This document shows positions 1 to 64,000 of a stretch of DNA of 64,000 nucleotides, one piece after another (the first letter of the stretch is position 1; the number at the start of each line of letters is the position of its first letter). The notes under the pieces are model-generated. The model searched no databases. It saw only the letters and a list, made by a program, of their open reading frames with translations, and had not been told where the DNA came from. The position numbers and the translations under genes were made by a program. The DNA lies in NCBI GenBank assembly GCA_963796905.1, contig CAWCNK010000008.1, positions 225,298-289,297 on the forward strand. Direction: 5' to 3'. The DNA is from an uncultured Actinomycetota bacterium. Its GTDB lineage: Bacteria; Actinomycetota; Actinomycetes; Mycobacteriales; Jatrophihabitantaceae.

Positions 1-638
1 AGCTGCCGGCTGCTGGCGTCGCACACCCAGAGCGCGCCGCCGGCCGCGGCGATGCCCACCGGACTCGGGCTGACCTTGATGGTGCGGGTCCGGTTCGTCC
101 TGGCGTCGATCCGGGTCACCGTGCCGTCGCCGTTGTCGGTCACCCAGGCGGCCCCGGCGGCGAAGGTCACGTCGTAGGGCGAGCTGCCGACCGCGATCGT
201 GCGGGTCCGGTTGCTGGCCACGTCGATCCGGGTCACCGCCGAGCCGGTGTAGTCCTCCACCCAGATCGAGCCGGCGCCGAAGGCCATCCCGCACGGACCG
301 GCCGCGGTGCGGATGGTGGCCAGCACCCTGCCGGTGGCCGGATCGAGCCGCTTGACGGTGAAGTCGTTGATGTCGGCGACCCAGACCGAGCCGGCCGCGC
401 CCAGCGTGGCGCAGGGCCTGCTGCCGGTGTGGATCCGCCTGACCAGGTAGCGCGGATCGGCCGAACTCGTCGGGCTCGGTGCCGGCGAGGCGGCGGAACT
501 GCCCGACACCGGCCGCCCGGCCGCCGTCGGACCGGTGCTCGAGCCGCTCGTAGAGCTGCCGGACGAGCTGCAGCCGGCCGTCAGCAGCAGCGCCGCGGTG
601 CTGGCAACCAGTGCCTGGTGACGTCCCGAGGTCCTCAT
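1..638 (-). CDS. Lipoprotein with YVTN/NHL-like beta-propeller repeats (N-terminal part only; C-terminus lies beyond the left edge)
   Basis: Own translation of the minus strand from ATG at 636-638: MRTSGRHQALVASTAALLLTAGCSSSGS (lipobox LLTAGC). A Ser/Thr/Pro linker follows, then repeats of the type GxxPxGxAxGAGxxWVxDxxxGxVTRIDxxxNRTxTI. Absent from the ORF track because no stop lies in the window. GC3 is high. Confidence 0.7.
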   Translation of the reverse strand, partial: MRTSGRHQALVASTAALLLTAGCSSSGSSTSGSSTGPTAAGRPVSGSSAASPAPSPTSSADPRYLVRRIHTGSRPCATLGAAGSVWVADINDFTVKRLDPATGRVLATIRTAAGPCGMAFGAGSIWVEDYTGSAVTRIDVASNRTRTIAVGSSPYDVTFAAGAAWVTDNGDGTVTRIDARTNRTRTIKVSPSPVGIAAAGGALWVCDASSRQ

Positions 639-735
639 GCCGCCTCACCGTAGGGACGGCCGGTCACGGAGGTACTACGATTTCGTATTAGTTACTCTAC
701 CGTGACCTAGGTGGCCGCTCGGCTAGAGTCGCGGC

Positions 736-1209
736 ATGGCAGGACTGGAGTTCCGCGGCCCGTTCCTGCTGGTGTTCGCCCTGGGCCAGCAACTGGGCAC
801 CCTGCTGCAGCAGGCGATGGTCGACGCCCCGCTGCCGCCGAACGAATTCGCCGTCTACAGCGCGTTGCGGCTGATGCAGCCGACCACGCCCACCCAGCTG
901 GCCGGCACTCTCGGCATGCGGCCGACCACGCTGTCCAGCATGCTCGTCCGGATGTCGCGCAGCGGCCACCTGCACCGGCGCCGCAACCCGGCCGACGGGC
1001 GCTCGGTGATCCTGATGCTCAGCCCCAGCGGCGTACGGGTCACCGAAGCCTGCTTCGCCGCCTTCGGCCTGGCCATCGAGGCGTTCCAGCGGCAGTTGAG
1101 CATCGACGAGTCGGTGCTGCTCGCCGACCTGGAGGCGATGAGTGCCGCGCTGGCCGGCGCCAGCGCGGAGCTGGCCGAGCTGGATCAGGTTGCCGAGGCC
1201 GGCGGCTGA
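736..1209 (+). CDS. MarR family transcriptional regulator
   Basis: 157 aa. Winged-helix core EFAVYSALRLMQPTTPTQLAGTLGMRPTTLSSMLVRMSRSGHLHRRRNPADGRSVILMLSPSG is typical of MarR. An AT-rich stretch lies upstream (665-710). Confidence 0.85.
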   Translation: MAGLEFRGPFLLVFALGQQLGTLLQQAMVDAPLPPNEFAVYSALRLMQPTTPTQLAGTLGMRPTTLSSMLVRMSRSGHLHRRRNPADGRSVILMLSPSGVRVTEACFAAFGLAIEAFQRQLSIDESVLLADLEAMSAALAGASAELAELDQVAEAGG

Positions 1210-1348
1210 TCGGGCGGAGCCCGACCGGTTTTCCGGGTAACTGGTCGCTGTGCCCGGTAGGTCGCTAGCGTAGGGGGACGGGCCGAGCAGCGTGCCCCGC
1301 TCCGGCGCCAGATCGTCCGGCGCTGACTACCTGATGAGGAGTTGCAGG

Positions 1349-1639
1349 ATGACGGAAACCGAAGGAACCGCCGACGGCGGTGCGGAGGGCACTCCGGGCG
1401 TGCATGACGGTGGCGCCGATGGTGGCGCGGACGGCGGCGCGCACGAGGGTCCGGCCGACGGCGGTGCGCACGGCACCCCCGGTGCACATGACGGTGGCGC
1501 CGATGGTGGCGCGGACGGCGGTGCCGGTGACGGTGGCGCCGATGGTGGCGCGGACGGCGGCGCGCACGAGGGCCCGGCCGACGGCGGTGCCGACGGTGTT
1601 GCCGGCCAGCACGACGGCGGCGCGGACGGCGGCGCCTGA
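1349..1639 (+). CDS. Small (96 aa) Asp/Gly/Ala/His-rich tandem-repeat protein (DGGA repeats); hypothetical, possible peptide substrate
   Basis: ATG at 1349 lies 7 nt after GAGGAG (1336-1341). The product is MTETEGTADGGAEGTPGVHDGGADGGADGGAHEGPADGGAHGTPGAHDGGADGGADGGAGDGGADGGADGGAHEGPADGGADGVAGQHDGGADGGA. Third codon positions are mostly G/C. A stable hairpin follows the stop. Caveat: all frames stay open across this repeat, so coding status is unproven. Confidence 0.4.
   Translation: MTETEGTADGGAEGTPGVHDGGADGGADGGAHEGPADGGAHGTPGAHDGGADGGADGGAGDGGADGGADGGAHEGPADGGADGVAGQHDGGADGGA
1403..1632 (+). repeat. Imperfect tandem DNA repeats encoding the (H/A)DGGADGGADGG units
   Basis: The block gacggtggcgccgatggtggcgcggacggcggcgcgcacgaggg(t/c)ccggccgacggcggtgc occurs twice (about 1406 and about 1528). 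The shorter catgacggtggcgccgatggtggcgcggacggcgg also recurs (about 1403 and about 1487). Confidence 0.8.
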
Positions 1640-1653
1640 GCACTGAGCAGTCG

Positions 1654-1686
1654 CGGGGCGGCGTCGACCTGGTCGGCGCCGCCCCG
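1654..1686 (+). terminator. GC-rich hairpin between the micro-ORF and the cupin gene (attenuator or partial terminator candidate)
   Basis: Perfect 10-bp stem cggggcggcg (1654-1663) / cgccgccccg (1677-1686) with a 13-nt loop, 15 nt after the stop at 1637-1639. No clear U-tract follows (tctcccgacg), so it may only attenuate. Confidence 0.4.
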
Positions 1687-1746
1687 TCTCCCGACGCCGC
1701 CGGTCGGGGTACCGACGAGCCGGCCGCGCTGGCACGCTGCATCGCC

Positions 1747-2925
1747 ATGCCGGTCGAGCGGTTCGCCGCCGAGTACTGGTCGCGGCAGCCGTTGCTCACC
1801 CCGGCCGCCGAGAGCGGTGCGGACTACACCGACCTGCTCGACGCCGCGGCGGTCGACGAGCTACTGTCCCGACGCGGCCTGCGCACCCCGTTCATCCGGA
1901 TGGCCAAGCAGGGCAAGGTGATTCCGTCCGGGCAGTTCACCCGGTCGGGCGGTGTCGGTGCCGGGGTGGCCGACCAGGTGGCCGACGACAAGGTGCTCGG
2001 GCTGATGGCCGACGGGGCCACCCTGGTGCTGCAGGGCCTGCACCGCACCTGGCCGCCGCTGGTGCGCTTCGGCAGCAGGCTGAGCACCGAGCTGGGGCAT
2101 CCGGTCCAGATCAACAGCTACCTGACCCCGCCACAGAACCAGGGGTTCGCGCCGCACTACGACACCCACGACGTGTTCGTGCTGCAGGTCGCCGGCCGCA
2201 AGCGCTGGCTGGTGCACTCACCGGTGCTCACCGACCCGCTGCCCGGCCAGGACTGGGAACGGCACCGGGCGGCGGTGACGGCCCGGGCGGCCGAACCGCC
2301 GCTGCTCGACGAATTGCTGCACCCCGGCGACGCGCTGTACCTGCCGCGCGGCTACCTGCACTCGGCGGTGGCGCAGGGTGATACCTCGATTCACCTGACC
2401 GTCGGGGTGCACCCGGTGACCCGGTACGCCCTGCTCAAGCACCTGCTGGCCGAGGCGGCCGACGAGCCGTCCCTGCGCGCGTCGCTGCCGCTGGGTGGTG
2501 ACCTGGCCGGCGAGGCCGGACTGGCCGGCCAGTTGCACGAGACCGTGCGGGCCTTCGCCGCCTTCGCCGAGTCCGACCGGCTGGCGCAGGTGGCCGCCCG
2601 GGTGGCAGGCGAGCTGGCCGGTGGCACCCGGCCGGAACCGATCGAGCCGCTGGCCCAGCTGGCCGCGCTGGCGGTCCTGACACCGACGGCGCGGTTCCGG
2701 TTGCGGCCGGGCCTGCGGGCCCGAGTGGAACGCCGGCCGGATGCCGTCGCGGTCACCGCCGTCGATACCAGCATCAGCCTGCCGCCGGCGGCCGGGGCCG
2801 CGCTCGGGCTGGTGCTGTCCGGTGAGCCGGTTTGTGCCGCGACGTTGCCCGGCCTGGACGCCGAGGCCGCGCTCGACGTGGTCCGCCGGCTGCTCACCGC
2901 CGCCGTCCTGGTGCCCGATGCTTGA
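1747..2925 (+). CDS. Cupin-4 / JmjC-domain Fe(II)/2-oxoglutarate oxygenase-like protein (RoxA/YcfD-like)
   Basis: 392 aa. The double-stranded beta-helix core with the facial-triad context reads QINSYLTPPQNQGFAPHYDTHDVFVLQVAGRKRW...LYLPRGYLHSAV. Overall layout resembles bacterial ribosomal-oxygenase-type cupins. Confidence 0.8.
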   Translation: MPVERFAAEYWSRQPLLTPAAESGADYTDLLDAAAVDELLSRRGLRTPFIRMAKQGKVIPSGQFTRSGGVGAGVADQVADDKVLGLMADGATLVLQGLHRTWPPLVRFGSRLSTELGHPVQINSYLTPPQNQGFAPHYDTHDVFVLQVAGRKRWLVHSPVLTDPLPGQDWERHRAAVTARAAEPPLLDELLHPGDALYLPRGYLHSAVAQGDTSIHLTVGVHPVTRYALLKHLLAEAADEPSLRASLPLGGDLAGEAGLAGQLHETVRAFAAFAESDRLAQVAARVAGELAGGTRPEPIEPLAQLAALAVLTPTARFRLRPGLRARVERRPDAVAVTAVDTSISLPPAAGAALGLVLSGEPVCAATLPGLDAEAALDVVRRLLTAAVLVPDA

Positions 2926-3814
2926 CCCGGAGCACCGGTGCGGCCTGGCCGCCGCCGCCCGGGGTGAGGAGATGCTGGGCACCGCCTTTCCGGCCGACCG
3001 CATCCTGCTGGTCGAGCAGCCCGGCGGCTGGGGCGTGACGGGCCTGGCCGGCTCGCCGTTCGGCTCCCAGGTCGCGCAGCGGCTGATCGCCACCTTCGGC
3101 AGGCACGGCGTCCGGGTGCTGGCCATCCGGCGGCCCGGCCGGCACCCGGCGGCGGACCGGCACCCGGAGCACAGCTGGGGGTTCGCCGACTGCCGGCCCG
3201 GCAGCCAGGGCGTCGTCTGGGGCAGCTACCGGGCGGCCGAGCAGCTGCTGGAGCTGGACCCGGTCGCGCTGACCGAGCAGGCCGGGCGGGCCGGCGACAG
3301 CCCGCCGGTCTACGCGGTGTGCACGCACGGCACCCGGGACATGTGCTGCGCGATCGAGGGACGCCCGGTGGCCACCGCGCTGGCGCGGCAGTGCCCCGGC
3401 CGGGTCTGGGAATGCAGCCACGTCGGGGGCGATCGGTTCGCCGCCAACGTGCTGGTGCTGCCCACCGGGCAGCTGTACGGCCGGGTCAAGGACCCGCAGG
3501 CGTTGGCCGCGGCCAGCGACGCGGGACAGGTACTGCCCGACCTGCTGCGCGGTCAGGTCGGATTGCCGCCGGCCGCCCAGGCCGCCGTGGTGCACGCCCA
3601 GCGCGAGCTGGCGACGGCGACGGTGGGCGCGGTGCGGGTGATCGAGGTGCAGGGCGCGCCGCCGGAGGTGCAACTGGTCCGGCTGGCGGTGCCCGGCGGT
3701 TCCTGCACGGTCGCCGTGCAGCGGGTGACCGGGGCGCCGGCGATCCTCACCTGCCGAGACGCCCACACCAAGGTGCCGCTGAGCTACCGACCGCTGTGGC
3801 TGCGCCCCGACTGA
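2918..3814 (+). CDS. Sucrase/ferredoxin-like (thioredoxin-fold [2Fe-2S]) family protein
   Basis: ATG at 2918 overlaps the cupin stop (ATGCTTGA, 8-nt overlap). Motifs VCTHGTRDMCCAIEGRP and CSHVGGDRFAANVLV match the Cys/His cluster-ligand pattern of Suc_Fer-like / Apd1-Aim32 proteins. The longer track ORF from 2741 has a junk N-terminus. Confidence 0.75.
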   Translation: MLDPEHRCGLAAAARGEEMLGTAFPADRILLVEQPGGWGVTGLAGSPFGSQVAQRLIATFGRHGVRVLAIRRPGRHPAADRHPEHSWGFADCRPGSQGVVWGSYRAAEQLLELDPVALTEQAGRAGDSPPVYAVCTHGTRDMCCAIEGRPVATALARQCPGRVWECSHVGGDRFAANVLVLPTGQLYGRVKDPQALAAASDAGQVLPDLLRGQVGLPPAAQAAVVHAQRELATATVGAVRVIEVQGAPPEVQLVRLAVPGGSCTVAVQRVTGAPAILTCRDAHTKVPLSYRPLWLRPD

Positions 3815-3848
3815 TCCGCGCTCCGCGGACTGATCCGCGCTCCGCGGA
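3811..3848 (+). repeat. Perfect 19-nt direct repeat x2, each copy an internal palindrome
   Basis: ctgatccgcgctccgcgga appears at 3811-3829 and 3830-3848. Each copy holds tccgcg..cgcgga inverted arms. The first copy contains the stop codon of the preceding gene. Confidence 0.85.
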
Positions 3849-3865
3849 CTCAGGATCTCGGGTCC

Positions 3866-3913
3866 GTGTGTGATACCCAGCGGTCGCTGGGACCACGTCT
3901 GGATATCACACAC
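3866..3913. repeat. Nested inverted repeat (AT-richer long-range stem enclosing a GC hairpin)
   Basis: Outer arms gtgtgtgata (3866-3875) / tatcacacac (3904-3913) are a perfect 10 bp. Inner arms cccagcg (3876-3882) / cgctggg (3885-3891) are a perfect 7 bp. Confidence 0.8.
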
Positions 3914-3942
3914 ACGCCGGGGGCACGGGCGCCCGATACAGC

Positions 3943-3977
3943 GGAAGGGACGCCGGCGGTGTGCCGGCGTCCCTTCC
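3943..3977. terminator. Strong hairpin, likely bidirectional terminator between convergent genes
   Basis: Perfect 15-bp stem ggaagggacgccggc (3943-3957) / gccggcgtcccttcc (3963-3977) with a 5-nt loop. It lies 21 nt downstream of the minus-strand ABC ATPase stop (3999). Confidence 0.7.
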
Positions 3978-3998
3978 CCCTCGATCAGCGCTGAGCGG

Positions 3999-5117
<1,119 letters not shown>

Positions 5118-5396
5118 GCCAAACATCCTCTCGGTGAATGTTGGCCGCACCGGGTACGGGCGTGCGCGGGAGCGCAGCCTCACGGTATTCCGGTCGGTGC
5201 CGGGTTCCGCCTCCACCGATACGAAGACGGCGACCCCGGCCGGCATAGCGGCCTGGACTTTCTCATTCAGCCAGTTGCACCGCCGGGCGTCAAGCAAGGC
5301 GCCGTGCGGCGGGCGGAAAACCTCGGCAAGCACGGCCGGTCCGGTCCGCGCGGAGCGGCAGTCACCGCCACATGATTTATCAATGTTTGTTCTGAG

Positions 5397-5426
5397 TTGA
5401 CACCCAATAGCGGTATGTCCATATTG
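5397..5426 (+). promoter_or_regulatory. Near-consensus sigma-70-type promoter for the muramidase gene
   Basis: TTGACA (5397-5402), a 17-nt spacer, then cATATT (5420-5425), in a locally AT-rich patch about 60 nt upstream of the start codon. Confidence 0.45.
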
Positions 5427-5486
5427 ACTGCGGCGGTTCCACCCCCGGCCGCCGTCCCTCGACTGCTTCCCCCGAAGGAGTTCAGC

Positions 5487-6239
5487 ATGCTCGAAACCCC
5501 CAGCCGCCTGCGCCGTGTCCTCGGCGCCGCGATCGCCGCGGTGACCGTCGGCGCCGGCATGGTCGCCGCCCTCACCCTCGGCGCCGGCCAGGCAAGTGCT
5601 GCCACCTACGTCGCCGGCATGGACGTCTCCAGCTACCAGGGCAACGTCGCCTGGTCGACGGCCTACGCCAACGGCGCCCGGTTCGCCTACGTCAAGGCGA
5701 CCGAGGGCAGCAGCTACACCAACTCCTACTTCGCCCAGCAGTACAACGGTTCCTACAACGCGGGCATGATCCGCGGCGCGTACCACTTCGCGCGGCCGAA
5801 CGTCTCCGGCGGTGCCTCCCAGGCCGACTTCTTCGCCGCGCACGGTGGCGGCTGGTCCGGCGACGGCCGCACCCTGCCGCCGGCCCTGGACATCGAGTAC
5901 AACCCCTACTCCGGCGGCACCTGTTACGGGCTGTCCCAGTCGTCCATGGTGAGCTGGATCCGGGCGTTCTCCAACGAGATCAAGGCCAAGTACAACAAGT
6001 ACCCGATGATCTACACGACGCTGGACTGGTGGACGACCTGCACCGGCAACTCCAGCGCCTTCGCCGCCACCAACCCGTTCTGGATCGCCAAGTACAGCTC
6101 CACCGCGCCGACCCCGCCGGCCGGCACCCCGACCTGGACGATGTGGCAGTACGCCGACTCGGGCACCTTCCCCGGTGACCAGGACCGGTTCAACGGCACC
6201 TACAGCCAGCTGCAGGTACTGGCCACCAACCACGACTGA
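5487..6239 (+). CDS. Secreted GH25 muramidase (Chalaropsis/cellosyl-type lysozyme)
   Basis: ATG at 5487 follows AAGGAG. Signal peptide: MLETPSRLRRVLGAAIAAVTVGAGMVAALTLGAGQASA. The GH25 core reads GMDVSSYQGNVAWSTAYANGARFAYVKATEGSSYTN...GAYHFARP...LDIEYNPY. Confidence 0.9.
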   Translation: MLETPSRLRRVLGAAIAAVTVGAGMVAALTLGAGQASAATYVAGMDVSSYQGNVAWSTAYANGARFAYVKATEGSSYTNSYFAQQYNGSYNAGMIRGAYHFARPNVSGGASQADFFAAHGGGWSGDGRTLPPALDIEYNPYSGGTCYGLSQSSMVSWIRAFSNEIKAKYNKYPMIYTTLDWWTTCTGNSSAFAATNPFWIAKYSSTAPTPPAGTPTWTMWQYADSGTFPGDQDRFNGTYSQLQVLATNHD

Positions 6240-6302
6240 TCCCGTCGTAACGACAGCGGCCGTCCCCGTGCCCGGGGGCGGTCGCTGTCGCATGCCGGGG
6301 TT

Positions 6303-6842
6303 TCAGGCGGTGGGCACCCAGAACCGCAGCATGCCGTGGCGTTCGTCCTCGAGCATGCCGCCGTTGGCCTCGATCACCTTGCGGGAGCCGACATTGTCGG
6401 CGTCGCAGGTGAGCAACGCCTTGTCGATGCCCAGCCCCGCCGCGACCGGGAGCGCGGCCCGCAGCAGCGCGGTGCCGTGGCCCTGCCGGCGGGCCTTCGG
6501 GGCGATGTCGTAGCCGATGTGCCCGCCGTGCTCCAGCAGGCCGGGCGTCAGCCGGTGCCGGATCCGGATGGCGCCCAGGAACTCGGCGCCATCGACCCAC
6601 CAGTAGGTGCTGGAGTGCACCCAGCCGGGTGGCGGTGGCACCGAGGGGTCGCCCTGGGCGTCCAGTTCGGCCAGGAACTCCGCGAGGCCGTCGTCGGTGT
6701 GCCAGCGCGGGCCGAAGGCGCGCAGTTGCTGGCCGAGCGCGGAGTCGTCGTCCGGGGCGCCCCGGCCCTCGGCGGCGAAGTCGGCCATCGCCGATCGGAA
6801 GGAGGCCGCCAACGCGGCGCTGGGTCGGGCAAGCTCGGGCAT
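6303..6842 (-). CDS. GNAT family N-acetyltransferase
   Basis: 179 aa. The acetyl-CoA binding segment is RRQGHGTALLRAAL, and the C-terminal fold pattern is SRKVIEANGG. Confidence 0.8.
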   Translation of the reverse strand: MPELARPSAALAASFRSAMADFAAEGRGAPDDDSALGQQLRAFGPRWHTDDGLAEFLAELDAQGDPSVPPPPGWVHSSTYWWVDGAEFLGAIRIRHRLTPGLLEHGGHIGYDIAPKARRQGHGTALLRAALPVAAGLGIDKALLTCDADNVGSRKVIEANGGMLEDERHGMLRFWVPTA

Positions 6843-6870
6843 CGGGCCATGGTGGCCGCCCGGCCGGTTG

Positions 6871-7569
6871 TCAGGCCAGCGAATTTCCGTTCTCGGCGGC
6901 CCGCAATGTCTCCACCTCGGCGGTGATGGCGGCCATGATCTCGTCGGTCACCTGCCGCAGCAGGTCGGTGGTGATCTCGGCGTCGTGGTACTTGCTCAGG
7001 TCCAGTGGCTCACCGAGGCTGGCCTCGTGCCGGTGCCGCGGCAACGGCCGGAACCGGCCGCCCCGGCCCAGCGTCCGGTGTGCCCCCCACTGGCCGACCG
7101 GGATGACCGGGACATCCGGGCAGGCCAGCGCCAGCCGGGCCACCCCGGTCTTGGCCTGCATCGGCCAGTAGTCCGGGTCGGACGTGATGGTGCCCTCCGG
7201 ATAGATGATCACGCACTCGCCGTCGCGCAGCGCCTGCTCGGCAGCCCGCAGCGAGTCGGCCGCCTGGCTGGAGGACCGGTACACCGGGATCTGGCCGGCA
7301 CCGGTCATCACCCGTCCGATGCCCGGCCAGCCGAACACGCCGGATTTGATCAGGAACCGCGGGATCCGGCCGGACTGCCAGATCAGCCGGGCCATCGTGG
7401 TGGTGTCGGCCTGCGAGATGTGGTTGACGGCGACCAGCACCCCGCCGCGGGCCGGCATCCGGTCCAGGTGGTGCCAGCGGATCTTGAAGAACGCCGAGAC
7501 CATCGGGTAGATGATCACCACGCACAGCCGGATCCAGAAACCGGCCTTGGGCCGGTGCGCTCGGGTCAT
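6871..7569 (-). CDS. Lysophospholipid (1-acyl-sn-glycerol-3-phosphate) acyltransferase family protein
   Basis: 232 aa. HX4D motif VNHISQADT and the IYPEGT motif are present, with an N-terminal membrane segment. Confidence 0.85.
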   Translation of the reverse strand: MTRAHRPKAGFWIRLCVVIIYPMVSAFFKIRWHHLDRMPARGGVLVAVNHISQADTTTMARLIWQSGRIPRFLIKSGVFGWPGIGRVMTGAGQIPVYRSSSQAADSLRAAEQALRDGECVIIYPEGTITSDPDYWPMQAKTGVARLALACPDVPVIPVGQWGAHRTLGRGGRFRPLPRHRHEASLGEPLDLSKYHDAEITTDLLRQVTDEIMAAITAEVETLRAAENGNSLA

Positions 7570-7714
7570 CGGCTGCTCCTCGGTGGCCGCTGCTGGGATG
7601 CCGCGGCGTCGCGTTCATTCCTACCCCGGCGGCCTGGGCCGGCTTTACGCGGGTGCTGTCCCGTGAGGCGCAGGTCGGGCCCACTCTCGTGCTGTCAGCG
7701 ACCGGGCGCGAGGG

Positions 7715-10700
7715 TCATTCCGCGGCGTCGGTCTGGCCGGCCTCACGGTCGAGGTCGCTCAGTCGCTGGCGTGCCAGGCCGAGGTCGCGCTGGTAGCTGG
7801 CGTTGTCCGGGTCCAGCCGGGTCAGGGCCTTGGCGACGCTGAGGTAGCGCCGATGGTGCTGGGCTGCGTCTGCGGGCCGGCCGGCGGCGTGGTCGAGATC
7901 GCCCAGCCGTTGGTGGGCGATGCCAAGGTCTTGCTGGTAGCTGGCGTTGTCGGGGTCTAACTGCGTCAGGGCCTCGGCGACGCTGAGGTAGTGCCGGTAG
8001 TGCTGGGCTGCGTCTGCGGGCCGCCCGGCGTCTCGGTCGAGGTCGCCCAGCCGTTGGTGGGCGACGCCGAGGTCCTGCTGGTAGCTGGGGTTGTCCGGGT
8101 CCAGGTGGGTCAGGGTCTTGGCGACGCTGAGGTAGCGCCGATGGTGCTGGGCTGCGTCTGCGGGCCGGCCGGCGGCGTGGTCGAGATCGCCCAGCCGTTG
8201 GTGGGCGACGCCGAGGTCTTGCTGGTAGTTGGCGTTGTCGGAGTCTCGCTGCGTCAGGGCCTTGGCGACGCTGAGGTAGTGCCGGTAGTGCTGGGCTGCG
8301 TCTGCGGGCCGGCCGGCGTCTCGGTCGAGGTCGCCCAGCCGCAGGTGGGCCAGGCCCAGATCGCGCTGGTATCCGGGGTTGTCGGGGTCCTTCCGGGTCA
8401 GAGTCTCGGCTGCGGCAAGGTAAAGCTGAAAGTGCTGGGCTGCCTCTGCGGTCCGGTCGGCGTCACGGTCGAGGTCGCCCAGCCGTTGGTGGGCGACGCC
8501 GAGGTCCTGCTGGTATCCGGGGTAGTCGGGGTCCTTCCGGGTCAGAGTCTCGGCGATGCTGAGGCAGTGGTGGTAGTGCCGGGCTGCGTCTGCGGTCCGG
8601 CCGGCGGCACGGTCGAGGTCGCCCAGCCGTTGGTGGGCCACGCAAAGGCTGTGCTGGTAGCCGGGGTCGCCGGGCTGCGCATCGGCCGCCTGGGTATCGA
8701 TGGCCAAAGCGAGTACGAGGAGGACTCGCGCGTCCCTCGTCCTGCCGTAGTCCTTGAGGAGAGTGCCCAGGTCATCGAGCGACGAACTCAGCGAGTTGCG
8801 GACGGTAACGGGCAACCGAAGCACGGTCTCGGTTCGGAGAAGAGCGGCGTCGGCGCGAGAAAGGGCGTCGAGCAACTGAATTCTCCCTTGCTGTGCATCG
8901 GGAGTGCCGGGCTGGACACAACGCTCGGCAAGCCGCTCGTGGCTGGCCAGTAATGCGGTACTGAGCAGCCCTCGGGTTTCGACGTTGTCCGCCACGCGGA
9001 CGAGAACCGTCAACGCTCGGCCGACCTGGTCGGCGCTGCTCAGGTGTAGCACCGCTTCCAGCAGCGCAAGCCGCTCGGCACCCAGCCCGAGCTGGTGAAT
9101 GACGAGTGCCTCGCCGAGCCGGTCCGGCCGCAGCGGGTTCCACAGGTCCATGCCCGGGTAGAGCTCTCGGACGGCGTTGCTCAGCCGACTTCGCAGCTCC
9201 TCGTCGGCTGCCTCGGGAATCAGGTCGAGCAGAGCTTCAGCCTCGGATTCGTCGCGCGCGCCACAGAGGGTGGCCAGCGCGACGGCGAGCGGCAGCAGGT
9301 CGACCAGCTCGGGGTAGCGGCGGCGCCAGTGGCGTTTCTCGTGGTCCAGCGCGCGATCGACCGGCACCCGGTCGGGTTCCGGAGAATCATCAGTGCCGGT
9401 AAGGACATCGTCGAACGCCTCGAACAGCACATCGAGCGGTCGTGCGTGCTGGGACGGGTCGATGGTCCACCGATGCTGATCACCGGGTGCCCAGCCGTCA
9501 CCGAACCAGGCACGCCCGAAGCTGGTAACGGCCGCCTCGTAGAGCACCTGCTGCTGTTCGGGTGTCCAGCCCGCGAAGGTGCCGGACAGGTCGCGAGCCT
9601 GGTCGAGTGCCGACAGCGCGGCGCCCGATGCGTCGTCCTTGAGCAGGTCGATGGCATGGCCGACCGGTGAGCCTGCTGCCGGCCGGCTCAGCAGCAGGAG
9701 CCGTGCCGGCGTCAGGGCAGTGGCGGCGCGGGTCATCTCGGCCAGCTGCCGGCCCAGCTGAGGGGTGTCGTGTTCGTCGACATAGTCGACGACGAGCAGC
9801 CGAGGGGCATCCAACGTGGCGGCGCCCCGATCGTCGGCGGGCAGGAATCCGGTTACCCAGCCTCGCCGTTCCAGCTGTCGGCACGCCTCGATCGCGAACC
9901 TGGTCTTGCCGACACCACCCGCGCCCTCGAGGTAGGCGACGGACACCGGCATCGGGTCCGAGCACCAGGCGGCTATCCGGTCGAGCTCGTCGCCGTGCGG
10001 CAGGTAGGGCACCACGCCGAACTCGGCCCGCAGCATCGTCGAGGGTTGGCCGGTCTGAGGCTCGACCATGGCACCGACCCAGGACCGGTCAACCGTGTCG
10101 AGCGCTCCGCCGATCTGGATGGTGGCGGCCCAATGGTCTCGGTCACGCAGTGCAGCGCCGCTGTTCAGCTCGATCAGCCGCCGCCCGAGCTGGGTCAGCT
10201 CGTCGTCGACACTGGCCTCGGTCAACGCCGCGATCGGTGAGGCCCAGCCGCCACGCGGCGCGGTGACCGACCGGGAAACCGACATCAGCCCGATGACGCC
10301 GCGGCGGGTGGGGCAGATCAGCGGAGCTCCGCTGAGTCCCGGCGGCGCCTCGCCGGCCTGCAGTTGCAGGAATCCGTCGGCGTCCTGCCCGACGAAGCTG
10401 AACGAGGCGGGGCCACCCACCGCCACCACGCCCTCCTCGCGGCGACCGAAACCCCAGGCGTGTAGCTCGGTGCTCCGGCTCGGTTCGTCCAAAACCAGGG
10501 GCGCGCAGACGTGTCCGCTCCAGCCGTCCAGCTGCACTACCGCCAGATCCGGGTAGGGCCAGAACGCGGATCGAGAGCCTTCCGAAGGGGAATCGGACCG
10601 GGCTCGCACCACGCCGGCCACCGTCGGCGGCGGCTGACTGCCGTCCAGCGCGGCCCGCCGATCCATTGCCACCGCCACCTCGCGGGCGTCGCGCACCACG

Positions 10701-10825
10701 TGCGCGCAGGTCAGGACCCAGCCTGGCGCCACCAGCACCCCGGAGCCCCAGGACTTGCCGGTGGCCGGGTCCTGCAGCCGGACCACGAACCGGCGCAACT
10801 CCCGATCGATGATCTGGCGGACCAC
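7715..10825 (-). CDS. Trypsin-like serine protease / STAND P-loop NTPase (NB-ARC/NACHT-like) / TPR-repeat fusion protein
   Basis: 1036 aa. S1 protease triad contexts are LTCAHVV (His), DLAVVQL (Asp) and GLSGAPLI (Ser). Walker A is EGAGGVGKTRF and Walker B is RLLVVDYVDE. The C-terminus holds 6 full plus 1 partial 48-aa TPR-like repeats (DPDNxxYQQDLGVAHQRLGDLDRDAGRPADAAQHYRHYLSVAxALTxL). Confidence 0.85.
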   Translation of the reverse strand: MVRQIIDRELRRFVVRLQDPATGKSWGSGVLVAPGWVLTCAHVVRDAREVAVAMDRRAALDGSQPPPTVAGVVRARSDSPSEGSRSAFWPYPDLAVVQLDGWSGHVCAPLVLDEPSRSTELHAWGFGRREEGVVAVGGPASFSFVGQDADGFLQLQAGEAPPGLSGAPLICPTRRGVIGLMSVSRSVTAPRGGWASPIAALTEASVDDELTQLGRRLIELNSGAALRDRDHWAATIQIGGALDTVDRSWVGAMVEPQTGQPSTMLRAEFGVVPYLPHGDELDRIAAWCSDPMPVSVAYLEGAGGVGKTRFAIEACRQLERRGWVTGFLPADDRGAATLDAPRLLVVDYVDEHDTPQLGRQLAEMTRAATALTPARLLLLSRPAAGSPVGHAIDLLKDDASGAALSALDQARDLSGTFAGWTPEQQQVLYEAAVTSFGRAWFGDGWAPGDQHRWTIDPSQHARPLDVLFEAFDDVLTGTDDSPEPDRVPVDRALDHEKRHWRRRYPELVDLLPLAVALATLCGARDESEAEALLDLIPEAADEELRSRLSNAVRELYPGMDLWNPLRPDRLGEALVIHQLGLGAERLALLEAVLHLSSADQVGRALTVLVRVADNVETRGLLSTALLASHERLAERCVQPGTPDAQQGRIQLLDALSRADAALLRTETVLRLPVTVRNSLSSSLDDLGTLLKDYGRTRDARVLLVLALAIDTQAADAQPGDPGYQHSLCVAHQRLGDLDRAAGRTADAARHYHHCLSIAETLTRKDPDYPGYQQDLGVAHQRLGDLDRDADRTAEAAQHFQLYLAAAETLTRKDPDNPGYQRDLGLAHLRLGDLDRDAGRPADAAQHYRHYLSVAKALTQRDSDNANYQQDLGVAHQRLGDLDHAAGRPADAAQHHRRYLSVAKTLTHLDPDNPSYQQDLGVAHQRLGDLDRDAGRPADAAQHYRHYLSVAEALTQLDPDNASYQQDLGIAHQRLGDLDHAAGRPADAAQHHRRYLSVAKALTRLDPDNASYQRDLGLARQRLSDLDREAGQTDAAE
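7718..8671 (-). repeat. 144-bp tandem coding repeats (about 6.6 units) with a 288-bp two-unit super-repeat
   Basis: The string gtgctgggctgcgtctgcgggcc recurs with 144-nt spacing (about 7857, 8001, 8145, 8289). Alternate units are nearly identical at DNA level: HAAGRP..HHRRYLSVAK units alternate with RDAGRP..HYRHYLSVA units. Confidence 0.85.
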
Positions 10826-10841
10826 GAGCCAGGTGGACCCG

Positions 10842-11159
10842 TCAGCTCGCCGCGGCGGCCGGCGTTGGCTTCCAGGTCAGTGTCACCTTCAGCGAGGCCT
10901 CGCCCCCGCCTTCGACGAGCAGGCCGGTCAGCTTTCCGGACTTCGCGGTCACCTTCAGCGCGAACTCCACCTGCGCCTCGTCGGGCTTGATGGTCTGCCA
11001 GGCCTGGGACAGCTCGGCACCGATCGCCGTGACCGTCTCCCGAACCCCCTGGAAGGACATCGGACCGTTCCGGTCATCGATCGTCGTCGGTCCGTCGCCG
11101 TCGGCCACCTCTACGTAGAACTCGACCCCGTCGGCGACGACTAACTGCTCCTGACCCAT
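10842..11159 (-). CDS. Small trypco2-like (trypsin-co-occurring domain) protein
   Basis: 105 aa from ATG at 11159, preceded by GGGGAGG. Its stop lies 16 nt upstream of the protease-STAND start. MGQEQLVVADGVEFYVEVA...EAQVEFALKVTAKSGKLTGLLVEGGGEASLKVTLTWKP matches my recollection of the trypco2 / CU044_2847-type pattern (VEFEL..A..G..V..GGEAS..H.V.L.W.P). This was not verified by search. Confidence 0.6.
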   Translation of the reverse strand: MGQEQLVVADGVEFYVEVADGDGPTTIDDRNGPMSFQGVRETVTAIGAELSQAWQTIKPDEAQVEFALKVTAKSGKLTGLLVEGGGEASLKVTLTWKPTPAAAAS

Positions 11160-11319
11160 CTGTGCCTCCCCGTGGCGACTGCCGAACCTCGGCACGGACA
11201 GACTAGGGCCGATACGCACCTAGAGGGAGAGTTGTCGCCGTCGAGTTGGTTGCCAGCCATTCGGGCAGATCCTCGTTGGCAGCTCGCGGCCGGCCTCGGC
11301 AGCCCCCCGCTGCCGTGAA

Positions 11320-11754
11320 TCAGGTCCAGCTCTGGCCCGGTTCGTAACTGCCGAAGCTCCACTCGTGCCCCTCCTGGTCGAGTACCCGGGACCGGCGGGT
11401 ACCCCACTCGGTCGATTCCGGCTTGAACACCTCGCGTGCGCCGGCCGAAACGGCCTGCTGGTGCAGGGCGTCCACGTCGGCGACCCGCAGGTAGAGACCG
11501 CCGCCGGTGGATCTCCCTTTCAGCGCCGGGACGTCGTAGCCCGCGTCGTCGCTGGCGACCATCAGCACCACCGAGCCCAGCCGTACCTCGGCATGGGTGA
11601 CGGTGCTGGCCGGTCCATCCTGCCGCGTGAGGATGGTGAAGCCCAGCGCCTGCAACCAGTCCAGCGCGGCTGGTGCGTCCCGGTAGCTGAGGTAGGCGAA
11701 GAGGGCCGGCTCACTCACCGGGGCAGTATCGGCACCGACCCGGGCATCCGACAA
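11320..11754 (-). CDS. VOC (glyoxalase/bleomycin-resistance/dioxygenase) family protein
   Basis: 144 aa. Paired beta-alpha-beta-beta-beta pattern: LSYRDAPAALDWLQALGF...HAEVRLG...LYLRVADVDALHQQAVSAGA...W....RVLDQEGHEWSF. Confidence 0.7.
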   Translation of the reverse strand: MSDARVGADTAPVSEPALFAYLSYRDAPAALDWLQALGFTILTRQDGPASTVTHAEVRLGSVVLMVASDDAGYDVPALKGRSTGGGLYLRVADVDALHQQAVSAGAREVFKPESTEWGTRRSRVLDQEGHEWSFGSYEPGQSWT

Positions 11755-11811
11755 GCCAGCCGCTACGGGTTGATCTGCACAAGTTCGTGGTTGCCGCAGC
11801 CGGCCCTGTCA

Positions 11812-12477
11812 TCAGAGACCGACGAACGTTACGGTCTCGGCAAGCTCTGCGCGCTCCGTGCGCAGCGGCGGCACAGCCTCGTCCTGGTAGCCGATGGACA
11901 CACCGCACAGCAGGACCAGCGCGTCGGCCCCGACCACATCGCTGACGGTGCGGCGGTATTGGGTCCACAGCACCTGAGGGCAGCTGTGCAGTCCCTCCGC
12001 CCGCAGCAGCAGCATGACCGTTTGCAGGTACATGCCGGCGTCGGCCCACTGGCCGGGACCCATGACCGGGTCCAGAAAGCAGAAGAGCACGACCGGGGCT
12101 CCGAAGGCGTCGGTGTTGAGCGCGGCGACCTTGCTCGGCCGGTCGGGGTCGTCGCGGTCGATCCCCAGCGCCTGATAGCGCTGAACGGCGGCAGCGGTGA
12201 ACCGGTCGGCGTACGGTGCGCCACCCAAATCGTCCGGGTACATCGGGTACTCCCGCTCGTCACCCGGGTCCCCGGCCAGTGCCCTGGCCGTCGCCCGTCG
12301 CTTGAGCTCGGCCAGTGGCTTTCCCGCTACCACGAAGAGCCGCCACGGCTGGAGGTTGCCACTCGAGGGCGCACGGGCAGCCGCGGAAAGGACGCGCTCG
12401 AGAATCGCCGCGGGCACCGGCTCTGCGCTGAACGCCCGGACCGCCCGCCGGCTGTCGACGGCCTCGTAGACGTCCAC
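11812..12477 (-). CDS. Nitroreductase family protein
   Basis: Only the last about 221 aa of the 738-aa track ORF look real. GTG at 12477 lies 11 nt after GGAGGAGG. Sequence: VDVYEAVDSRRAVRAF...AARAPSSGNLQPWRLFVV...VSIGYQD. Confidence 0.8.
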   Translation of the reverse strand: MDVYEAVDSRRAVRAFSAEPVPAAILERVLSAAARAPSSGNLQPWRLFVVAGKPLAELKRRATARALAGDPGDEREYPMYPDDLGGAPYADRFTAAAVQRYQALGIDRDDPDRPSKVAALNTDAFGAPVVLFCFLDPVMGPGQWADAGMYLQTVMLLLRAEGLHSCPQVLWTQYRRTVSDVVGADALVLLCGVSIGYQDEAVPPLRTERAELAETVTFVGL

Positions 12478-12518
12478 CTGCGACCGCCCCTCCTCCTGCC
12501 GGCGGTAGCCGGGTGCGG

Positions 12519-14621
12519 CTACCGATCGGCCCGCACAAGTGTGGGACTGCCGCCGGTGGTCTCGGCATCCCGCCGCGCCGGCCGGCCCGGCAGCCAGAAC
12601 CGTTCGCCGAGCAGCTGGGCCAGGGCTGGGACGAGGACCGTCCGGACCAGCAGGGTGTCGAGCAGGACGCCGATGCCCACGATCACCCCGATCTCGGTGA
12701 GCACGATGACCGGCAGCGTCCCGAGGACGGCGAACACCGCGGCGAGCAGGATGCCGGCGCTGGTGATCACGCCGCCGGTCACCGCCAGGGCGTCGACCAT
12801 CCCGCGGCGGGTGCCGCTGGTTGCCGTCTCCTCGCGGGCCCGGGTGGCCAGGAAGATGTTGTAGTCGACACCGAGCGCGACCAGGAACAGGAATGCCAGC
12901 AGCGGCACCCGATCGGCCAGCCCGGCAAAGGAGAAAACGTGCCGGAACAACCACGACGCGGCGCCGAGGGCCGCGAAGTAGCTCAGGACGACGGTGGCGA
13001 TGAGCAGCAGTGGCGCGACCAGGGCGCGCAGCAGCACGACCAGGATCACCAGGACGATCGCCAGGATGACCGGTGCGATCACGTACAGGTCGCGGGTCGC
13101 CGCGTCCTGGACGTCGAGGTCGATCGCTACCGAGCCGCCGACGTAGGTGCCGGGTATATCGGCCAGTTGGTTGCGCAGCGCGCTGACGGTGTCGAAGCTG
13201 GCCCGGGTGTCGGGAGCGGCGGTCACGATGACGTCGACCTGGGTGAGGCCGGCTCCGCTCTCCCCGATGCGGGCGGACGCCACGCCGGGCACCGTGCGGG
13301 CGGTCCGGGCCACCTGGTCGGCGGAGGCGTTCGGGGTGAGCACCGCAACCGGGTCGGACGCGCCGGCCGGGAACGACCGGGCCAGGGTGGTCAGCCCGGC
13401 CACCGACTCCGCCTTCGTCCGGAACGTGTCCGCCTGGCTGAGGCCGACGCTGGTACCGATCAACCCGGCGGCGAGCAGCCCGAGCAGCAGTACCGACCCG
13501 ACGGTGACCGGCCAGGGCCGCCGTGCGGTGCGCTCGCCGATCCGCCGCCACAGCCGTCCCTCGTTCGCCAGCGAGCGGCGACCGCGCTCGTCCGGTCGCG
13601 GGACCAGCGGCCAGAACACCCCGCGCGGCAGCGAGACCAGGGCCGCGGGCAGCAGCGTCAGCCCGAACAGCACGGCGGTCGCGATGCCGATCGCGCCGGC
13701 CACCCCGATGGCCCGGTTGTCCCCGAGGGTGGCCAACAGCAGGCTGAGCAGGGCCAGCGTCACGGTGAGGCCGGAGGCCAGGATCGCCGGCCCGGCCGTG
13801 CGCAGCGCCTGGCGCATCGCCGCCCGGCGGTCGGAGACCCGACGCAACTCTTCGCGGTAGCGGGCGATCAGCAGCAGCGCATAGTCGGTGCCGGCGCCGA
13901 AGACCAGCGCCTCGACGATGCCGGTGGTCGCCTGGCTGATCGGCAGGTCGGAATGCCGGGACACCACGGCGATCAGGGCCCCGGTCACCTGGTCGGCCAA
14001 TCCCACGACCGCCAGCGGCACCAGCCACAACACCGGGCTGCGGTAGGTGACCAGCAACAGCAGCGCCACCACCACCACGGTTGCCAGCAGCAGGGTCAGG
14101 TCAGCTCCGTCGAAGGCCTTGTTGACGTCGGCGGCGAACCCGGCCCCACCGGTGACCTGCACGGTCAGGCCGGCGGGTGCCTGGGCACGCACCCGGGTGC
14201 GGATCTCGGTGACCTGATCGGTCAGCCGGGTGCCGTTCGGATCGGCCGCGGAATCGTTGGCCAGCGGCACGACCAGCAGCGCCGCGCGGCCGTCCGGGCT
14301 GACCTGCACGGGCGGCAGCCGGCCACCGACGGCGAAGCGGGCCAGCTGCTGCCGGGCCGCGCTGACCGCGCTCCGGTCGGCGGCGGTCAGCGGGTCATCC
14401 CCGCGGCTGTAGACGACCAGGGCGGGAGCGGTCTGGGCCGAGGGCAGCCGCTGCTGGAGCTGGGCGGCGACGGTTGCCTGGCCACCGCTGGGCAGCCCAG
14501 CCGCGGGATCGTCGCTGGTCCGCGCCGACCCGGCGCCCAGGATGAGCAGGACGGAGCCGAGGAGGACGAGAAGGGCCAGAACCCGTGCAGACCAGCGGCC
14601 GGTCAGGACCTTCAGCGCCAT
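12519..14621 (-). CDS. MMPL family RND-type transporter
   Basis: 700 aa from ATG at 14621, after GGAGGTGG. It has two 6-TM bundles plus periplasmic domains. Sequence includes GAGTDYALLLIARYREEL...GVDYNIFLATRAREE. Confidence 0.9.
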   Translation of the reverse strand: MALKVLTGRWSARVLALLVLLGSVLLILGAGSARTSDDPAAGLPSGGQATVAAQLQQRLPSAQTAPALVVYSRGDDPLTAADRSAVSAARQQLARFAVGGRLPPVQVSPDGRAALLVVPLANDSAADPNGTRLTDQVTEIRTRVRAQAPAGLTVQVTGGAGFAADVNKAFDGADLTLLLATVVVVALLLLVTYRSPVLWLVPLAVVGLADQVTGALIAVVSRHSDLPISQATTGIVEALVFGAGTDYALLLIARYREELRRVSDRRAAMRQALRTAGPAILASGLTVTLALLSLLLATLGDNRAIGVAGAIGIATAVLFGLTLLPAALVSLPRGVFWPLVPRPDERGRRSLANEGRLWRRIGERTARRPWPVTVGSVLLLGLLAAGLIGTSVGLSQADTFRTKAESVAGLTTLARSFPAGASDPVAVLTPNASADQVARTARTVPGVASARIGESGAGLTQVDVIVTAAPDTRASFDTVSALRNQLADIPGTYVGGSVAIDLDVQDAATRDLYVIAPVILAIVLVILVVLLRALVAPLLLIATVVLSYFAALGAASWLFRHVFSFAGLADRVPLLAFLFLVALGVDYNIFLATRAREETATSGTRRGMVDALAVTGGVITSAGILLAAVFAVLGTLPVIVLTEIGVIVGIGVLLDTLLVRTVLVPALAQLLGERFWLPGRPARRDAETTGGSPTLVRADR

Positions 14622-14771
14622 GCCACCTCCTGTCCTGACAGCTAAACATGCCCGGCCATGAAGGGAAAATTGTGCAAGCTGGGTCGCCGTGCAGGGTTGA
14701 ACCCCTACGGGCACTTGGGGTCATCCGGCGCGCACTAGGATGGCTGCGGCTGGCGAGGCTTGCTCGCCCCG

Positions 14772-14847
14772 GCCGGCGTGGCGCAATTGGTAGCGCACCC
14801 GACTTGTAATCGGGCGGTTAGGAGTTCAAGTCTCCTCGTCGGCTCCA
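14772..14847 (+). tRNA. tRNA-Thr (anticodon TGT), CCA encoded
   Basis: Hand-folded cloverleaf: acceptor GCCGGCG/CGTCGGC, D arm GCGC-AATTGGTA-GCGC, anticodon arm CCCGA-CTTGTAA-TCGGG, variable CGGTT, T arm AGGAG-TTCAAGT-CTCCT, discriminator T, CCA. Total 76 nt. Confidence 0.9.
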
Positions 14848-14880
14848 CCTCACGCGATACCTCACGCGATGGCCGCCGCT

Positions 14881-15615
14881 TTACTGCCCGGACGACAGCT
14901 TGGCCACGAAGACGTAGCGGTCGCCGCGGTACCAGCTGTGCACCCACTCGATCGGCTCACCCGCGGCGTCGAAGCTGTGCCGTCCCAGCACCAGCATCGG
15001 AGAACCGGTGTCGGTATTGAGCAGTTCGGCCTCGCGCGGCGACGCGGCGGCGGTCTCGATGGTCTCCTCGGCGGCCACCGGTGACGTGTCGTAGACCTCG
15101 GCCAGCACCTGGTACAGCGACGAGGCCTTGCGGACGTGGCCGATCAGGCCGGGGAAGCGGGCCGCCGACAGGTAGGAGGTCTCGACCGCCATCGGGGTGC
15201 CGTCCACCAGGCGGAGCCGCTCGATGCAGTAGACCGCCGCCGCCGGCTTGATCCCCAACCGGGCGGCGATGTCTTCACTCGCGCGTTCGCGCACCGCGTC
15301 CAGCAGCTGGGTGCTGGCCGAGTACCCGGCCGCCGCGGCCTGCTCGGTGAAGCTCGTCATGTGCAGCGGCCAGGCGATCTTCGGCTCGGCGACGTAGGTG
15401 CCCGAACCCTGCCGGCGGACCAGCCGGCCCTCGCCCACCAGCTCGCTGAGTGCCTGCCGCACGGTCGTCCGCGAGGTCGCCAGCTCGACCGTGAGCACCC
15501 GCTCGGTCGGCACCAGGCTGCCCGGTTCGAGCGTGTCGATCAGCTGCAGCAAATGCCGTTTGACCTGGTAGTACTTGGGTTCACGGGCGCTGGAGGGGTT
15601 GATGTCGAGGACCAT
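14881..15615 (-). CDS. GntR/HutC-subfamily transcriptional regulator (DasR-like)
   Basis: 244 aa from ATG at 15615, after AAAGGGGAG. The wHTH reads PTERVLTVELATSRTTVRQALSELVGEGRLVRRQGSGTYV, followed by a UTRA effector domain. It is divergent from the GlcNAc/MurNAc genes. Confidence 0.9.
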   Translation of the reverse strand: MVLDINPSSAREPKYYQVKRHLLQLIDTLEPGSLVPTERVLTVELATSRTTVRQALSELVGEGRLVRRQGSGTYVAEPKIAWPLHMTSFTEQAAAAGYSASTQLLDAVRERASEDIAARLGIKPAAAVYCIERLRLVDGTPMAVETSYLSAARFPGLIGHVRKASSLYQVLAEVYDTSPVAAEETIETAAASPREAELLNTDTGSPMLVLGRHSFDAAGEPIEWVHSWYRGDRYVFVAKLSSGQ

Positions 15616-15740
15616 GGCTCCCCTTTCCGAACCCGACAGTGCGGCCAGCAGCGAGGTCGCTGCTGGCGAAAGACTACCGGCCGGGGTAGCCAGAGGTTTA
15701 CACCATTGACAACCCGTTCGGATCTCTCGGACACTAGCAG

Positions 15741-15756
15741 AGTTGTCTAGTCCATT
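15741..15756. promoter_or_regulatory. dre-like operator (DasR-responsive-element-like)
   Basis: AGTTGTCTAGTCCATT matches the Streptomyces dre consensus A(G/C)TGGTCTAGACCA(G/C)T at 13 of 16 positions. It sits in the divergent regulator / GH3 intergenic region. Confidence 0.5.
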
Positions 15757-15785
15757 TGCGCTCATCCTCAGGTACCGGAGCCGAC

Positions 15786-17255
15786 TTGTCGATCGATCCC
15801 GAACTCTCCCGGCTGGCGCTGTCGTGCACCCTGCTGGGCTACGTCGGGCCGACCCCGCCCCGGTGGTTGCTCGATGCGCTGGAGCGCGGTCTCGGCGGGG
15901 TGGTGCTGTTCGGCTCCAATGTCGGTGACGGCACCGGAGTCGCCGAGCTGACCGAGCGATTGCGGGCGGCAGCCGGCCGGGACATCGTGATCGCCCTGGA
16001 CGAGGAGGGCGGCGACGTCACCCGGCTCGACACGGTGCGCGGCAGCAGCTCGCCCGGCGCCGCCGCACTCGGCCGGCTGGGCAATGCCGCGGTGACCGAG
16101 GAGGTGCACGCGGCGATCGGGGCGCGGCTCGCGGGCGCCGGCGTCACGCTGGACCTGGCCCCGGTCGCCGACGTCAACCTCGACCCGCTCAACCCGGTGA
16201 TCGGCCTGCGCGCGTTCGGCGATGATCCCGCCGCGGTCGCCGACCAGGTCGCAGCCGCGGTCCGCGGCCTGCAGCGCGCCGGAATTGCCGCCTGCCTCAA
16301 GCACTTTCCCGGTCACGGGGCCACCCGTGCCGACTCCCACGCCGAGTCGGCCGTGCTGACCCGCAGCAGGGCCGAGCTGGCCGAGGTCGAGCTGCTGCCG
16401 TTCCGGGCCGGCATCGCGGCCGGCGCCCGTGCGGTGATGATCGGGCACCTACTGGTCCCGGACCTGGACCCGGACCGGATCGCGACCGTCAGCCCCGCGA
16501 TCGTCACCGGGCTGCTGCGCGGCGGGCTCGGCTTCGACGGCGCGGTGGTCAGCGACGCGCTGGAGATGACCGCGCTGGCCGGCCCGCTCGGCATGGTGGA
16601 GGGCTTCATCCAGGCCCTGGTCGCCGGCGTCGACACGCTGGAGACCGGGGCGCTGGACTACCCGCACCTGGTCGAGGCGATTCCGTCGGCCGTGCGGGAC
16701 GCACTGCGGACCGGCCGGCTCACCGAGGCCCGGCTGGTCGAGGCCGCCGAGCGCACCGCCCGGCTCGCGGCTGGCGGCGATGCCGGGATAGCCGTCGACC
16801 AGGTGGCCTTGGACGGCATCGAAGCCGGCTGCCTGGAGGTCATCGGTTCGGTGCCGGCGTTGCACCGCCCGCTGGTGATCGAGTGCCGGACCCGGCCCGG
16901 GGTGGCGTCCGGACAGCTGCCCTGGTCGCTGATCGACGAGCTCGTCCCACTGGTCGACGGCGTCGACGGGCTGCGGGTCGAGCACCCGCTGGACGGCGCC
17001 GAGCTGTTGCGGCTGGCCGAGGGCCGGTCGCTGGTGCTGCTGGTGCGCGATCCGGACCGCGAGACCTGGCAACGCCAACTCATCGAGGCCGCCGCCCGGC
17101 ATCCGGGCGCGGTGCTGGTCGACGCCGGCTGGCCGGCGCCGGTGCCGCCCGGCCTGCCGGTGCTGCGCACCCGCGGCATCGCACCCGGGCTGCTGCGGGC
17201 GGCGGCGGCCACGCTGGCCGGCCGGCCGGTGGCGCGCCAGCCGGAACCCGCGTGA
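15786..17255 (+). CDS. nagZ: GH3 beta-N-acetylhexosaminidase (NagZ-like)
   Basis: Motifs DEEGGDVTRL, KHFPGHG and SDALEM are present. I prefer the TTG at 15786 (GGAG 5 nt upstream). The track start at 15756 is another TTG that overlaps the dre box. A non-catalytic C-terminal extension is present. Confidence 0.8.
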   Translation: MSIDPELSRLALSCTLLGYVGPTPPRWLLDALERGLGGVVLFGSNVGDGTGVAELTERLRAAAGRDIVIALDEEGGDVTRLDTVRGSSSPGAAALGRLGNAAVTEEVHAAIGARLAGAGVTLDLAPVADVNLDPLNPVIGLRAFGDDPAAVADQVAAAVRGLQRAGIAACLKHFPGHGATRADSHAESAVLTRSRAELAEVELLPFRAGIAAGARAVMIGHLLVPDLDPDRIATVSPAIVTGLLRGGLGFDGAVVSDALEMTALAGPLGMVEGFIQALVAGVDTLETGALDYPHLVEAIPSAVRDALRTGRLTEARLVEAAERTARLAAGGDAGIAVDQVALDGIEAGCLEVIGSVPALHRPLVIECRTRPGVASGQLPWSLIDELVPLVDGVDGLRVEHPLDGAELLRLAEGRSLVLLVRDPDRETWQRQLIEAAARHPGAVLVDAGWPAPVPPGLPVLRTRGIAPGLLRAAAATLAGRPVARQPEPA

Positions 17256-17323
17256 GTGCCGCAGGGGGGCCGGACGCCCACCCGCCCGGCAACCAGCCTG
17301 GCGGGGGCCCGCCCGGTGCCCTG

Positions 17324-18328
17324 ATGGCGGCCGAGATCGCCGAACAGCCCGCGGTGCTGGACCGGCTGCTTGCCGACGGGCTCGCCGAGATCACCGAGGT
17401 GGCGGCCCGGATCCGTCGCTACGCGCCGCGCTTCGTGGTGCTGGCCGCCCGGGGAACCAGCGACCACGCGGCGCTCTACGCCAAGTACCTGGCCGAGATC
17501 CGGATGGGGGTGCCGGCCGGGCTCGCCTCGCCGTCCAGCATGACCGTCTACGGCGCCCGTCCCGAGTTGGACGGCGTGCTGTTCCTGGCCGTCAGCCAGT
17601 CCGGCAGCTCGCCCGACCTGGTGGACTCGCTCAGCGTCGCCCGGGCCTGCGGCGCGCTGACGGTGGCGGTGACCAACAATCCCGGCTCGGAGCTGGCGGG
17701 CGCTGCGGACCTGCACGTCGACGTCCGGGCCGGGGTGGAGCGCGCCGTCGCCGCCACCAAGACCTACACGGCCGAGCTGCTCGCGCTCTATTTGCTGCTG
17801 GCCGGCGACCGGGACGGCAGTGTGCCGGCCGAGGCCGCCGCGCCGCTGGCGGAGGCGGCCGAACGCACCCTGGCCACCGGTGCGGGGGCCACGGCAGCGC
17901 GCCGCTACCGCCAGGTGGACCGCCTGGTGCTGACCGGCCGGGGATACTCCTACCCGACCGCCCGGGAGGCCGCCCTGAAGCTGATGGAGACGTCGTACCT
18001 GAGCGCGCAGGCCTTCTCCGGCGCCGACCTGCTGCACGGCCCGCTGGCGATGATCGACGCGGCGGTGCCGGTGATCGCCCTGGTTCCACCGGGCCGGGTC
18101 GGGACGGCGATGGAGCCGGTGCTGGAGCGGCTGGCGGCCCGCGGTGCCGAGGTGCTGCCGGTCGGCCGCCCGGACGGCATCGCACTGGCCGGCGACGGGA
18201 TCGCCGAGGAACTGCTGCCGATCCTGGAGATCCTGCCGCTGCAACAGCTGGCCTGGCGACTGGCGCTGGACCGCGGCACCGACCCGGATCGCCCACGGGG
18301 ACTGGCGAAGGTCACCAGCACGTGGTGA
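17324..18328 (+). CDS. SIS-domain sugar-phosphate isomerase/deaminase (GlmS-isomerase-like, NagB-II type)
   Basis: MAAEIAEQPAVLDRLL... with two SIS modules (LAARGTSDHAALYAKY; VSQSGSSPD; LTGRGYSYPTAREAALKLMETS). An in-frame alternative GTG at 17252 overlaps the upstream stop (GTGA). Confidence 0.8.
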   Translation: MAAEIAEQPAVLDRLLADGLAEITEVAARIRRYAPRFVVLAARGTSDHAALYAKYLAEIRMGVPAGLASPSSMTVYGARPELDGVLFLAVSQSGSSPDLVDSLSVARACGALTVAVTNNPGSELAGAADLHVDVRAGVERAVAATKTYTAELLALYLLLAGDRDGSVPAEAAAPLAEAAERTLATGAGATAARRYRQVDRLVLTGRGYSYPTAREAALKLMETSYLSAQAFSGADLLHGPLAMIDAAVPVIALVPPGRVGTAMEPVLERLAARGAEVLPVGRPDGIALAGDGIAEELLPILEILPLQQLAWRLALDRGTDPDRPRGLAKVTSTW

Positions 18329-19182
18329 GCGGGGACCGTCCGCAACTGGACCTGCTGCCGCCGCAAGAGATCGTCGGACTGCTGCTCGATGCCGAATCCC
18401 GAGTCGTTCCCGCGGTACGGGCGGTGGCCGGGGCGATCGCGGCCGGTGCCGAGCTGATCGCCGCCCGGTTCGCCGCCGGTGGCCGGTTGCTGTTCGCCGG
18501 CGCCGGCACGTCGGGCCGGATCGCCGCCGCCGAGGCCGCCGAGCTGCCCGGCACCTTCGGCCTGGACCGGCACCGGATCGGCTGGCGGGTCGCCGGCGGC
18601 ACCGGCAGCACCGATTCCGACGAGGACGATCTGGCCGGTGCGGAAAGGGATATCGCCGAGCTGGCCGTCACCGCGGCCGACGTGCTGGTCGCCGTCGCCG
18701 CCAGTGGGGCGACCCCGTACACGCTCGCCCTGGCCGGGGCCGCCGGCCGGGCCGGCGCGGCGGTGATCGCGGTCGTCACGGTGCCCGGCTCGCCGCTGGC
18801 GGAGCTGGCCGACGTTTCGATCGCCCCGGTGGCCGGCCCGGAGGTGCTGCGCGGCTCGTCCCGGCTCACTGCGGGCACGGCGCAGAAACTCGCCCTGAAC
18901 GCCCTCACCACCGCGGCGATGGCGCGCGCCGGCCGGGTGCACGGCGACCTGATGGTGGACGTGGTGCCGGCCAACGCCAAGCTGCGCCAGCGGGCCGCCG
19001 GCATCGTGGCCGAGCTCGCGGCGGTGGGCCAGGCCGAGGCCGCCGAGACGCTGCGGCGGTGCGGCGACGACGCCCGGGCCGCCGTGCTGGTGCTGGTGGC
19101 CGGCCTGGACCCGGACGCGGCCCGCCACCGCGCCGCGGCACACCGATCGCTGCGCGAGGCCCTGCGCGAAGCTTCGGAGTGA
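18322..19182 (+). CDS. murQ: N-acetylmuramic acid 6-phosphate etherase
   Basis: 286 aa. The GTG start overlaps the previous stop by 7 nt. Sequence: LLDAESRVVPAV...GGRLLFAGAGTSGRIAAAEAAELPGTFG...SGATPYT...GSSRLTAGTAQKLALN. Confidence 0.85.
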   Translation: MVSGDRPQLDLLPPQEIVGLLLDAESRVVPAVRAVAGAIAAGAELIAARFAAGGRLLFAGAGTSGRIAAAEAAELPGTFGLDRHRIGWRVAGGTGSTDSDEDDLAGAERDIAELAVTAADVLVAVAASGATPYTLALAGAAGRAGAAVIAVVTVPGSPLAELADVSIAPVAGPEVLRGSSRLTAGTAQKLALNALTTAAMARAGRVHGDLMVDVVPANAKLRQRAAGIVAELAAVGQAEAAETLRRCGDDARAAVLVLVAGLDPDAARHRAAAHRSLREALREASE

Positions 19183-19266
19183 TCGCCTCGGATCGACCGG
19201 GCTGCCGGTGGGCATCCGGCGGTTGATAACAGTCGGGTGTCGGCCGACCGTCGCCCTTGACACCGA

Positions 19267-19282
19267 AATGGTCTAGGCCAAT
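19267..19282. promoter_or_regulatory. dre-like operator upstream of the ABC importer
   Basis: AATGGTCTAGGCCAAT matches the dre consensus at 13 of 16 positions. It is followed by the perfect palindrome AACCAATC-TCG-GATTGGTT (19299-19317). Confidence 0.5.
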
Positions 19283-19355
19283 ACTTCGAATTCATCTAAA
19301 CCAATCTCGGATTGGTTCATCGCATCGGCGCACCATCCAACCTACGGAGGCCGGC

Positions 19356-20687
19356 TTGAAGCGCACGGTAACGGGTGCCATCGTCCTGGCGGCGACGCTG
19401 GCCATGACGGCCACCGGCTGCACCTCGGACAAGTCCTCGAAAGCATCGAACGCCAAGGCCGACACCTCGGTGCTGAGCACCGACGGTGCCGGCAAGACCA
19501 TCAAGGTCTGGCTGCAGAGCGACGCCCAGAAGGGCTGGCCGGACGTCGTCCAGCAGGCCAGCCAGCGCTTCGAGCAGGCGACCGGCGCCAAGGTGGACGT
19601 CCAGTGGCAGCAGTGGTCGAACTACACCACCAAGCTGGACTCCACGTTCGCCGGCAGCAGCGGCGTCCCGGACGTGGTGGAGCTGGGCAACACCCAGACC
19701 GCCTCCTACATCGCGGCCGGCGCCTTCCTCGACCTGACCTCGGCCAAGGGCCAGTTCGAGAACTCGGGCAGCTGGCTGCAGGGCCTGGCCGAGTCGGGCA
19801 CGTCGCCGGCCGGCAAGCTGATGGCGGTGCCGTACTACGCCGGCAGCCGGGTGGTCATCTACCGCAAGGACCTGTGGACCAAGGCCGGCGTCACCACGGC
19901 GCCGACCACCCTGGACGAGCTGTTCGCCGACCTGGACAAGGTCAAGGCCGCCAACGCCTCCGACCCGCGGTTCTCCGCCTTCTACATGGCGGGCAAGAAC
20001 TGGTACGCGGCGATGTCGTTCGTCTACGGCGCCGGCGGCAAGATCGCCGAGCAGAGCAACGGCCAGTGGACCGGCGCGCTGGAGAGCAGCCAGGCCCAGC
20101 AGGGACTGGACCGGTGGAAGCAGCTCGCCACCACGTACTCGGTGGGCGGCGCCACCAAGGACGAGTCCGACCAGGACGCCATCATGGCGCTCGGCCACAC
20201 CGGGGCGATCCTCGGCAACGGCTGGGAGGTCGGCGCGGTGACCGACAAGAAGACCGGCAACCCGGCGCTGGCGTCCAAGCTGGACACCTTCCCGATGCCG
20301 GGCACCGCGGCCGGCCAGTACACCCCGTCGTTCCTGGGTGGTTCGGACCTGGCCGTCCCGGCCAAGGCGCCCAACGCCGGCCTCGGCGCCCAGTGGGTGA
20401 AGTACTTCACCGACACGACCAGCCAGACGGCGCTGGCCAAGTTCGCCATCCCGAACACCACGTCGCTGCTGGGCGTGTACTCCGGGCAGGCGCAGGCCAA
20501 CCAGTCGACCGGCGAGGCGGCCAAGAACACCTGGTTCGTGCCCAACACGCCGAACTGGGCCAACGTCGAGAGCGGCAATATCCTGCAGAACATGCTCACC
20601 TCGATCGCGACCGGCAAGAGCAGCGTGGCCGACGCCGCCAAGGCGGCGGACGGCCAGATCGCCACCACGCTCAACGCCAGCGGCTGA
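19356..20687 (+). CDS. ABC transporter sugar-binding lipoprotein (family 1 SBP)
   Basis: TTG at 19356 lies 5 nt after GGAGG. Signal and lipobox: LKRTVTGAIVLAATLAMTATGC. The body is typical of a sugar SBP. Confidence 0.85.
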   Translation: MKRTVTGAIVLAATLAMTATGCTSDKSSKASNAKADTSVLSTDGAGKTIKVWLQSDAQKGWPDVVQQASQRFEQATGAKVDVQWQQWSNYTTKLDSTFAGSSGVPDVVELGNTQTASYIAAGAFLDLTSAKGQFENSGSWLQGLAESGTSPAGKLMAVPYYAGSRVVIYRKDLWTKAGVTTAPTTLDELFADLDKVKAANASDPRFSAFYMAGKNWYAAMSFVYGAGGKIAEQSNGQWTGALESSQAQQGLDRWKQLATTYSVGGATKDESDQDAIMALGHTGAILGNGWEVGAVTDKKTGNPALASKLDTFPMPGTAAGQYTPSFLGGSDLAVPAKAPNAGLGAQWVKYFTDTTSQTALAKFAIPNTTSLLGVYSGQAQANQSTGEAAKNTWFVPNTPNWANVESGNILQNMLTSIATGKSSVADAAKAADGQIATTLNASG

Positions 20688-20790
20688 CGGGTACCACCCA
20701 GAGGTCGGCGGGGAGCAGCTGACGAGCGCGGTGCGGGCAGGCGGTGATCCACCTGCCCGCACCGGCCTTTCCGAGCAGGAGGAGGAGTAG

Positions 20791-21774
20791 ATGACCGCCA
20801 CCGTCCCCGGGCCACCGGCCCTGCAGCCCGACACCACCGGCCCGCGCGGCCGGCGGGGCCGGCGCAACCGGCCGGTCCGCGGCGGTGGCCTGCCGTACCT
20901 GCTGATCGTGCCGGCGGTGTTCGTCCTGCTGGTCGTGGTGGCCCAGCCACTGTTCAAGATCGTCCAGCTCTCGCTGCAGAAGCAGGAATCCGGAAAGTTC
21001 GCGCTGTTCCACTCCGGCGCCAGCACCCCGTTCGTCGGGCTGGACAACTACCGCAAAGTGCTGAGCGACTCGAGGTTCTGGACCGTGCTCGGCCGCACCG
21101 CGGCGTTCACCGCGATCAACGTGGTGCTGAGCATGCTGATCGGCATCGGGATCGCGGTACTGCTGAACCGGGTCTCGGCCTGGGCCCGGCTGACGCTGAT
21201 CGCGGTGCTGCTGTTCGTGTGGGCCATCCCGACCACGGTGTCGACGCAGGTCTTCTACTGGCTGTTCAACAACCAGTTCGGTGCGGTGAACTACCTGCTG
21301 GACCTGGTCCCCGGGGTGCACCTGCAGGGCCACGACTGGTTCGCCGATCCGCACCAGGGGCTGGCGGTGATCGCCGCCGTGGTGATCTGGGGCGCGGTGC
21401 CGTTGCTGGCGATCTCGCTGCACGCCGGAATCGGCCAGATCCCGAAGGAGATCGGCGAGTCGGCCCGCTGCGACGGTGCCGGTGGCTGGCAGGTGTTCCG
21501 CCACATCACGTTGCCGTTCCTGGCCCCGTTGCTGGTGATCCTCACGACGCTGTCGGTGATCTGGGACTTCGGGGTGTTCAACCAGATCTGGTTCATGCGC
21601 ACCGGCCACCCCGAACCGGGGTACCAGACCATCGGCATCTACATGTACTCGACCGGGATCGGGTCCAGCCACTACAACACCGGCGCGACCATCGGCGTGC
21701 TGATGATGCTGGGCCTGCTCGGCGTCATGATCGCCTACATCCGTCAGCTGCTGCGGATCTCGGACGCCGCATGA
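20791..21774 (+). CDS. Carbohydrate ABC transporter permease (MalF/UgpA-like)
   Basis: 327 aa. RBS GGAGGAGGAG precedes it. Six TM segments and an EAA-like loop (ESARCDGAGGWQVFRHITLP) are present. Confidence 0.85.
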   Translation: MTATVPGPPALQPDTTGPRGRRGRRNRPVRGGGLPYLLIVPAVFVLLVVVAQPLFKIVQLSLQKQESGKFALFHSGASTPFVGLDNYRKVLSDSRFWTVLGRTAAFTAINVVLSMLIGIGIAVLLNRVSAWARLTLIAVLLFVWAIPTTVSTQVFYWLFNNQFGAVNYLLDLVPGVHLQGHDWFADPHQGLAVIAAVVIWGAVPLLAISLHAGIGQIPKEIGESARCDGAGGWQVFRHITLPFLAPLLVILTTLSVIWDFGVFNQIWFMRTGHPEPGYQTIGIYMYSTGIGSSHYNTGATIGVLMMLGLLGVMIAYIRQLLRISDAA

Positions 21775-21811
21775 GCCGCCAGAGCCGCCAGAGCCGGAAG
21801 CGGGCCACAGG

Positions 21812-22732
21812 ATGAGCACGACCACCGACCAGCTCCCCGCCGTGCCGGTCACTCCGGTGTCGCAGCCGTCGGACCGGCCGGTCCGGCGCCGCCGGCGCAC
21901 CCGGCGCAGCTATGCCACCGCCGGCTGGAACACCCTGGCGATGCTGGTGGCCGTGCTGTTCGGCTTCCCGGTCTACTGGATGCTGATCACCTCCTTCAAG
22001 ACCAGCGCCGACATCAACCGGTTGGTGCCGCAGTTCTGGCCGCGGCACCCCACGCTGGCGAGCTTCCGCGAGGTGCTCGCCGACCCGATCTTCCGGCAGG
22101 ACCTGGCCAACACCTTCGTCATCACGCTCGCCGCGGTCGCGATCAGCGTCGTCATCGGCTTCTTCGCCGCGCTGGCGATCGCCCGGTTCCGGTTCGCCGG
22201 CCGCCGGGTGTTCGTCTTCGCGGTGCTGATCGTGCAGATGATTCCCCTGCTGGCACTGACGATTCCGATGTCGCTGCTGCTCGACCGGTACCAGCTGAAG
22301 AACTCCCTCACCGGCGTGGTGCTGGCCTACCTGATGTTCACCATGCCCTACACGGTCTGGACGCTGCGCACCTTCATCGCCAACATCCCGATCGAGCTCG
22401 ACGAGGCGGCCATGGTCGACGGCTGCAGCAGATTCCAGACGTTCTACCGGATCATCCTGCCGCTGGTCGCCCCCGGGCTGATCGCCACCAGCGTGTTCGG
22501 CTGGATCCTGGCCTGGAACGAGTTCGTGCTGGCCAACACGCTGCTGCTCGACAACAGCAAGCAGACCTCGATGATCTACCTGCTGATCTTCCAGTCCAGC
22601 CCGACGCACGGTGCCGACTACGGCGGCCTGATGGCGGCCGCCGCCCTCACCGCGCTGCCGGTGGTGGTGCTGTTCGTGCTGTTCCAGAGCCGCATCTCGG
22701 CCGGGCTCACCGCCGGCGCGGTGAAGGGCTGA
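21812..22732 (+). CDS. Carbohydrate ABC transporter permease (MalG/UgpE-like)
   Basis: 306 aa. The EAA loop reads DEAAMVDGCSRFQTFYRIILP. Confidence 0.85.
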   Translation: MSTTTDQLPAVPVTPVSQPSDRPVRRRRRTRRSYATAGWNTLAMLVAVLFGFPVYWMLITSFKTSADINRLVPQFWPRHPTLASFREVLADPIFRQDLANTFVITLAAVAISVVIGFFAALAIARFRFAGRRVFVFAVLIVQMIPLLALTIPMSLLLDRYQLKNSLTGVVLAYLMFTMPYTVWTLRTFIANIPIELDEAAMVDGCSRFQTFYRIILPLVAPGLIATSVFGWILAWNEFVLANTLLLDNSKQTSMIYLLIFQSSPTHGADYGGLMAAAALTALPVVVLFVLFQSRISAGLTAGAVKG

Positions 22733-22737
22733 CCAGG

Positions 22738-23664
22738 ATGCAGACCCCGACACCGGACGTGCTCGCCATCGACGTCGGCGGCAGTGCCATCAAGGCCGCC
22801 CGCTACCACCGGGACGGGCAGCTGCTGGACACCTGCCGGGTGCCGACGCCGGCACCGTCCCGGCTGGCCGACGAGATCACCGGGATCGCTCGCCGGCTGT
22901 GCGGGCCGGGCACCGCGGCGGTCGGCGTGGTCACCCCCGGGGTGATCGCCGACGGGGTGCTGCGGCACGCGGTGAACCTGGGCGTGCGCGACCTGCCGCT
23001 GCGTGACCTGGTGGCCGAGGCGGTGGGGTTGCCGGCCGTCATCGGCCACGACCTGGCCGCCGCGGCGCTGGCCGAGAGCGCGGCGCTCAAGGAGGATCTG
23101 CTGTTCGTCGGCCTCGGCACCGGCATCGCGGCAAGCCTGGTCACCGGCGGCCAGCCGTGCCGGGGTGCGAACGGGATGGCCGGCGAGCTGGGGCATGTCT
23201 GCGTCGTGCCCGGCGGACAGCTGTGCGGCTGTGGCCAGCGCGGCTGCCTGGAGGCCTACGCCTCGGCGGCCGGCATCGCGCGCCGGTACGCCGCCCGGAC
23301 CGGTGCTCGCGCGGACAGCCCGGATGCGGCCGGGATCGTCGAGCGGTTGGCCACCGACCCGGCCGCGGCGGCGGTCTGGGCCGAGGCGGTCGCGGCGCTG
23401 TCGGACGCGCTGGCGACCGCCGTCCAGCTGCTCGACCCGGCCGTCGTGGTGCTCGGCGGCGGGCTGGCGCTGGCCGGCCCCGCGCTGTTCGAACCGGTTC
23501 GGGCCGGCCTGGCCGACCGGTTGCGCTGGCGGCCGGCGCCGGAGGTGCGCCCGGCGCTGCTCGGCGTGGACGCCGGCCGGGCCGGTGCGGCGCTGCTGGC
23601 CTGGCGGCTGCTCGACGACACCGACATTGCCGAGGACTTCTCGCAGAAGGGCGCTGGCCGATGA
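22738..23664 (+). CDS. ROK family sugar kinase (GlcNAc/MurNAc kinase candidate)
   Basis: 308 aa. The N-terminal ATP motif is LAIDVGGSAIK. The ROK zinc motif is GELGHVCVVPGGQLCGCGQRGCLEAYAS. Confidence 0.85.
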   Translation: MQTPTPDVLAIDVGGSAIKAARYHRDGQLLDTCRVPTPAPSRLADEITGIARRLCGPGTAAVGVVTPGVIADGVLRHAVNLGVRDLPLRDLVAEAVGLPAVIGHDLAAAALAESAALKEDLLFVGLGTGIAASLVTGGQPCRGANGMAGELGHVCVVPGGQLCGCGQRGCLEAYASAAGIARRYAARTGARADSPDAAGIVERLATDPAAAAVWAEAVAALSDALATAVQLLDPAVVVLGGGLALAGPALFEPVRAGLADRLRWRPAPEVRPALLGVDAGRAGAALLAWRLLDDTDIAEDFSQKGAGR

Positions 23665-24791
23665 CCGTGCTGACCGGGGCGCAGGTGGTGACTGCGACGG
23701 GGGTGCTCACCGGTGGCGAGGTACGGGTCGCCGACGGCCGGATCACCGCCGTCGGGCCGGCCGGCACCGCGACGACCCACGAGGAGCGGGTGGACCTTTC
23801 CGGCTGCTGGCTGGTGCCGGGCTTCGTGGACCTGCACATGCACGGCGGCGGCGGCCACGACGTGACCCGCTCGGCCGACGACCTGAGGGCGGCGGTCCGG
23901 TTCCACCGCGGCCACGGCACCACCCGCACCCTGGTGTCGCTGATGGCCCAGCCGGTCGACCAGCTGTGCGAGCAGCTCGGCTGGATCGCCGGGCTGACCG
24001 CCGCCGGCGAGATTCTGGGCGCGCACCTCGAAGGGCCGTTCCTCAGCTCGGCCCGGTGCGGCGCGCAACGGCCGGAGAACCTGCTGGCCCCGGACCCGCT
24101 GGTGCTCGGCAAGCTGCTGGAGGCCGGCCAGGGATCGGTGCGCACCATGACGGTGGCGCCGGAACTGCCCGGTGCCGGCGAGCTGATCGCCGACCTGCTC
24201 GCCGCCGGCGTGGTCGCGGCGGTCGGGCACTCCGACGCCAGCTACGAGCAGGCGGCCGGGGCCTTCGCCGCCGGCGCGTCGCTGGCCACCCACCTGTTCA
24301 ACGCGATGGGTTCCTCGCTGGACCACCGCGCGCCCGGCCCGTCGGTGGCCGCCCTGGACGCGGGCGTGTTCGTCGAGATGATCAACGACGGGGTGCACGT
24401 GCACGACGCCCTGACCCGGCTGGTGGCCCGGGTCGCGCCGGACCGGCTGATCTTCATCACCGACGCCATCAGCGCCGCGGGCATCGGCGACGGGGAGTAC
24501 ACCCTGGGCGACCAGACGGTGCGGGTGTCGGCGGGCAACGCCTGGTCGGCGGCCGACCGGCTGGCCGGCAGCACCCTCACCATGGACGAGGCGGTCCGCC
24601 GGGCCGTCCAGCAGGTGGGGCTGGGCATCGAGCAGGCGGTGGCCGCCGCCGCCAGCACCCCGGCGCGGCTGCTGGGCCTGGCCGACGAGTGCGGCGCGAT
24701 CCGGGCCGGCCTGGCCGCCGACCTGGTGGTGCTGGACGCCGGCCTGCGGGTGCGGCGGGTGATGGTCGGCGGCGACTGGTTGGCCGGCTGA
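23661..24791 (+). CDS. nagA: N-acetylglucosamine-6-phosphate deacetylase
   Basis: ATG at 23661 overlaps the ROK stop (ATGA). Sequence: PGFVDLHMHGGGGHD...HLEGPFLS...GHSDASYEQ...THLFNAM. The upstream part of the 544-aa track ORF is junk. Confidence 0.85.
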   Translation: MTVLTGAQVVTATGVLTGGEVRVADGRITAVGPAGTATTHEERVDLSGCWLVPGFVDLHMHGGGGHDVTRSADDLRAAVRFHRGHGTTRTLVSLMAQPVDQLCEQLGWIAGLTAAGEILGAHLEGPFLSSARCGAQRPENLLAPDPLVLGKLLEAGQGSVRTMTVAPELPGAGELIADLLAAGVVAAVGHSDASYEQAAGAFAAGASLATHLFNAMGSSLDHRAPGPSVAALDAGVFVEMINDGVHVHDALTRLVARVAPDRLIFITDAISAAGIGDGEYTLGDQTVRVSAGNAWSAADRLAGSTLTMDEAVRRAVQQVGLGIEQAVAAAASTPARLLGLADECGAIRAGLAADLVVLDAGLRVRRVMVGGDWLAG

Positions 24792-24857
24792 CGCGCAACT
24801 TGGCAGGCTGGCCCCGCGGCGTGCTATACCCGAGTCATCCAGGTCTGAACAGAACGG

Positions 24858-25850
24858 ATGGAGCCGGAGATGCGATTACGCGCGCTGGTCATGGTGGGAC
24901 TGCTGACCGTCGCATCGGCGGTGTTACCGATGGCCGCGGCTTCGCCGGCGGGGGCCGTCACCACCCGGCAGCTCCGCCTGATCCAGTACAACATCGACGG
25001 TGGCCACAACGGCGGCGGCGCCGGCATCCTGGGCTTCCTCAACGCCCGGATCGCGGAGTTCAGCCCCGACGTGGTGACCCTCGACGAGGTCTGCGCCACC
25101 CAGTTGCACGCCTTCGAGGCCGATCATCCGACCTGGAGCGTGACCTGGGTGCACATGGTCCAGTCGCCTGACTACCACTACTGCGGCACCGGCGACGACG
25201 CCCGGGTCGGTGAGCTGCTGGCCAGCCCGTGGCCGATGTCCAACATCGTGGTCAACGCCCTCGGCCCGTCCAGCCAGCGCACCTACTCGTGGGGGACGGT
25301 CACCCTCGACTACCGGCTGCTGTGCGCCGACCTCGACGTCAGCGGCCTGCCGGCCGGCAAGGTGCACGCCTGCGTGACCCACCTGCGCTCCGGCGGCAAC
25401 GCCAACCAGGTCGACCGGACCACCGACACCAGCATCATCAAGACCCGGCTCGCGCCGTTCATCGCGGCCGGCAGTGAGGTGGTGCTCGGCGGCGACTTCA
25501 ACGCGGTGCCCGCCGCGTCGGAGCTGAACAGCATCTACCGGTTGACCACCTCGAACAAGCCGACCGGCCCGGGCCAGTTCTGGGAGGCCGACGAGGACTA
25601 CAACTGCTCCGGCATCTGCCGGGGTGGCGAGACCACCTACCCGCCGAACACCAGCCTGAGCACCTCGACCAAGCGGGATTACGCCTTCTACTCCACCAAC
25701 TTCGCCACCGGGCAGCTCAGTGCGTTGCCATACGGCGACGACGCGCCGACCCACCCGAACAACCTGTGCAGCACCTCGCAGGGCGGCACGCTGTCGACCG
25801 ACTGCTCGGATCACTACCTGTACCGCGCCTACGCGACCGTGACCATGTAG
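24858..25850 (+). CDS. Secreted endonuclease/exonuclease/phosphatase (EEP) family protein
   Basis: Signal peptide: MRLRALVMVGLLTVASAVLPMAAASPAGA. EEP landmarks are LRLIQYNI, VVTLDEV, VLGGDFN and SDHYL. An alternative start ATG at 24870 has a better-placed GGAG. Confidence 0.65.
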   Translation: MEPEMRLRALVMVGLLTVASAVLPMAAASPAGAVTTRQLRLIQYNIDGGHNGGGAGILGFLNARIAEFSPDVVTLDEVCATQLHAFEADHPTWSVTWVHMVQSPDYHYCGTGDDARVGELLASPWPMSNIVVNALGPSSQRTYSWGTVTLDYRLLCADLDVSGLPAGKVHACVTHLRSGGNANQVDRTTDTSIIKTRLAPFIAAGSEVVLGGDFNAVPAASELNSIYRLTTSNKPTGPGQFWEADEDYNCSGICRGGETTYPPNTSLSTSTKRDYAFYSTNFATGQLSALPYGDDAPTHPNNLCSTSQGGTLSTDCSDHYLYRAYATVTM

Positions 25851-25920
25851 CGGGCGCGAACGCGCACTCCACCGTGCGACATCCGGGCGGTCTGTGGCCG
25901 CGCCGAAGGTTCTGAAACGC

Positions 25921-25958
25921 CGAGTGCGGCGGCGACCCGAAGGTCACCGCCGCACTCG
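25921..25958. terminator. Bidirectional terminator hairpin between convergent genes
   Basis: cgagtgcggcggcgac / gtcaccgccgcactcg: a 12-bp perfect stem plus 3 further pairs, with loop ccgaag. Confidence 0.6.
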
Positions 25959-25985
25959 TGCGTTGGTAAAGCTGCTACTGCTGAA

Positions 25986-27737
25986 CTACTTCCGGACGAC
26001 CCCCAGGGCGTTCACGATGCCGGCGCCGTAGAAGCCGTTGAAGGCCGACGTCCCGACGCAGGTGGCGTCGTACTCGGCGGTGCGGCCCTCCTGGATGTAG
26101 GACTGCACGCCACCCGCCGGGCAGGCGTGGTCGGTGGCGGTCCGGGCCATCAGCGCGGCCACCGCGTCCGGGGACATGGTCAGGCCACGGGACGAGCTGC
26201 GGTCCTTGTGGCCGTGCGCGCTGACCGCGAGGGCGGCGACACCGGTAGCGTGCGGCGAGGCCATCGAGGTGCCCTGCAGGTACTGGTAGTAGCCGCACTG
26301 GCCGTGTGAGTTGCAGGCCTTCGTCACGCCCAGGTCGGCGCCGGCCGGCGTGATGTTGCCGGCGGCGTCGACGTAGCCCTTCTCCACCATCACGTGGGCG
26401 GGCGCGGTGGACAGGATCTCGTTCTCGTTGGTGCGGTAGGTCGGGGTGCCGAAGCCGTCGCGGAACCAGCCGCCCGGAGCGGCGAACTCCACCTCACCGC
26501 CGGACAGGTCGGTGGTGTAGTTGGAGTAGTCGGCCTTCTTGCCCGACGGGCCGAGGGCGTTGATGCCCAGCACGTGCGGTCCCTCGGCCGGCAGGTTGAG
26601 GCAGGTCGCGTTGTTGATGGTGCGCAGGTACGGGTCAGAGCCGTAGTCCGGGCTGGAGGTGTCCGGGCGCGGGTGCGACATGTCGTCGTGGTTGTTGCCG
26701 GTCGAGTTCACCAGCGTGACGTTGTGGTCGTGGGCGTAGTTGAGCGCCCGGGTCATCGCCGCGATGGTGAGGGCCTGGTCAGCGGCGGCCGACGAGCTGT
26801 CCTCCGGTGCCCCGCCGGCGCAGTTGTAGAGCCACGGGTCGAGGTAGAAGGACATGTTCACCACGTCGATGCCGCTGTCGGCGGCGTAGGTGAGGGCCAT
26901 GGTGACCGGGCCGAGGAAGAAGTAGCCCGAGTCCTGCCCGCCCCGGATGTTGACCAGGGTGACGTTGGGTGCCACGCCGGTCAGGCCGAAGCCGTTGGCG
27001 GCGGCGGCGATGGTGCCGGCGACGTGGGTGCCGTGCTCGTTGTCGTCCCAGTTTGCCGGGTCGACGCAGCCGGCGAACTCGCACGGGCCGTCGATGTCGG
27101 GCAGGTCGGTGACGAAGTTGCGCGACAGGGAGTTGCTGAAGTTGGCGGCCAGGTCGGGGTGGCTGCCGTCGATCCCGGTGTCGAGGACGCCGACGGTGAC
27201 CCGGCGGTCACCTGCGTTGATCTTGTGGGCGGCCGGGGCGTTGATCATGTCCATGCCCCACAGCAGGCTGTCCAGCGGATCGCCGTGCTTGACCTTCTTG
27301 CCGCCCGACTTGCCGGCCGAGGACGCGCCGCCCTTGCCGGCCTTGCCCGCGGCGGCGGCCAGTTGGGCCTCCTTCTCAACCGCGTTCGGTGCCGCGACGA
27401 GGGTCGGGGCGTAGCCGATCGAGCGGTTGTGCCCGACGCCGGCCACGCCGGCCAGGCTGCGGGTGCGCGTGGCGAAGGCGGTGTCGGTCGAGGTGGCGAC
27501 CACCAGCCCGATGGCCTGGTTGACCGAGCTGACCGTCGCCCCGCCGGCCTGCAGCTGGCGGGCCAGCGCCTCGGCGGAGCCGCCGGACTTGGCGAGCACC
27601 AGGTAGGACGTCGCGGCGCCCTGGGTGGAGGTTTGGGTGGTGGCGCCCGAGGTCGCGGCGCCCGCGGTAGAGATCGCTAGTGCGGGTACGGTCAGAGCTG
27701 CGGCGGCTGCCGCAACGACGATCCGTGATCTGCGCAT
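25986..27737 (-). CDS. Secreted S8 (subtilisin-like) serine peptidase with propeptide
   Basis: 583 aa. AAGGAG lies upstream and a signal peptide is present. Catalytic contexts are VGVLDTGID (Asp), HGTHVAGTIAA (His) and GTSMASPHATG (Ser). Confidence 0.9.
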   Translation of the reverse strand: MRRSRIVVAAAAAALTVPALAISTAGAATSGATTQTSTQGAATSYLVLAKSGGSAEALARQLQAGGATVSSVNQAIGLVVATSTDTAFATRTRSLAGVAGVGHNRSIGYAPTLVAAPNAVEKEAQLAAAAGKAGKGGASSAGKSGGKKVKHGDPLDSLLWGMDMINAPAAHKINAGDRRVTVGVLDTGIDGSHPDLAANFSNSLSRNFVTDLPDIDGPCEFAGCVDPANWDDNEHGTHVAGTIAAAANGFGLTGVAPNVTLVNIRGGQDSGYFFLGPVTMALTYAADSGIDVVNMSFYLDPWLYNCAGGAPEDSSSAAADQALTIAAMTRALNYAHDHNVTLVNSTGNNHDDMSHPRPDTSSPDYGSDPYLRTINNATCLNLPAEGPHVLGINALGPSGKKADYSNYTTDLSGGEVEFAAPGGWFRDGFGTPTYRTNENEILSTAPAHVMVEKGYVDAAGNITPAGADLGVTKACNSHGQCGYYQYLQGTSMASPHATGVAALAVSAHGHKDRSSSRGLTMSPDAVAALMARTATDHACPAGGVQSYIQEGRTAEYDATCVGTSAFNGFYGAGIVNALGVVRK

Positions 27738-27927
27738 GAAGGGTTGGCTCCTTCGTAGGGGGTGGCGCGCGAAGCGCCTGGATGGCCGTCACCCTAGGCA
27801 TCAGATGTGAAAATGTGAATCCCCGACTTGTCTGCGACGCCCGGTAGCCTGCTGTCTACAACCGATCGTGCCGGTTCGTGCTGTGCTCGACCGGGTCCGG
27901 ACCACGCCGAGCAGGGAGGGGGTCGCC

Positions 27928-28674
27928 GTGCGAGTCGCCCTGTTCGCCACCTGCCTGGTGGACGGCCTGTTCCCCGATGTCGGCCGGGCGACGGTGCGGC
28001 TGCTGCGCCGGCTCGGCCACGAGGTGGTCTTTCCCGACCAGCAGTCCTGCTGTGGGCAGATGCACCTCAACACCGGCTACCCGGCACAGGCGCTGCCGCT
28101 GATCCGCCGGCACGCTCGGGTGTTCCGGGGCTACGACGCGATCGTGGCGCCCAGCGGGTCGTGCACCGGCGCGATCCGCCACCAGCACGCCGACACCGCC
28201 CGCCGGTTCGGCGAGGACAAGCTGGCCGACGCCGCCGAGGCGATCGCGGCCCGGACCTACGAGCTGTCGGAGTTCCTGGTCGACGTCGCCGGCGTCACCG
28301 ACGTCGGGGCGTACTTCCCGCACCGGGTGACCTACCACCCCACCTGCCACTCGCTGCGGCTGCTGCGGGTCGGCGCCAAGCCGCTGACCCTGCTGCGGGC
28401 CGTGGATGGCCTCGAGCTGGCGGAGCTGCCGGCCGCCGAGTCCTGCTGCGGGTTCGGTGGCACCTTCGCCCTGAAGAACAGCGCCGTCTCGCAGGCCATG
28501 CTGGCCGACAAGGTCGCCGCGGTGGCCGCCACCGGCGCGGGGGTCTGCTCGGCCGGCGACTCGTCCTGCCTGATGCACATCGGTGGCGGGCTGTCCCGGC
28601 TGCACGTCGGCGCCCGCACCCTGCACCTGGCCGAGATCCTGGCCAGCACCCGCGACGAACCGGTGCGTCTGTGA
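27928..28674 (+). CDS. lutA: Lactate utilization protein A, (Fe-S)-binding CCG-domain oxidoreductase
   Basis: GTG at 27928 follows GGGAGGGGG. Sequence starts VRVALFATCLVD, with two CCG motifs (QQSCCGQMH, AESCCGFGG). Confidence 0.85.
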   Translation: MRVALFATCLVDGLFPDVGRATVRLLRRLGHEVVFPDQQSCCGQMHLNTGYPAQALPLIRRHARVFRGYDAIVAPSGSCTGAIRHQHADTARRFGEDKLADAAEAIAARTYELSEFLVDVAGVTDVGAYFPHRVTYHPTCHSLRLLRVGAKPLTLLRAVDGLELAELPAAESCCGFGGTFALKNSAVSQAMLADKVAAVAATGAGVCSAGDSSCLMHIGGGLSRLHVGARTLHLAEILASTRDEPVRL

Positions 28675-30139
28675 CCTATCTGGGCATGCCGACCGCCCCG
28701 CCGGGCGTCGGGCAACTGCGTGGCAGCGAGCCGTTCCCGGCCGCCGCCGAGACCGCGCTGGCCAATGCCCAGTTGCGCCGCAACCTGGCCAACGCCACCA
28801 GCCACATCCGTGCCAAGCGGGCCGCGGTGGTCGGCGAGGTGCCCGACTGGCAGCAGCTGCGGGCCGCGGCCGCCGCCATCAAGGACGACGTGCTGGCCCA
28901 CCTGGACGACTACCTGGTGCAGCTGGAGGCCCGGGTCACCGAGCGCGGCGGGGTGGTGCACTGGGCCCGGGACGCCCGCGAGGCGAACCGGATCGTCACC
29001 GAGCTGGTGGCCGCCACCGGCTCGCGCGAGGTGGTCAAGGTCAAGTCGATGGCCACCCAGGAGATCGGGCTGAACGACGCGCTGGCCGAGGCCGGCATCA
29101 CGGCCTTCGAGACCGACCTCGCCGAGCTGATCGTGCAGCTGGGCGACGACCGGCCCAGCCACATCCTGGTGCCCGCCATCCACCGCAACCGGACCGAGAT
29201 CCGCGACATCTTCCTGGCCGAGATGGCCGGCGTCGAGCCCGGCCTGACCGACGACCCGCCCGCACTGGCCGAGGCCGCCCGCCGCTACCTGCGGCAGAAG
29301 TTCCTCAGCGCCCAGGTCGCCATCAGCGGCGCCAACTTCGCCATCGCCGAGACCGGCACGCTGACCGTGGTCGAGTCCGAGGGCAACGGCCGGATGTGCC
29401 TGACGCTGCCCCGCACGCTGATCACCGTGATGGGTATCGAGAAGCTGCTGCCCCGCTTCGGTGACCTGGAGGTGTTCCTGCAGTTGCTGCCGCGCTCGTC
29501 CACCGGCGAGCGGATGAACCCCTACACCTCGATGTGGACCGGCGTGCATCCCGGCGACGGCCCGCAGGAGTTTCACCTGGTGCTGCTGGACAACGGCCGG
29601 ACCGCCACGCTGGCCGACCGGCGCGGCCGGGCGGCGCTGCGCTGCATCCGGTGCTCGGCCTGCCTCAACGTCTGCCCGGTCTACGAGCGCACCGGCGGGC
29701 ACGCCTACGGCTCGGTCTATCCCGGCCCGATCGGCGCGGTGCTCTCGCCCCAGCTGACCGGGGTGGCCGACAACGCCAGCCTGCCGTTCGCCTCCACGCT
29801 GTGCGGGGCCTGCTACGACGTCTGCCCGGTCGCCATCGACATCCCGTCGATGCTGGTGCACCTGCGGTCGCGGGTGAACGAGGACAAGGCGGCCGGCCAC
29901 CGGCTGCCTACCGTCGAGGCGGCCGGCATGTCGGCGGCGTCCTGGGCGATGCGCGGCCCGCGCCGCTGGCGCTGGTTGCTGCGCGCCGCCCGGCTGGGCC
30001 GGTGGGCCCGGGTGGACCGGCTGTCGAAGTCCCGCTGGGGACGCCGGCTGCTGCCGCCGCCGCTGTCGTCCTGGGTCGCCGCCCGGGACCTGCCGGAGCC
30101 GCCGGCGAAGACCTTCCGCGACTGGTGGGTCGAGCAGCG

Positions 30140-30143
<4 letters not shown>
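28671..30143 (+). CDS. lutB: Lactate utilization protein B (LutB, 4Fe-4S ferredoxin-type)
   Basis: The GTG overlaps the lutA stop (GTGA). The LUD-type N-domain is followed by CIRCSACLNVCPVY and CGACYDVCPV cluster motifs. The first 281 codons of the 771-aa track ORF are junk. Confidence 0.9.
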
Positions 30144-30934
<791 letters not shown>

Positions 30935-31064
30935 GCCGGTGGGGCCGGTAGCTGACCGGTCGGTGTGCTTGTCGAAGCGTGCCCTGTGGGTTGTGGTGTC
31001 TGCAGGGGCATCTCTAGGCTGCTGGCGGTAACCGCCCCCGTACCTCCCCCGTGAAGGACTGACG

Positions 31065-31385
31065 ATGATCCGCGTCTGCGCGCTCGCTGACCTGCCGCCC
31101 GGTGAGATGCGACGGCTCAAGCTCAAGCCGCCGATCGCCGTGGTGCACACCGACGACGGCGAGCTGTTCGCCGTCGACGACACCTGCACCCACCAGAAGG
31201 CGTCGCTGTCCGAGGGTTGGCTGGAGGGCTGCTTCGTGCAGTGCCCGCTGCACGGCGCCCAGTTCGACCTGCGGACCGGCGAACCGGACGACGGCATGGC
31301 CGACCGGCCGCTGCGCACCCACCAGGTCAGCGTGGTGGACGGCGACATCTACCTCACCAGCGCGGACTCCGAACTCGCCTCGTGA
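31065..31385 (+). CDS. Rieske [2Fe-2S] ferredoxin component
   Basis: 106 aa. The Rieske ligands are CTHQKASL...CPLHGAQF. Confidence 0.9.
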   Translation: MIRVCALADLPPGEMRRLKLKPPIAVVHTDDGELFAVDDTCTHQKASLSEGWLEGCFVQCPLHGAQFDLRTGEPDDGMADRPLRTHQVSVVDGDIYLTSADSELAS

Positions 31386-32548
31386 GGCGGATCGCCGTCG
31401 TCGGCGGGTCGCTGGCGGGCGTGTCCGCCGCCCGGGCGCTGCGCAAGCAGGGCTACGACGGCGAGCTGGTGATCGTCGGCGACGAGGCCGAAGCGCCGTA
31501 TGACCGGCCGCCACTGTCGAAGGCGCTGCTGGCGGGCGAGGCGGAGGAGTCCGAGATCGCGCTGCTGCGCGACGGCGAGACCTTCGACGCCGACTGGCGG
31601 CTCGGGGTCGGCGCCACCGGGCTGCGGCCGGCCGATCGCAGCGTGTCGCTGTCCGACGGCACCGACCTGACGGTGGACGCGGTGGTGCTGGCCACCGGCG
31701 CCCGCCCGCGGCAGCCGTGGCCGCAGCCGCCGGCCGGGGTGCAGACGCTGCGCACCCTGGCCGACGCCCGGGCCCTGCGGCAGCGCCTGCTTCCCGGTGC
31801 CCGGCTGGTGGTGGTCGGGGCCGGCTTCATCGGCGCCGAGGTGGCCTCCACCGCGCGCGGGCTGGGGGTGGACGTCACCGTCGTGGAAGCCCTGCCCACC
31901 CCGATGACCGCCGTGCTGGGCGAGGAGTTCGGCGCGGTCATCGCGGGCCTGCACGCCGCGCACGGCGTCCGGCTGCTGTGCGGGATCGGTGTCAGCCGGC
32001 TGATCGGCCAGCAGCAGGTCGAGGGTGTCGAGCTCGCCGACGGGCGGTCGATCCCGGCCGACGTGGTGCTGGTCGGGGTCGGCGTCCAGCCCAACGTGGA
32101 ATGGCTGGCCGGCTCCGGACTGGAGGTTGCCGGCGGGGTGCGCTGCGACGCCTACGGCCAGACCGCCATTCCGCAGGTGGTCGCGGTCGGTGACTGCGCC
32201 AGCTGGTATTCCCCTGAGTTGGGCGGCTATTCCCGGCTCGAACACTGGACCGCCGCCCGCGATCGGCCGCCGATCGCGATCAGCGCGTTGCTGTCCGGCG
32301 GGCGCGATCAGATCGCGGACAAGCCGCCGTACGTCTGGTCCGACCAGTACGGCCGGACCCTGCAGCTCGCCGGGCATCCTGGTGTCGCCGACTCGGTCGC
32401 CATCGAGGAGGGCTCGGTGGCCGACCTGGACTTCCTGGCGGTCTACCGGCGTGGCGAGCGCCCGGTGGCGGTGCTCGCCCTCGGGCAGGCGCGGGCCTTC
32501 ATGCGCCAGCGCAAGCAACTGGTCACCGGGCCGGCCGGCCAGCGCTGA
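31382..32548 (+). CDS. FAD-dependent ferredoxin-NAD(P)+ reductase (pyridine nucleotide-disulfide oxidoreductase family)
   Basis: The GTG overlaps the Rieske stop (GTGA). Sequence: RIAVVGGSLAGVSAA...YDRPPLSK...LVVVGAGFIGAEVA...AVGDCA. Confidence 0.9.
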   Translation: MRRIAVVGGSLAGVSAARALRKQGYDGELVIVGDEAEAPYDRPPLSKALLAGEAEESEIALLRDGETFDADWRLGVGATGLRPADRSVSLSDGTDLTVDAVVLATGARPRQPWPQPPAGVQTLRTLADARALRQRLLPGARLVVVGAGFIGAEVASTARGLGVDVTVVEALPTPMTAVLGEEFGAVIAGLHAAHGVRLLCGIGVSRLIGQQQVEGVELADGRSIPADVVLVGVGVQPNVEWLAGSGLEVAGGVRCDAYGQTAIPQVVAVGDCASWYSPELGGYSRLEHWTAARDRPPIAISALLSGGRDQIADKPPYVWSDQYGRTLQLAGHPGVADSVAIEEGSVADLDFLAVYRRGERPVAVLALGQARAFMRQRKQLVTGPAGQR

Positions 32549-32783
32549 CGCCTGCCGGGAGTTTCCCGGCAGCCCGGCAGGGTGTTCGTGGCCTCACCCT
32601 GCAACGGGCCGGGCCACCGGCCTCGGCTGCGGGCCTCAGCGGGCGCTTCGGCCGTCGACTGGCGTCCGGCGAAGGTAGGCAGCCGGTGAGAAGTGACTGC
32701 GGCCACACCGATGCCACCCTTGCTGATGTCGTCACCGGCCGCCCGACATCTGGGCGGCCGGTTTGAGCAACAGGAGGCGACGA

Positions 32784-33635
32784 ATGCCCAACCGCAGTCT
32801 GTACCAGGTCCTGGCCACCGCCCGGTGGCACGGTGCGCCGGCGCTGATGGTCGACGTCAAGTGCCGATCACCCCGAGACGGCGAGCTGATCTCGGCCGAG
32901 CGGCTGGAGCCCTACGTCCGGTCGCTGGTCGACGGCGGGGTCGACGCGCTGTCCACCCCGACCGATCCGGTCTACTTCGACGGCAGCATCTCCACGGCCC
33001 GCCAGATCCGGGCGCTGTCCGAGGTTCCCCTGATGCGCAAGGAGTTCTTCAGCACCGTCGAGCAGATGGACGAGTCCGCCGAGGCCGGCTTCGACGCGGT
33101 GCAGCTGTCGCTGAGCAGCTTCGTCGACCCGGCGCTGTTCACCGCCCAGCAGGCCCGGGCCGAGCAGCTCGGCCTCGAGGTGGTGGTCAGCGTGCCGGAC
33201 GCCCTGCAGCTGGAACGGGCTGTCGCACTCGGGGCAATCGCGATCAGCATCAACTGCCGCGGGCTCGCCGCGCTGCGGCTGGAGAGCCGCAACACCGGCT
33301 ACGGCCAGGTGCTGGCCAGCCTGGTGCCCCGGCACGTCTGGGTGGTGCTGGAGAGCACGGTCAGCTGCCGGGCCGACATCGATGCCGCCGCCCGGGCCGG
33401 TGCGGACGGCGTGCTGATGGGCACCACGGTCGCCAAGAGCACCGATCCGGCCGGGCTGCTGCGCTCGCTGCGACCGCCGCTCGCGCCGCCCGCGTCCGGT
33501 GCCCGAACCGGCGGCCCACCGGCCGTCGCGCTGCACCCGGTGCCCGACCCGGTGACGCCGGTTGTCGAACTGCACCCTGCGGCCGAACCGGAGCCGCTGC
33601 TGCCGCCGGAACCGCCCCTTCCCATCAGCGCCTGA
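32784..33635 (+). CDS. Indole-3-glycerol-phosphate-synthase-like TIM-barrel protein (divergent TrpC paralogue) with Pro-rich tail
   Basis: ATG at 32784 lies 6 nt after AGGAGG. TrpC-like landmarks are LMVDVKCRSPRDGELIS, PLMRKEFF, ISINCRGL, LESTVS and VLMGTTV. The roughly 60-aa C-terminal tail is Pro/Ala-rich. Confidence 0.6.
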   Translation: MPNRSLYQVLATARWHGAPALMVDVKCRSPRDGELISAERLEPYVRSLVDGGVDALSTPTDPVYFDGSISTARQIRALSEVPLMRKEFFSTVEQMDESAEAGFDAVQLSLSSFVDPALFTAQQARAEQLGLEVVVSVPDALQLERAVALGAIAISINCRGLAALRLESRNTGYGQVLASLVPRHVWVVLESTVSCRADIDAAARAGADGVLMGTTVAKSTDPAGLLRSLRPPLAPPASGARTGGPPAVALHPVPDPVTPVVELHPAAEPEPLLPPEPPLPISA

Positions 33636-33677
33636 GCCGATCAGCGCCCGAGCCGGGCCGAGGAGCCGGCCGGGCTG

Positions 33678-33881
33678 TCAGGCCGGGTCCAGCGAGGACT
33701 CCTTGTGCGCCGCCCGTGCCCCGGATTTGGCCGACTCGACGATCCAGTACGGCTCGTCCGGCGAGGCGTTGAACTTCTGCCCGTCATGGGTGAACGGCGT
33801 GGTCCGCTTCTGCACGGTGTGCCCGTGCGTCCTGCCCTGCGAGGTGTTCCAGCTGACCTGGTCGCCGGTGCTGAGTGCCAT
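33678..33881 (-). CDS. DUF2945 / hypervirulence-associated Tudor-like small protein
   Basis: 67 aa from ATG at 33881: MALSTGDQVSWNTSQGRTHGHTVQKRTTPFTHDGQKFNASPDEPYWIVESAKSGARAAHKESSL. Confidence 0.6.
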   Translation of the reverse strand: MALSTGDQVSWNTSQGRTHGHTVQKRTTPFTHDGQKFNASPDEPYWIVESAKSGARAAHKESSLDPA

Positions 33882-33954
33882 CGACCCACCGTACAAGCCA
33901 CCGCGCCCGGGACGTGCCGCGCCGGCGGCGGACCGGGGTGAGACAGTGACTCCC

Positions 33955-34242
33955 ATGACGCAACTACCCGCCTGGTCCCACCAGGGAACCGTGCCGTTGA
34001 CCGGCGACCTGTCCGTCCTCGAAGCAGCACTGCACTCCGGGCGGGTGGCCGCCGCCGAGCGCGGCTATACCACCGAGCCGCAGATCGAGACCGAGGAGGC
34101 GATGCTCAGCCGGCCGGACGGCGACCCGGAGTCCGACCTGCTGACCGCGGCACAGGCGGAATCCGCCGGAGTGGAGTTCAGTCCCACGTTGCTGCGGTAC
34201 CGGATGGAGTGGCCGGCGCAGGCCGAGGGTGCCGGGCGCTGA
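33955..34242 (+). CDS. Hypothetical protein (95 aa)
   Basis: High GC3 in this frame (MTQLPAWSHQGTVPLTGDLSVLEAALHSGRVAAAERGY...). I recognised no family. The start is uncertain (alternative GTG at 33946). Confidence 0.35.
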   Translation: MTQLPAWSHQGTVPLTGDLSVLEAALHSGRVAAAERGYTTEPQIETEEAMLSRPDGDPESDLLTAAQAESAGVEFSPTLLRYRMEWPAQAEGAGR

Positions 34243-34252
34243 TCGGCCGGGC

Positions 34253-34750
34253 TTAGAGGCCGTTGCCGGTGGATGACCGCCGCTTCGACCTCGGGTTGTG
34301 CTTCTGCTTCTTCTTCGGGCGCTTGTCCTCCTCAGAGCCCGAGTCCGACTCGGACTCCTCGTCGGACTCGGACTCGTAGACGCCCTCCTTGCCGACACTG
34401 GCCCGGTCGGCCAGGTCGGTCAGCTCGTAGCCGGCGATCCCGCTGTCGGCGAAGGCCTTGGGATAGTCCTGCTCGGCCGTCTGTAGGACCTTGCGCACGG
34501 TCCGCTCAGCCAGGTCGGTGTCGGCCTCGCCCACATCGCACAGCGCGAGGATGTGGCGTACCAGGTCATCCGGCGAGAACATCCGCTCGCCCCGCTGGTA
34601 GGCGGCAAGCTCGACCCGGTGGTGGGATTCGGCCTTGCCGCCGGTGTCGGCCGCGTCCAGCACGGCGCTGTCCGGCGCGTCGGTGATCTCCTCCAGCATC
34701 GCGACGATGGCGTCCTGGAGTTCGACCAGCGGCATGCTGGCCGCCGGCAA
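34253..34750 (-). CDS. Hypothetical protein with acidic Ser/Glu tract and basic C-terminal tail
   Basis: Good GC3 throughout. Possible starts are TTG at 34750 (GGGGGAG 9 nt upstream) or ATG at 34735. The protein ends ...VYESESDEESESDSGSEEDKRPKKKQKHNPRSKRRSSTGNGL. Its first ~60 codons overlap the tail of the upstream giant ORF. Confidence 0.5.
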   Translation of the reverse strand: MPAASMPLVELQDAIVAMLEEITDAPDSAVLDAADTGGKAESHHRVELAAYQRGERMFSPDDLVRHILALCDVGEADTDLAERTVRKVLQTAEQDYPKAFADSGIAGYELTDLADRASVGKEGVYESESDEESESDSGSEEDKRPKKKQKHNPRSKRRSSTGNGL

Positions 34751-37472
34751 CAGGTCCGGCTCCCCCTGCTCTCTCCTCCTTCGCCTCGGCGACGGCCACC
34801 GGTCCGGGGACCGCGGTGGTATCCATCACCGTGACCACCGAGGGCACCGCCGACGGGTCCGGTACCGGCGAGTCGGGGTGGAGCAACTTGCGGATGGCGG
34901 GCTCCGTCGTGCTCCGGAACGCCGCGAGCGCGGCAGCCGGCTGCTTGCCCTTGATGTCCACGGCCAGCCACGTCACCCATTGCATCCAGGGCAGGGTGTG
35001 CGCGCCCTTGGTGAACCTGCCCTGCCGCTCCACCGCCACATCCAGCACGGCGCCGTCGCCGTCGAGCACCACCTGGACGGCGAGTTCGGCGCCCGGCGAG
35101 GGTTTCTTCTTCTTGTCCTGGTAGAGGTCGCGCCCGGTGTAGACCAGCTTGGCCTCCGCTGCGGACAGGGTGCCGTAGACATCGTCCACCACGTCGGTCT
35201 CGCTGCCGCGAGACCGTTTCGTGGCATGGCTTTCTCCCTCGGACGCACTGCTCGGAGCAGATCCCGTGGTCAGATAGGACGTCAGCTTCTGGGCATCCAG
35301 CTTGGCGGCGTCGCCCAGCTCGTCGCCGTCGTGGAGTGCGATCACCTTCTGCTGGTGCTTCAACTCGACCGCGGCCGCCTCGGCGTAGCGCATCTTGACC
35401 AGGCGCACCAGGTGGTTCTGGATGATCGCGAAGTTCTGCTCCTCGGTGCGTTCCACCGGCGCGGCCTCTGCCGCACCCACCAGAGGCCCGCCGACGTCCT
35501 CCTCTTCCTCCTCGGATTCGCTCGACGACGAGTCGGCCAGCTTCCGCTTCGCCGAGGATTTCCCCTTGCCGCGCTTGACCATCGCGAGCCGGCGGCGCTC
35601 GGCTTCGGCCTGCACGGCGACCCGAGCACGGGCGAGGCCCTCGGCCAGCAGGATGTCATCGGCCAGCGCGCCGAAGTTCAGCGGGAAGTTGGTGAGAACC
35701 GACTGCACGTGCTGCTGGGCCATCAGCTCGGTGCGCTCGTCGGCGTCGAGCGTGGGATCCAGTCCCGGCATCAGGACGGCCAGCGCCTCGGCGTTCGGCT
35801 CGATCGCGGCCTGGGCCATCCGGAAGGTGGCGATGGTGCTCACGAAGTCGCGGCGCAGCTGGCCGGGTGGCTGCCGGCCGGTCTCGGGGTCGGCGAGGAA
35901 GCCGGGCAGCCCGGACTCGCCGTCACCCTTGCCACCCCGGCTGCGGTTGGCGCCCTTCCAGTCGGACACCGACAGCGGCACCAGCTCCCGCAGTTCGAGG
36001 TAGGCGGCGATGTAGTCCTGCAGCCGGACGATCTTGAGGTCGTCGGAGTCGGCGGAGTCCAGCAGCGCCTGGCAGGTGTCCAGGTGCTCCTTGGCCGTGA
36101 CGAACCGGGCGTGGTGGCTGGCTCGCCGGTGCCGGCCGCCCGTGCTGCCGGAACTCTCGCCGAGGTCGGGTTCGCCACCGCCCAGGTCCAGGCCGCTGCC
36201 CAGATCAAGGGTGACGGCCGAGGCCGGCGCGGTGACCGGGCCGCCGGTGCTGGTGGAAGGCTCTTCCTCCTCCACGTCCTCGTCCACCGCCTCGACCGCC
36301 TCGACCGCCTCGACCGGCTTCAGCGCGTCCACCAGGCCCCAGCCGGGGAGCTTGGCCAGCTCGGCGGCCATCGCCTTCAGCTCGTCGACCGCGACGGAGA
36401 ACGGCTGGCCGGCGATCGCGTTCTCCACGCCCTTGCGGGAGATCACGAAGGCGGTCATGTGGTCGCCCATCGACGAGCCGAACAGCGGCGCCGGCCGGCC
36501 CACGATCGCCACCGTCTCGACGAACAGTTCGTAGGCCGGCTCCGCGACGGCTCCGCCCGGCAGGTCCTCGCCCAGCAGGTCCTCCTCGACCGGTTCCGGC
36601 CCGGGCGCCAGCACCGGCCCGGCGTGCACCGGCGGATGCGGGTCGAGCACGGCGCCCAGCTCGGGCATCTCCTCGTCGACCTCGACCTCGATGCCGGCCT
36701 CGTTCGAGGCCGCCTCGCCGTGCACGTAGTGGCTGGGCGTGATCTGCACGGCCAGCCGGCGCAGCACCGCCCGGTGTGCGGTGCCGCCGTCCTGCAGGGT
36801 GTGCGCCAGTTCGTGGGCCAGCAGGTGCCGGTCGGCGGCGCTGGCGGAGTCCGGCACCCGGTCGCCGAAGTAGATGTCGGAGCCGAGGGTGAAGGCGCGG
36901 GCGCCCAGCGCCGCGTTCAGGCCGGCCGACGCCGGGCCCGAATGCACCCGGACGGCGCTGAAATCGGCGCCGAAGGCATCCTCGTACTCCCGGCGCAGCG
37001 CCGGTGCCAGCGCGGTGCCCGAGGTGCCGGCCGCGCGCAGCGCCTGTTCGGTGCCGGCGTCGACCTCGCCGCCGGCCAGCCCCATGCCAGCGGCCGGGCG
37101 GTTGCCGGTCGCGGGCGCCGGCCCCGCCGGGGTTCGCCGCAGCGCGCCCAGCACCGCCGCCGGCTGGTCGGGACCGGCCGGGCCGGGCTGCAGCATCCGG
37201 TGCACCACGGCGTCGGCCAGCGTGTCGGCCTCGGCCTCGGCCGGGTCGTCGGCACGCCCGACCAGCAGCTTCGGCCGGACCTGCAAGGCCTGCAGCCCGG
37301 TGCGGAGCTGGTCCGGGCGGTCGGCGGCCACGGCCAACCCGGTGAGCGCCACGTGGCTGCCGGCCGGCACGGCGGTGTCCGGTTTCGCGGTGCCGTCCGG
37401 CTCCACGGGCCGGGATGCCCGACTGCCGGTCGAGCGGGCTCGGCGGGCCGGATCGTGGGCTCTCGCGGTCAC
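34566..37472 (-). CDS. DUF4157 (eCIS-associated zincin-like domain) giant protein with uncharacterised C-terminal region
   Basis: GTG at 37472 follows AGGAG. The N-terminal region reads KLLVGRADDPAEAEADTLADAVV...FGADFSAVRVHSGPASAGLNAALGARAFTLGSDIYFG...LLAHELAHTLQ (HExxH at 36801-15). Then about 650 aa follow with SSSSESEEEEED, KRGKGKSSAKRK and DKKKKP tracts. The last ~60 codons (34566-34760) have poor GC3 and look non-coding. Confidence 0.75.
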   Translation of the reverse strand: MTARAHDPARRARSTGSRASRPVEPDGTAKPDTAVPAGSHVALTGLAVAADRPDQLRTGLQALQVRPKLLVGRADDPAEAEADTLADAVVHRMLQPGPAGPDQPAAVLGALRRTPAGPAPATGNRPAAGMGLAGGEVDAGTEQALRAAGTSGTALAPALRREYEDAFGADFSAVRVHSGPASAGLNAALGARAFTLGSDIYFGDRVPDSASAADRHLLAHELAHTLQDGGTAHRAVLRRLAVQITPSHYVHGEAASNEAGIEVEVDEEMPELGAVLDPHPPVHAGPVLAPGPEPVEEDLLGEDLPGGAVAEPAYELFVETVAIVGRPAPLFGSSMGDHMTAFVISRKGVENAIAGQPFSVAVDELKAMAAELAKLPGWGLVDALKPVEAVEAVEAVDEDVEEEEPSTSTGGPVTAPASAVTLDLGSGLDLGGGEPDLGESSGSTGGRHRRASHHARFVTAKEHLDTCQALLDSADSDDLKIVRLQDYIAAYLELRELVPLSVSDWKGANRSRGGKGDGESGLPGFLADPETGRQPPGQLRRDFVSTIATFRMAQAAIEPNAEALAVLMPGLDPTLDADERTELMAQQHVQSVLTNFPLNFGALADDILLAEGLARARVAVQAEAERRRLAMVKRGKGKSSAKRKLADSSSSESEEEEEDVGGPLVGAAEAAPVERTEEQNFAIIQNHLVRLVKMRYAEAAAVELKHQQKVIALHDGDELGDAAKLDAQKLTSYLTTGSAPSSASEGESHATKRSRGSETDVVDDVYGTLSAAEAKLVYTGRDLYQDKKKKPSPGAELAVQVVLDGDGAVLDVAVERQGRFTKGAHTLPWMQWVTWLAVDIKGKQPAAALAAFRSTTEPAIRKLLHPDSPVPDPSAVPSVVTVMDTTAVPGPVAVAEAKEERAGGAGPVAGGQHAAGRTPGRHRRDAGGDHRRAGQRRAGRGRHRRQGRIPPPGRACRLPAGRADVLAG

Positions 37473-37635
37473 CTGGGCTCCTGATGTGTCGCTGTGGCAG
37501 GACGCGGCGTCCTGTGAGGCCCCCGGGCGGAAGGGTAGCCGGGTGACGGCGGGCCGGCGGGCGATTGCCGATCGCGGCGCGCGACCGGGACGCCGGCCGT
37601 TTCGCACCGGGCCGCCGGCTGGCTACGGTCGAGAC

Positions 37636-39816
37636 GTGGCCCGCACCGATCCGCCCGCCGCGACAGCCCCCGGCCCGCGCGCCGGGCAGTCCGGTGCCCC
37701 GCGCACCCCGGCCGGCGCGGTCGGCGCCGCGCTGCGGCGGTTCTACGCCGATGCCACCCGGTTCGACCTGAGCCAGTCCGACCCGGTGGTCGCCGCCCGC
37801 AACGCCCTCGGGCTGCTGGCGCCGCTGGTACTGGCCGCCGCGCTCGGCAGCCCGGCGGTCGGCGTCCGGGCGGCCATCGGCGCGCTGCAGACCGCCTTCG
37901 CCGACCGGCCCGGCCCGTACCGGCTGCGGCTGGCCCGGATGCTGATCACCGCGCTGGCCGCCGGCGTCACGGCGGGCCTGGCCGCCGGTTTCGGCGCCAG
38001 CCTGCTGGCCTCGGCGGTGCTGCTGGCGGTCTGCGCGTTCGCCGCCGGCCTGCTGCTGTCGGTCGGGCCCAGTGCCGCCCAGGTCGGGGTGGCGGCGACT
38101 GCGTGTGCGCTGGTGCTCGGCCACCTGCCGCAGCCGCCGTTGGCCGCCGTGGCCACCGGGCTGCTGGTGTTCGCCGGCGGGGCGTTGCAGGCGGTGCTGG
38201 CGATCGCGGCCTGGCCGCTGGGCCGGCACGGTCCCGAGCGGCGGGCGCTGGCCGCCCTCTACCGGCAGCTGGCCGGGCTCGCCGAGCGGCCGATCGACGC
38301 CGCCACCAGCCCGCCGCTGGGTGAGGCCATCGCCGATGCCCGGGCAGTGCTCAGCGGCGCCGGTCACGACCACGGGCCGAGCGTGGAGGCCTACCGGGTG
38401 CTGCTGGACGAGGCGACGCGGGCCCGGCAGGACATCCTGGTGCTGTCGGCCTACGCCGACCGGCTGCGCCAGGAGGAACGGGACGGGCCGGCGTCGGAGA
38501 TCCGGGCCGAGCTGGCCACCGCCGCCGCGGTGCTGCGCAGCATCGCGGCCGCCCTGCAGGCCGGTGGCCCGGTCGACGGGCTGCGCACCGATCAGCTGCT
38601 CGGCGATGCTGGCAGTGCCGGCCTGCGCCTGCTGGGCGACTCGCTCACCGAGCAGGCGGCGGCCAGCCGGATCGCCAGCCTGGCCGGCCAGCTGCGGGCG
38701 ATGGTGGAGACGGCGCGCACCGGTGCCGGCGAGGGCAGCCGGGACGAGGACGCCGACCGGCCCGGCGCCACCATCCGGCTGCGGGACCCGATTCAGGTGG
38801 TGCGCGCGAACCTGCACCTGAGCTCCCCGGCGCTGCGGCACGCCGCCCGGCTGGCGGTGCTGGTGCCGCTGACCGACGTGCTCACCCGGGCGGCCGGCAT
38901 CGAGCGCGGTTACTGGGTGTCGCTGACCATCCTGGTGGTGTTGCGCCCGGACTTCGGCGCCACCTTCCAGCGCTCGCTGCTGCGGGTGGTCGGCACCCTG
39001 GTCGGGCTGTTGCTGACCAGCCTGGTGCTGCACTACCTGCTCGGCGACTGGCAGCCGGGCACCATCGTGCTGCTCGGCCTGCTGTTCTTCGGGGTGCGGC
39101 TGGCCGGCCAGCCGAACTTCGCCTGGACGTCGGTGTTCCTGGCCGGGCTGGTGGTGCTGCTGCTGTCGCTGGCCGGCTTTCCCGCGCACGACACCGTGGT
39201 GGACCGGTCGATCGACACCGTGCTGGGCGGGGCCATCGCGCTGGCCGCGGCACTGGTCGGGCCCAGCTGGGAACGCGGCCAGCTGGCGTCCCGGCTGGCC
39301 GACCTGCTGCGGGCCTACCGGCACTACCTGCTGATGCTGGTGGACGCCGGGGCGGGCGCGGCCCAGCGGTCGGCGGCCCGCAGCCAGGCCCGGCTGGCCC
39401 GGTCGGCCGCCGAGGCGTCACTGGACCGGGCGCGCGCCGAGCCGGTGGACTCCCAGGGCCTGGTCGAGTTGGGCAGCGCGGTGCTGGCGCACAGCCACCG
39501 GCTGGTGCACGCGCTGACCGCGCTGGACGCCACCCGGCGGGCCGGCGAGGGCTATGCGGCGGTGCCGGAGTTCCGGGCCCTGGTGGACGCGGCGCTGGCG
39601 GCGATCGAGGAGTTGGCCGGTGCGGTGCGCGCCGGCCGCCGGCCGGCCCGGTCGGCGAACCTGCGTGACCTGCACGCCGAGCTGGTTCGGGCACTGGAGT
39701 CGGCCGGTCACGGGAGCGACCCGCTGCCGCCGGAACTCGCTGCCACCGTGATCGAGGCGACCGACCGTTTGGTGGACAGCCTGAACTCGCTGGCCGCCGT
39801 GCTCACCGGGCACTGA
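37636..39816 (+). CDS. FUSC family (fusaric-acid-resistance-like / aromatic acid exporter) membrane protein
   Basis: Two multi-TM bundles separated by a long cytoplasmic helical domain. The start is inferred (GTG at 37636). The first 254 codons of the 980-aa track ORF are antisense junk. Confidence 0.75.
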   Translation: MARTDPPAATAPGPRAGQSGAPRTPAGAVGAALRRFYADATRFDLSQSDPVVAARNALGLLAPLVLAAALGSPAVGVRAAIGALQTAFADRPGPYRLRLARMLITALAAGVTAGLAAGFGASLLASAVLLAVCAFAAGLLLSVGPSAAQVGVAATACALVLGHLPQPPLAAVATGLLVFAGGALQAVLAIAAWPLGRHGPERRALAALYRQLAGLAERPIDAATSPPLGEAIADARAVLSGAGHDHGPSVEAYRVLLDEATRARQDILVLSAYADRLRQEERDGPASEIRAELATAAAVLRSIAAALQAGGPVDGLRTDQLLGDAGSAGLRLLGDSLTEQAAASRIASLAGQLRAMVETARTGAGEGSRDEDADRPGATIRLRDPIQVVRANLHLSSPALRHAARLAVLVPLTDVLTRAAGIERGYWVSLTILVVLRPDFGATFQRSLLRVVGTLVGLLLTSLVLHYLLGDWQPGTIVLLGLLFFGVRLAGQPNFAWTSVFLAGLVVLLLSLAGFPAHDTVVDRSIDTVLGGAIALAAALVGPSWERGQLASRLADLLRAYRHYLLMLVDAGAGAAQRSAARSQARLARSAAEASLDRARAEPVDSQGLVELGSAVLAHSHRLVHALTALDATRRAGEGYAAVPEFRALVDAALAAIEELAGAVRAGRRPARSANLRDLHAELVRALESAGHGSDPLPPELAATVIEATDRLVDSLNSLAAVLTGH

Positions 39817-39849
39817 CGCGCCACCGTCGCGCTGTCGCCAGGTGTATGC

Positions 39850-39863
39850 TTGCCGATAGGCAA
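39850..39863. promoter_or_regulatory. Perfect inverted repeat, candidate MarR operator
   Basis: TTGCC-GATA-GGCAA lies immediately upstream of the MarR/MFS pair. Confidence 0.4.
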
Positions 39864-39887
39864 CTAAATGTGGAGGCGGCAGGCCAG

Positions 39888-40400
39888 ATGCAGCAGGTGG
39901 CGGACGAGCGCGGAGTCCGGTTCGACGGTGCCGACGTGGACCGGTTGCGCATCGCGCTGGGGCGGATCGCCCGGCAGGTGGACCGGCAGGTCTCCGGTGA
40001 CGGGATGACCCGCAGCCAGCTGTCGGTGCTGGCCACCATCGCCCGGCACGGCCCGCTGGGCCTGGGCGAACTGGCCGATATCGAAGGGCTGAACCCGACC
40101 ATGCTGTCCCGGGTGCTGGGCAAGCTGGAAGCGTCCGGGCTGGTGTCGCGGTCCACCTCCGAGGCCGACCGGCGAGCCGTCCGGGTGCAGACCACCGCGG
40201 CCGGTCGCGCCCTGCAGCAGCGGTTGCGGCGGCAGCGCAGCCAGCTGTTCGCCGCCCGGCTGACCGGCCTGCCGGACGAGCAGGCGACGAACCTGCTGGC
40301 TGCCCTGCCGGCGCTGGAGACCCTCGCCGAGCAGCTCACCCGATCCCAGCCGGCACCGGCAGCTCAGAAAACTCCGCAACCGGTCCGGGTGGGCCGGTGA
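39888..40400 (+). CDS. MarR family transcriptional regulator
   Basis: The wHTH reads MTRSQLSVLATIARHGPLGLGELADIEGLNPTMLSRVLGKLEASGLVSRSTSEADRRAVRVQTTAAG. ATG at 39888 is preferred over 39846 because the operator-like repeat overlaps the latter. Confidence 0.85.
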   Translation: MQQVADERGVRFDGADVDRLRIALGRIARQVDRQVSGDGMTRSQLSVLATIARHGPLGLGELADIEGLNPTMLSRVLGKLEASGLVSRSTSEADRRAVRVQTTAAGRALQQRLRRQRSQLFAARLTGLPDEQATNLLAALPALETLAEQLTRSQPAPAAQKTPQPVRVGR

Positions 40401-41746
40401 CCTCGGTCGCCGGCGCCAGCCGGCAGACCTTCGCCTCGCTCGCCAACCTGAACTTCCGCAGGTACTTCGCCGGTCAGGCCGTCTCGCTGATCGGCACCTG
40501 GATGCAGACCGTGGCGCAGTCCTGGCTGGTGTTGCAGCTGACCGGCTCGGGCACCGCGCTCGGCCTGGTGATCGCGCTGCAGACGCTGCCGGTGCTGCTG
40601 CTCGGGCCGTACGGCGGGGTGGTCGCCGACCGGGTGGACAAGCGCCGGCTGATGATCGCCCTGCAGTCCATGATGGGGCTGCTCGCCCTGGTGCTCGGCC
40701 TGCTGACCGTGTCCGGCCAGGTGCGGCTGTGGCAGGTCTACCTGCTGGCGGTGCTGCTCGGGCTGAACAACTGCTTCGAGAACCCGGCCCGGCAGGCCTT
40801 CGTGCTGGAGATGGTGGGACCGGCCCACCTGCGCAACGCCGTCAGCCTGAACTCGGTGCTGGTCAACGCCGCCCGGGCGATCGGCCCGGCGGTTGCCGGC
40901 CTGATCATCGCCACCGGCGGCACCGGGGTGTGCTTCCTGATCAACGCCGCCAGCTTCGTCGCCGTGGTGTTCTCGCTGACCACCCTGAACACCGCCGAAC
41001 TGCAGCCCGCCCCGCCGGCCAGCCGGGGCCGCGGCCAGCTGCGCGAGGGGCTGCGCTACGTCCGGCGCACCCCGGAGCTGGCCGTGCCGCTGGCCATGAT
41101 GGGACTGATCGGCTGCCTGGCCTACGAGTTCTCGGTGACCCTGCCGGTCGTCGCCAAGCAGACCTTCGGCGGCGGCGCGCAGGTGTACGGCTTCATGACC
41201 GCGGCGATGGGCCTCGGCGCGGTGGTCGGCGGGCTGTGGGTGGCGGCCCGCGGCCGGGTCGGCATCCGGGCGCTGGTCCGGTCCGCGGCGGTGTTCGGCG
41301 CGGTGATCGCGGCGGCCGCGCTGGCACCCACGCTGCCGCTGGAACTGCTCGCCCTGACCCTGGTGGGGGCGGCCAGCGTCGGCTTCCTGGCCAAGGGCAA
41401 CTCCAGCCTGCAGCTGGCCGCCTCGCCCGGCATGCGGGGCCGGGTGATGGCGCTGTGGGCGGTGGCCTTCCTCGGCTCGACGCCGATCGGCGGCCCGATA
41501 GCGGGTGCGGTGAGCGAGCAGTTCGGCGGCCGGGCCGGCCTCGCGCTGGGCGCGGCGGCCTGCCTGCTGGCGGCCGCCCTCGGCGGGCTGGTGCTGCGCC
41601 GGCTGGATGCGGCGGCGGTTCCGGCCACCCGGCCGCTGGCCGTCGAGCAGGCCGAGCGAACCGTGCCGCGCGGCCAGCGACCGCCGGCCGGGGGCGGCGC
41701 GATCGAACCCGTTATCGAGGAGATTCCTCAGCCCGGGGCGGCCTGA
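40397..41746 (+). CDS. MFS transporter (EntS/MFS_3-like efflux)
   Basis: 449 aa. The GTG overlaps the MarR stop (GTGA). There are 12 predicted TM segments. Sequence includes GPYGGVVADRVDKRRLM. Confidence 0.85.
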   Translation: MTSVAGASRQTFASLANLNFRRYFAGQAVSLIGTWMQTVAQSWLVLQLTGSGTALGLVIALQTLPVLLLGPYGGVVADRVDKRRLMIALQSMMGLLALVLGLLTVSGQVRLWQVYLLAVLLGLNNCFENPARQAFVLEMVGPAHLRNAVSLNSVLVNAARAIGPAVAGLIIATGGTGVCFLINAASFVAVVFSLTTLNTAELQPAPPASRGRGQLREGLRYVRRTPELAVPLAMMGLIGCLAYEFSVTLPVVAKQTFGGGAQVYGFMTAAMGLGAVVGGLWVAARGRVGIRALVRSAAVFGAVIAAAALAPTLPLELLALTLVGAASVGFLAKGNSSLQLAASPGMRGRVMALWAVAFLGSTPIGGPIAGAVSEQFGGRAGLALGAAACLLAAALGGLVLRRLDAAAVPATRPLAVEQAERTVPRGQRPPAGGGAIEPVIEEIPQPGAA

Positions 41747-42203
41747 GCAGGTGCTCGGCCAACCTCTCCAGGAACTCTCGCTGGCTGCTGATCAGGCGCT
41801 CGGATGCCTGCTCCGGCGTGCACCAGGCCAGCCGGTCCAGCTCGGGAAACTGCTGGATCCGCCCCGAGCCGCGCGGCCACTCCAGGTCGAAGGTGCCGGG
41901 CACCACCGCGGCCAGGTCGACCTCGGCCTCGATCGCCCAGGCGGTGACCTGCTTGCCGCCGCTCTGGGTCACGGTGCCCAGCTCGATCAACTCGCCGTCG
42001 GGCACCGGCAGGCCGAGCTCCTCGGTGAACTCCCGCCGGGCGGCCTGCAGCGGTGTCTCGTCCGGGCCGTACTCGCCCTTCGGGATGGACCAGGCCGCGC
42101 TCTCCCGGCGGCTCCACAACGGGCCGCCGAGGTGGCCGATCAGGACTTCGAGCTGCGGTTGCCGGCGGAACAGCAGCAGTCCGGCGCTGCGCTTGGCTGC
42201 CAT
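41712..42203 (-). CDS. NUDIX hydrolase
   Basis: 163 aa. The Nudix box is GEYGPDETPLQAARREFTEELGL. Its 3' end overlaps the convergent MFS gene by 35 nt. Confidence 0.85.
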   Translation of the reverse strand: MAAKRSAGLLLFRRQPQLEVLIGHLGGPLWSRRESAAWSIPKGEYGPDETPLQAARREFTEELGLPVPDGELIELGTVTQSGGKQVTAWAIEAEVDLAAVVPGTFDLEWPRGSGRIQQFPELDRLAWCTPEQASERLISSQREFLERLAEHLLRPPRAEESPR

Positions 42204-42256
42204 GGGCAGCGATTCTTCCGCACCCGGCCCGGCGCTGACATCGGGCTGCGGCGGCG

Positions 42257-43000
42257 ATGACGTCCACCGAGTTCGCGCTGCTGGTACTGGCCGGCGCCGC
42301 CGCGGGCCTGGCCGGGGGAGTGGCGGGGCTGGCTTCGGTGATCAGCTACCCGGCGTTGCTGGCCGCCGGCCTGCCGCCGGTGACGGCCAACGTGACCAAC
42401 ACCGTGGCGCTGGTCTTCTCGAGCGTTGGTTCGGTGCTCGGCGGCCGGCCGGAGTTGCGCGGCCAGGGCCCGCGGATGCGGGTGCTGGGGCTGGTCGGCC
42501 TGCTGGGCGGCACGCTGGGCGCGGTGCTGCTGCTGCTCACCCCGGCCGACGCCTTCGAAAAGGTGGTGCCGGTGCTGATCGGCGGTGCCGCGGTGGGCGT
42601 GCTGATTCCCCGCCCGCGGGCGCCCCGGCACGCCACCGGCACGGACGCCCGCTGGGTGGTGGCCGGCGTGTTCGCGGTGTCGGTGTACGGCGGCTACTTC
42701 GGTGCCGCGGCCGGCGTGCTGCTGCTCGCCCTGCTGCTGAACGCCACCACCGACTCGCTGCCGGTCAGCAATGCCATCAAGAACGCGGTACTCGGGCTGG
42801 CCAACGGCATCGCGGCGGTGGGCTTCGCCCTGTTCTCCGACGTCCGGTGGCTGGTGGCGCTGCCGCTGGCGGTCGGCTTCTTCGCCGGTGGCCTGCTGTC
42901 GCCGATGCTGGTCCGCCGGCTGCCGGCCACGCCGCTGCGGCTGCTGATCGCGACGCTGGGCGTCGGGATCGCGATCCGGCTGGGGCTACAGGCCTACTGA
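42257..43000 (+). CDS. TauE/SafE family sulfite/organosulfonate exporter
   Basis: 247 aa with 7-8 TM segments. The duplicated 4-TM pattern is typical of TauE. Confidence 0.8.
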   Translation: MTSTEFALLVLAGAAAGLAGGVAGLASVISYPALLAAGLPPVTANVTNTVALVFSSVGSVLGGRPELRGQGPRMRVLGLVGLLGGTLGAVLLLLTPADAFEKVVPVLIGGAAVGVLIPRPRAPRHATGTDARWVVAGVFAVSVYGGYFGAAAGVLLLALLLNATTDSLPVSNAIKNAVLGLANGIAAVGFALFSDVRWLVALPLAVGFFAGGLLSPMLVRRLPATPLRLLIATLGVGIAIRLGLQAY

Positions 43001-44265
43001 CCGACGCCGGCCGGCTGGGGCAGCTCGTCGTCGACGAAGTCCGGACGTCCGGCGTAGAGGCCGGCGGCGGCCGAGCAGAGCAGAGCGAGGATGAGCAGCA
43101 GCAGCGGCCAGGTCCAGCTGCCGGTGATCCCGAGCAGCACGCCGACCAGCAGCGGGCCGGTGCCGGCCAGCAGGTAGCCGATGCCCTGCACGAACGCCGA
43201 CAGCGCCGTGGTGGTCGCCAGCTCCGCCGACCGCAGCCCGATCATGGTCAGGCTGAGCGGGAACATCCCGCTGCCGATCCCGCCGAGCAGCATCCACAGC
43301 CAGGCACCGCCGACCGGGGCGGTCAGCATGCCCAGGTAGGACACCAGGCTGGCCAGTGCCAGGCCTGCCACGATCAGCCGCTGGCCGCGCACCGCCAGCG
43401 CCGGGATCACCATCGAGACCGGGATGGACAGCGCCGAGTAGAAGGCGACCAGCAGCCCGGCCCGGCCGGCGGACAAGTGGTGGTCGCGGAAGAAGTCGGT
43501 GAACCAGCCGAAGGCGACGTAGGCCTGGAAGGACTGGGTGGCGAACATCAGGGTGAGCGCCCAGGCCAGCTTGCTGTGCACCAGCCGGCCCAGCGGCACC
43601 CGGTCCGGCAGCTCCGCGGGCTCGGACCGGTCGCCGGCCAGGGTGGGCAACCAGGGCAGCACCGCGACCGCGGTCAACGCCGCCCAGGCGCCGATGCCGA
43701 ACCGCCAGTTGTGCCCGCCCAGGTCGGCCAGCGGTACCGACAGCCCCGCGGCGGCGGTGATGCCGAGCGCCAGCGCCGTGGTGTAGACCGCCGTCATCGT
43801 CCCGATCCGGTCCGGGAAGTGCCGCTTGACCAGCGAGGGCATCAGCACGTTGGCGATCGCGCCGCCGGTCAGGGCCAGCATGCTCAGCACCGCGAACAGC
43901 CAGACGCTGCCGGCCACCGCCCGCAGCACCAGCCCGACGGTGGCCGTGAGCAGGGCCGCGGTCACCAGCCGGTGCTCGCCGAACCGGTGCGCCAGTCGGG
44001 GCCCCGCGAAGGCGATGCCCGCGAACGCGATCACCGGCAGCGTGGTCAGCACCCCGGCGACCGAGGACGAGGCGTGCAGGCCCTGCTCGATATCGGTCAG
44101 CAGCGCGCCGACGCTGGTCACCGCGACCCGCATGGTCAGGGCGGTGAGCACCAGCGCGGCCAGGATCAGGCCCTTGGCAGGGTCGCGCGGATTGGCCGGC
44201 CGGTCCGCCGGGACGGGCTCGACAGGGCTGAGCCGCGCGGCGGAGGAGGAGGCGGGCCGGGTCAC
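42994..44265 (-). CDS. MFS transporter (CynX/NimT-like)
   Basis: The LTMRVAVTSVGALL opening of TM1 and a 12-TM body are present. The start is uncertain: GTG at 44265 was chosen so that the gene does not run into the divergent LOG gene. Confidence 0.7.
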   Translation of the reverse strand: MTRPASSSAARLSPVEPVPADRPANPRDPAKGLILAALVLTALTMRVAVTSVGALLTDIEQGLHASSSVAGVLTTLPVIAFAGIAFAGPRLAHRFGEHRLVTAALLTATVGLVLRAVAGSVWLFAVLSMLALTGGAIANVLMPSLVKRHFPDRIGTMTAVYTTALALGITAAAGLSVPLADLGGHNWRFGIGAWAALTAVAVLPWLPTLAGDRSEPAELPDRVPLGRLVHSKLAWALTLMFATQSFQAYVAFGWFTDFFRDHHLSAGRAGLLVAFYSALSIPVSMVIPALAVRGQRLIVAGLALASLVSYLGMLTAPVGGAWLWMLLGGIGSGMFPLSLTMIGLRSAELATTTALSAFVQGIGYLLAGTGPLLVGVLLGITGSWTWPLLLLILALLCSAAAGLYAGRPDFVDDELPQPAGVGQ

Positions 44266-44387
44266 GCTGGAGGACAACGACCGGGCGCCGGGACGGCATT
44301 CCCGCCGTGACAAGCGCCTCAGGCCGGCGGCGGTCGTGGGCAGGACCGGGCTTGGTCCGGCCGGACCGGGACTGGCAGGATGCGGCG

Positions 44388-44948
44388 GTGACGACATATC
44401 GGATCTGCGTGTTTTGCGGGGCCAGTGCCGGGGCGTCCCCGGAGTACGTGGCGCAGGCCCACCAGCTCGGCGGCGAGCTGGGCCGGCGCGGCATCGGGCT
44501 GGTCTACGGCGCCGGCGGGGTCGGCGTGATGGGCGCGGTGTCCGACGGTGCGCTGGCCGCCGGCGGCGAGGTGATCGGGGTGATCCCGCAGGCCCTGATG
44601 GAGCGGGAGTACGGCCGCACCGACCTCAGCGACCTGCGAGTGGTCGCCACCATGCACGAGCGCAAGGCGTTGATGCACGAACTGGCGGACGCCTTCCTGG
44701 TGCTGCCCGGGGGGCTGGGCACCCTGGAGGAGATGTTCGAGACGCTGACCTGGGCGCAGCTCGGGCTGCAGCACAAGCCACTGGTGGTGCTCAACATCGG
44801 GGGCTACTACACGCCGCTGCGCAACCTGCTCGATCACGGGGTTGCCGAAGGTTTCCTGACCGCGCGGGACCAGGCCCTGGTGCGCGTCGTGGACACCCTG
44901 GACGAGGTCTGGCCGGCGCTGCGGCTGGCCCCGGCGGCCCGGGACTAG
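44388..44948 (+). CDS. LOG family protein (nucleotide 5'-monophosphate N-glycosidase / cytokinin riboside 5'-monophosphate phosphoribohydrolase type, TIGR00730-like)
   Basis: GTG at 44388. Sequence: ICVFCGAS...LVYGAGGVGVMG...HERKALM...PGGLGTLEE (PGGxGTxxE motif). Confidence 0.85.
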   Translation: MTTYRICVFCGASAGASPEYVAQAHQLGGELGRRGIGLVYGAGGVGVMGAVSDGALAAGGEVIGVIPQALMEREYGRTDLSDLRVVATMHERKALMHELADAFLVLPGGLGTLEEMFETLTWAQLGLQHKPLVVLNIGGYYTPLRNLLDHGVAEGFLTARDQALVRVVDTLDEVWPALRLAPAARD

Positions 44949-45023
44949 CCGGCAGGGATCAGCCGGCGCACAACTTATAGCCGGCCTTCTGTCCCATTTA
45001 GTCGGCGCAGGGGTTTATAGACG

Positions 45024-45134
45024 GTCCACACCATATATGCGATGCTGTGGACGCTTCGCCCCTAGTGCCGGTAGTGCCGCGGCCCTTCGCGAAGCGCACC
45101 GCGCACTCGACCGAGGCACTAGTGGGGAACTCGT
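45024..45134 (+). promoter_or_regulatory. Structured leader with SD-sequestering helix upstream of the PurA paralogue (candidate riboregulator)
   Basis: Hairpin gtccaca (45024-30) / tgtggac (45046-52). Helix cgcttcgc (45052-59) / gcgaagcg (45089-96). cccc+tagtgcc (45059-69) pairs with ggcacta+gggg (45115-21 and 45124-27), and the latter contains the GGGG Shine-Dalgarno 7 nt before the GTG at 45135. TAGTGCCG is duplicated (45063-70, 45072-79). Confidence 0.4.
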
Positions 45135-46607
45135 GTGAACACCGTTGCCGCCCCAGCAGTCGCGCCACCTGCCGCTGCTCCGTCCACCGGAAATCTCTCG
45201 CTGCACGGGGTGCGCCAGATCCGGCAGACCCGGTTGGACGAGACGCTGGCCAGGCTCGCCGGGCTGAACATCGCCGTGCCGCCGACCCAGTACGTCACCT
45301 GGATCGGCGACCTGCAGCAGGGCGACGGCGGCAAGGGCGCCATGGTGGACCGGCTGAGCCCCAGCCACCAGCTGATCGTGCGCACCCAGGGCGGCGACAA
45401 CGCCGGCCACACCACGGTCTACACCGGCGCCGACGGGCAGGACGTGGTGCTCAAGAACCACATCGTGCCCTCCGGGCTGCGCCATCCCGGCTGCATCGGG
45501 GTGCTGGGCAACGGCGTGCTGGTCAACCCGGAACGGCTCTCCGACGAGCTGACGGCCTTCGCCGACGAGGTGCCCGACATCGCCGGCCGGGTGCTGGTCA
45601 GCTCCCGGGCGCACCTGGTGCTGCCGCTGCACCGGCTGGTCGACGGACACCAGGAGGATCTCAAGCGGCAGTCCGCCCACGAGATCGGCACCACCCACCG
45701 CGGCATCGGGCCGGCCAACGTCAGCAAGGTCAACCGGATCGGGATCCGGGTCGGGGACGTGGCCGACCTGGCCCTGGTCGAGCAGCGGCTGCGGGCCAAC
45801 GTGCAGTTCTTCAACCTCGACCCGTCGGAACTGGAGCGCAACCTCGACTGGCTCACCGGCTACCGCGAGCTGCTGCTGTCGCTGGCCACCGACTCGCACC
45901 GGCTGATCAACACCGCGGTCGCGGCCGGTTACTCGGTGCTCTTCGAGGGCGCCCAGGGACCGCTGATCGACCTCGAGCACGGCATCTACCCCTACGTCAC
46001 CACCTCGCCCACCGCGATCTACTCCGTCGGCAGCGGCAGCGGGGTGGACCTGAACAGCGTGACCCGGCGGGTCGGGGTGCTCAAGGTGTACCAGACCATG
46101 GTGGGCAACGGGGCGTTCGTGTCGGAGGACCACGGCCCGCTGGCCGACCGGCTGCGCAGGCTCGGGTCCGAGGTGGGCACCACCACCGGACGGCCGCGAC
46201 GCTGCGGCTGGCTGGACCTGGTGCACGCGCACTGGGCGGTCGGGCTGAACCGCTACACCAGCGTGGTGCTGACCAAGCTCGACGTGCTGGACGACTTCGA
46301 CGAGATCGGGGTCTGCATCGCCTACGAGCGCAACGGCGTGATCGAGGCGCACTTCGAACCGGAGCACCACGTGCTGATGGAGTGCACCCCGGTCTACCGC
46401 TACTTCCCGGGCTGGAAGTCCGCCACCACCGGCCTGCACAGCTACTCCGAGCTGCCGGTGCAGGCCCGCCAGCTGATCGACTTCGTCGCCGACTACCTCG
46501 GGGTGCCGATCGGTGGGGTCACCAAGGGCCCGCGGGACAGTGACATCCTGCTGCCGGCGGGCTCCGAGCTGGTGCCGATGCTGGCCGGCTCCCGGCCGGC
46601 CGGCTGA
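45135..46607 (+). CDS. Adenylosuccinate synthetase paralogue (divergent PurA-like, about 60-aa N-terminal extension)
   Basis: 490 aa. Compared with canonical PurA: GDLQQGDGGKGAMVD (canonical GAQWGDEGKGKxxD), GGDNAGHT, IGTTHRGIGPA, GAQGPLIDLEHGIYPYVTTS and TTGRPRRCGWLD. It is clearly homologous but far from housekeeping actinobacterial PurA as I recall it. Confidence 0.85.
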   Translation: MNTVAAPAVAPPAAAPSTGNLSLHGVRQIRQTRLDETLARLAGLNIAVPPTQYVTWIGDLQQGDGGKGAMVDRLSPSHQLIVRTQGGDNAGHTTVYTGADGQDVVLKNHIVPSGLRHPGCIGVLGNGVLVNPERLSDELTAFADEVPDIAGRVLVSSRAHLVLPLHRLVDGHQEDLKRQSAHEIGTTHRGIGPANVSKVNRIGIRVGDVADLALVEQRLRANVQFFNLDPSELERNLDWLTGYRELLLSLATDSHRLINTAVAAGYSVLFEGAQGPLIDLEHGIYPYVTTSPTAIYSVGSGSGVDLNSVTRRVGVLKVYQTMVGNGAFVSEDHGPLADRLRRLGSEVGTTTGRPRRCGWLDLVHAHWAVGLNRYTSVVLTKLDVLDDFDEIGVCIAYERNGVIEAHFEPEHHVLMECTPVYRYFPGWKSATTGLHSYSELPVQARQLIDFVADYLGVPIGGVTKGPRDSDILLPAGSELVPMLAGSRPAG

Positions 46608-46614
46608 GCCGCCG

Positions 46615-47904
<1,290 letters not shown>

Positions 47905-47956
47905 CCGGTCGGGCCGCGCCGTCTGGTCGGGCGCGCCGTCTGGTCGGGCGCGCTTA

Positions 47957-48805
47957 CTAGTCGGGGTCGGCCGGTCGGCCGGGCTGCGCTGCGCAGGCGG
48001 CCAGCAACCGCCGGGCGGTCGCAGCGTCCGGGGCGAGTGCCACCGGCAGCTGGTTGCCGCCGGCCAGGTCGAACGGGGTGCCGGCGGCCGTCTCGGTGTG
48101 CCCACCGGCCTCGGCGTGCAACAGCAGGCCGGCGGCGTGGTCCCAGGGCAGCTCCCAGTTCACCAGCATCGCCGTCCGGCGGCCGGCCGCCAGCTCCAGG
48201 TAGACCAGGCCGGAGGTGTCGAAGAAGGCGGGCGAGACCCCGGTGCCGAACAGCGCGTTGAACCGGCTGCGGTCCGCGGCCGCCCACCAGCGCGGCTGCG
48301 GCAGCGCCACGTCCAGCCCGCGCAGGCCGTCCGGCGGCCGGGCCACCCGGAGCCGCCGGGAGTTGAGGTAGGCGCCCTGCCCGGCCACCGCGGTCGCGGT
48401 CAGCTCCAGCAACGGCGCCACCGTCCAGGACGCCAGCAGCCGACCGCCCTGCGCCAGCGCGACCAGGGTGGCGAACCGCGGGCTGCCGGTGGCGAACGCC
48501 TCGGTGCCGTCGATCGGGTCGACGATCCACACCGGCGCCGGCCCGCGCAGCGCGTCCAGCACCGCGGGGTCGGCGGCCACCGCCTCCTCGCCGACCACCA
48601 CCGAGCCCGGCAGCAGGTCCGCCAGCACCCGGCCCAGCTCCCGCTCGGCGTCGGAGTCGGCGACGGTGACCAGGTCGCCCGGCGCCTTCTCGGCCACCTC
48701 GGCGTCGGTGAGCCGGCCGAACCGGGGGACGATCAGCTCGCCGGCCACCCGCCGGATCTGCTCGGTGACGAAGCCGAGTTGCGGGCCGGTCAGCACGGCG
48801 GCCAC
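47957..48805 (-). CDS. Inositol monophosphatase family phosphatase
   Basis: 282 aa with a GTG start. Motifs are VGEE, WIVDPIDGT and WDHAAG. The start lies 1 nt after the stop of the upstream MFS gene. Confidence 0.85.
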   Translation of the reverse strand: MAAVLTGPQLGFVTEQIRRVAGELIVPRFGRLTDAEVAEKAPGDLVTVADSDAERELGRVLADLLPGSVVVGEEAVAADPAVLDALRGPAPVWIVDPIDGTEAFATGSPRFATLVALAQGGRLLASWTVAPLLELTATAVAGQGAYLNSRRLRVARPPDGLRGLDVALPQPRWWAAADRSRFNALFGTGVSPAFFDTSGLVYLELAAGRRTAMLVNWELPWDHAAGLLLHAEAGGHTETAAGTPFDLAGGNQLPVALAPDAATARRLLAACAAQPGRPADPD

Positions 48806-48806
48806 G

Positions 48807-50018
48807 CTACCGGGCAGCGGGTTCGGCCCGGACGAACGCCAGCAGCGCCACCGCCAGGGCCAACACCGCGCAGCCGGCGGTCAGCAGGAACGAACCCCGC
48901 ACCCCCGGAGCACCGCCGATGCTCACGCCGGCGACCGAGGAGCCGAGGGCGCTGCCGGCCAGGAACAGCGTGGTGACCCAGGCGAAGGCCTCGGTGACGG
49001 TGCCGGCCGGCGCGGCGTCGGCGATCAGCACGAAGCCGCAGGCCAGGATCGGCGCCAGGAAGAAGCCGGCCACGAACAGCAGGCCGAACATCCAGACCGG
49101 CTGCGGGGTCAGCGCCAGCGGCAGGTAGCCCAGCGCCATCGCCGCCAGCAGCCAGCGCAGCCGCACCACCGGGTTGCCGCGCCAGTGCCGGCTGCCGTAG
49201 AGCAACCCGCCCACCAGCCCGCCGAGCGAAGCGGTGCCCAGCAGGCCCCCGGAGTAGGACGACGAGCCGGCCTGCTCGGCGTAGCCGACCACCACCACGT
49301 TGAGCACGCCCAGCGAGCTGCCCACCCAGAACATGCTGCCCAGGATCACCACGACCAGCCGGGACCGCAGCGCGCCGGCCCAGTGCGGGGTATGTGCGGG
49401 CGGGCGCCAGTGCCGGACCGGTTCCCGGCTGACGAACAGCAGGGTGCCGACCAGCATGGTCGCGCTCAGCACGTACAGCGCCACCTCGGGGGCAACCGTG
49501 GCGAACAGCACCGCGGCCAGGAACGGCCCGATTATGTAGAGCAGTTCCTGCAGCGAGGTGTCCAGCGCGTAGGCGACCTCGACCAGCGCCCGGTCCGGCA
49601 GCACCACCGACCACAGGCTGCGCAGCGCCGGCTCCAGGGGCGGCGAGAGCAGGCCGGCCAGCAGCACGCAGGCCATCGGGTAGCGCAGGTCGGCGTCCCC
49701 GGCGGTCGCCAGCAGGCAGAAGCCGGCGGCCGAGCCGAAGCCGGCGACGGTCAGCACCAGCACCTGGCCGGTCCGGTCGATGGCCCGGCCCAGCGCCGGT
49801 CCGCCCACCGCCGAGGCCAGCGCGAAGGTGGCGATCACCGCCCCCACCTCTGCGAACGAGCGGCCGTGCGCGCGCAGGAACAGCACGATGGACAGCGTCG
49901 CCATCCCGTTGGGCACCCGGCCGAGCAGGTTGGCACCGATCAGTGCCAGCGCGTGCGGCTGGGCCAGGCAGGCCCGGTAGCTGGCGAGCCCCGGATGGGC
50001 GGGCGCCTCGGCGGTCAT
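48807..50018 (-). CDS. MFS transporter
   Basis: 403 aa from ATG at 50018 (MTAEAPAHPGLASYRACL...), with 12 TM segments. The start lies 16 nt after the GMC oxidoreductase stop. Confidence 0.8.
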   Translation of the reverse strand: MTAEAPAHPGLASYRACLAQPHALALIGANLLGRVPNGMATLSIVLFLRAHGRSFAEVGAVIATFALASAVGGPALGRAIDRTGQVLVLTVAGFGSAAGFCLLATAGDADLRYPMACVLLAGLLSPPLEPALRSLWSVVLPDRALVEVAYALDTSLQELLYIIGPFLAAVLFATVAPEVALYVLSATMLVGTLLFVSREPVRHWRPPAHTPHWAGALRSRLVVVILGSMFWVGSSLGVLNVVVVGYAEQAGSSSYSGGLLGTASLGGLVGGLLYGSRHWRGNPVVRLRWLLAAMALGYLPLALTPQPVWMFGLLFVAGFFLAPILACGFVLIADAAPAGTVTEAFAWVTTLFLAGSALGSSVAGVSIGGAPGVRGSFLLTAGCAVLALAVALLAFVRAEPAAR

Positions 50019-50034
50019 CGCAGGGCCTCGACCG

Positions 50035-51540
50035 TCATCGCAGCCCGGCGACCAGCGGGCCGGCCAGCGCCGCGGCCACCGCCAGCACGCTGAGCTGGGT
50101 GTTGGCCCGCGGCGTGCTGGGCAGCACCGAGGCGTCGGCGACGACCAGGTTGTCGAAGCCGTGCACCCGGCCCTGGCCGTCGGCCACCGCACCCCGCGCC
50201 GGGTCGGGGCCGAGCGCGCAGGTGCCCACCGGATGCCAGTAGGTGCCCAGCGTGGTGCGCAGCCGGGCCAGCCCCGCCGGGCTGCGGTCGCCGAGGTCGG
50301 GCGCCTCGACCAGGGTGGCCAGGCTCGCCAGCTCCGGGGTGCCGGCCAGTTCCCGGGCCAGCTCCACGCCGTCGGCCAGCGCCTGCAGATCGGCGCCGCC
50401 GGGGTCGGACAGGTAGTTCTGGTCGGGCACCGGCTCGCCGTCGCGGAGCCGGACCGAGCCGCGGGAGGCCGGCTTCATCAGGAACGCGGTGATGCCGACC
50501 TCGTACTGGCCCGGCGCCGGGGTGCCGAACAGCGGCGCGCCGGCGGTCGGCAGCAGGTGCAGGTCCCACTGGCCGGCCGGGCACGCCGACGACGCGGCCT
50601 TGACGGCCACCTGGCTGGCGTACAGCTTGCCGCGGCCCTCGATCTCGGCCAGCGCGTCGCGCAGCCGGTCGGTGGTGGCCAGCCGCAGCGTCACCCCGGG
50701 GTGGTCGGACAGGTTCGCCCCGACCCCGGACAGCTCGTGCACCGCGGCCACCCCGTCGGCCGCCAGCCGTCGCGGATCGCCGATGCCGCTGCGCATCAGC
50801 ACCGCCGGCGATCCGAAGGCACCGGCGGCCAGCACCACGGTGCCCGCGGCGATCCGCCGGAGCTGCCCGTCGTGGCTGACCAGCACCCCGGTCACGGTGC
50901 CGCCGGTGAACTCCAGCCGTTGTACGCAGGCCCCGGCGAGGATGTCCACCGCGTCGTCGGCCCGGCAGTCGTCGAGGTAGCCGAAGGCGGCGTTCCAGCG
51001 CAGGTCACCGACCGCGTTGATCGGCGGCATGCCGACCCCGGCCCCGGCGGTCCGGCCGGCCAGGTCCTCGGTGAGCGGGTAGCCCAGCCGCTGGGCGCCG
51101 GTCACACTCGCCGCCGAGAACAGCGAGATCTCCTCCTCGGCCACCGGCCGGACCCGCAGCCGGTCCAACGCGGCGGCGCGGTGCGGCTCCAGCGCCGCCG
51201 CGGTCAGCTGCGGCGCACCAGCCAGTTCGGCCCACTCGTCGTAGTCGGCGTCCGAGCCCCAGGTGTGCCAGCAGCCGTTGACGCAGGAACTGCCGCCGAG
51301 CACCTTGCCGCACCACTCGTTCGGAGGGGCAGCCGGGTTCCACAGGTCCTCGCGGGGCAACTCGCGGGCGTCCAGGACGCCGGCCGGCCAGCTCGCCCGG
51401 TCCGGGCCGTAGTCCGGGCCGGCCTCGACCAGCAGCATCGACAACCCCGGCAGCTGCCGGGCGGCGGCGGCGAGCACGCAGCCGGCGACGCCGCCACCGA
51501 CGATGATCAGGTCGTAGCTGCTGCGCGGGGAAACGGGCAC
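50035..51540 (-). CDS. GMC family FAD-dependent oxidoreductase
   Basis: 501 aa. The FAD-binding motif is YDLIIVGGGVAGCVLAA. Other GMC landmarks are GKVLGGSSCVNG and the C-terminal HPVGTCALG. Confidence 0.85.
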   Translation of the reverse strand: MPVSPRSSYDLIIVGGGVAGCVLAAAARQLPGLSMLLVEAGPDYGPDRASWPAGVLDARELPREDLWNPAAPPNEWCGKVLGGSSCVNGCWHTWGSDADYDEWAELAGAPQLTAAALEPHRAAALDRLRVRPVAEEEISLFSAASVTGAQRLGYPLTEDLAGRTAGAGVGMPPINAVGDLRWNAAFGYLDDCRADDAVDILAGACVQRLEFTGGTVTGVLVSHDGQLRRIAAGTVVLAAGAFGSPAVLMRSGIGDPRRLAADGVAAVHELSGVGANLSDHPGVTLRLATTDRLRDALAEIEGRGKLYASQVAVKAASSACPAGQWDLHLLPTAGAPLFGTPAPGQYEVGITAFLMKPASRGSVRLRDGEPVPDQNYLSDPGGADLQALADGVELARELAGTPELASLATLVEAPDLGDRSPAGLARLRTTLGTYWHPVGTCALGPDPARGAVADGQGRVHGFDNLVVADASVLPSTPRANTQLSVLAVAAALAGPLVAGLR

Positions 51541-51584
51541 GACGGGATGTCCTTTCGCGAGCGAGGCGAACCGGCCAATCTATA

Positions 51585-52277
51585 TCAGCAGGCGAGGTCG
51601 GGGGCGGCCTGCCAGTCCGGCGCCAGGTGCTCCACGCTGCCCAGCTCGACCAGCCGGGGCCGGCCGCCGTCGAAGGCGATCCGGGTGACCGAACTGACCG
51701 CGACCGGCCCGATCCGGCGGTACTGGCCCAGCGGCAGGCCCAGGAAGTGGCACACCAGCAGCCGCACCGGCGCCTTGTGGGTGAGCAGCGCGATCTTCGT
51801 CCCGGCCCGGCCGGCCATCGCCTCGGTGGCCGCGGCCAGCGCCCGGCCCAGCACCGCCAGGCCGGTCTCGCCACCCGGCGGCGGGTGCCGCGCCGGGTCG
51901 GAGCACCAGGCCTGGTAGTCGGGCTCGGTGCGCACCTGCTCCGGACGGTGGCGCTCCCAGCGTCCGAAGCTCAGCTCCCGCAGCCGGGGGTCGAGCTGGG
52001 CGACCAGCCGGTGCCGGCCGGCGAGCTCGGTGGCGGTCTGGACGCTGCGCCGGGCGGGGCTGGCCACCAGCTGGTCCAGGCCGGCGAGCCCGGCCGCGCC
52101 GGCCAGCTGGCCCGCCATCAGCCGGCCGGCCGGTGACAGCGGCGGGTCGTGGTCGCCGCAGAACTCCCCGGTCAACGTGCAGCCGGTCTGGGCGTGCCGC
52201 ACCAGTACCAGTTCGCCGGACCAGCCGGCGTACGAACCACCCAGCGCCGGCCCGTACTCCGGCACCGCCAGCACCAC
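51585..52277 (-). CDS. Histidine phosphatase (phosphoglycerate-mutase-like) family protein
   Basis: 230 aa. It contains the LVLVRHAQT (RHG-type) motif, and later ...LLTHKAPVR. Confidence 0.75.
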   Translation of the reverse strand: MVLAVPEYGPALGGSYAGWSGELVLVRHAQTGCTLTGEFCGDHDPPLSPAGRLMAGQLAGAAGLAGLDQLVASPARRSVQTATELAGRHRLVAQLDPRLRELSFGRWERHRPEQVRTEPDYQAWCSDPARHPPPGGETGLAVLGRALAAATEAMAGRAGTKIALLTHKAPVRLLVCHFLGLPLGQYRRIGPVAVSSVTRIAFDGGRPRLVELGSVEHLAPDWQAAPDLAC

Positions 52278-52295
52278 CGATCCCCCCGGCTCCGG

Positions 52296-53120
52296 CTAGG
52301 TCCGGGCGCCGTCGAGGGCGTGCCGGCAGCCGCAGTCGAACTCGGCCGGCAGCGCGTTGACGATCCGGGTGACGGCCTCGACGAAGCGGCCGGAGTTCTC
52401 GCCGAAGGCCTGCAGCACGCGCGCGTGGCTGACCAGGTCGGTGTCCTGCTCCTCGGCACCCACCACCTCGGCCAAGGCCACGTCGTAGTCGGTGACGTAG
52501 GACAGGTTCATGTAGCAGAGCTCCAGCTCGCGGGCCAGCACCACCTCCGGGTACTGGGTCATGTTGAGCACGTGCCAGCCCTGCGAGCGGTACCAGCGGC
52601 TCTCGGCCATGGTGCCGAACCGCGGACCCTGGGTGACCACCACCGTGGCGGCGTCGTGGAAACCGCCCTCGATGCCGTCCAGCGCGCCCTTGGCCAGGTC
52701 GCGCATCCGCAGGCAGTACGGGAAGGCCGAGCTGATGTGGGCGCCGCCCTTGACCGGGGAGTCCTTGCCGAAGAAGGTGTCGACCCGGCCGCTGGTCCGG
52801 TCGATGAACTGGTCCACCAGCACCAGGTCGCCACGCCGGTACTCGGCCTGCAGGCTGCCTACCGTGTTCAGCCCGAGGATCTGCTGGATCCCGAGCTCCT
52901 GGAACGCCCACAGGTTGGCCCGGTACGGAACCTCGTGCGGCAGGTACTCGTGGTCGCGGCCGTGCCGGGGCAGGAATGCCACCGGCCGGCCGTCCAGCAG
53001 CGACAGGCTGATCGGCGCGCTGGTCGGGCCGAACGGGGTCTGCGGATTGACCTCCTCCACCGGTTGCAGGAACTGGTAGAAGCCGGTGCCGCCGATGATC
53101 GCAAGAACGGGGGGTTCCAT
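52296..53120 (-). CDS. MTAP / purine nucleoside phosphorylase family protein (S-methyl-5'-thioadenosine phosphorylase-like)
   Basis: 274 aa from ATG at 53120, after AAGGAG. Sequence: LAIIGGTGFY...FLPRHGRDHEYLPHEVPYRAN...GPRFGTMAESRWYRSQGWHVLNMT. Confidence 0.85.
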   Translation of the reverse strand: MEPPVLAIIGGTGFYQFLQPVEEVNPQTPFGPTSAPISLSLLDGRPVAFLPRHGRDHEYLPHEVPYRANLWAFQELGIQQILGLNTVGSLQAEYRRGDLVLVDQFIDRTSGRVDTFFGKDSPVKGGAHISSAFPYCLRMRDLAKGALDGIEGGFHDAATVVVTQGPRFGTMAESRWYRSQGWHVLNMTQYPEVVLARELELCYMNLSYVTDYDVALAEVVGAEEQDTDLVSHARVLQAFGENSGRFVEAVTRIVNALPAEFDCGCRHALDGART

Positions 53121-53164
53121 GTCGCTCCTTGGTAGCTGGGAAGGGGGTCGGTGACGGCTAGGGA

Positions 53165-54643
53165 TCAGGTGGCCGGCGCGGCCTGCCGCACCGCCACCTG
53201 CAGCGCGGTGTGCAGCGCCGCCTCGGAGAGCACCGGGCCGGCGAACTCGGCATAGGCCCGGACCAGGTTCTCGGTGCTGGACCGGCGCACCGACAGCCAC
53301 TGCCGGTCGGGCAGCGCCAGCCGGACGCCGTCCACCCGCTGCCTCGACAGCGGCGGCAGGTCCAGGCCGGTGGCCGCCAGCAGTCCGGACGCGACCGCCG
53401 GCAGGTCCAGCACCCCGGCCGGGCAGCCGACCGAGGTCTCCAGGTAGTGCCGCCGCCCGTACCGCTCGCGCAGCCCGCCGACGGCCTCGGCCAGGCTCTG
53501 CTGGGTGTCGGCCAGCAGCCGGGCCAGCAGGGCGATCACCACCGACGGATCCCGGTCGGCGCCGAACGGGGCGAAGGCCAGGTCGCCGACGTTGCCGCCG
53601 GCCGCGCAGATCCGCCCGCCGGCCAGCAGCTCGGCCATGTGCTTGAAGCCGACCCCGGTGACCAGCACCTCGCCACCGTGCTCGGCGGCGAGGCGGCCGG
53701 GCAGGCTGGCGGTGGTCGAGGTCACCGCGATGTCCCGGGTGGGCAGCTCGGGCCGGCTGCGGTACAGCTGCTCCAGCAACAGCGCGTACAGCTCGCCGGC
53801 GCCCAGCACCCCGCCGTCCGGGCCGACCACGAAGACCCGGTCACCGTCGCCGTCCAGCACGATGCCGAAGTCGGCCGCCAGCTCCGGCACCGCCGCGGCG
53901 ATCCGGCGCCGGGACGCGGGCAGCGACGGGTCCGGCACCAGGCCGCCGAAGTCCTGCCGGGGCTCACACCCGATGCCGGTCGCCGTCCAGCCGAGCAGTT
54001 CGGCCAGCCGGAGCATGGCCGGCCCCGCGATGCCGTGCAGGCCGTCCACCACCACCCGCCAGGGCCGGCCCGGCGCGAGGCCGACATCGCCCAGTACCCG
54101 GGCCAGGTGGGCCTCGATCACGGGCTCGGCCGGGCTCGGCGACCCGGCCGGCTCAGCCAGCTCGGCCGTCGGCGACCCGGCCGATCGTGGTTCGGCCGGC
54201 GGTGGTCCGGCCGGCGAGGGCGCGGACTCGACCAGCTCCAGGTAGCGGTCCTCGATCTCGGACTCCACCGCGGCCGGGATGCTGCCGGCGACGCCGAACT
54301 TGACCTTGAGGCCGTTCCAGCCGGTCGGGTTGTGGCTGGCGGTGACCAGGAACGCCAGGTCGGCGGAACCGGCCGACACCGCCGCCGAAGCGATCGGGGT
54401 GGGCAACCCGGCGTAGCACAGCGCGGTGATCTCCGGGCGGCGCCGGGCCACCGCGGCGTGCACGGCCGCGGCGACGTCCGGGCCGCCCCGCCGGCCGTCG
54501 TAGCTGATCAATACCCGGCGCAGCGGCACCCGCGGCGCCAGCACGTCCAGCACCGCGGCGGCCAGCAGCCCGGCCGCCGCCGGGGTGAAGCCGGCACCGA
54601 TCTCGCCGCGCCAGCCGTCGGCGCTGGACTTCAGCCTCAGCAC
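53165..54643 (-). CDS. Alpha-D-phosphohexomutase superfamily protein (divergent phosphomannomutase / phosphoglucomutase / phosphopentomutase-like)
   Basis: 492 aa with a GTG start. The catalytic Ser loop is TASHNPTGWNGLKV, the metal loop is LDGDGDRVFV, and the phosphate loop is RRSSTENLVR. The sugar-binding loop is atypical (AAGGNVGD instead of GEESGH). Confidence 0.8.
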   Translation of the reverse strand: MLRLKSSADGWRGEIGAGFTPAAAGLLAAAVLDVLAPRVPLRRVLISYDGRRGGPDVAAAVHAAVARRRPEITALCYAGLPTPIASAAVSAGSADLAFLVTASHNPTGWNGLKVKFGVAGSIPAAVESEIEDRYLELVESAPSPAGPPPAEPRSAGSPTAELAEPAGSPSPAEPVIEAHLARVLGDVGLAPGRPWRVVVDGLHGIAGPAMLRLAELLGWTATGIGCEPRQDFGGLVPDPSLPASRRRIAAAVPELAADFGIVLDGDGDRVFVVGPDGGVLGAGELYALLLEQLYRSRPELPTRDIAVTSTTASLPGRLAAEHGGEVLVTGVGFKHMAELLAGGRICAAGGNVGDLAFAPFGADRDPSVVIALLARLLADTQQSLAEAVGGLRERYGRRHYLETSVGCPAGVLDLPAVASGLLAATGLDLPPLSRQRVDGVRLALPDRQWLSVRRSSTENLVRAYAEFAGPVLSEAALHTALQVAVRQAAPAT

Positions 54644-54706
54644 GGCGACCGCCTCAGTCCGGTCAGCCTCAGCAGCCAGGTCAGCCTCAGCCCGGTCAGC
54701 CTCAGC
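54631..54706 (-). repeat. Four copies of TCAGCCTCAGC (minus strand GCTGAGGCTGA) spanning the kinase-mutase junction
   Basis: Copies lie at 54631-41, 54663-73, 54681-91 and 54696-706. On the coding strand each copy carries two TGA triplets and a GAGG. The array runs from the kinase stop to the mutase GTG. Confidence 0.8.
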
Positions 54707-55652
54707 ATGCCGGCCAGCCCGCCAGGTCGGTCAGGGTGGCCAGCCGGCCCCGGGCACCGACCGCGGTCACCGCCAGCGCGCCGCAGATGTTGCCGACCGC
54801 CAGCCGGCGCTGCGGCGCCAGCCCGGCCAGGCTGGCCAGCAGGTAACCCGCGGCGAAGGCGTCGCCGGCCCCGGTCGGGTCCACCTGCCGCACCGTCTCG
54901 GCGCGGGCGTGCAGCGCGGCACCGCCGGACCGCAGCGCCGAGCCGTCCGCGCCGAGCGTCTGCACCACCTCGGGACGACCGGCCCAGCCGGCCGGCAGCC
55001 CGGCTCGCACCGCCGGCCACTCGTTGCGGTTGACCAGGATCGACCGGCAGCTGGCCAGGTAGGCCCGCGACGATTCCCGATGGGCGTAGATGCCGCCCGG
55101 GTTCCAGACCAGGTTGTCGGCCAGCGCGGTACCGGCGGTGGCGGTGAAGATCTCCGCCAGCGCCGGCTCGGCCGGGTCGAAGATCACCATCGCGTCGTAG
55201 TCGTCGGCCAGTGCTCGCCGGACATGCTCATCAGCCAGCTGGTCGTTGGCACCGGGCAGCAGCAGCATGAAGTGCTGCTCGCCGAACACCGGGATCACCA
55301 CCCGGCCGGTCGGGCTGCGCGGGATCCGCACGATGGGTGTGACGTCCACCCGCTGGGCCCGCAGGTCGGAGATCAGCAGCTCGCCGGTGTCGTCGGCACC
55401 GACCGCGGCCAGCAGCGACACCTCGGCGCCGAGTGCCGCGAGCGCGCAGGCGCAGTTGCCGGCGTGCCCGCCGGGCGCGGTGACCCGTTCCCGGACCAGC
55501 ACCGCACCCTCGTCGCCGGGGTGGTGGTCGGCGATCAGGATCTCGTCGTGGTTCAGCGAGCCGGCCACCAGGATCCGGGTGCGCCGGCCGGCCTGCCGCA
55601 GCGCCTCGACCTCGGCGCCGGCCAGCCGGGTGCCGGACGTCAGGCTGGTCAT
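54702..55652 (-). CDS. PfkB-family carbohydrate/nucleoside kinase (ribokinase-like)
   Basis: 316 aa. The ATG overlaps the RidA stop (ATGA). The C-terminal ATP motif is DPTGAGDAFAAGYL. Confidence 0.85.
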   Translation of the reverse strand: MTSLTSGTRLAGAEVEALRQAGRRTRILVAGSLNHDEILIADHHPGDEGAVLVRERVTAPGGHAGNCACALAALGAEVSLLAAVGADDTGELLISDLRAQRVDVTPIVRIPRSPTGRVVIPVFGEQHFMLLLPGANDQLADEHVRRALADDYDAMVIFDPAEPALAEIFTATAGTALADNLVWNPGGIYAHRESSRAYLASCRSILVNRNEWPAVRAGLPAGWAGRPEVVQTLGADGSALRSGGAALHARAETVRQVDPTGAGDAFAAGYLLASLAGLAPQRRLAVGNICGALAVTAVGARGRLATLTDLAGWPAC

Positions 55653-56074
55653 CGCGGCTCGCCCGCGGCCCGGGCGGCGATGCCGCTGATCTCGACCAGG
55701 CAGCCGTCCTCGACCAGCGCGGCGACCCCGACGAAGGCACTGGACGGGCCGGGCTCGCTGAGCCGGGCGTTGCGCACCGCCGAGACCGGCGCGAAGTTCG
55801 CGGCCAGGTCGCGGACGTAGATGGTCACGCTGACCAGGTCGCCCAGCCCCAGGCCGGCCGCGGCCAGCACGGCGGCGATCCGGTCGAAGACCGCCTCGGC
55901 CTGCCCGGCCGGGTCGTCCGGGTGCAGCAGCCGGCCGTGCTCGTCGGTCGCGACCTGGCCCGAGACGAAGACCAGGCTGCCGGCCGCCTCCGAGCGCAGT
56001 GCGATGCCCGGGCTGTACTTACCGACCGGCTTGGAATGCCCTTGCGGGACTAGGGGAACCCGGTCCCAGCTCAT
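55649..56074 (-). CDS. RidA/YjgF family reactive-intermediate (enamine/imine) deaminase
   Basis: 141 aa. Sequence: GKYSPGIAL...VFVSGQVA...VSVTIYV. The ATG overlaps the SDR stop (ATGA). Confidence 0.85.
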   Translation of the reverse strand: MSWDRVPLVPQGHSKPVGKYSPGIALRSEAAGSLVFVSGQVATDEHGRLLHPDDPAGQAEAVFDRIAAVLAAAGLGLGDLVSVTIYVRDLAANFAPVSAVRNARLSEPGPSSAFVGVAALVEDGCLVEISGIAARAAGEPR

Positions 56075-56829
56075 GACGGTGCCTCCTGGCTCAGGGCCTC
56101 GGGGTACGGGCCGAAGGACGAGGTCAGGGCGGCCAGTTGCAGCTCCCGAACCTCGACGCCGGCCGGCAGCTCGAACAGCCAGCCGATCACGTCGGCGACC
56201 TCGTCGGCCGACAGCGAGCCCGGGCGGGACCCGGCGACGGGCTCGGCCAGGCTGCCCTGGAAGGCGGTGTCCACCCGGCTGGGCAGCAGCGCGGTGATCC
56301 GGACGCCGGCGCTGCGGGCCTCCCGCCGGGCCACCTCGAGCAGCGCCGCCAGGCCGGCCTTGGACGCGGCGTAGGCGGCCCGGCCGGCGAACGGGTGCTT
56401 GGCCGAGTCCGACAGCACGCCGACCACCAGGCTGCCGGGCCGGTCCCGCAGTCGGGGGAGGAATTGCCTGAGCACCAGCATCGAGCCGCGCAGGTTGGTG
56501 GCCAGTGTCTGGTCCCAGACCGCGTCGTCGATGTCGGCGATCTGCTGCCAGATGCCGGAGCCGGCGTTGAGCACCAGGCCGGTCAGCGGTGACTGCCAGT
56601 CGATCGCGGCATGACCCGCGGCGACCTGGTCGGCGTCGGCGACGTCGACCGCACGGACGCTGACCTGGTTGCCGAACGCCGCGGCCTTGTCACCGACCGC
56701 CTGCAGCTCGTCCAGGGTGCGTGCCCACAGCACCAGGTCGAAGCCGGCGGCGGCCAGCCGCAGCGCGGTCTGGGCGCCGATGCCCCTGCTGGCGCCGGTC
56801 ACCAGCACCGTCGCCTGCCGGGCGGTCAC
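56071..56829 (-). CDS. SDR family oxidoreductase
   Basis: GTG at 56829 overlaps the DJ-1 gene stop (GTGA). Motifs are TGASRGIG, NAGSG and YAASKAG (YxxxK). The upstream part of the 477-aa track ORF is repeat-derived junk. Confidence 0.85.
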   Translation of the reverse strand: MTARQATVLVTGASRGIGAQTALRLAAAGFDLVLWARTLDELQAVGDKAAAFGNQVSVRAVDVADADQVAAGHAAIDWQSPLTGLVLNAGSGIWQQIADIDDAVWDQTLATNLRGSMLVLRQFLPRLRDRPGSLVVGVLSDSAKHPFAGRAAYAASKAGLAALLEVARREARSAGVRITALLPSRVDTAFQGSLAEPVAGSRPGSLSADEVADVIGWLFELPAGVEVRELQLAALTSSFGPYPEALSQEAPS

Positions 56830-57656
56830 GAGTGGTCCGCGCCGGCAGCCACCCGGTCCGCGCCGGCAGCCACCCGGTCCGCGCCGGTGGTTACCCGGTC
56901 CGCGCCGGTGGTTACCCGGTCCGCGCCGGCAGCCACCCGGTCCGCGCCGGTGGTTACCCGGTCCGCGCCGGCAGCCACCCGGTCCGCGCCGGTGGTTGCC
57001 CGTTCCGTGGCCTCCGGTGCCATGGCCAGCGTCCGGCCCTGGCGCAACTCCATCCGGTCCAGCAGCTCGGGCAGCACGGCAGGGGCGTGGTCGGCGACCA
57101 GTTGCAGCGCGAGGTCGACCGACTTCACCGAACCGGATCGATCGCCGCCGACCGAGGTCAGGGTGCCGTCCCGGACCAGGCCGGTGCCGGGCCGGCACTC
57201 GGCACCCAGCTCGCCGCGCTTGGCCGCGTGGATGGCCACGGTGCGCCCGGCCGCCAGGCCCGCGGCAGCCACCAGCAAGGCACCGGAGCACACCGTGTAG
57301 AGCGCCGCGCCGTGCCGGTGGGCGGCCCGCAGGTAGTCCAGGTACGCCGCCGCCGCCAACATGTCGCCGACCCCCCGCCCGCCCGGCACCAACACCGCGT
57401 CGGCAGCGCCGGCGACCTCGTTCAGGCCGGCCCGGACGCACAGCTGCAGCCCGCCGGCGGTCTCCAGTTGGGCCCGGTCCGCGGCGAGGGCGACGTCCAG
57501 CCACGGCGCCGGCCCGGCCCGGGTGAGGGCGGCGGCCTTGGACAGCACCCCGTAGGCGCCCAGCAGGTCCAGGTCGTCTACGCCGGGGAACGCCAGCAGC
57601 CGCACCACCACCGTGCCGGGTGGCCGGTCATCAGGCGGGTTCGGCTCATGAGGCAT
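56826..57656 (-). CDS. DJ-1/PfpI family protein with C-terminal heptad tandem repeat
   Basis: ATG at 57656. The nucleophile elbow is YTVCSGALLVAAAG. The C-terminus is 8 x GADRV(A/T)(A/T). The start overlaps the MIPS-like gene stop by 11 nt. Confidence 0.75.
   Translation of the reverse strand: MPHEPNPPDDRPPGTVVVRLLAFPGVDDLDLLGAYGVLSKAAALTRAGPAPWLDVALAADRAQLETAGGLQLCVRAGLNEVAGAADAVLVPGGRGVGDMLAAAAYLDYLRAAHRHGAALYTVCSGALLVAAAGLAAGRTVAIHAAKRGELGAECRPGTGLVRDGTLTSVGGDRSGSVKSVDLALQLVADHAPAVLPELLDRMELRQGRTLAMAPEATERATTGADRVAAGADRVTTGADRVAAGADRVTTGADRVTTGADRVAAGADRVAAGADHS
56834..57001 (-). repeat. 21-bp tandem repeat x8 (two sequence variants) encoding the GADRVAA/GADRVTT heptads
   Basis: The variants ggtccgcgccggcagccaccc (A) and ggtccgcgccggtggttaccc (T) occur in the order A A T T A T A T', exactly in phase from 56834. 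Confidence 0.9.
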
Positions 57657-58746
57657 GTTCGACGCTCGACCGATCGCCGGCCGCGACGTGCATGCCGGCG
57701 TCCAGCTCCAGCAGGCTCTGTGCCACCGCCGCCTCGGTGATGGACGGGTGGCCACCGGCCGGCGACTTGAGAATGCGCGCGGCGGCGGCCGGGAAGCCGC
57801 CCAGGCCCAGCCGCTTGGCGGCGGCGGCGATCCGGATCAGGTCGATGATCACCCCGGCGGCGTTGCTGGAGTCCTGCACCTTGAGCTTGAGGTCCACCGA
57901 GATCGGGGTGCCGGCCCAGCCGACCGCCTCGATGTTGAGCATCCCCACCTTGTTGTCGTTGAGGTGGGCGACGAAGCCGGCGGACGGGATGACCTCCACC
58001 TTGGTGGTGTCCAGCCCCTCCTGGGCCAGGGCGTTGAGTTTCGAGGCGCGCTTGCTCTCGCCGACCACGCGCAGGTTCTTGAAGTCCTCGTTGCCGCCCA
58101 GGTTGAGCTGGTAGGAGCTCACCAGCGACAGCCCGCGGTCGGTGAGCAGGCCGAGCAGGGCGCGGTGCACCACCGAGGTGCCGAGGTGGCTGGCCAGGTC
58201 GTCGCCGACCAGCGGCAGGCCACGGCGCTCGAACTCGGCCAGGGTGGCCGGTACCCGGGCGACCGACTCGGGCGTGCAGTTGACGAACGCCGTGCCGGCC
58301 TCCAGGGCGAGTTGGGCGTAGGCGTCGGCGGCCCACTGCAGGCCGGTCGGCAGTGAGTAGAGCAGCACCTCGGCACGGCTGTCGCGCAGCTGCCGGACGA
58401 TCCGGGTCCACGCCGGGCCGCCCGGCTCGCAGTCGGTCGCCGTCAGGCCCGGGGTGACCGGAAAGCGCAGCTCGGGCAGCGGCACGTCCAGCCGCGGGTA
58501 GTTGTTGGGGGTGGCCAGCACCGCGTCGGAGAACGCCAGGCCCACCTTGCCGGGGTGGACGTCGAAGGCGGCGACGAAGTCGATGTCGGCCACCCCCAGG
58601 CCGCCGATCTCGGCGTGCTTGATGCCGGGCAGCTCGGTGGCCGGCACCCCGTGGGAGAGCAGCTGCCGGTAGTACTGGGCGCCCTGGAACAGGGCCGAGA
58701 TGTTGTTGCCGACCCCGCAGACGGCTAGGCGAAGTGGTTCGGGCAT
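57646..58746 (-). CDS. myo-Inositol-1-phosphate synthase family protein (divergent paralogue)
   Basis: 366 aa. Sequence: RLAVCGVGNNISALFQG...FVAAFDV...GDDLASHLG...QLNLGGNEDFKNL...SKRASK...DSSNAAGVIIDLIRIAAAA. It aligns by eye with mycobacterial Ino1 motifs (QLNVGGNMDFLN, SKKISK, DSPNSAGVIIDAVRAAKIA) but is far more divergent than housekeeping actinobacterial Ino1. Confidence 0.85.
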   Translation of the reverse strand: MPEPLRLAVCGVGNNISALFQGAQYYRQLLSHGVPATELPGIKHAEIGGLGVADIDFVAAFDVHPGKVGLAFSDAVLATPNNYPRLDVPLPELRFPVTPGLTATDCEPGGPAWTRIVRQLRDSRAEVLLYSLPTGLQWAADAYAQLALEAGTAFVNCTPESVARVPATLAEFERRGLPLVGDDLASHLGTSVVHRALLGLLTDRGLSLVSSYQLNLGGNEDFKNLRVVGESKRASKLNALAQEGLDTTKVEVIPSAGFVAHLNDNKVGMLNIEAVGWAGTPISVDLKLKVQDSSNAAGVIIDLIRIAAAAKRLGLGGFPAAAARILKSPAGGHPSITEAAVAQSLLELDAGMHVAAGDRSSVEHAS

Positions 58747-58801
58747 CGGGACTCCTCTGCTGCGTGGCGAGACAACTCTGTGCTGGGGAAGGGCGTACTG
58801 A

Positions 58802-59842
58802 TCAGCTGGCGCGGGCCGGCTCGGCCGAGGCCAGGGCGACCGCCTCGGCCAGTCGCTGCTGGGCCCACAAACCGTCGGCGAAGCTCGCCAGCACCTCGTC
58901 CGGATCGGGCCGGCCGGCGATCGCCGCCAGCACCTGCGGATAGGGGTCCAGCGAAACGGGCCCGTAGCGGGCGGTCTTGCTGGTCGCGTTACCGCTGTGC
59001 ACCGTCAGCTCCGCCGAGGCGTCGTCGGCCTGCAGGCGCAGCTGCAGGCAGCGTTGCGACCCCTCGATCTGCAGCGCGATCTCTCGCACCCCGCGGGTCA
59101 GCCGGGACAGCGAGACGCTGGCCAGGCAGCCGGAGTCCGGCTCGCGCAGCCATACCTCGGCCAGGTCCTCGGTGCGGGGCCCGGCCGGTTGCAGCGCCGG
59201 CGGGTCCAGGTCCTGGCGCACCGTGCTGGTGTGCGCGGCGACGGCCGACCAGTCCCGCGGGATCAGCCAGTGCAGCAGGTCGAACAGGTGCACGCCCTGA
59301 TCGCCCAGGGTGCCGGCCCCGGCCTGGTCCGGTCGCTGCCGCCAGGACGTCCCGTCGGGCGGCTGTTGCCCGGCGGTGCGGAAGAAATCGTGGAAGAAGC
59401 TGGCCTGCACCCGCTGCAGCGTGCCGATGCCGGCGGCCAGCTGGTCGCGCAGCTCCCGCACTGCCGGGTGGCCGCGCCACTGGAAGTTGACCGCGCTGCG
59501 ATCCGGTGCGGTGGCGGCCAGCGCCACCAGCTCGACGGCCGAGGCGGGTGTGCTGGCCAGCGGCTTGTCCACGAAGGCGAAGGCGCCGGCGGCCAGCGCG
59601 GCGGCCACCAGCTGCTGCCGGGTGTCCGGCGGGGTGACGACCACCGCCAGCCCGATACCGCGCTCGCGCAGCACGCCGACTGGGTCGGTGGACAGGTTGC
59701 CTATGCCGTATCGGCTGGCCAGGTCGGTGGCTCGCTGGTGGTCACGGGCGTAGCAGAGGGTGTCGAGCTCTAGTTCCGGGTGCCCGGCGAGCCACTCCAG
59801 GTGCTGGGCACCGAAGCCGCAACCGAGCACTGCTACCCGCAT
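58802..59842 (-). CDS. Gfo/Idh/MocA family NAD(P)-dependent oxidoreductase
   Basis: 346 aa. The Rossmann motif is MRVAVLGCGFGAQH and the central motif is VDKPLA. It is the first gene of the operon, with GGAGGAGG upstream. Confidence 0.8.
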   Translation of the reverse strand: MRVAVLGCGFGAQHLEWLAGHPELELDTLCYARDHQRATDLASRYGIGNLSTDPVGVLRERGIGLAVVVTPPDTRQQLVAAALAAGAFAFVDKPLASTPASAVELVALAATAPDRSAVNFQWRGHPAVRELRDQLAAGIGTLQRVQASFFHDFFRTAGQQPPDGTSWRQRPDQAGAGTLGDQGVHLFDLLHWLIPRDWSAVAAHTSTVRQDLDPPALQPAGPRTEDLAEVWLREPDSGCLASVSLSRLTRGVREIALQIEGSQRCLQLRLQADDASAELTVHSGNATSKTARYGPVSLDPYPQVLAAIAGRPDPDEVLASFADGLWAQQRLAEAVALASAEPARAS

Positions 59843-59893
59843 TTCCGCCTCCTCCGCACCCAGAGCGCCGGAGTGGTGGTTGTGGTTCCAAAT

Positions 59894-59920
59894 CGCCCTA
59901 ACATGCTGTTACCGGCCCTA
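59894..59920. promoter_or_regulatory. Direct repeat GCCCTAA-N13-GCCCTAA in the AT-richer operon leader (candidate operator)
   Basis: GCCCTAA lies at 59894-59900 and 59914-59920, a 20-bp phasing. This is 50-80 nt upstream of the first operon gene, in the only AT-rich patch of the 205-nt intergenic region. Confidence 0.3.
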
Positions 59921-60047
59921 AGATTTCATACATTACGAGCTGGGGCAAGGACGGCGAAGGTAGCTAACTCATAGGCAACCCGTTGACCCGCGAGCCTCGT
60001 GCAGACAGGCGGGTCCAGAGTTCGGAAGGTCGGCGAGGGGCGTTACC

Positions 60048-61073
60048 TCAGCTTGATGCCGCCTCGCGCCACAGGTCGACGCCGCCCTCGACCGCGTACC
60101 GGTCGATCTCGTCGAGCTCGTCAGAGGTGAAGGACCGGTGCTCCAGTGCGGCAAGGTTCTGCTCGAGCTGGCGCACCGACGAGGCGCCGACCAGCACCGA
60201 GCTGACCCGCTCGTCACGGGCGGCCCACGCGATGGCCAGCTGGGCCAGCGACTGCCCGCGCCGGGCCGCGATGTCGCTGAGTGCCCGGATGCGTTGCAGG
60301 TTCTGCTCGCTGAGCAGGTCGGCCGACAGTGAGGAGTTCTCCGCCATCCGGGAGTCTGCCGGCACCCCGTCGAGGTACTTGTCGGTCAGCATTCCCTGGG
60401 CCAGCGGGGAGAACGCGATCACCCCGGCGCCGGCGTCGGCCACCGCGTCGAGCAGGCCACCCTCGACCCAGCGGTTGAGCAGCGAGTAGGACGGCTGATG
60501 GATGAACAGCGGGGTACCCAGCTCACGAAGGATCCGAGCTGCCTCGGCGGTGCGCTGCGGGGAGTAGGAGGAGATGCCGGCGTAGAGCGCCTTGCCGGAC
60601 CGGACCGCCTGGTCCAGCGCCCCCATGGTCTCGGCCAGCGGGGTGTCCGGGTCGTTGCGGTGGTGGTAGAAGACGTCGACGTAGTCCACGCCCATCCGGC
60701 GCAGCGAGTCGTCCAGGCTCGACAGCAGGTACTTGCGTGATCCGTGGTCGCCGTACGGCCCGGGCCACATGTCCCAGCCGGCCTTGGTCGACAGGAACAG
60801 CTCGTTGCGGTACGGCCGGAAGTCCTGGGCGTACAGCTTGCCGAAGTTCAGCTCCGCCGAACCGTACGGCGGTCCGTAGTTGTTGGCCAGGTCGAAGTGG
60901 GTGACGCCGAGGTCGAAGGCGCGCCGCAGGATCGCCCGCTGGGTCTCCAGCGGCCGGTCGTCGCCGAAGTTGTGCCACAGGCCGAGCGAGATCAGCGGCA
61001 GCTGGATCCCGCTGCGGCCCACCCGGCGGTAGGTCATCGTCTGGTAGCGGTCGTCGGCGGCGAGGTAGCTCAT
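60048..61073 (-). CDS. Aldo/keto reductase (YghZ / L-glyceraldehyde-3-phosphate reductase-like, AKR14-type)
   Basis: 341 aa. Sequence: GLWHNFG...THFDLANNYGPPYGSAE...DVFYHHRND...LAQGMLT. Confidence 0.9.
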   Translation of the reverse strand: MSYLAADDRYQTMTYRRVGRSGIQLPLISLGLWHNFGDDRPLETQRAILRRAFDLGVTHFDLANNYGPPYGSAELNFGKLYAQDFRPYRNELFLSTKAGWDMWPGPYGDHGSRKYLLSSLDDSLRRMGVDYVDVFYHHRNDPDTPLAETMGALDQAVRSGKALYAGISSYSPQRTAEAARILRELGTPLFIHQPSYSLLNRWVEGGLLDAVADAGAGVIAFSPLAQGMLTDKYLDGVPADSRMAENSSLSADLLSEQNLQRIRALSDIAARRGQSLAQLAIAWAARDERVSSVLVGASSVRQLEQNLAALEHRSFTSDELDEIDRYAVEGGVDLWREAASS

Positions 61074-61116
61074 GGCATCGATTCTGCGCCCCGGACCCGG
61101 GCCACCCGCCGATGGG

Positions 61117-61767
61117 TCAGCCGGTGACCACCGGGTCGATGCTCATCGGGCAGCCGCGCACCGACAGCGGCACCACCACTCGCTCGGTCCGGTTCGGCGG
61201 GTAGATCGCCACCGAGTCGGACTTGTCCGCCTGGCAGGTCGAGGCGATCACCAGTTCGGCGGTGACCGACTTGCCCGGCGCCAGCTGCACCGGGTGGATC
61301 GGCTTGCCGCTGCGGGTCGCGGGCCGGCCGAGCGGAGCGCCGGCCTTGACCAGTTGCACGCCCGGGTAGCCGGTCAGCGAGCAGGTCCTGCCCGAGTGGT
61401 TGGTGAACTGCAGGAAGGCGTACTGGTGCCCTGCGGCCCCGGACGCGCGCAGCGCCTCGACGGCCAGCGCCGCGCTGGGGCAGCCGCCGGCCTCGACCAC
61501 GCCGGCCGGTGTGCTGCTGGCCGGTCGCGAGGTCGGGGTGGTCGGGGTGCGGCTGGGCCGGCTGGCGATGCCGGCCGGTGAGCTGGCGGCCGGCTGCGAG
61601 TCGACCGGCCGGGAGCTGGCCGGCTCCGAGCTGGCCGGCTGGCTGACGTTCGGCTGGGAGCTGGCGACCGGAGCCGCCGCCTGCCGGTCGTCCGACCCGC
61701 AGGCGGTGGCCAGCACCAGGACGGCGCCGAGCAGCAGGAAGGTGCGGGGGCGGGGAGAGGAAGTCAT
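61117..61767 (-). CDS. DUF4232-domain lipoprotein
   Basis: Lipobox LVLATAC is followed by a Ser/Pro-rich linker. The C-terminal domain reads C.....L.V......GAAGHQYAFLQFTNHSGRTCSLTGYPGVQLV. Confidence 0.7.
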   Translation of the reverse strand: MTSSPRPRTFLLLGAVLVLATACGSDDRQAAAPVASSQPNVSQPASSEPASSRPVDSQPAASSPAGIASRPSRTPTTPTSRPASSTPAGVVEAGGCPSAALAVEALRASGAAGHQYAFLQFTNHSGRTCSLTGYPGVQLVKAGAPLGRPATRSGKPIHPVQLAPGKSVTAELVIASTCQADKSDSVAIYPPNRTERVVVPLSVRGCPMSIDPVVTG

Positions 61768-61794
61768 CGGCTGGGGACCCTAGTTGATCCGGAC

Positions 61795-64000
61795 CTAGTT
61801 GATCCGCAGGTCGGTGCCGTGCGGCATCTGGGTCTGCTTGGTGGCGGCGGTGGAGGAGATGGCGTTCCACAGCCGGTTCCAGGCGTCGACGTTGGTGATG
61901 CTGCCGCAGCTGCCGGCCTGGTTGCACGCGGTGACCTCGGTGAGCGGGCCGCCGAAGAAGATCCGGGGCTTGCCCGCCGCGGTGCCGGTCAGCGAGATGT
62001 TCTTCCACTGCAGCGGCATCGCGTAGTTGTAGATCTGCGGCAGGCTGATCGTCCGGCTCGGCGCCGCCCCGCCGGACAGCCACTGCAGGTCGGCCATCGT
62101 CCAGCCGTTGTTGCACCGGCTGTTGGACACCGAGGTCGAGCAGCCGTCGGCCGAGCCGTTGAAGACGTACTTGCTGGTGGTGGCGGCCAGGTAACCCGAC
62201 ACCCAGGCCCGGCTCTCGCCCACCGTCGCCGAGAAGCCCGGCTCGATGTCGTTGGCGCCGGCGATCACCACCCCGGGGTACTTGCCGGCGGCGTAGGACA
62301 GCACCGGGTTGACCACGTTGCGGGCCCAGGACAGCCCGGCGGAGTAGTTGACGTCGACGTCGTTGTTGGTGCCGATGGCCAGGGTCAGCGGGGCGTAGGG
62401 CTTCTGGGCGCTGACGTAGCCGTCCAGGTAGGCCTTCATGCCGGCCACCACGGTGGGGTAGCTGACGTACTTGGCGATCGCCGACAGCAGCACGCCCTTG
62501 CGGTACTCGTCCTGGCCGCCGATCTGCAGCAGCACCAGGTAGCTGTGCCCGGACGGGTTGTGGCTGGCGTCGGTGACGCCCATCCGGCGCATCATCGGCA
62601 GGTCGAGGCTGGCGTTGCCGGTCAGGTTGCGGATGTAGTGGCTGGTCGAGACCGGTGCCGGCGAGGTCTGCGGCGGCACGTTGGTCGGGACGGCCTGGAC
62701 GGTGGCCGCGGAGCTGCGGCCGTAGAGGTTGATGCCGCGCAGCGTGAAGGTGTAGGCGGTGCCGTTGGTGAGCCCGGTGACCACCGCCGAGACCGCGCTG
62801 CCGGCCACGCTGATCGTCCGGTTGCCGGGCATCACGAGAAGCTCGTAGCTGCTCACCGGGGCTGCGGTGGCCACCGAGGCGGTCCAGTTCAGGGTGGCCT
62901 GCTTGCTGCCGGGCCAGGCGCTCAGGCCGGTCGGCGCGGCGGGCGAGGCGGAGCCGGAGGTGGTGATCCGCTGGCAGCCCTGCGAGACGTCCTTGCCCGG
63001 GCCGACGTTGAGCGCGGTCACGCAGACCTGGTGCTCGAAGCCGTCCAGCACCAGGTTGACCGAGTAGCCGTGGTTGCTGCCGTAGCGCGACCAGGTGGCC
63101 GGAATGCCGGTGGCGGCCTGGTTGACGCTCAGCAGTCGCTTCTCGACCCCGTCGCTGGTGATCCGGACGGTGACCGGGGCGGCGGTGTCGGGGTCGAGAG
63201 CCCAACCCGAGATGGCCACCGTGTCGCTGACCCCGACCCGGGCGATGCTCGCCCCGCTGCCGGCCGGGTCGGCGGTGCGGGTGACGGTCTGGCAGCCGAA
63301 CCGGGTGTTGGCCGTGCCGCTGGCGGTGTTCATGGCGTAGGCGCACAGCTGGTGGGTGCCGGCCGTCGCGGGGGTGAAGATGGTGAAGCCGTGGTTCTGG
63401 CCGAAGCCGGGGTAGCGGGTCGCCACGTCCGACCGGGCCACCGAGGCCGGGCCGCTGGCGACCCAGTGGCCGTCGAGGTAGATGCGCACGTCGATGGGGC
63501 TGGTCACGTCCGGGTCGAGCGCGTAGCCGGTGGCCAGGAACCCGCCGGGCTGCTGCGGGCTGGAACCCAGCACGCCGAGCGGGTTGCTGTTCATCGTCAC
63601 GGTGCGGCAGCCGATCCGGGTGTTCACCGTGCCGGCTCCGACGTTGAGTCCGTAGGCGCACAGCTGATGGGTGCCGGCCGGCACCTTGGTGAAGATCGCG
63701 TAGCCGTGGTTCTGCCCGTAGCCCGGGTAGCGGGTGGCCAGGTCCGAGCGGGTGCCCGACGCCGTGCCGCCGGCCACATAGTGCCCGTCGAGGTAGATCC
63801 GAACCGTGACCGGGCTGGTGGTGTTGAGGTCGAGGGCGTAGCCGGAGGCGAGGAAGCCGCCGGGTTGCTGGGTGGCGGTCTCGAAGGTGCCGACCGGGTT
63901 GTCCACCCGGGTCACGGTGCTGCAGCCGAGCCGGGGGCTGAGGGTGCCGGCGCCGATGTTCATCGCGTACACGCAGATCTGGTGGCTGCCGGCCGGCGGG
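61795..64000 (-). CDS. Large secreted multidomain protein (C-terminal part; N-terminus beyond right edge): at least 4 tandem ~100-aa beta-rich modules, an FN3 domain and an uncharacterised C-terminal domain
   Basis: The frame stays open to the window edge. Modules repeat the pattern G(W/Y)ALD....P(V/I).VRIY(L)DG......A...R.D.A..YPG.G.NHG(Y/F).......G.HQ.C.Y..N.G.G....(L/I)GC..VT. The FN3 region is APTGLSAWPGSKQATLNWTAS...TAYTFTLRGIN. About 330 aa of C-terminal domain follow, ending GTDLRIN. Confidence 0.7.
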   Translation of the reverse strand, partial: PPAGSHQICVYAMNIGAGTLSPRLGCSTVTRVDNPVGTFETATQQPGGFLASGYALDLNTTSPVTVRIYLDGHYVAGGTASGTRSDLATRYPGYGQNHGYAIFTKVPAGTHQLCAYGLNVGAGTVNTRIGCRTVTMNSNPLGVLGSSPQQPGGFLATGYALDPDVTSPIDVRIYLDGHWVASGPASVARSDVATRYPGFGQNHGFTIFTPATAGTHQLCAYAMNTASGTANTRFGCQTVTRTADPAGSGASIARVGVSDTVAISGWALDPDTAAPVTVRITSDGVEKRLLSVNQAATGIPATWSRYGSNHGYSVNLVLDGFEHQVCVTALNVGPGKDVSQGCQRITTSGSASPAAPTGLSAWPGSKQATLNWTASVATAAPVSSYELLVMPGNRTISVAGSAVSAVVTGLTNGTAYTFTLRGINLYGRSSAATVQAVPTNVPPQTSPAPVSTSHYIRNLTGNASLDLPMMRRMGVTDASHNPSGHSYLVLLQIGGQDEYRKGVLLSAIAKYVSYPTVVAGMKAYLDGYVSAQKPYAPLTLAIGTNNDVDVNYSAGLSWARNVVNPVLSYAAGKYPGVVIAGANDIEPGFSATVGESRAWVSGYLAATTSKYVFNGSADGCSTSVSNSRCNNGWTMADLQWLSGGAAPSRTISLPQIYNYAMPLQWKNISLTGTAAGKPRIFFGGPLTEVTACNQAGSCGSITNVDAWNRLWNAISSTAATKQTQMPHGTDLRIN

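Follow-up and report, generated by a model that had tools for sequence, protein, structure and literature searches.

The window, a stretch of 64,000 nucleotides from an uncultured Actinomycetota bacterium, contains a pair of genes whose features are listed in Table 1. A first-pass annotation had described a 105-aa ORF with a strong ribosome-binding site ending 16 nt before a 1036-aa ORF. Both the GGGGAGG motif and the coordinates bear this out: the stop codon of the small ORF (10842-10844) and the GTG start of the large ORF (10825) are separated by 16 nt on the same strand. The longest frame of the small ORF spans 10842..11219 (-), which corresponds to a 125-aa product with a GTG start; the 105-aa product from the internal ATG at 11159 is favoured over it because all homologs begin at the Met of this codon. 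Homology searches returned 206 homologs of the small protein (best E=1.8e-57) and, for the large protein, one exact database match and more than 100 homologs. Given these counts, neither of the two is a chance ORF.

Table 1. Features of the gene pair, with positions counted from the first nucleotide of the window.
Feature	Position	Strand	Remarks
Shine-Dalgarno sequence GGGGAGG	11165..11171	(-)	read from the sequence; 5 nt upstream of the Trypco1 ATG
Trypco1 gene	10842..11159	(-)	105 aa + stop; PF19493, NF041216, 206 homologs
Trypco1 loop, aa 19-34, with conserved G23 and I27	11058..11105	(-)	candidate protease cleavage site
Large gene	7715..10825	(-)	1036 aa + stop; trypsin-like protease, STAND-type NTPase, TPR-like repeats
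Trypsin-like (S1/PA clan) protease domain, aa 1-230	10136..10825	(-)	Trypsin_2, triad, Foldseek
Catalytic H42	10700-10702	(-)	motif LTCAHVV
Catalytic D93	10547-10549	(-)	motif DLAVVQL
Catalytic S165	10331-10333	(-)	motif GLSGAPL
P-loop NTPase + helical module, aa 231-716	8678..10135	(-)	invariant columns, AF2, hhalign, STAND seed homolog
Walker A GAGGVGKT, K307	9905-9907	(-)	invariant
Walker B LLVVD, D347 (in LLVVDYVDE)	9785-9787	(-)	near-invariant
Sensor-1-type R381	9683-9685	(-)	near-invariant
Six full and one partial 48-aa TPR-like repeats, aa 717-1036	7718..8677	(-)	TPR models, TRF

The small protein belongs to the Trypco1 family. It matches Pfam Trypco1 (PF19493) over model positions 3-98 of 98 with 67.1 bits (cutoff 24.6; E=2.2e-18) and NCBIfam NF041216 (CU044_2847 family) with 58.6 bits (cutoff 23; E=7.8e-16). 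The label 'trypco2-like', under which it had initially been listed, had to be given up. The Trypco2 model (PF19631) did not match the small protein at E<=1, SsPepco matched the same model at 5e-18, and alignment of the Trypco1 and Trypco2 profiles (122 and 91 sequences) with hhalign gave a probability of 0.25%, i.e., no detectable homology. The missing PF19631 match together with the hhalign result rules out an assignment to Trypco2.

According to an AF2 monomer model and hydrophobic moments, Trypco1 is predicted to comprise an acidic N-terminal beta-hairpin (aa 3-18), a disordered loop (aa 19-34), an amphipathic helix (aa 37-57) and a long amphipathic beta-hairpin (aa 62-96). The model is of low confidence (pLDDT 58, and below 50 in the loop), and no structural match to it was found. 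Neither the Pfam scan nor the model revealed an enzymatic motif or a transmembrane segment. Residues 1-27 of the window protein carry a net charge of -6.5, and the core (aa 28-97) is nearly neutral. The extension of Trypco1 is N-terminal and includes the conserved loop: among 122 diverse representatives, 89 of 120 have G23 and 101 of 120 have V or I at position 27. Position 28 is mostly G, S or A in these representatives but D in the window. At the other end, a cleavable tail with Ile was not found, the window sequence after W96 being KPTPAAAAS without any Ile or Val. In the family, the core is followed by a median of 7 residues, and only 29 of 122 tails include an I or V.

The N-terminal part of the large protein is matched by Pfam Trypsin_2 (44.5 bits, cutoff 27.6) and Trypsin (33.3 bits, cutoff 20.6). 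The motifs LTCAHVV, DLAVVQL and GLSGAPL as well as GAGGVGKT and LLVVDYVDE further downstream, all quoted in the first-pass annotation, are present. The suspected integrity of the catalytic site is supported by an alignment of 53 homologs in which H42, D93 and S165 are invariant. Best Foldseek matches of the modelled protease domain were neutrophil elastase, granzyme M, PR3 and DegS (E ~1e-8). Judged by its triad and its modelled chymotrypsin fold, the domain is predicted to be a catalytically intact S1-type protease.

In the adjoining NTPase module, G304, G306 and K307 are invariant in the 53 homologs and D347 and R381 are found in at least 90% of the sequences; H495-E496 is likewise invariant among homologs. 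AF2 modelled aa 1-720 with high confidence (pLDDT 90), showing the NTPase as alternating beta/alpha segments followed by helical domains, in an order of strands and helices that fits the STAND layout with the sensor-1 Arg after the fourth strand. When compared by hhalign, the module was related with 99.8-100% probability to the NTPase modules of TIR- and trypsin-bearing relatives, among them the TIR-NTPase-TPR protein P0236 (99.8%). A module common to TIR and trypsin proteins points to the effector swapping commonly seen in STAND conflict systems. In P0238 the NTPase-TPR chassis is joined to a LuxR/GerE DNA-binding domain, an arrangement known from STAND transcription regulators. In the survey of Lee et al. 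(2026, bioRxiv 10.64898/2026.01.04.697583), the homolog WP_282283407.1 is given as curated STAND seed 608.

No Pfam STAND family matched the NTPase at its gathering threshold, the best being AAA_16 with 18-20 bits versus 32.6. The relatives that share the module score 24-27 bits with nSTAND_NTPase5 (PF25199), below the gathering score of 34, and in the family itself this model was seen in two of 15 members scanned, with E=0.004 at best. NB-ARC and NACHT gave no Pfam match in the large protein and the 15 family members scanned. Of the domain models suggested initially, Trypsin_2 and TPR_12 were thus above cutoff, AAA_16 remained below it, and NB-ARC and NACHT were absent. By its motifs and tripartite architecture the module is classed as a putative, divergent P-loop NTPase of the STAND type that falls short of the threshold of curated models. 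The proposed order of S1 protease, STAND NTPase and TPR repeats is one on which Pfam, conserved residues, AF2 and Foldseek agree.

The C-terminal array was recognized by TPR_9 (63.4 bits, cutoff 35), TPR_11 (48.2, cutoff 26.8) and TPR_12 (44.1, cutoff 30.1). The repeat length of 48 aa reported earlier proved exact: TRF detected a period of 144 nt in 6.5 copies, corresponding to six full units and a partial one with phasing exact at 48 aa, as compared to 34 aa for the standard TPR unit. Alternate units are identical by up to 90% at the amino acid and 95% at the nucleotide level. The closest relative has 11 full units versus the six full and one partial unit (seven in all) in the window, with protease and NTPase being 85-88% identical. 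The array evolves fast, and it is the presumed ligand sensor.

The two genes are linked well beyond the window. In 23 of 25 actinobacterial genome loci with unrelated neighbourhoods, the gene directly after that of Trypco1 is a homolog of the trypsin-NTPase(-TPR) gene and lies on the same strand, so that conservation of the pair across actinobacteria is confirmed; the pair is also adjacent in loci L026-L029. It is intact in Micromonospora, Streptomyces and MAG contexts that have nothing else in common, and in one database protein (P0205) Trypco1 is fused to the protease-NTPase-TPR chain. The neighbours in the window are of housekeeping type (GH25, GNAT, PlsC, VOC, MMPL), and the large and small genes have GC3 values of 0.83 and 0.88, respectively, as against 0.93 ± 0.03 for the other window genes, in line with the initial impression of a compact module among unrelated genes. 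In other genomes the module is located beside transposases or in variable regions. These settings, along with the atypical codon composition, indicate that it behaves as accessory, mobile DNA and not as a core developmental gene. PADLOC, which was to be consulted according to the first-pass annotation, had no matching model for the module (best E-values for the large protein 0.004-0.016, no hit for the small one). When 117 neighbour proteins from 28 loci were scanned in bulk with PADLOC, a crude test, the matches were isolated and generic and no defence system recurred; support from a defence island is thus lacking.

Trypco1 and Trypco2 were named as trypsin-co-occurring partners in NTP-dependent conflict systems (Kaur et al. 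2020, eLife, PMC7159879), with the vWA-MoxR (VMAP) ternary systems, enriched in actinobacteria and other multicellular bacteria, as their original context. As in those systems, the Trypco1 gene of the window adjoins the gene of a trypsin-like peptidase that is catalytically intact and forms part of an NTP-dependent conflict protein. Unlike the ternary systems with MoxR and vWA, the module is binary, its protease being fused to a STAND-type NTPase and TPR repeats. MoxR and vWA genes were not found among the window neighbours or in L026-L029, and MoxR, vWA and VMAP components are absent from the window and three other well-annotated loci, so that the context in which the Trypco domains were first described is missing here.

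The closest characterized counterpart is the Trypco2 protein Pepco of Streptomyces subrutilus, which is encoded with trypsin-Avs4 (Evans et al. 2025, bioRxiv 10.1101/2025.11.14.688446). Pepco is a pre-formed beta-barrel toxin, present as SDS-resistant 9-10-mers and activated by C-terminal cleavage after Ile97; its cleaved form is toxic and membrane-active, and the trigger of the system is the phage portal protein. The class is accordingly already catalogued, with its sister Trypco2 version shown to act as a protease-activated toxin, and the window adds a Trypco1 pair. The statement that such a pair had not been characterized experimentally holds for Trypco1 but not for Trypco2 with trypsin-Avs4. 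In both cases, a small gene is located immediately upstream of that for a STAND protein with an N-terminal trypsin-like serine protease in an actinobacterial host, and the first 85 residues of the two proteases, which include a WPxPDL motif, are 31% identical. Pepco and Trypco1 are both acidic, about 100-120 aa long, and combine an amphipathic helix with amphipathic beta-strands. They differ in family (PF19631 versus PF19493, which share no profile-profile homology) and in their ends: Trypco2 has a conserved C-terminal cleavage site, LGG-x-[RP]-A-[KR]-I↓RR, and a long tail, while Trypco1 ends shortly after its core and is extended N-terminally. The sensors differ, too, as that of the window, in which a divergent NTPase is combined with 48-aa TPR-like repeats, matches no PADLOC Avs4.

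With Avs1-Avs5 and bNACHT proteins, the large protein shares the logic of N-terminal effector, STAND NTPase and C-terminal repeat sensor. This part of the original proposal stands, while membership does not: there is no PADLOC Avs, NACHT or NB-ARC match, none of the experimentally characterized Avs families is matched by the NTPase, and sequence searches starting from it reached no solved STAND structure. With nSTAND_NTPase5 and curated STAND clades it shares Walker A, Walker B and the sensor-1 Arg and, beyond these, helical domains and a repeat sensor at the C-terminus; it is set apart from nSTAND_NTPase5 in that all matches of its relatives stay under the gathering score. Protease-bearing versions with separate latent effectors do exist among Avs-type NLRs (Evans et al. 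2025).

We consider it probable that the two genes constitute an autonomous, horizontally mobile conflict module made up of a sensor-fused protease and a small latent effector. The large protein would function as an NLR-like switch, in which binding of a ligand to the 48-aa TPR-like repeats would cause the STAND-type P-loop NTPase to exchange nucleotide and oligomerize, whereby the N-terminal protease domains would be brought together and activated. The protease would then cut the co-transcribed Trypco1 and convert it from a latent to a toxic form, most likely a membrane-active oligomer, with cell death or arrest as the end point (abortive-infection logic). Trypco1 is probably a cleavage-activated toxin of the adjoining NLR-like sensor protease, being both its putative substrate and the effector; that the small partner might be a substrate or pro-toxin had been suggested at the outset, and this is how the sister Trypco2 operates (Evans et al. 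2025). By the same analogy Trypco1 may form a pore, a mechanism which is transferred from Pepco by context only because the two families have no detectable homology. An anti-phage role is likewise suggested by analogy, and the trigger may come from phage.

The cleavage site would be situated in the conserved N-terminal loop, after I27, and not in the C-terminal tail. We tentatively propose, as a possibility that is open to considerable doubt, that Trypco1, far from being a divergent Trypco2, is an independent, mirror-image solution, namely a latent toxin with an N-terminal inhibitory segment. A cut by the STAND-fused protease in the G23-x-x-x-[V/I]27 loop, usually followed by G, S or A, would remove the acidic hairpin pro-segment (aa 1-27) and free the core of helix and hairpin (aa 28-97), which would assemble or insert into the membrane. 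If so, the name 'Pepco' would lump together two unrelated effector families of opposite activation polarity.

Alternatively, Trypco1 could regulate the protease, be it as inhibitor, pseudo-substrate, chaperone or adaptor, and the harm could come from the activated protease itself through cleavage of host or invader proteins. Doré et al. (2023) placed trypco1 among 'adapter domains', whereas in all four cases examined to date the small or enzymatic partner linked to a protease turned out to be a toxin activated by cleavage (Evans et al. 2025). Proteases without an effector partner can provide defence alone according to the same study, which would agree with a regulatory role; on the other hand, Trypco1 and Trypco2 exclude each other beside the same kind of protease (Kaur et al. 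2020), suggesting equivalent roles. Finally, Trypco1 lacks detectable similarity to the proven Trypco2 toxin as well as an enzymatic motif or transmembrane segment, yet its amphipathic helix and long amphipathic hairpin would suit a membrane-active oligomer. Taken together, we regard a purely regulatory function of Trypco1 as unlikely.

It is also rather improbable that the module, instead of being antiviral, serves filamentous actinobacteria as a switch in development, stress or kin discrimination, whose STAND-TPR signalling protein would respond to a signal from the cell itself or from a neighbour by setting off regulated proteolysis or programmed cell death. Fungal NLRs of allorecognition, too, typically carry highly self-similar repeat arrays that vary in copy number, the chassis with a LuxR/GerE domain (P0238) would fit a switch, and defence-island association was seen neither in the sampled loci (crude scan) nor in the window. 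The transposase and variable-region settings and the atypical codon composition argue against such a switch, as does the phage portal protein as trigger of the nearest experimentally tested analogue, even though stress-response roles were raised for related modules (Evans et al. 2025) and such systems have been tied to multicellular bacteria (Kaur et al. 2020).

Some copies of the module are evidently damaged: locus L024 has a truncated, orphan Trypco1 beside unrelated genes, and frameshifted copies occur in some MAG loci. That the pair in the window is a decaying or non-functional remnant of this kind is nevertheless highly improbable. Neither ORF is interrupted, no catalytic or nucleotide-binding residue is missing (with the triad and K307 invariant and D347 and R381 near-invariant in the homologs), and Trypco1 of the window is 95% identical to its closest relative.

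The two open reading frames, their 16-nt spacing (from the stop of the small ORF to the GTG of the large one) and the strong ribosome binding site noted in the first-pass annotation were all borne out, the sequence GGGGAGG being located 5 nt upstream of the ATG of the Trypco1 gene. Together the two genes occupy 3.4 kb. An alternative GTG start, which would extend the small protein to 125 aa, is unlikely because all Trypco1 homologs begin at the methionine of the 105-aa form. Scanning positions 7400 to 11500 for promoters and terminators gave no matches, an outcome without diagnostic value in a high-GC actinobacterium.

Coordinates of the module and of other features in the window and in related loci
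Feature	Sequence	Position	Strand	Remarks
Large gene	window	7715-10825	-	1036-aa ORF, GTG start
Trypco1 gene	window	10842-11159	-	105-aa ORF, ATG at 11159; directly upstream of the large ORF
Tandem repeats	window	7735-8674		144-nt period, 6.5 copies (Tandem Repeats Finder)
Segment of low GC3	window	7715-11754
GH25 muramidase gene	window	5397-6239	+	hydrophobic signal-like N-terminus; 1.5 kb from the module
ORF with eCIS_core domain	window	34566-37607	-	1013 aa; PF13699, E=6.8e-26, aa 200-275
Orphan Trypco1 region	L024	6001-8078		Trypco1 match to aa 34-97 only, then GIDE-domain gene and luciferase-like monooxygenase; no protease
Second AAA_16-TPR protein	L027 (Micromonospora sp. WMMD998, CP120740.1)	3967-7934		1126 aa, about 2 kb from the Trypco1 pair; 150-aa unannotated gene upstream
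Variable region	L028 (Streptomyces sp. NPDC002209)	443-8566 and 20186-22652		many hypotheticals, DUF4145, DUF6233, DUF4231, Zeta_toxin/AAA_33 cluster

The small protein is a member of the Trypco1 family (PF19493; E=2.2e-18, 67 bits against a threshold of 24.6) and also matches the NCBIfam model CU044_2847. Its previous label "trypco2-like" was wrong, as Trypco2 was not matched in the Pfam search. With the family corrected from Trypco2 to Trypco1, the module is a correct and well observed finding from an already catalogued class. Kaur et al. 2020 (PMC7159879), who first described both domains in the ternary VMAP (vWA-MoxR) system, gave them their names; in NTP-dependent conflict systems the two exclude each other as partners encoded next to trypsin-like peptidases. 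Partners of the Trypco1 type are numerous, forming 682 representative clusters at 50% identity. Evans et al. 2025 (10.1101/2025.11.14.688446) refer to Trypco1 and Trypco2 alike as "Pepco" and tested a single protein, SsPepco of S. subrutilus, which is a Trypco2 according to their supplementary legends. In line with this, it scores as PF19631. SsPepco forms SDS-resistant 9-10-mer beta-barrels; its partner, trypsin-Avs4, cleaves it after Ile97 with loss of a 2-kDa tail, the protein truncated exactly at Ile97 is toxic, and an N-terminal amphipathic helix is needed (Evans et al. 2025, 10.1101/2025.11.14.688446). For this sister family, the earlier remark that such pairs lacked experimental characterisation is thus out of date.

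Homology between Trypco1 and Trypco2 was sought by hhalign with a shallow profile against SsPepco, with broad profiles (global and local) and with alternative alignments, none of which gave a significant result; profile-profile comparison of 122 diverse Trypco1 with 91 Trypco2 sequences yielded a probability of 0.25%, i.e. no homology. The AF2 monomer model of Trypco1 is of low confidence (pLDDT 58) and consists of a hairpin (aa 3-18), a disordered loop (19-34), a helix (37-57) and a long hairpin (62-96). Foldseek searches with this model returned noise (E values around 1 or worse). The protein's helix is amphipathic, as are its two long strands, and nothing is conserved beyond W96. Tandem "Trypco1" proteins with 5-14 stretches (database entries P0294, P0349, P0350 and P0307), considered as support for a ring oligomer, turned out to be Rib-domain or other repetitive proteins.

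The two families differ in the placement of their helix-plus-hairpin core, which is preceded by a median of 37 residues in Trypco1 but by only 4 in Trypco2, where 54 follow. In Trypco2 a conserved LGG-x-[RP]-A-[KR]-I|RR site is followed by this long tail, whereas Trypco1 is short-tailed: a median of 7 residues follows the core (12 or fewer in 71% of sequences), Ile or Val occurs in the tail of only 29 of the 122 proteins, and the tail in the window, KPTPAAAAS, contains neither. Judged from its sequence, Trypco1 cannot use the published activation site of Trypco2, and the Trypco2 mechanism would transfer to it by analogy only. In the disordered loop, G23 is present in 89 of 120 sequences. Position 27 holds a beta-branched aliphatic residue, V or I, in 101 of 120, albeit in a gap-rich part of the alignment, and A, L, M or T in the remaining homologs; usually G, S or A comes next (D in the window). 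Of the net charge of the window protein (-7.5), -6.5 resides in aa 1-27, a segment that is acidic family-wide (-2.5 on average). Based on the tail, the N-terminal extension, loop conservation, charge and amphipathicity, we propose, as a hypothesis, that processing of Trypco1 may take place in its N-terminal loop.

The large protein combines a protease (aa 1-230), an NTPase (aa 231-716) and a repeat array. All motifs quoted in the first-pass annotation are present at the expected residues (H42, D93, S165, K307, D347). Across 53 aligned family members, no substitution occurs in the triad H42/D93/S165 or in the Walker A residues G304/G306/K307, and Walker B D347 and R381, the arginine ending the "LLLSR" strand, are found in at least 90%. 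Trypsin_2 and Trypsin score above threshold over aa 11-198, and aa 1-720 gave a high-confidence AF2 model (pLDDT 90, pTM 0.89), whose protease domain resembles neutrophil elastase, granzyme M, proteinase 3 and DegS (Foldseek, E of about 1e-8). The best 50 Foldseek matches of this model were all proteases, and none classified the NTPase fold.

No curated family captures the NTPase. In Pfam the P-loop is covered by a sub-threshold AAA_16 match only, and an alignment of 15 members restricted to the NTPase gave faint matches to AAA_16, AAA_25 and nSTAND_NTPase5. The profile of this alignment found no relatives of solved structure, and nothing useful came from PDB sequence searches, whether the query was the large protein, SsPepco or a profile of the NTPase or of Trypco1. 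By hhalign, the NTPase-helical module is clearly homologous over about 340-380 residues to a cyanobacterial TIR-NTPase-TPR protein (probability 99.8%) and to another trypsin-NTPase protein (probability 100%), both of which match nSTAND_NTPase5 below threshold (26-27 bits compared to 34). In addition, the Micromonospora family member WP_282283407.1 is entered as seed 608 among the curated STAND seeds of Lee et al. 2026 (10.64898/2026.01.04.697583). Given this homology and the seed entry, the NTPase is, at the sequence level, a divergent STAND-type, nSTAND5-like domain, which belongs neither to NB-ARC or NACHT nor to the known Avs families. Literature found under the name "nSTAND5" comprised unrelated ecology papers only. 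Tripartite architecture and effector swapping, typical of the STAND superfamily, are present in the family of the large protein. Precomputed Pfam annotations list PF00550 (phosphopantetheine-binding, ACP-like) in four Streptomyces large proteins (P0171, P0172, P0179, P0185), and an N-terminal segment ahead of Trypco1 in another database protein, P0258, appears ACP-like by eye from its sequence.

The array (aa 717-1036), with TPR_9, TPR_11 and TPR_12 above threshold over aa 730-1000, comprises six complete units plus a truncated one, all strictly in 48-aa phase. Identity between alternate units reaches 90% at the protein and 95% at the DNA level and shows that two units (288 nt) were duplicated recently. 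Within the unit, variation clusters at a few positions (13, 28, 30, 37, 40, 41 and 47). The locus of the closest relative, P0122, matches the window in gene order and shares 95% identity in Trypco1, 85% in the protease and 88% in the NTPase, as opposed to 61-70% in the repeat region, where P0122 has 11 full units. Such variation would be expected for a diversifying ligand sensor.

Linkage of the pair across actinobacteria, proposed earlier as a check, was confirmed: a homolog of the large protein lies directly downstream of Trypco1 on the same strand in 23 of 25 genome loci with a close Trypco1 relative. The exceptions are a locus at a contig end (L025) and L024, where a truncated orphan Trypco1, probably a decayed copy, lies beside GIDE and luciferase-like genes. 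In a 1308-aa protein from a Logan contig (P0205), Trypco1 (aa 11-100) is fused to the trypsin-NTPase-TPR chain in a single polypeptide, with Cys in place of the conserved Trp where the two parts meet (…RVRLTCTAPRPRPSDAM…); since it comes from one short contig, either a true stop-loss fusion or an error of sequencing may underlie it.

The pair is intact in Micromonospora sp. WMMD998, Streptomyces sp. NPDC002209 and a MAG, in neighbourhoods without shared genes: one lies between transposases and one amid hypothetical, DUF4231, DUF4145 and Zeta-toxin genes. MoxR and vWA genes are absent from these three loci, and the module is therefore binary rather than a ternary VMAP system. In the window it is flanked by GH25, GNAT, PlsC, VOC and MMPL genes. 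GC3 values of the large gene (0.83; NTPase part 0.80), Trypco1 (0.88) and the adjacent VOC gene (0.85) contrast with 0.93±0.03 in 29 other window genes, the module lying about 1.7-3 SD lower, which hints at foreign origin or weak codon adaptation. Neither module protein matched any PADLOC defence model, and when 117 neighbour proteins from 28 loci were scanned in bulk, the PADLOC matches were only isolated and generic. Mobility of the module is supported; membership in a defence island is not.

On balance we favour a scheme in which signals pass from sensor array via NTPase and protease to Trypco1 toxicity. A ligand would be bound by the array, the NTPase would drive oligomerisation, and the protease, activated through proximity, would cut Trypco1, whose cleaved form would be toxic, probably at the membrane and conceivably as a pore. 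The previous guess of a "pro-toxin" agrees with the mechanism published for Trypco2. It is rather unlikely that Trypco1 regulates or adapts the protease instead of being the effector. A non-viral developmental or kin-recognition switch appears somewhat less probable still. That the pair, with its invariant catalytic residues, is a decaying remnant is highly improbable. Under the favoured sensor-to-toxin scheme, the module would be a further example, in a high-GC actinobacterium, of the protease-gated cell-death logic common to bacteria and eukaryotic innate immunity. Being compact, the pair would lend itself reasonably well to biochemical work on Trypco1 and to the search for a ligand, be it from an actinophage or endogenous, its fast-evolving 48-aa units being the presumed trigger sensor.

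Some further genes were observed in the window and the related loci. The GH25 muramidase gene is also present in L026, the syntenic locus of P0122. The L028 region resembles a variable or conflict island, and the 1126-aa and 150-aa genes of L027 may form another STAND-type two-gene module. Finally, the window encodes an eCIS_core protein, a domain type linked to toxins or cargo of extracellular contractile injection systems and to polymorphic toxins.

Follow-up and report, generated by a model that had tools for sequence, protein, structure and literature searches.

The window, by which we mean the whole stretch of 64,000 nucleotides analysed, carries an operon of 12 intact genes on its minus strand (47957-59842). 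A plus-strand LOG gene and PurA/PurB-like pair adjoin it, convergent across a 52-nt spacer. Pfam and NCBIfam searches recovered the gene families, their order and this neighbouring arrangement as the original prediction had claimed them. The features are as follows.

60048-61073, minus strand: aldo-keto reductase, YghZ-like (NF007388, 484 bits; cut-off 448)
59843-60047, minus strand: presumed promoter region, 205-nt intergenic, the only interval in the array longer than 58 nt
58802-59842, minus strand: Gfo/Idh/MocA NAD(P) oxidoreductase, operon gene 1 (Pfam GFO_IDH_MocA and C-terminal domains)
57646-58746, minus strand: Ari2-type five-membered-cyclitol-phosphate synthase, MIPS fold (PDB 6K96 match)
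56826-57656, minus strand: DJ-1/PfpI-superfamily protein (Pfam DJ-1_PfpI)
56834-56992, no strand: 21-bp tandem repeat encoding TGADRVA heptads (Tandem Repeats Finder)
56071-56829, minus strand: short-chain dehydrogenase/reductase, SDR (Pfam adh_short, 1.9e-40)
55649-56074, minus strand: Rid/YjgF-family protein (Pfam Ribonuc_L-PSP)
54702-55652, minus strand: PfkB/ribokinase-family kinase (Pfam PfkB)
53165-54643, minus strand: atypical alpha-D-phosphohexomutase-superfamily mutase (PGM_PMM domains I-IV)
52296-53120, minus strand: MTAP-type purine nucleoside phosphorylase, Ari9/MacI orthologue (NCBIfam MTAP model)
51585-52277, minus strand: histidine phosphatase (branch 1), CobC-like (Pfam His_Phos_1, 1.2e-44)
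50035-51540, minus strand: GMC flavoprotein oxidoreductase (Pfam GMC_oxred_N and GMC_oxred_C)
48807-50018, minus strand: MFS transporter, presumed exporter (Pfam MFS_1)
47957-48805, minus strand: IMPase-family phosphatase, final operon gene (Pfam Inositol_P, 1e-39)
46513 (or 46615)-47904, plus strand: PurB-like, adenylosuccinate-lyase paralogue (Pfam Lyase_1 and ADSL_C)
45135-46607, plus strand: PurA-like, divergent adenylosuccinate-synthetase paralogue (Pfam Adenylsucc_synt)
44307-44948, plus strand: LOG-family nucleotide phosphoribohydrolase (Pfam Lysine_decarbox and LDcluster4)

From the Gfo gene to the IMPase gene the junctions measure +55, -11, -4, -4, -4, +58, +44, +18, +44, +16 and +1 nt, exactly matching the predicted four overlaps of 4-11 nt and gaps of no more than 58 nt. 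The 11-nt overlap joins the DJ-1 gene to the Ari2-like gene, and the SDR start, read from the frame, is the GTG at 56829, inside a GTGA overlap with the gene upstream. A Shine-Dalgarno sequence, GGAGGAGG, lies upstream of the Gfo gene; the 205-nt region upstream of the operon contained neither a sigma-70-type consensus site nor an Rfam element. Comparison with the syntenic Jatrophihabitans loci L001 and L002 showed all 12 genes to be full length, and L060 matches this gene order beginning at the SDR and continuing through the IMPase, where that locus ends. More than 20 other genomes, within the non-exhaustive sample covered by our sequence-pattern-based scan, carry homologues of nine of the operon genes in collinear order, so the arrangement is not due to chance.

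The gene originally described as a divergent MIPS paralogue is, judged by its sequence, an Ari2 orthologue. Its product matched PDB 6K96, the crystallised Ari2, which is the five-membered-cyclitol-phosphate synthase of aristeromycin biosynthesis, with 545 bits (E=5e-163), versus 194 bits for the Ino1 of M. tuberculosis (1GR0). Identity to Ari2 is 71.4% across 350 residues and to M. tuberculosis Ino1 38%, and the score with the NCBIfam Ino1 model was 199 bits, far short of its cut-off, 638. In a neighbour-joining tree the window cyclase was nested within the Ari2/mac clade, apart from housekeeping Ino1, with which it has in common the fold and conserved Lys and Asp residues. Fusions of MIPS to DJ-1 were also found (proteins P0082 and P0102).

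The genes around the cyclase tell a similar story when compared with the two aristeromycin clusters. The ari cluster of Streptomyces citricolor (MIBiG BGC0001514) was represented by L007 from Kitasatospora sp. HPMI-4, which encodes an Ari2 with 99.7% identity to 6K96. For the mac cluster (aristeromycin and coformycin) we used L008 from Micromonospora haikouensis DSM 45626, the strain that served to define mac (PMC12648386). The genes for Gfo, the Ari2-like cyclase, DJ-1, SDR, Rid, PfkB, the mutase, the Ari9/MacI-type phosphorylase and the histidine phosphatase are collinear with both, at 34-71% identity. In ari the cyclase is 71% identical, the other eight core genes stand in the same order at 39-62% identity, and the core is equally tightly translationally coupled. 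Unlike the window, however, ari has three SAH-hydrolase paralogues (gene positions 7, 10 and 11), and the window's GMC, MFS, IMPase and LOG-PurA-PurB genes did not appear within the 21 kb that L007 spans. The mac cluster likewise has three SAH-hydrolase paralogues, several of which adjoin the cassette in L008 together with a HisG/PenA-like gene. It further encodes an AdoHcyase-cupin fusion and a coformycin "protector" module of the HisG/PenA type. None of the three paralogues, the fusion or the HisG (PenA-like) gene, the marker tested for the coformycin module, had a homologue in the window. Adenine is proposed to come from a second phosphorylase, MacT, in mac, whereas the window has LOG-PurA-PurB instead. 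The likeness to ari and mac extends to the nine-gene core but not to the three SAH-hydrolase paralogues of the published clusters. Taken together, these comparisons show that the operon is a close, stripped-down relative of the aristeromycin/neplanocin A clusters with different accessory genes.

Several features of the core proteins bear on their possible roles. The Gfo protein is 39% (L007) and 34% (L008) identical to the product of the gene directly upstream of Ari2 and occupies the ari1 position (our own numbering, by gene order); the NCBIfam IolG model gave it 49 against a cut-off of 355. The closest solved structures to the DJ-1-like protein are isocyanide hydratases, and all 36 cassette homologues share its nucleophile-elbow Cys, which lies in a CSG/CTG motif. 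Its C-terminal tail carries TGADRVA heptads encoded by 7.6 copies of the 21-bp repeat, which is missing from the close relative L001. The SDR is 57% and 56% identical to the same-position homologues of ari and mac. In the Rid protein, a Ser occupies the position of the catalytic Arg105 of RidA, and a P-[AST]-S motif is invariant across the 36 cassette homologues. The DJ-1 and Rid proteins, cast earlier as detoxifiers, are not optional but invariant members of the conserved core, and Rid has no counterpart of the catalytic Arg found in true RidA deaminases. The PfkB kinase (54% identity to its ari homologue, 51% to that of mac) matched the ribose-1-phosphate kinase and ribokinase models best, both under cut-off. 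The mutase scored only about 70 bits against solved structures and keeps the TASHNP, DGDGDR and RxS[ST]TE motifs, and its sugar-binding loop has changed from GGEESAG to G[GSA]VGD[LM] across the whole cassette family. The MTAP homologue (289 bits with the NCBIfam MTAP model, cut-off 306) conserves the TDYD adenine-binding motif and a C-terminal CxC motif and reaches 62% identity with the product of gene 9 in L007 and 64% in L008, where the comparison is with the MacI-type phosphorylase. The position of the ari homologue, gene 9, agrees with the published Ari9, an adenosine phosphorylase (PMC8599513); MacI and MacT are also adenosine phosphorylases (PMC8694150). The histidine phosphatase, for which the top NCBIfam model was alpha-ribazole phosphatase (under cut-off), shows 46% (ari) and 45% (mac) identity to the product of the final gene of the core.

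The accessory genes connect the operon to a different part of the family. Homologues of the GMC gene, 51-56% identical, adjoin the cassette in four loci (L015, L017, L024 and L048); among full cassettes GMC and AhcY2/AhcY3 never occur together, and GMC is an accessory of the sub-family without AhcY2/AhcY3. The nearest solved structures to the GMC protein are choline, HMF and alcohol oxidases. The uncharacterised loci of Actinokineospora sp. NBRC 105648 (L015) and Kutzneria buriramensis (L017) resemble the window in having the nine-gene core but none of the three SAH-hydrolase paralogues, together with a GMC gene (51-53% identity) and, adjoining it, an MFS gene (50-51%). In contrast to the window, GMC is divergently transcribed in both and has a second SDR as its partner, neither has an IMPase or LOG-PurA-PurB, and L015 retains the AdoHcyase-cupin gene. 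Every NCBIfam equivalog scored the window's IMPase-family protein under its cut-off. The flanking aldo-keto reductase may be an accessory cluster gene, although its membership is uncertain: homologues adjoin the Gfo gene in L013 and L024, and in Jatrophihabitans the gene comes after fn3 and DUF4232 genes.

The LOG protein retains the PGGLGTLEE motif and scored 186 bits with TIGR00730 (cut-off 96). The PurA-like protein falls slightly under both purA cut-offs (392 versus 402 and 373 versus 396) and belongs to its own clade, with LOG-fused members in other actinomycetes. The PurB-like protein scored 368 bits with TIGR00928 (cut-off 326), and its start is likely the GTG at 46615, 7 nt past the PurA stop codon. 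The PurA-PurB arrangement recurs in L060, and a Jatrophihabitans relative keeps the position of the module, with a 79% identical PurA. The module had been proposed to uncouple a base; adenine supply is the better reading, and we consider it most likely that LOG-PurA-PurB supplies adenine to the pathway by converting IMP via AMP to adenine and ribose 5-phosphate. A LOG-family enzyme, AgmA, is the adenine source for angustmycin biosynthesis (PMC8599513). The agm pathway resembles the one predicted here in drawing adenine from a LOG-family AMP phosphoribohydrolase and in beginning at fructose 6-phosphate, but its sugar stays a furanose, adenine is joined by an APRT-type transferase on a pyrophosphate and not by a phosphorylase, and agm lacks a MIPS-type cyclase. 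Nevertheless, the module could be independent of the operon, since in the scanned genomes LOG-PurA-PurB adjacency was seen in Jatrophihabitans only, and elsewhere the PurA clade is linked to cytokinin-type genes, its partners including IPT (L061) and glycosyltransferases (L062).

Based on these observations, we are confident, if short of certain, that the operon belongs to the ari/mac family of biosynthetic gene clusters and should make a carbocyclic adenine nucleoside. The Ari2 orthologue would convert fructose 6-phosphate, with NAD+, to a hydroxymethyl-cyclopentane-tetrol phosphate, a step supported by the biochemical and structural characterisation of its orthologue. Since a 2022 review names Ari2 as the sole biochemically characterised enzyme of the pathway (PMC9092360), we infer all steps after cyclisation. 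The Gfo protein, the Cys-containing DJ-1-like protein, the Arg-less Rid and the SDR may together oxidise the ring, eliminate phosphate and water, tautomerise and reduce, giving a cyclopentenone and then a cyclopentenyl tetrol. These would be the intermediates, a "ketone" and an "alcohol", that feeding studies have revealed and that were reported along with the conversion of neplanocin A to aristeromycin (PMC9092360). The PfkB kinase and the atypical phosphomutase could then install a phosphate at the allylic C-1' hydroxyl, and the Ari9/MacI-type MTAP homologue is the putative catalyst of the C-N bond between adenine and carbocycle; for MacI and MacT, characterisation covered the phosphorolytic direction, in which they produce adenine (PMC8694150). 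The histidine phosphatase, the IMPase or both may strip leftover phosphate, and the MFS transporter would export the product. The absence of SAH-hydrolase paralogues and the presence of GMC lead us to expect a neplanocin-type nucleoside or an oxidised analogue rather than aristeromycin. Judged from gene content, a cyclopentenyl adenine nucleoside of the neplanocin type is the probable product, and it may be a new analogue. SAH hydrolase is inhibited by neplanocin-type products, and no resistant copy of it was found in the window, which counts against a product of this type.

The product may instead be a known one, neplanocin A or aristeromycin, with GMC, IMPase and MFS serving as non-homologous replacements for the SAH hydrolases or only in handling and export, a reading to which we give somewhat less than an even chance. 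All nine core genes are present and collinear with ari and mac, the mutual exclusion of GMC and AhcY2-AhcY3 fits functional replacement, and in Kutzneria L017, where the SAH-hydrolase paralogues are likewise missing, the cyclase reaches 80% identity to Ari2. The chemistries differ, however: an SAH-hydrolase-type enzyme uses tightly bound NAD+ for transient 3'-oxidation, and a GMC enzyme uses FAD for net alcohol oxidation. In addition, a review ties macW, macG, macJ and macK to aristeromycin synthesis (PMC12648386), and from gene order we infer that macG, macJ and macK are the three SAH-hydrolase paralogues; the missing resistant SAH hydrolase weighs against a known product as well. For the neighbouring module, it is rather unlikely, though worth keeping in view, that the PurA/PurB-like proteins turn carbocyclic IMP back into carbocyclic AMP by re-amination, substituting for the coformycin "protector" of mac, or that LOG-PurA-PurB is an unrelated neighbour. 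Neplanocin D and carbocyclic inosine, deaminated shunt products, accumulate in M. haikouensis (PMC12648386), the mac-locus HisG (PenA-like) homologue was not found in the window, and the unrelated partners of the PurA clade, such as IPT and glycosyltransferases, fit an unrelated module. Re-amination is countered by the PurA-LOG fusions, which tie PurA to release of a free base, impossible with a carbocyclic nucleotide, by the adenine-specific TDYD motif that the MTAP homologue retains, and by the direct precedent for LOG adenine supply in AgmA (PMC8599513).

A non-nucleoside cyclopentitol or its phosphate, with the mutase, MTAP and phosphatase only recycling adenosine and ribose phosphates, seems improbable. 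Many loci are indeed limited to the six core genes for Gfo, MIPS, DJ-1, SDR, Rid and PfkB and have no mutase, MTAP or histidine phosphatase, one of them being clustered with genes for a radical-SAM enzyme and a carbamoyltransferase, and MacI and MacT were assayed as adenosine phosphorylases only (PMC8694150). Here, however, the mutase, MTAP and phosphatase genes are co-operonic and ordered as in two proven carbocyclic-nucleoside clusters, and the sugar-binding loop of the mutase is altered in a family-specific way. Least probable by far is that the genes serve housekeeping production of inositol or the catabolism of inositol or nucleosides. The classic inositol gene set does include MIPS, IMPase and a Gfo/IolG-like dehydrogenase, PfkB bears a weak resemblance to IolC, and an IMPase accompanies Ino1 in the housekeeping supply of myo-inositol for mycothiol and phosphatidylinositol in actinobacteria. 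Against this, the Ino1 and IolG models score far below their cut-offs, the cyclase is much closer to Ari2 (71%) than to M. tuberculosis Ino1 (38%) and lies in another clade and gene context, and the IolB, IolD and IolE families were unmatched among the 12 operon genes and the scanned neighbours. The conserved relatives of the operon are the biosynthetic clusters of producers and not a catabolic regulon. The original proposal of a dedicated, non-housekeeping pathway of the cyclitol or carbocyclic-nucleoside type is borne out by the identity to Ari2 and by the nine genes collinear with ari and mac.

In conclusion, this locus is a variant of the gene clusters for carbocyclic adenosine antibiotics in Jatrophihabitans, an unexplored actinobacterial genus, and its compact operon is a lead for how drug-like carbocyclic nucleosides are assembled.

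Gene calling by third-position GC in the window, where G+C is 70-76%, followed by confirmation with Pfam and NCBIfam profile searches, recovered the 12 families named in the original prediction, on the minus strand and in the order it had given.

Genes of the operon in the order Gfo to IMPase, assigned by Pfam/NCBIfam; in brackets, identity to the homologue in the ari reference locus L007 and the mac reference locus L008, in that order
58802-59842, minus strand: Gfo/Idh/MocA oxidoreductase (39%, 34%)
57646-58746, minus strand: MIPS-like, that is Ari2-like, protein (71%, 71%)
56826-57656, minus strand: DJ-1/PfpI protein (49%, 43%)
56071-56829, minus strand: SDR, GTG start (57%, 56%)
55649-56074, minus strand: Rid/YjgF protein (57%, 56%)
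54702-55652, minus strand: PfkB kinase (54%, 51%)
53165-54643, minus strand: PGM/PMM-type mutase (45%, 43%)
52296-53120, minus strand: MTAP-type phosphorylase (62%, 64%)
51585-52277, minus strand: His_Phos_1 phosphatase (46%, 45%)
50035-51540, minus strand: GMC oxidoreductase
48807-50018, minus strand: MFS transporter
47957-48805, minus strand: IMPase-family phosphatase

The junctions from Gfo to IMPase measure +55, -11, -4, -4, -4, +58, +44, +18, +44, +16 and +1 nt, which bears out the four overlaps of 4-11 nt and the limit of 58 nt on every gap. The GTG start of the SDR gene forms a GTGA overlap with the gene upstream, Shine-Dalgarno sequences are recognisable before several genes, and the Gfo gene is preceded by the sole long gap (205 nt). 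An Rfam scan of 42000-64000 returned no riboswitch or leader, its single match being a sub-threshold miRNA model. A scan for sigma-70 promoters and intrinsic terminators gave no signal above chance, as is expected because the host is a high-GC actinomycete. The nearest relatives are Jatrophihabitans metagenome-assembled genomes, in which the MIPS-like protein is 96% identical; all 12 genes occur in the same order in two of their loci (L001 and L002), and a third (L060) keeps the order from SDR to IMPase, where the locus ends. Elsewhere in the window, the products of selected large ORFs are an MMPL protein, a GH3 glycosidase, a sugar ABC transporter, a subtilase and, at 34566-37622 on the minus strand, a protein of 1018 aa that has an eCIS core domain (PF13699) and is unrelated to the operon; judged by these ORFs, the rest of the window looks unrelated to it.

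The MIPS-like protein found its best PDB match in 6K96 (E=5e-163, 545 bits, residues 1-355), deposited under the title "five-membered-cyclitol-phosphate synthase", while M. tuberculosis Ino1 (1GR0) reached only 194 bits. Its identity is 71.4% to the 6K96 sequence and 37.6% to M. tuberculosis Ino1, and it scored 198.7 bits against the mycothiol_INO1 equivalog model TIGR03450, far below the cut-off of 638. In a neighbour-joining tree rooted on Ino1, it fell within the clade of Ari2 and the Micromonospora haikouensis protein, away from Ino1. The Ari2 of Streptomyces citricolor is reported to have five-membered cyclitol phosphate synthase activity (Kudo 2016, 2019, as cited in PMC11348189 and PMC12983305). 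Taken together, the scores, identities and tree position identify the window protein as an Ari2 orthologue, which is more than the divergent MIPS paralogue first described. No second ino1-like gene was found within the window.

When 185,579 species-representative genomes were scanned with a pattern taken from the paralogue-family alignment, 55 loci were returned; collinearity was followed by tblastn with all window proteins, the matches being resolved by position. Two of the loci serve as references. The cyclase of Kitasatospora sp. HPMI-4 (L007) is 99.7% identical to 6K96, and Micromonospora haikouensis DSM 45626 (L008) is the strain that defines the 24-gene mac cluster for aristeromycin and coformycin (PMC12648386). 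Both loci have the order Gfo-Ari2-DJ-1-SDR-Rid-PfkB-(AhcY)-mutase-MTAP-(AhcY)-(AhcY)-His-phosphatase, where AhcY denotes SAH-hydrolase paralogues. The six-gene core of the window operon (Gfo, cyclase, DJ-1, SDR, Rid and PfkB) is collinear with both at 34-71% identity, and its mutase, Ari9/MacI-type MTAP homologue and His-phosphatase keep their ari/mac relative order at 43-45%, 62-64% and 45-46% identity. The MTAP homologue is the ninth gene of L007, which agrees with the characterization of MacI and MacT as adenosine phosphorylases (PMC8694150). If the mac letters are counted from Gfo, gene order would make MacI the MTAP homologue and MacG, MacJ and MacK the three SAH-hydrolase paralogues; macW, macG, macJ and macK have been tied to aristeromycin synthesis (review PMC12648386). 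With nine genes collinear, the operon is a predicted carbocyclic nucleoside cluster of the ari/mac family, in line with the dedicated pathway of this type that had been proposed for it.

Cassette homologues taken from the loci were aligned, with 36 sequences each in the Rid and DJ-1 sets. The Rid protein has a Ser in place of the catalytic Arg (Arg105 in E. coli RidA, P-A-R motif), a position that was checked on PDB alignments; 36/36 cassette homologues share the motif P-[AST]-S, and the RidA model TIGR00004 gave 62.5 bits against a cut-off of 106. Because Ser replaces the catalytic Arg, this protein is not a canonical imine deaminase. The DJ-1-like protein has an invariant nucleophile-elbow Cys (CSG/CTG motif) and isocyanide hydratases as its nearest solved structures, and MIPS-DJ-1 fusion proteins occur. 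The mutase, a distant match to solved mutases (about 70 bits), has kept three of its loops (phosphoserine, TASHNP; metal, DGDGDR; phosphate, RxS[ST]TE), with the sugar-binding loop (canonically GGEESAG or GEESGG) changed to G[GSA]VGD[LM] in every cassette member; it would thus be a member of the alpha-D-phosphohexomutase superfamily with a non-canonical substrate site. The MTAP homologue has the PNP_UDP_1 fold (Pfam 1.4e-32), retains the adenine-binding TDYD and the C-terminal CxC, and scored 289 bits with NF005876, just under the cut-off of 306. These signatures argue for dedicated pathway enzymes that would act on a non-sugar substrate, and against generic detoxifiers.

Two of these proteins also carry repeats. 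The C-terminal tail of the DJ-1-like protein consists of TGADRVA heptads encoded by a 21-bp tandem repeat (7.6 copies, 56834-56992) that stops a few bases short of where the overlapping SDR gene starts. The expansion is recent, since the repeat is missing from the close relative L001, where the protein has 244 aa vs 276 aa in the window. Imperfect short tandem repeats at 54127-54216, within the mutase gene, code for an insert rich in Pro, Ala and Ser that lies between domains I and II, because of which the mutase has 492 aa vs 478 aa in L001; similar repeats lie just upstream of the gene (54631-54719).

Other readings of the operon were weighed against the same data. Housekeeping inositol synthesis, which the original prediction had already set aside, would account for a gene of the MIPS family, but was rejected on the family-model scores and the gene context. 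A myo-inositol catabolic (iol) operon was likewise rejected, as IolG scored 48.6 vs 355 and the IolC N-terminal domain 72 vs 300, and Pfam/NCBIfam searches found no match to the IolE, IolD and IolB families among the 12 operon genes and the scanned neighbours. A reading of RidA and DJ-1 as mere detoxifiers of reactive intermediates was rejected as well, because each is an invariant part of the core and the catalytic Arg is missing from the Rid protein.

The window departs from the reference clusters in its accessory genes. The ari and mac cassettes carry three SAH-hydrolase paralogues, at positions 7, 10 and 11, whereas the window operon has none; when the three M. haikouensis paralogues and the AdoHcyase-cupin protein served as tblastn queries, the 64-kb window gave no match, nor did the mac-locus proteins reveal a resistant SAH hydrolase there. 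The mac locus also has a HisG/PenA-like gene, the marker of the coformycin "protector" module, and an AdoHcyase-cupin fusion, both absent from the window, where tblastn found no homologue of the HisG/PenA-like gene within the 64 kb. The coformycin module (HisG/PenA-like, PenB and PenC) is a mac feature, not necessarily an ari one. In place of the SAH-hydrolase paralogues, the 3′ end of the window operon has the GMC, MFS and IMPase genes. GMC homologues (51-56% identity) adjoin the cassette in Actinokineospora (L015), Kutzneria (L017), Spongiactinospora (L024) and Nonomuraea (L048), the last of which retains one AhcY alongside GMC, and MFS homologues (50-51% identity) accompany GMC in L015 and L017. 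Among full nucleoside cassettes, GMC occurs in 0/11 loci with AhcY2/AhcY3 and in 6/10 lineages without them (Fisher p=0.004, uncorrected for phylogeny). Cassettes that have SAH-hydrolase paralogues are intermixed in the cyclase tree with those that lack them, indicating repeated swaps of accessory modules. Among solved structures, choline, HMF and alcohol oxidases come closest to the GMC protein.

Beside the operon, on the plus strand and convergent with it across a 52-nt spacer, lie the LOG, PurA-like and PurB-like genes (44307-47904), placed as first described. The LOG protein contains PGGLGTLEE (family motif PGGxGTxxE) and scored 186 bits with TIGR00730, over the cut-off of 96. By NCBIfam, the PurA-like protein falls just under both purA cut-offs and the PurB-like protein just over its own. 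The former falls in a separate clade of actinomycete proteins (55-64% identity; about 42% to ordinary PurA), several members of which are fused to LOG. The position of the module is kept in a Jatrophihabitans relative, where PurA is only 79% identical. In angustmycin biosynthesis, the LOG-family protein AgmA is an AMP phosphoribohydrolase that serves as the adenine source (PMC8599513). From the LOG motif, the PurA-LOG fusions, the kept position and the AgmA precedent, we infer that the module probably acts as a supply line running from IMP to AMP and on to adenine plus ribose 5-phosphate; it would then be a functional analogue of MacT in mac. Alternatively, the module might re-aminate carbocyclic IMP, or be an independent neighbour transcribed towards the operon, two options that even together we consider unlikely. 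Elsewhere, Streptomyces sp. NBC_01614 (L061, 9242-12061) has an isopentenyltransferase gene with a gene for a 686-aa PurA-LOG fusion directly downstream, an arrangement suggestive of a cytokinin-type module that has an AMP supply of its own, and PurA-LOG-like fusions are also present in Nocardiopsis, Actinomadura and Bailinhaonella. A locus of Dactylosporangium cerinum (L062, 8221-16963) combines PurA/PurB paralogues of the same clade with a HAD phosphatase, a GMC-like protein, two glycosyltransferases and an MFS transporter; it is possibly another specialised nucleoside locus.

The spacer between the PurB-like and IMPase genes is filled by a 17-bp tandem repeat (about three copies, 47907-47965), which may be a bidirectional terminator or a recombination scar. 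To the left of LOG, 40001-44397 encodes an MFS_3 transporter, a NUDIX-like hydrolase (weak match), a TauE-family exporter and a CynX/NimT-type MFS protein, and the flank of L060 is similar (MarR, MFS_3, NUDIX and MFS). Beside a nucleoside-antibiotic cluster, additional exporters and a Nudix enzyme could have a role in self-protection.

Ari2 converts F6P and NAD+ to a hydroxymethyl-cyclopentane-tetrol phosphate (PMC9092360, PMC11188666). According to a 2022 review, it is the only pathway enzyme characterised biochemically, a cyclopentenone ("ketone") and the matching alcohol are intermediates, and neplanocin A is converted to aristeromycin (PMC9092360). Orthology shows F6P cyclisation as the predicted reaction of the window cyclase. 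For the steps that follow, we propose that Gfo would re-oxidise the hydroxyl adjoining the phosphate-bearing carbon. Next, phosphate would be lost in an enediol-driven elimination like that of methylglyoxal synthase, and the tertiary alcohol would undergo beta-dehydration, with the DJ-1-like and Rid proteins as candidates for these eliminations. The SDR, possibly with Gfo or the aldo-keto reductase encoded at 60048-61073, would then reduce the product to the enone and on to the allylic tetrol. This scheme fits the net two-electron reduction that the transformation demands. In assembly, PfkB and the atypical mutase may supply the allylic 1′-phosphate or 1′,5′-bisphosphate, to which the MTAP homologue would join adenine by running the phosphorylase reaction in reverse. 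Any leftover phosphate would be removed by the CobC-like His-phosphatase and/or the IMPase, and the MFS transporter would export the product. We expect a neplanocin-type cyclopentenyl nucleoside because the aristeromycin-linked SAH-hydrolase paralogues are absent; further oxidation by GMC at an allylic alcohol is speculative.

Gene content, from tblastn of the window proteins, separates the loci into four groups. The full nucleoside cassette with SAH-hydrolase paralogues occurs in Kitasatospora, Micromonospora, Streptomyces, Saccharopolyspora, Longimycelium and Lentzea, and in a Rhodobacteraceae and a Breoghania MAG. The full cassette without these paralogues, mostly with GMC, is found in Jatrophihabitans, Kutzneria, Actinokineospora, Spongiactinospora and Burkholderia mayonis, and without GMC in Sphingomonas, Rhodanobacter and Parvularcula; L048 (Nonomuraea), with GMC and one SAH-hydrolase paralogue, is intermediate. 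The six-gene core alone is present in Nocardia, Streptosporangium, Streptomyces hygroscopicus, Polyangiaceae, Acidobacteriaceae and Paludibacterium, and the fourth group comprises standalone, more distant cyclases (about 52% identical). A recent mining paper (PMC12235509), in its passage on the aristeromycin cluster family, gives only 10 members in six genera, and Jatrophihabitans is not among the four genera named in that passage.

Some of these loci have further features. In S. hygroscopicus NBRC 13472 (L027, 424-20960), and also in L028 and L030, an Ari2-like cyclase, SDR, Rid and PfkB occur without mutase, MTAP or His-phosphatase, beside a B12-radical-SAM protein, carbamoyltransferase, aminotransferase, ATP-grasp ligase, A-PCP, nucleotidyltransferase and IMPase. 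The arrangement resembles an uncharacterised cluster for a non-nucleoside cyclopentitol, and from the context of the core it seems that nucleosides are not the only use of the cyclopentitol. In the betaproteobacterium Burkholderia mayonis (L003, CP013388, 1-17065), a same-order cassette of MIPS, DJ-1, SDR, Rid, PfkB, mutase, His-phosphatase and PNP neighbours a fatty-acid desaturase, an ACP, a cyclopropane-synthase-like methyltransferase, an acyl-AMP ligase and a thioesterase. Its PNP belongs to a different phosphorylase subfamily, as its identity to the window MTAP homologue is only 28%, and the Sphingomonas and Rhodanobacter cassettes likewise have a different subfamily.

Relative to ari and mac, what is new in the predicted cluster is the lack of SAH-hydrolase paralogues and of the HisG (PenA-like) marker gene, the GMC/MFS/IMPase accessories, the proposed LOG-PurA-PurB supply module and the host order. 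We tentatively advance, as one joint reading in which our confidence is limited, that the sub-family with GMC and MFS and without AhcY2/AhcY3 (Jatrophihabitans, Kutzneria, Actinokineospora, Spongiactinospora and partly Nonomuraea) makes an undescribed carbocyclic nucleoside, one candidate being a neplanocin analogue oxidised at the allylic 5′-alcohol; that the Jatrophihabitans pathway has its own supply line from IMP through AMP to adenine; and that the six-gene core is a portable route to an activated cyclopentenyl tetrol, plugged into several natural-product classes from Actinomycetota to Burkholderia, Sphingomonas, Polyangiaceae and Acidobacteriaceae.

Carbocyclic nucleoside drugs have their natural prototypes in aristeromycin and neplanocin A. 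A specialist would not be very surprised by a further cluster of this family; its value lies in the compact system and in comparative signatures for the chemistry after cyclisation. In this operon the pathway takes a compact form with translational coupling, and the three SAH-hydrolase paralogues are lacking. Comparison of some 50 loci defines a minimal nine-gene set for nucleoside assembly and a six-gene core, together with diagnostic signatures (an Arg-less Rid, a Cys-containing DJ-1-like protein and a mutase with a rewired sugar-binding loop). These gene sets and signatures provide concrete constructs and hypotheses for reconstituting the pathway, addressing how the ring loses two oxygens and how adenine is attached to the carbon ring. 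To our knowledge, the Jatrophihabitantales are an order without known nucleoside antibiotics; the predicted cluster extends the family to this order and may lead to new analogues.
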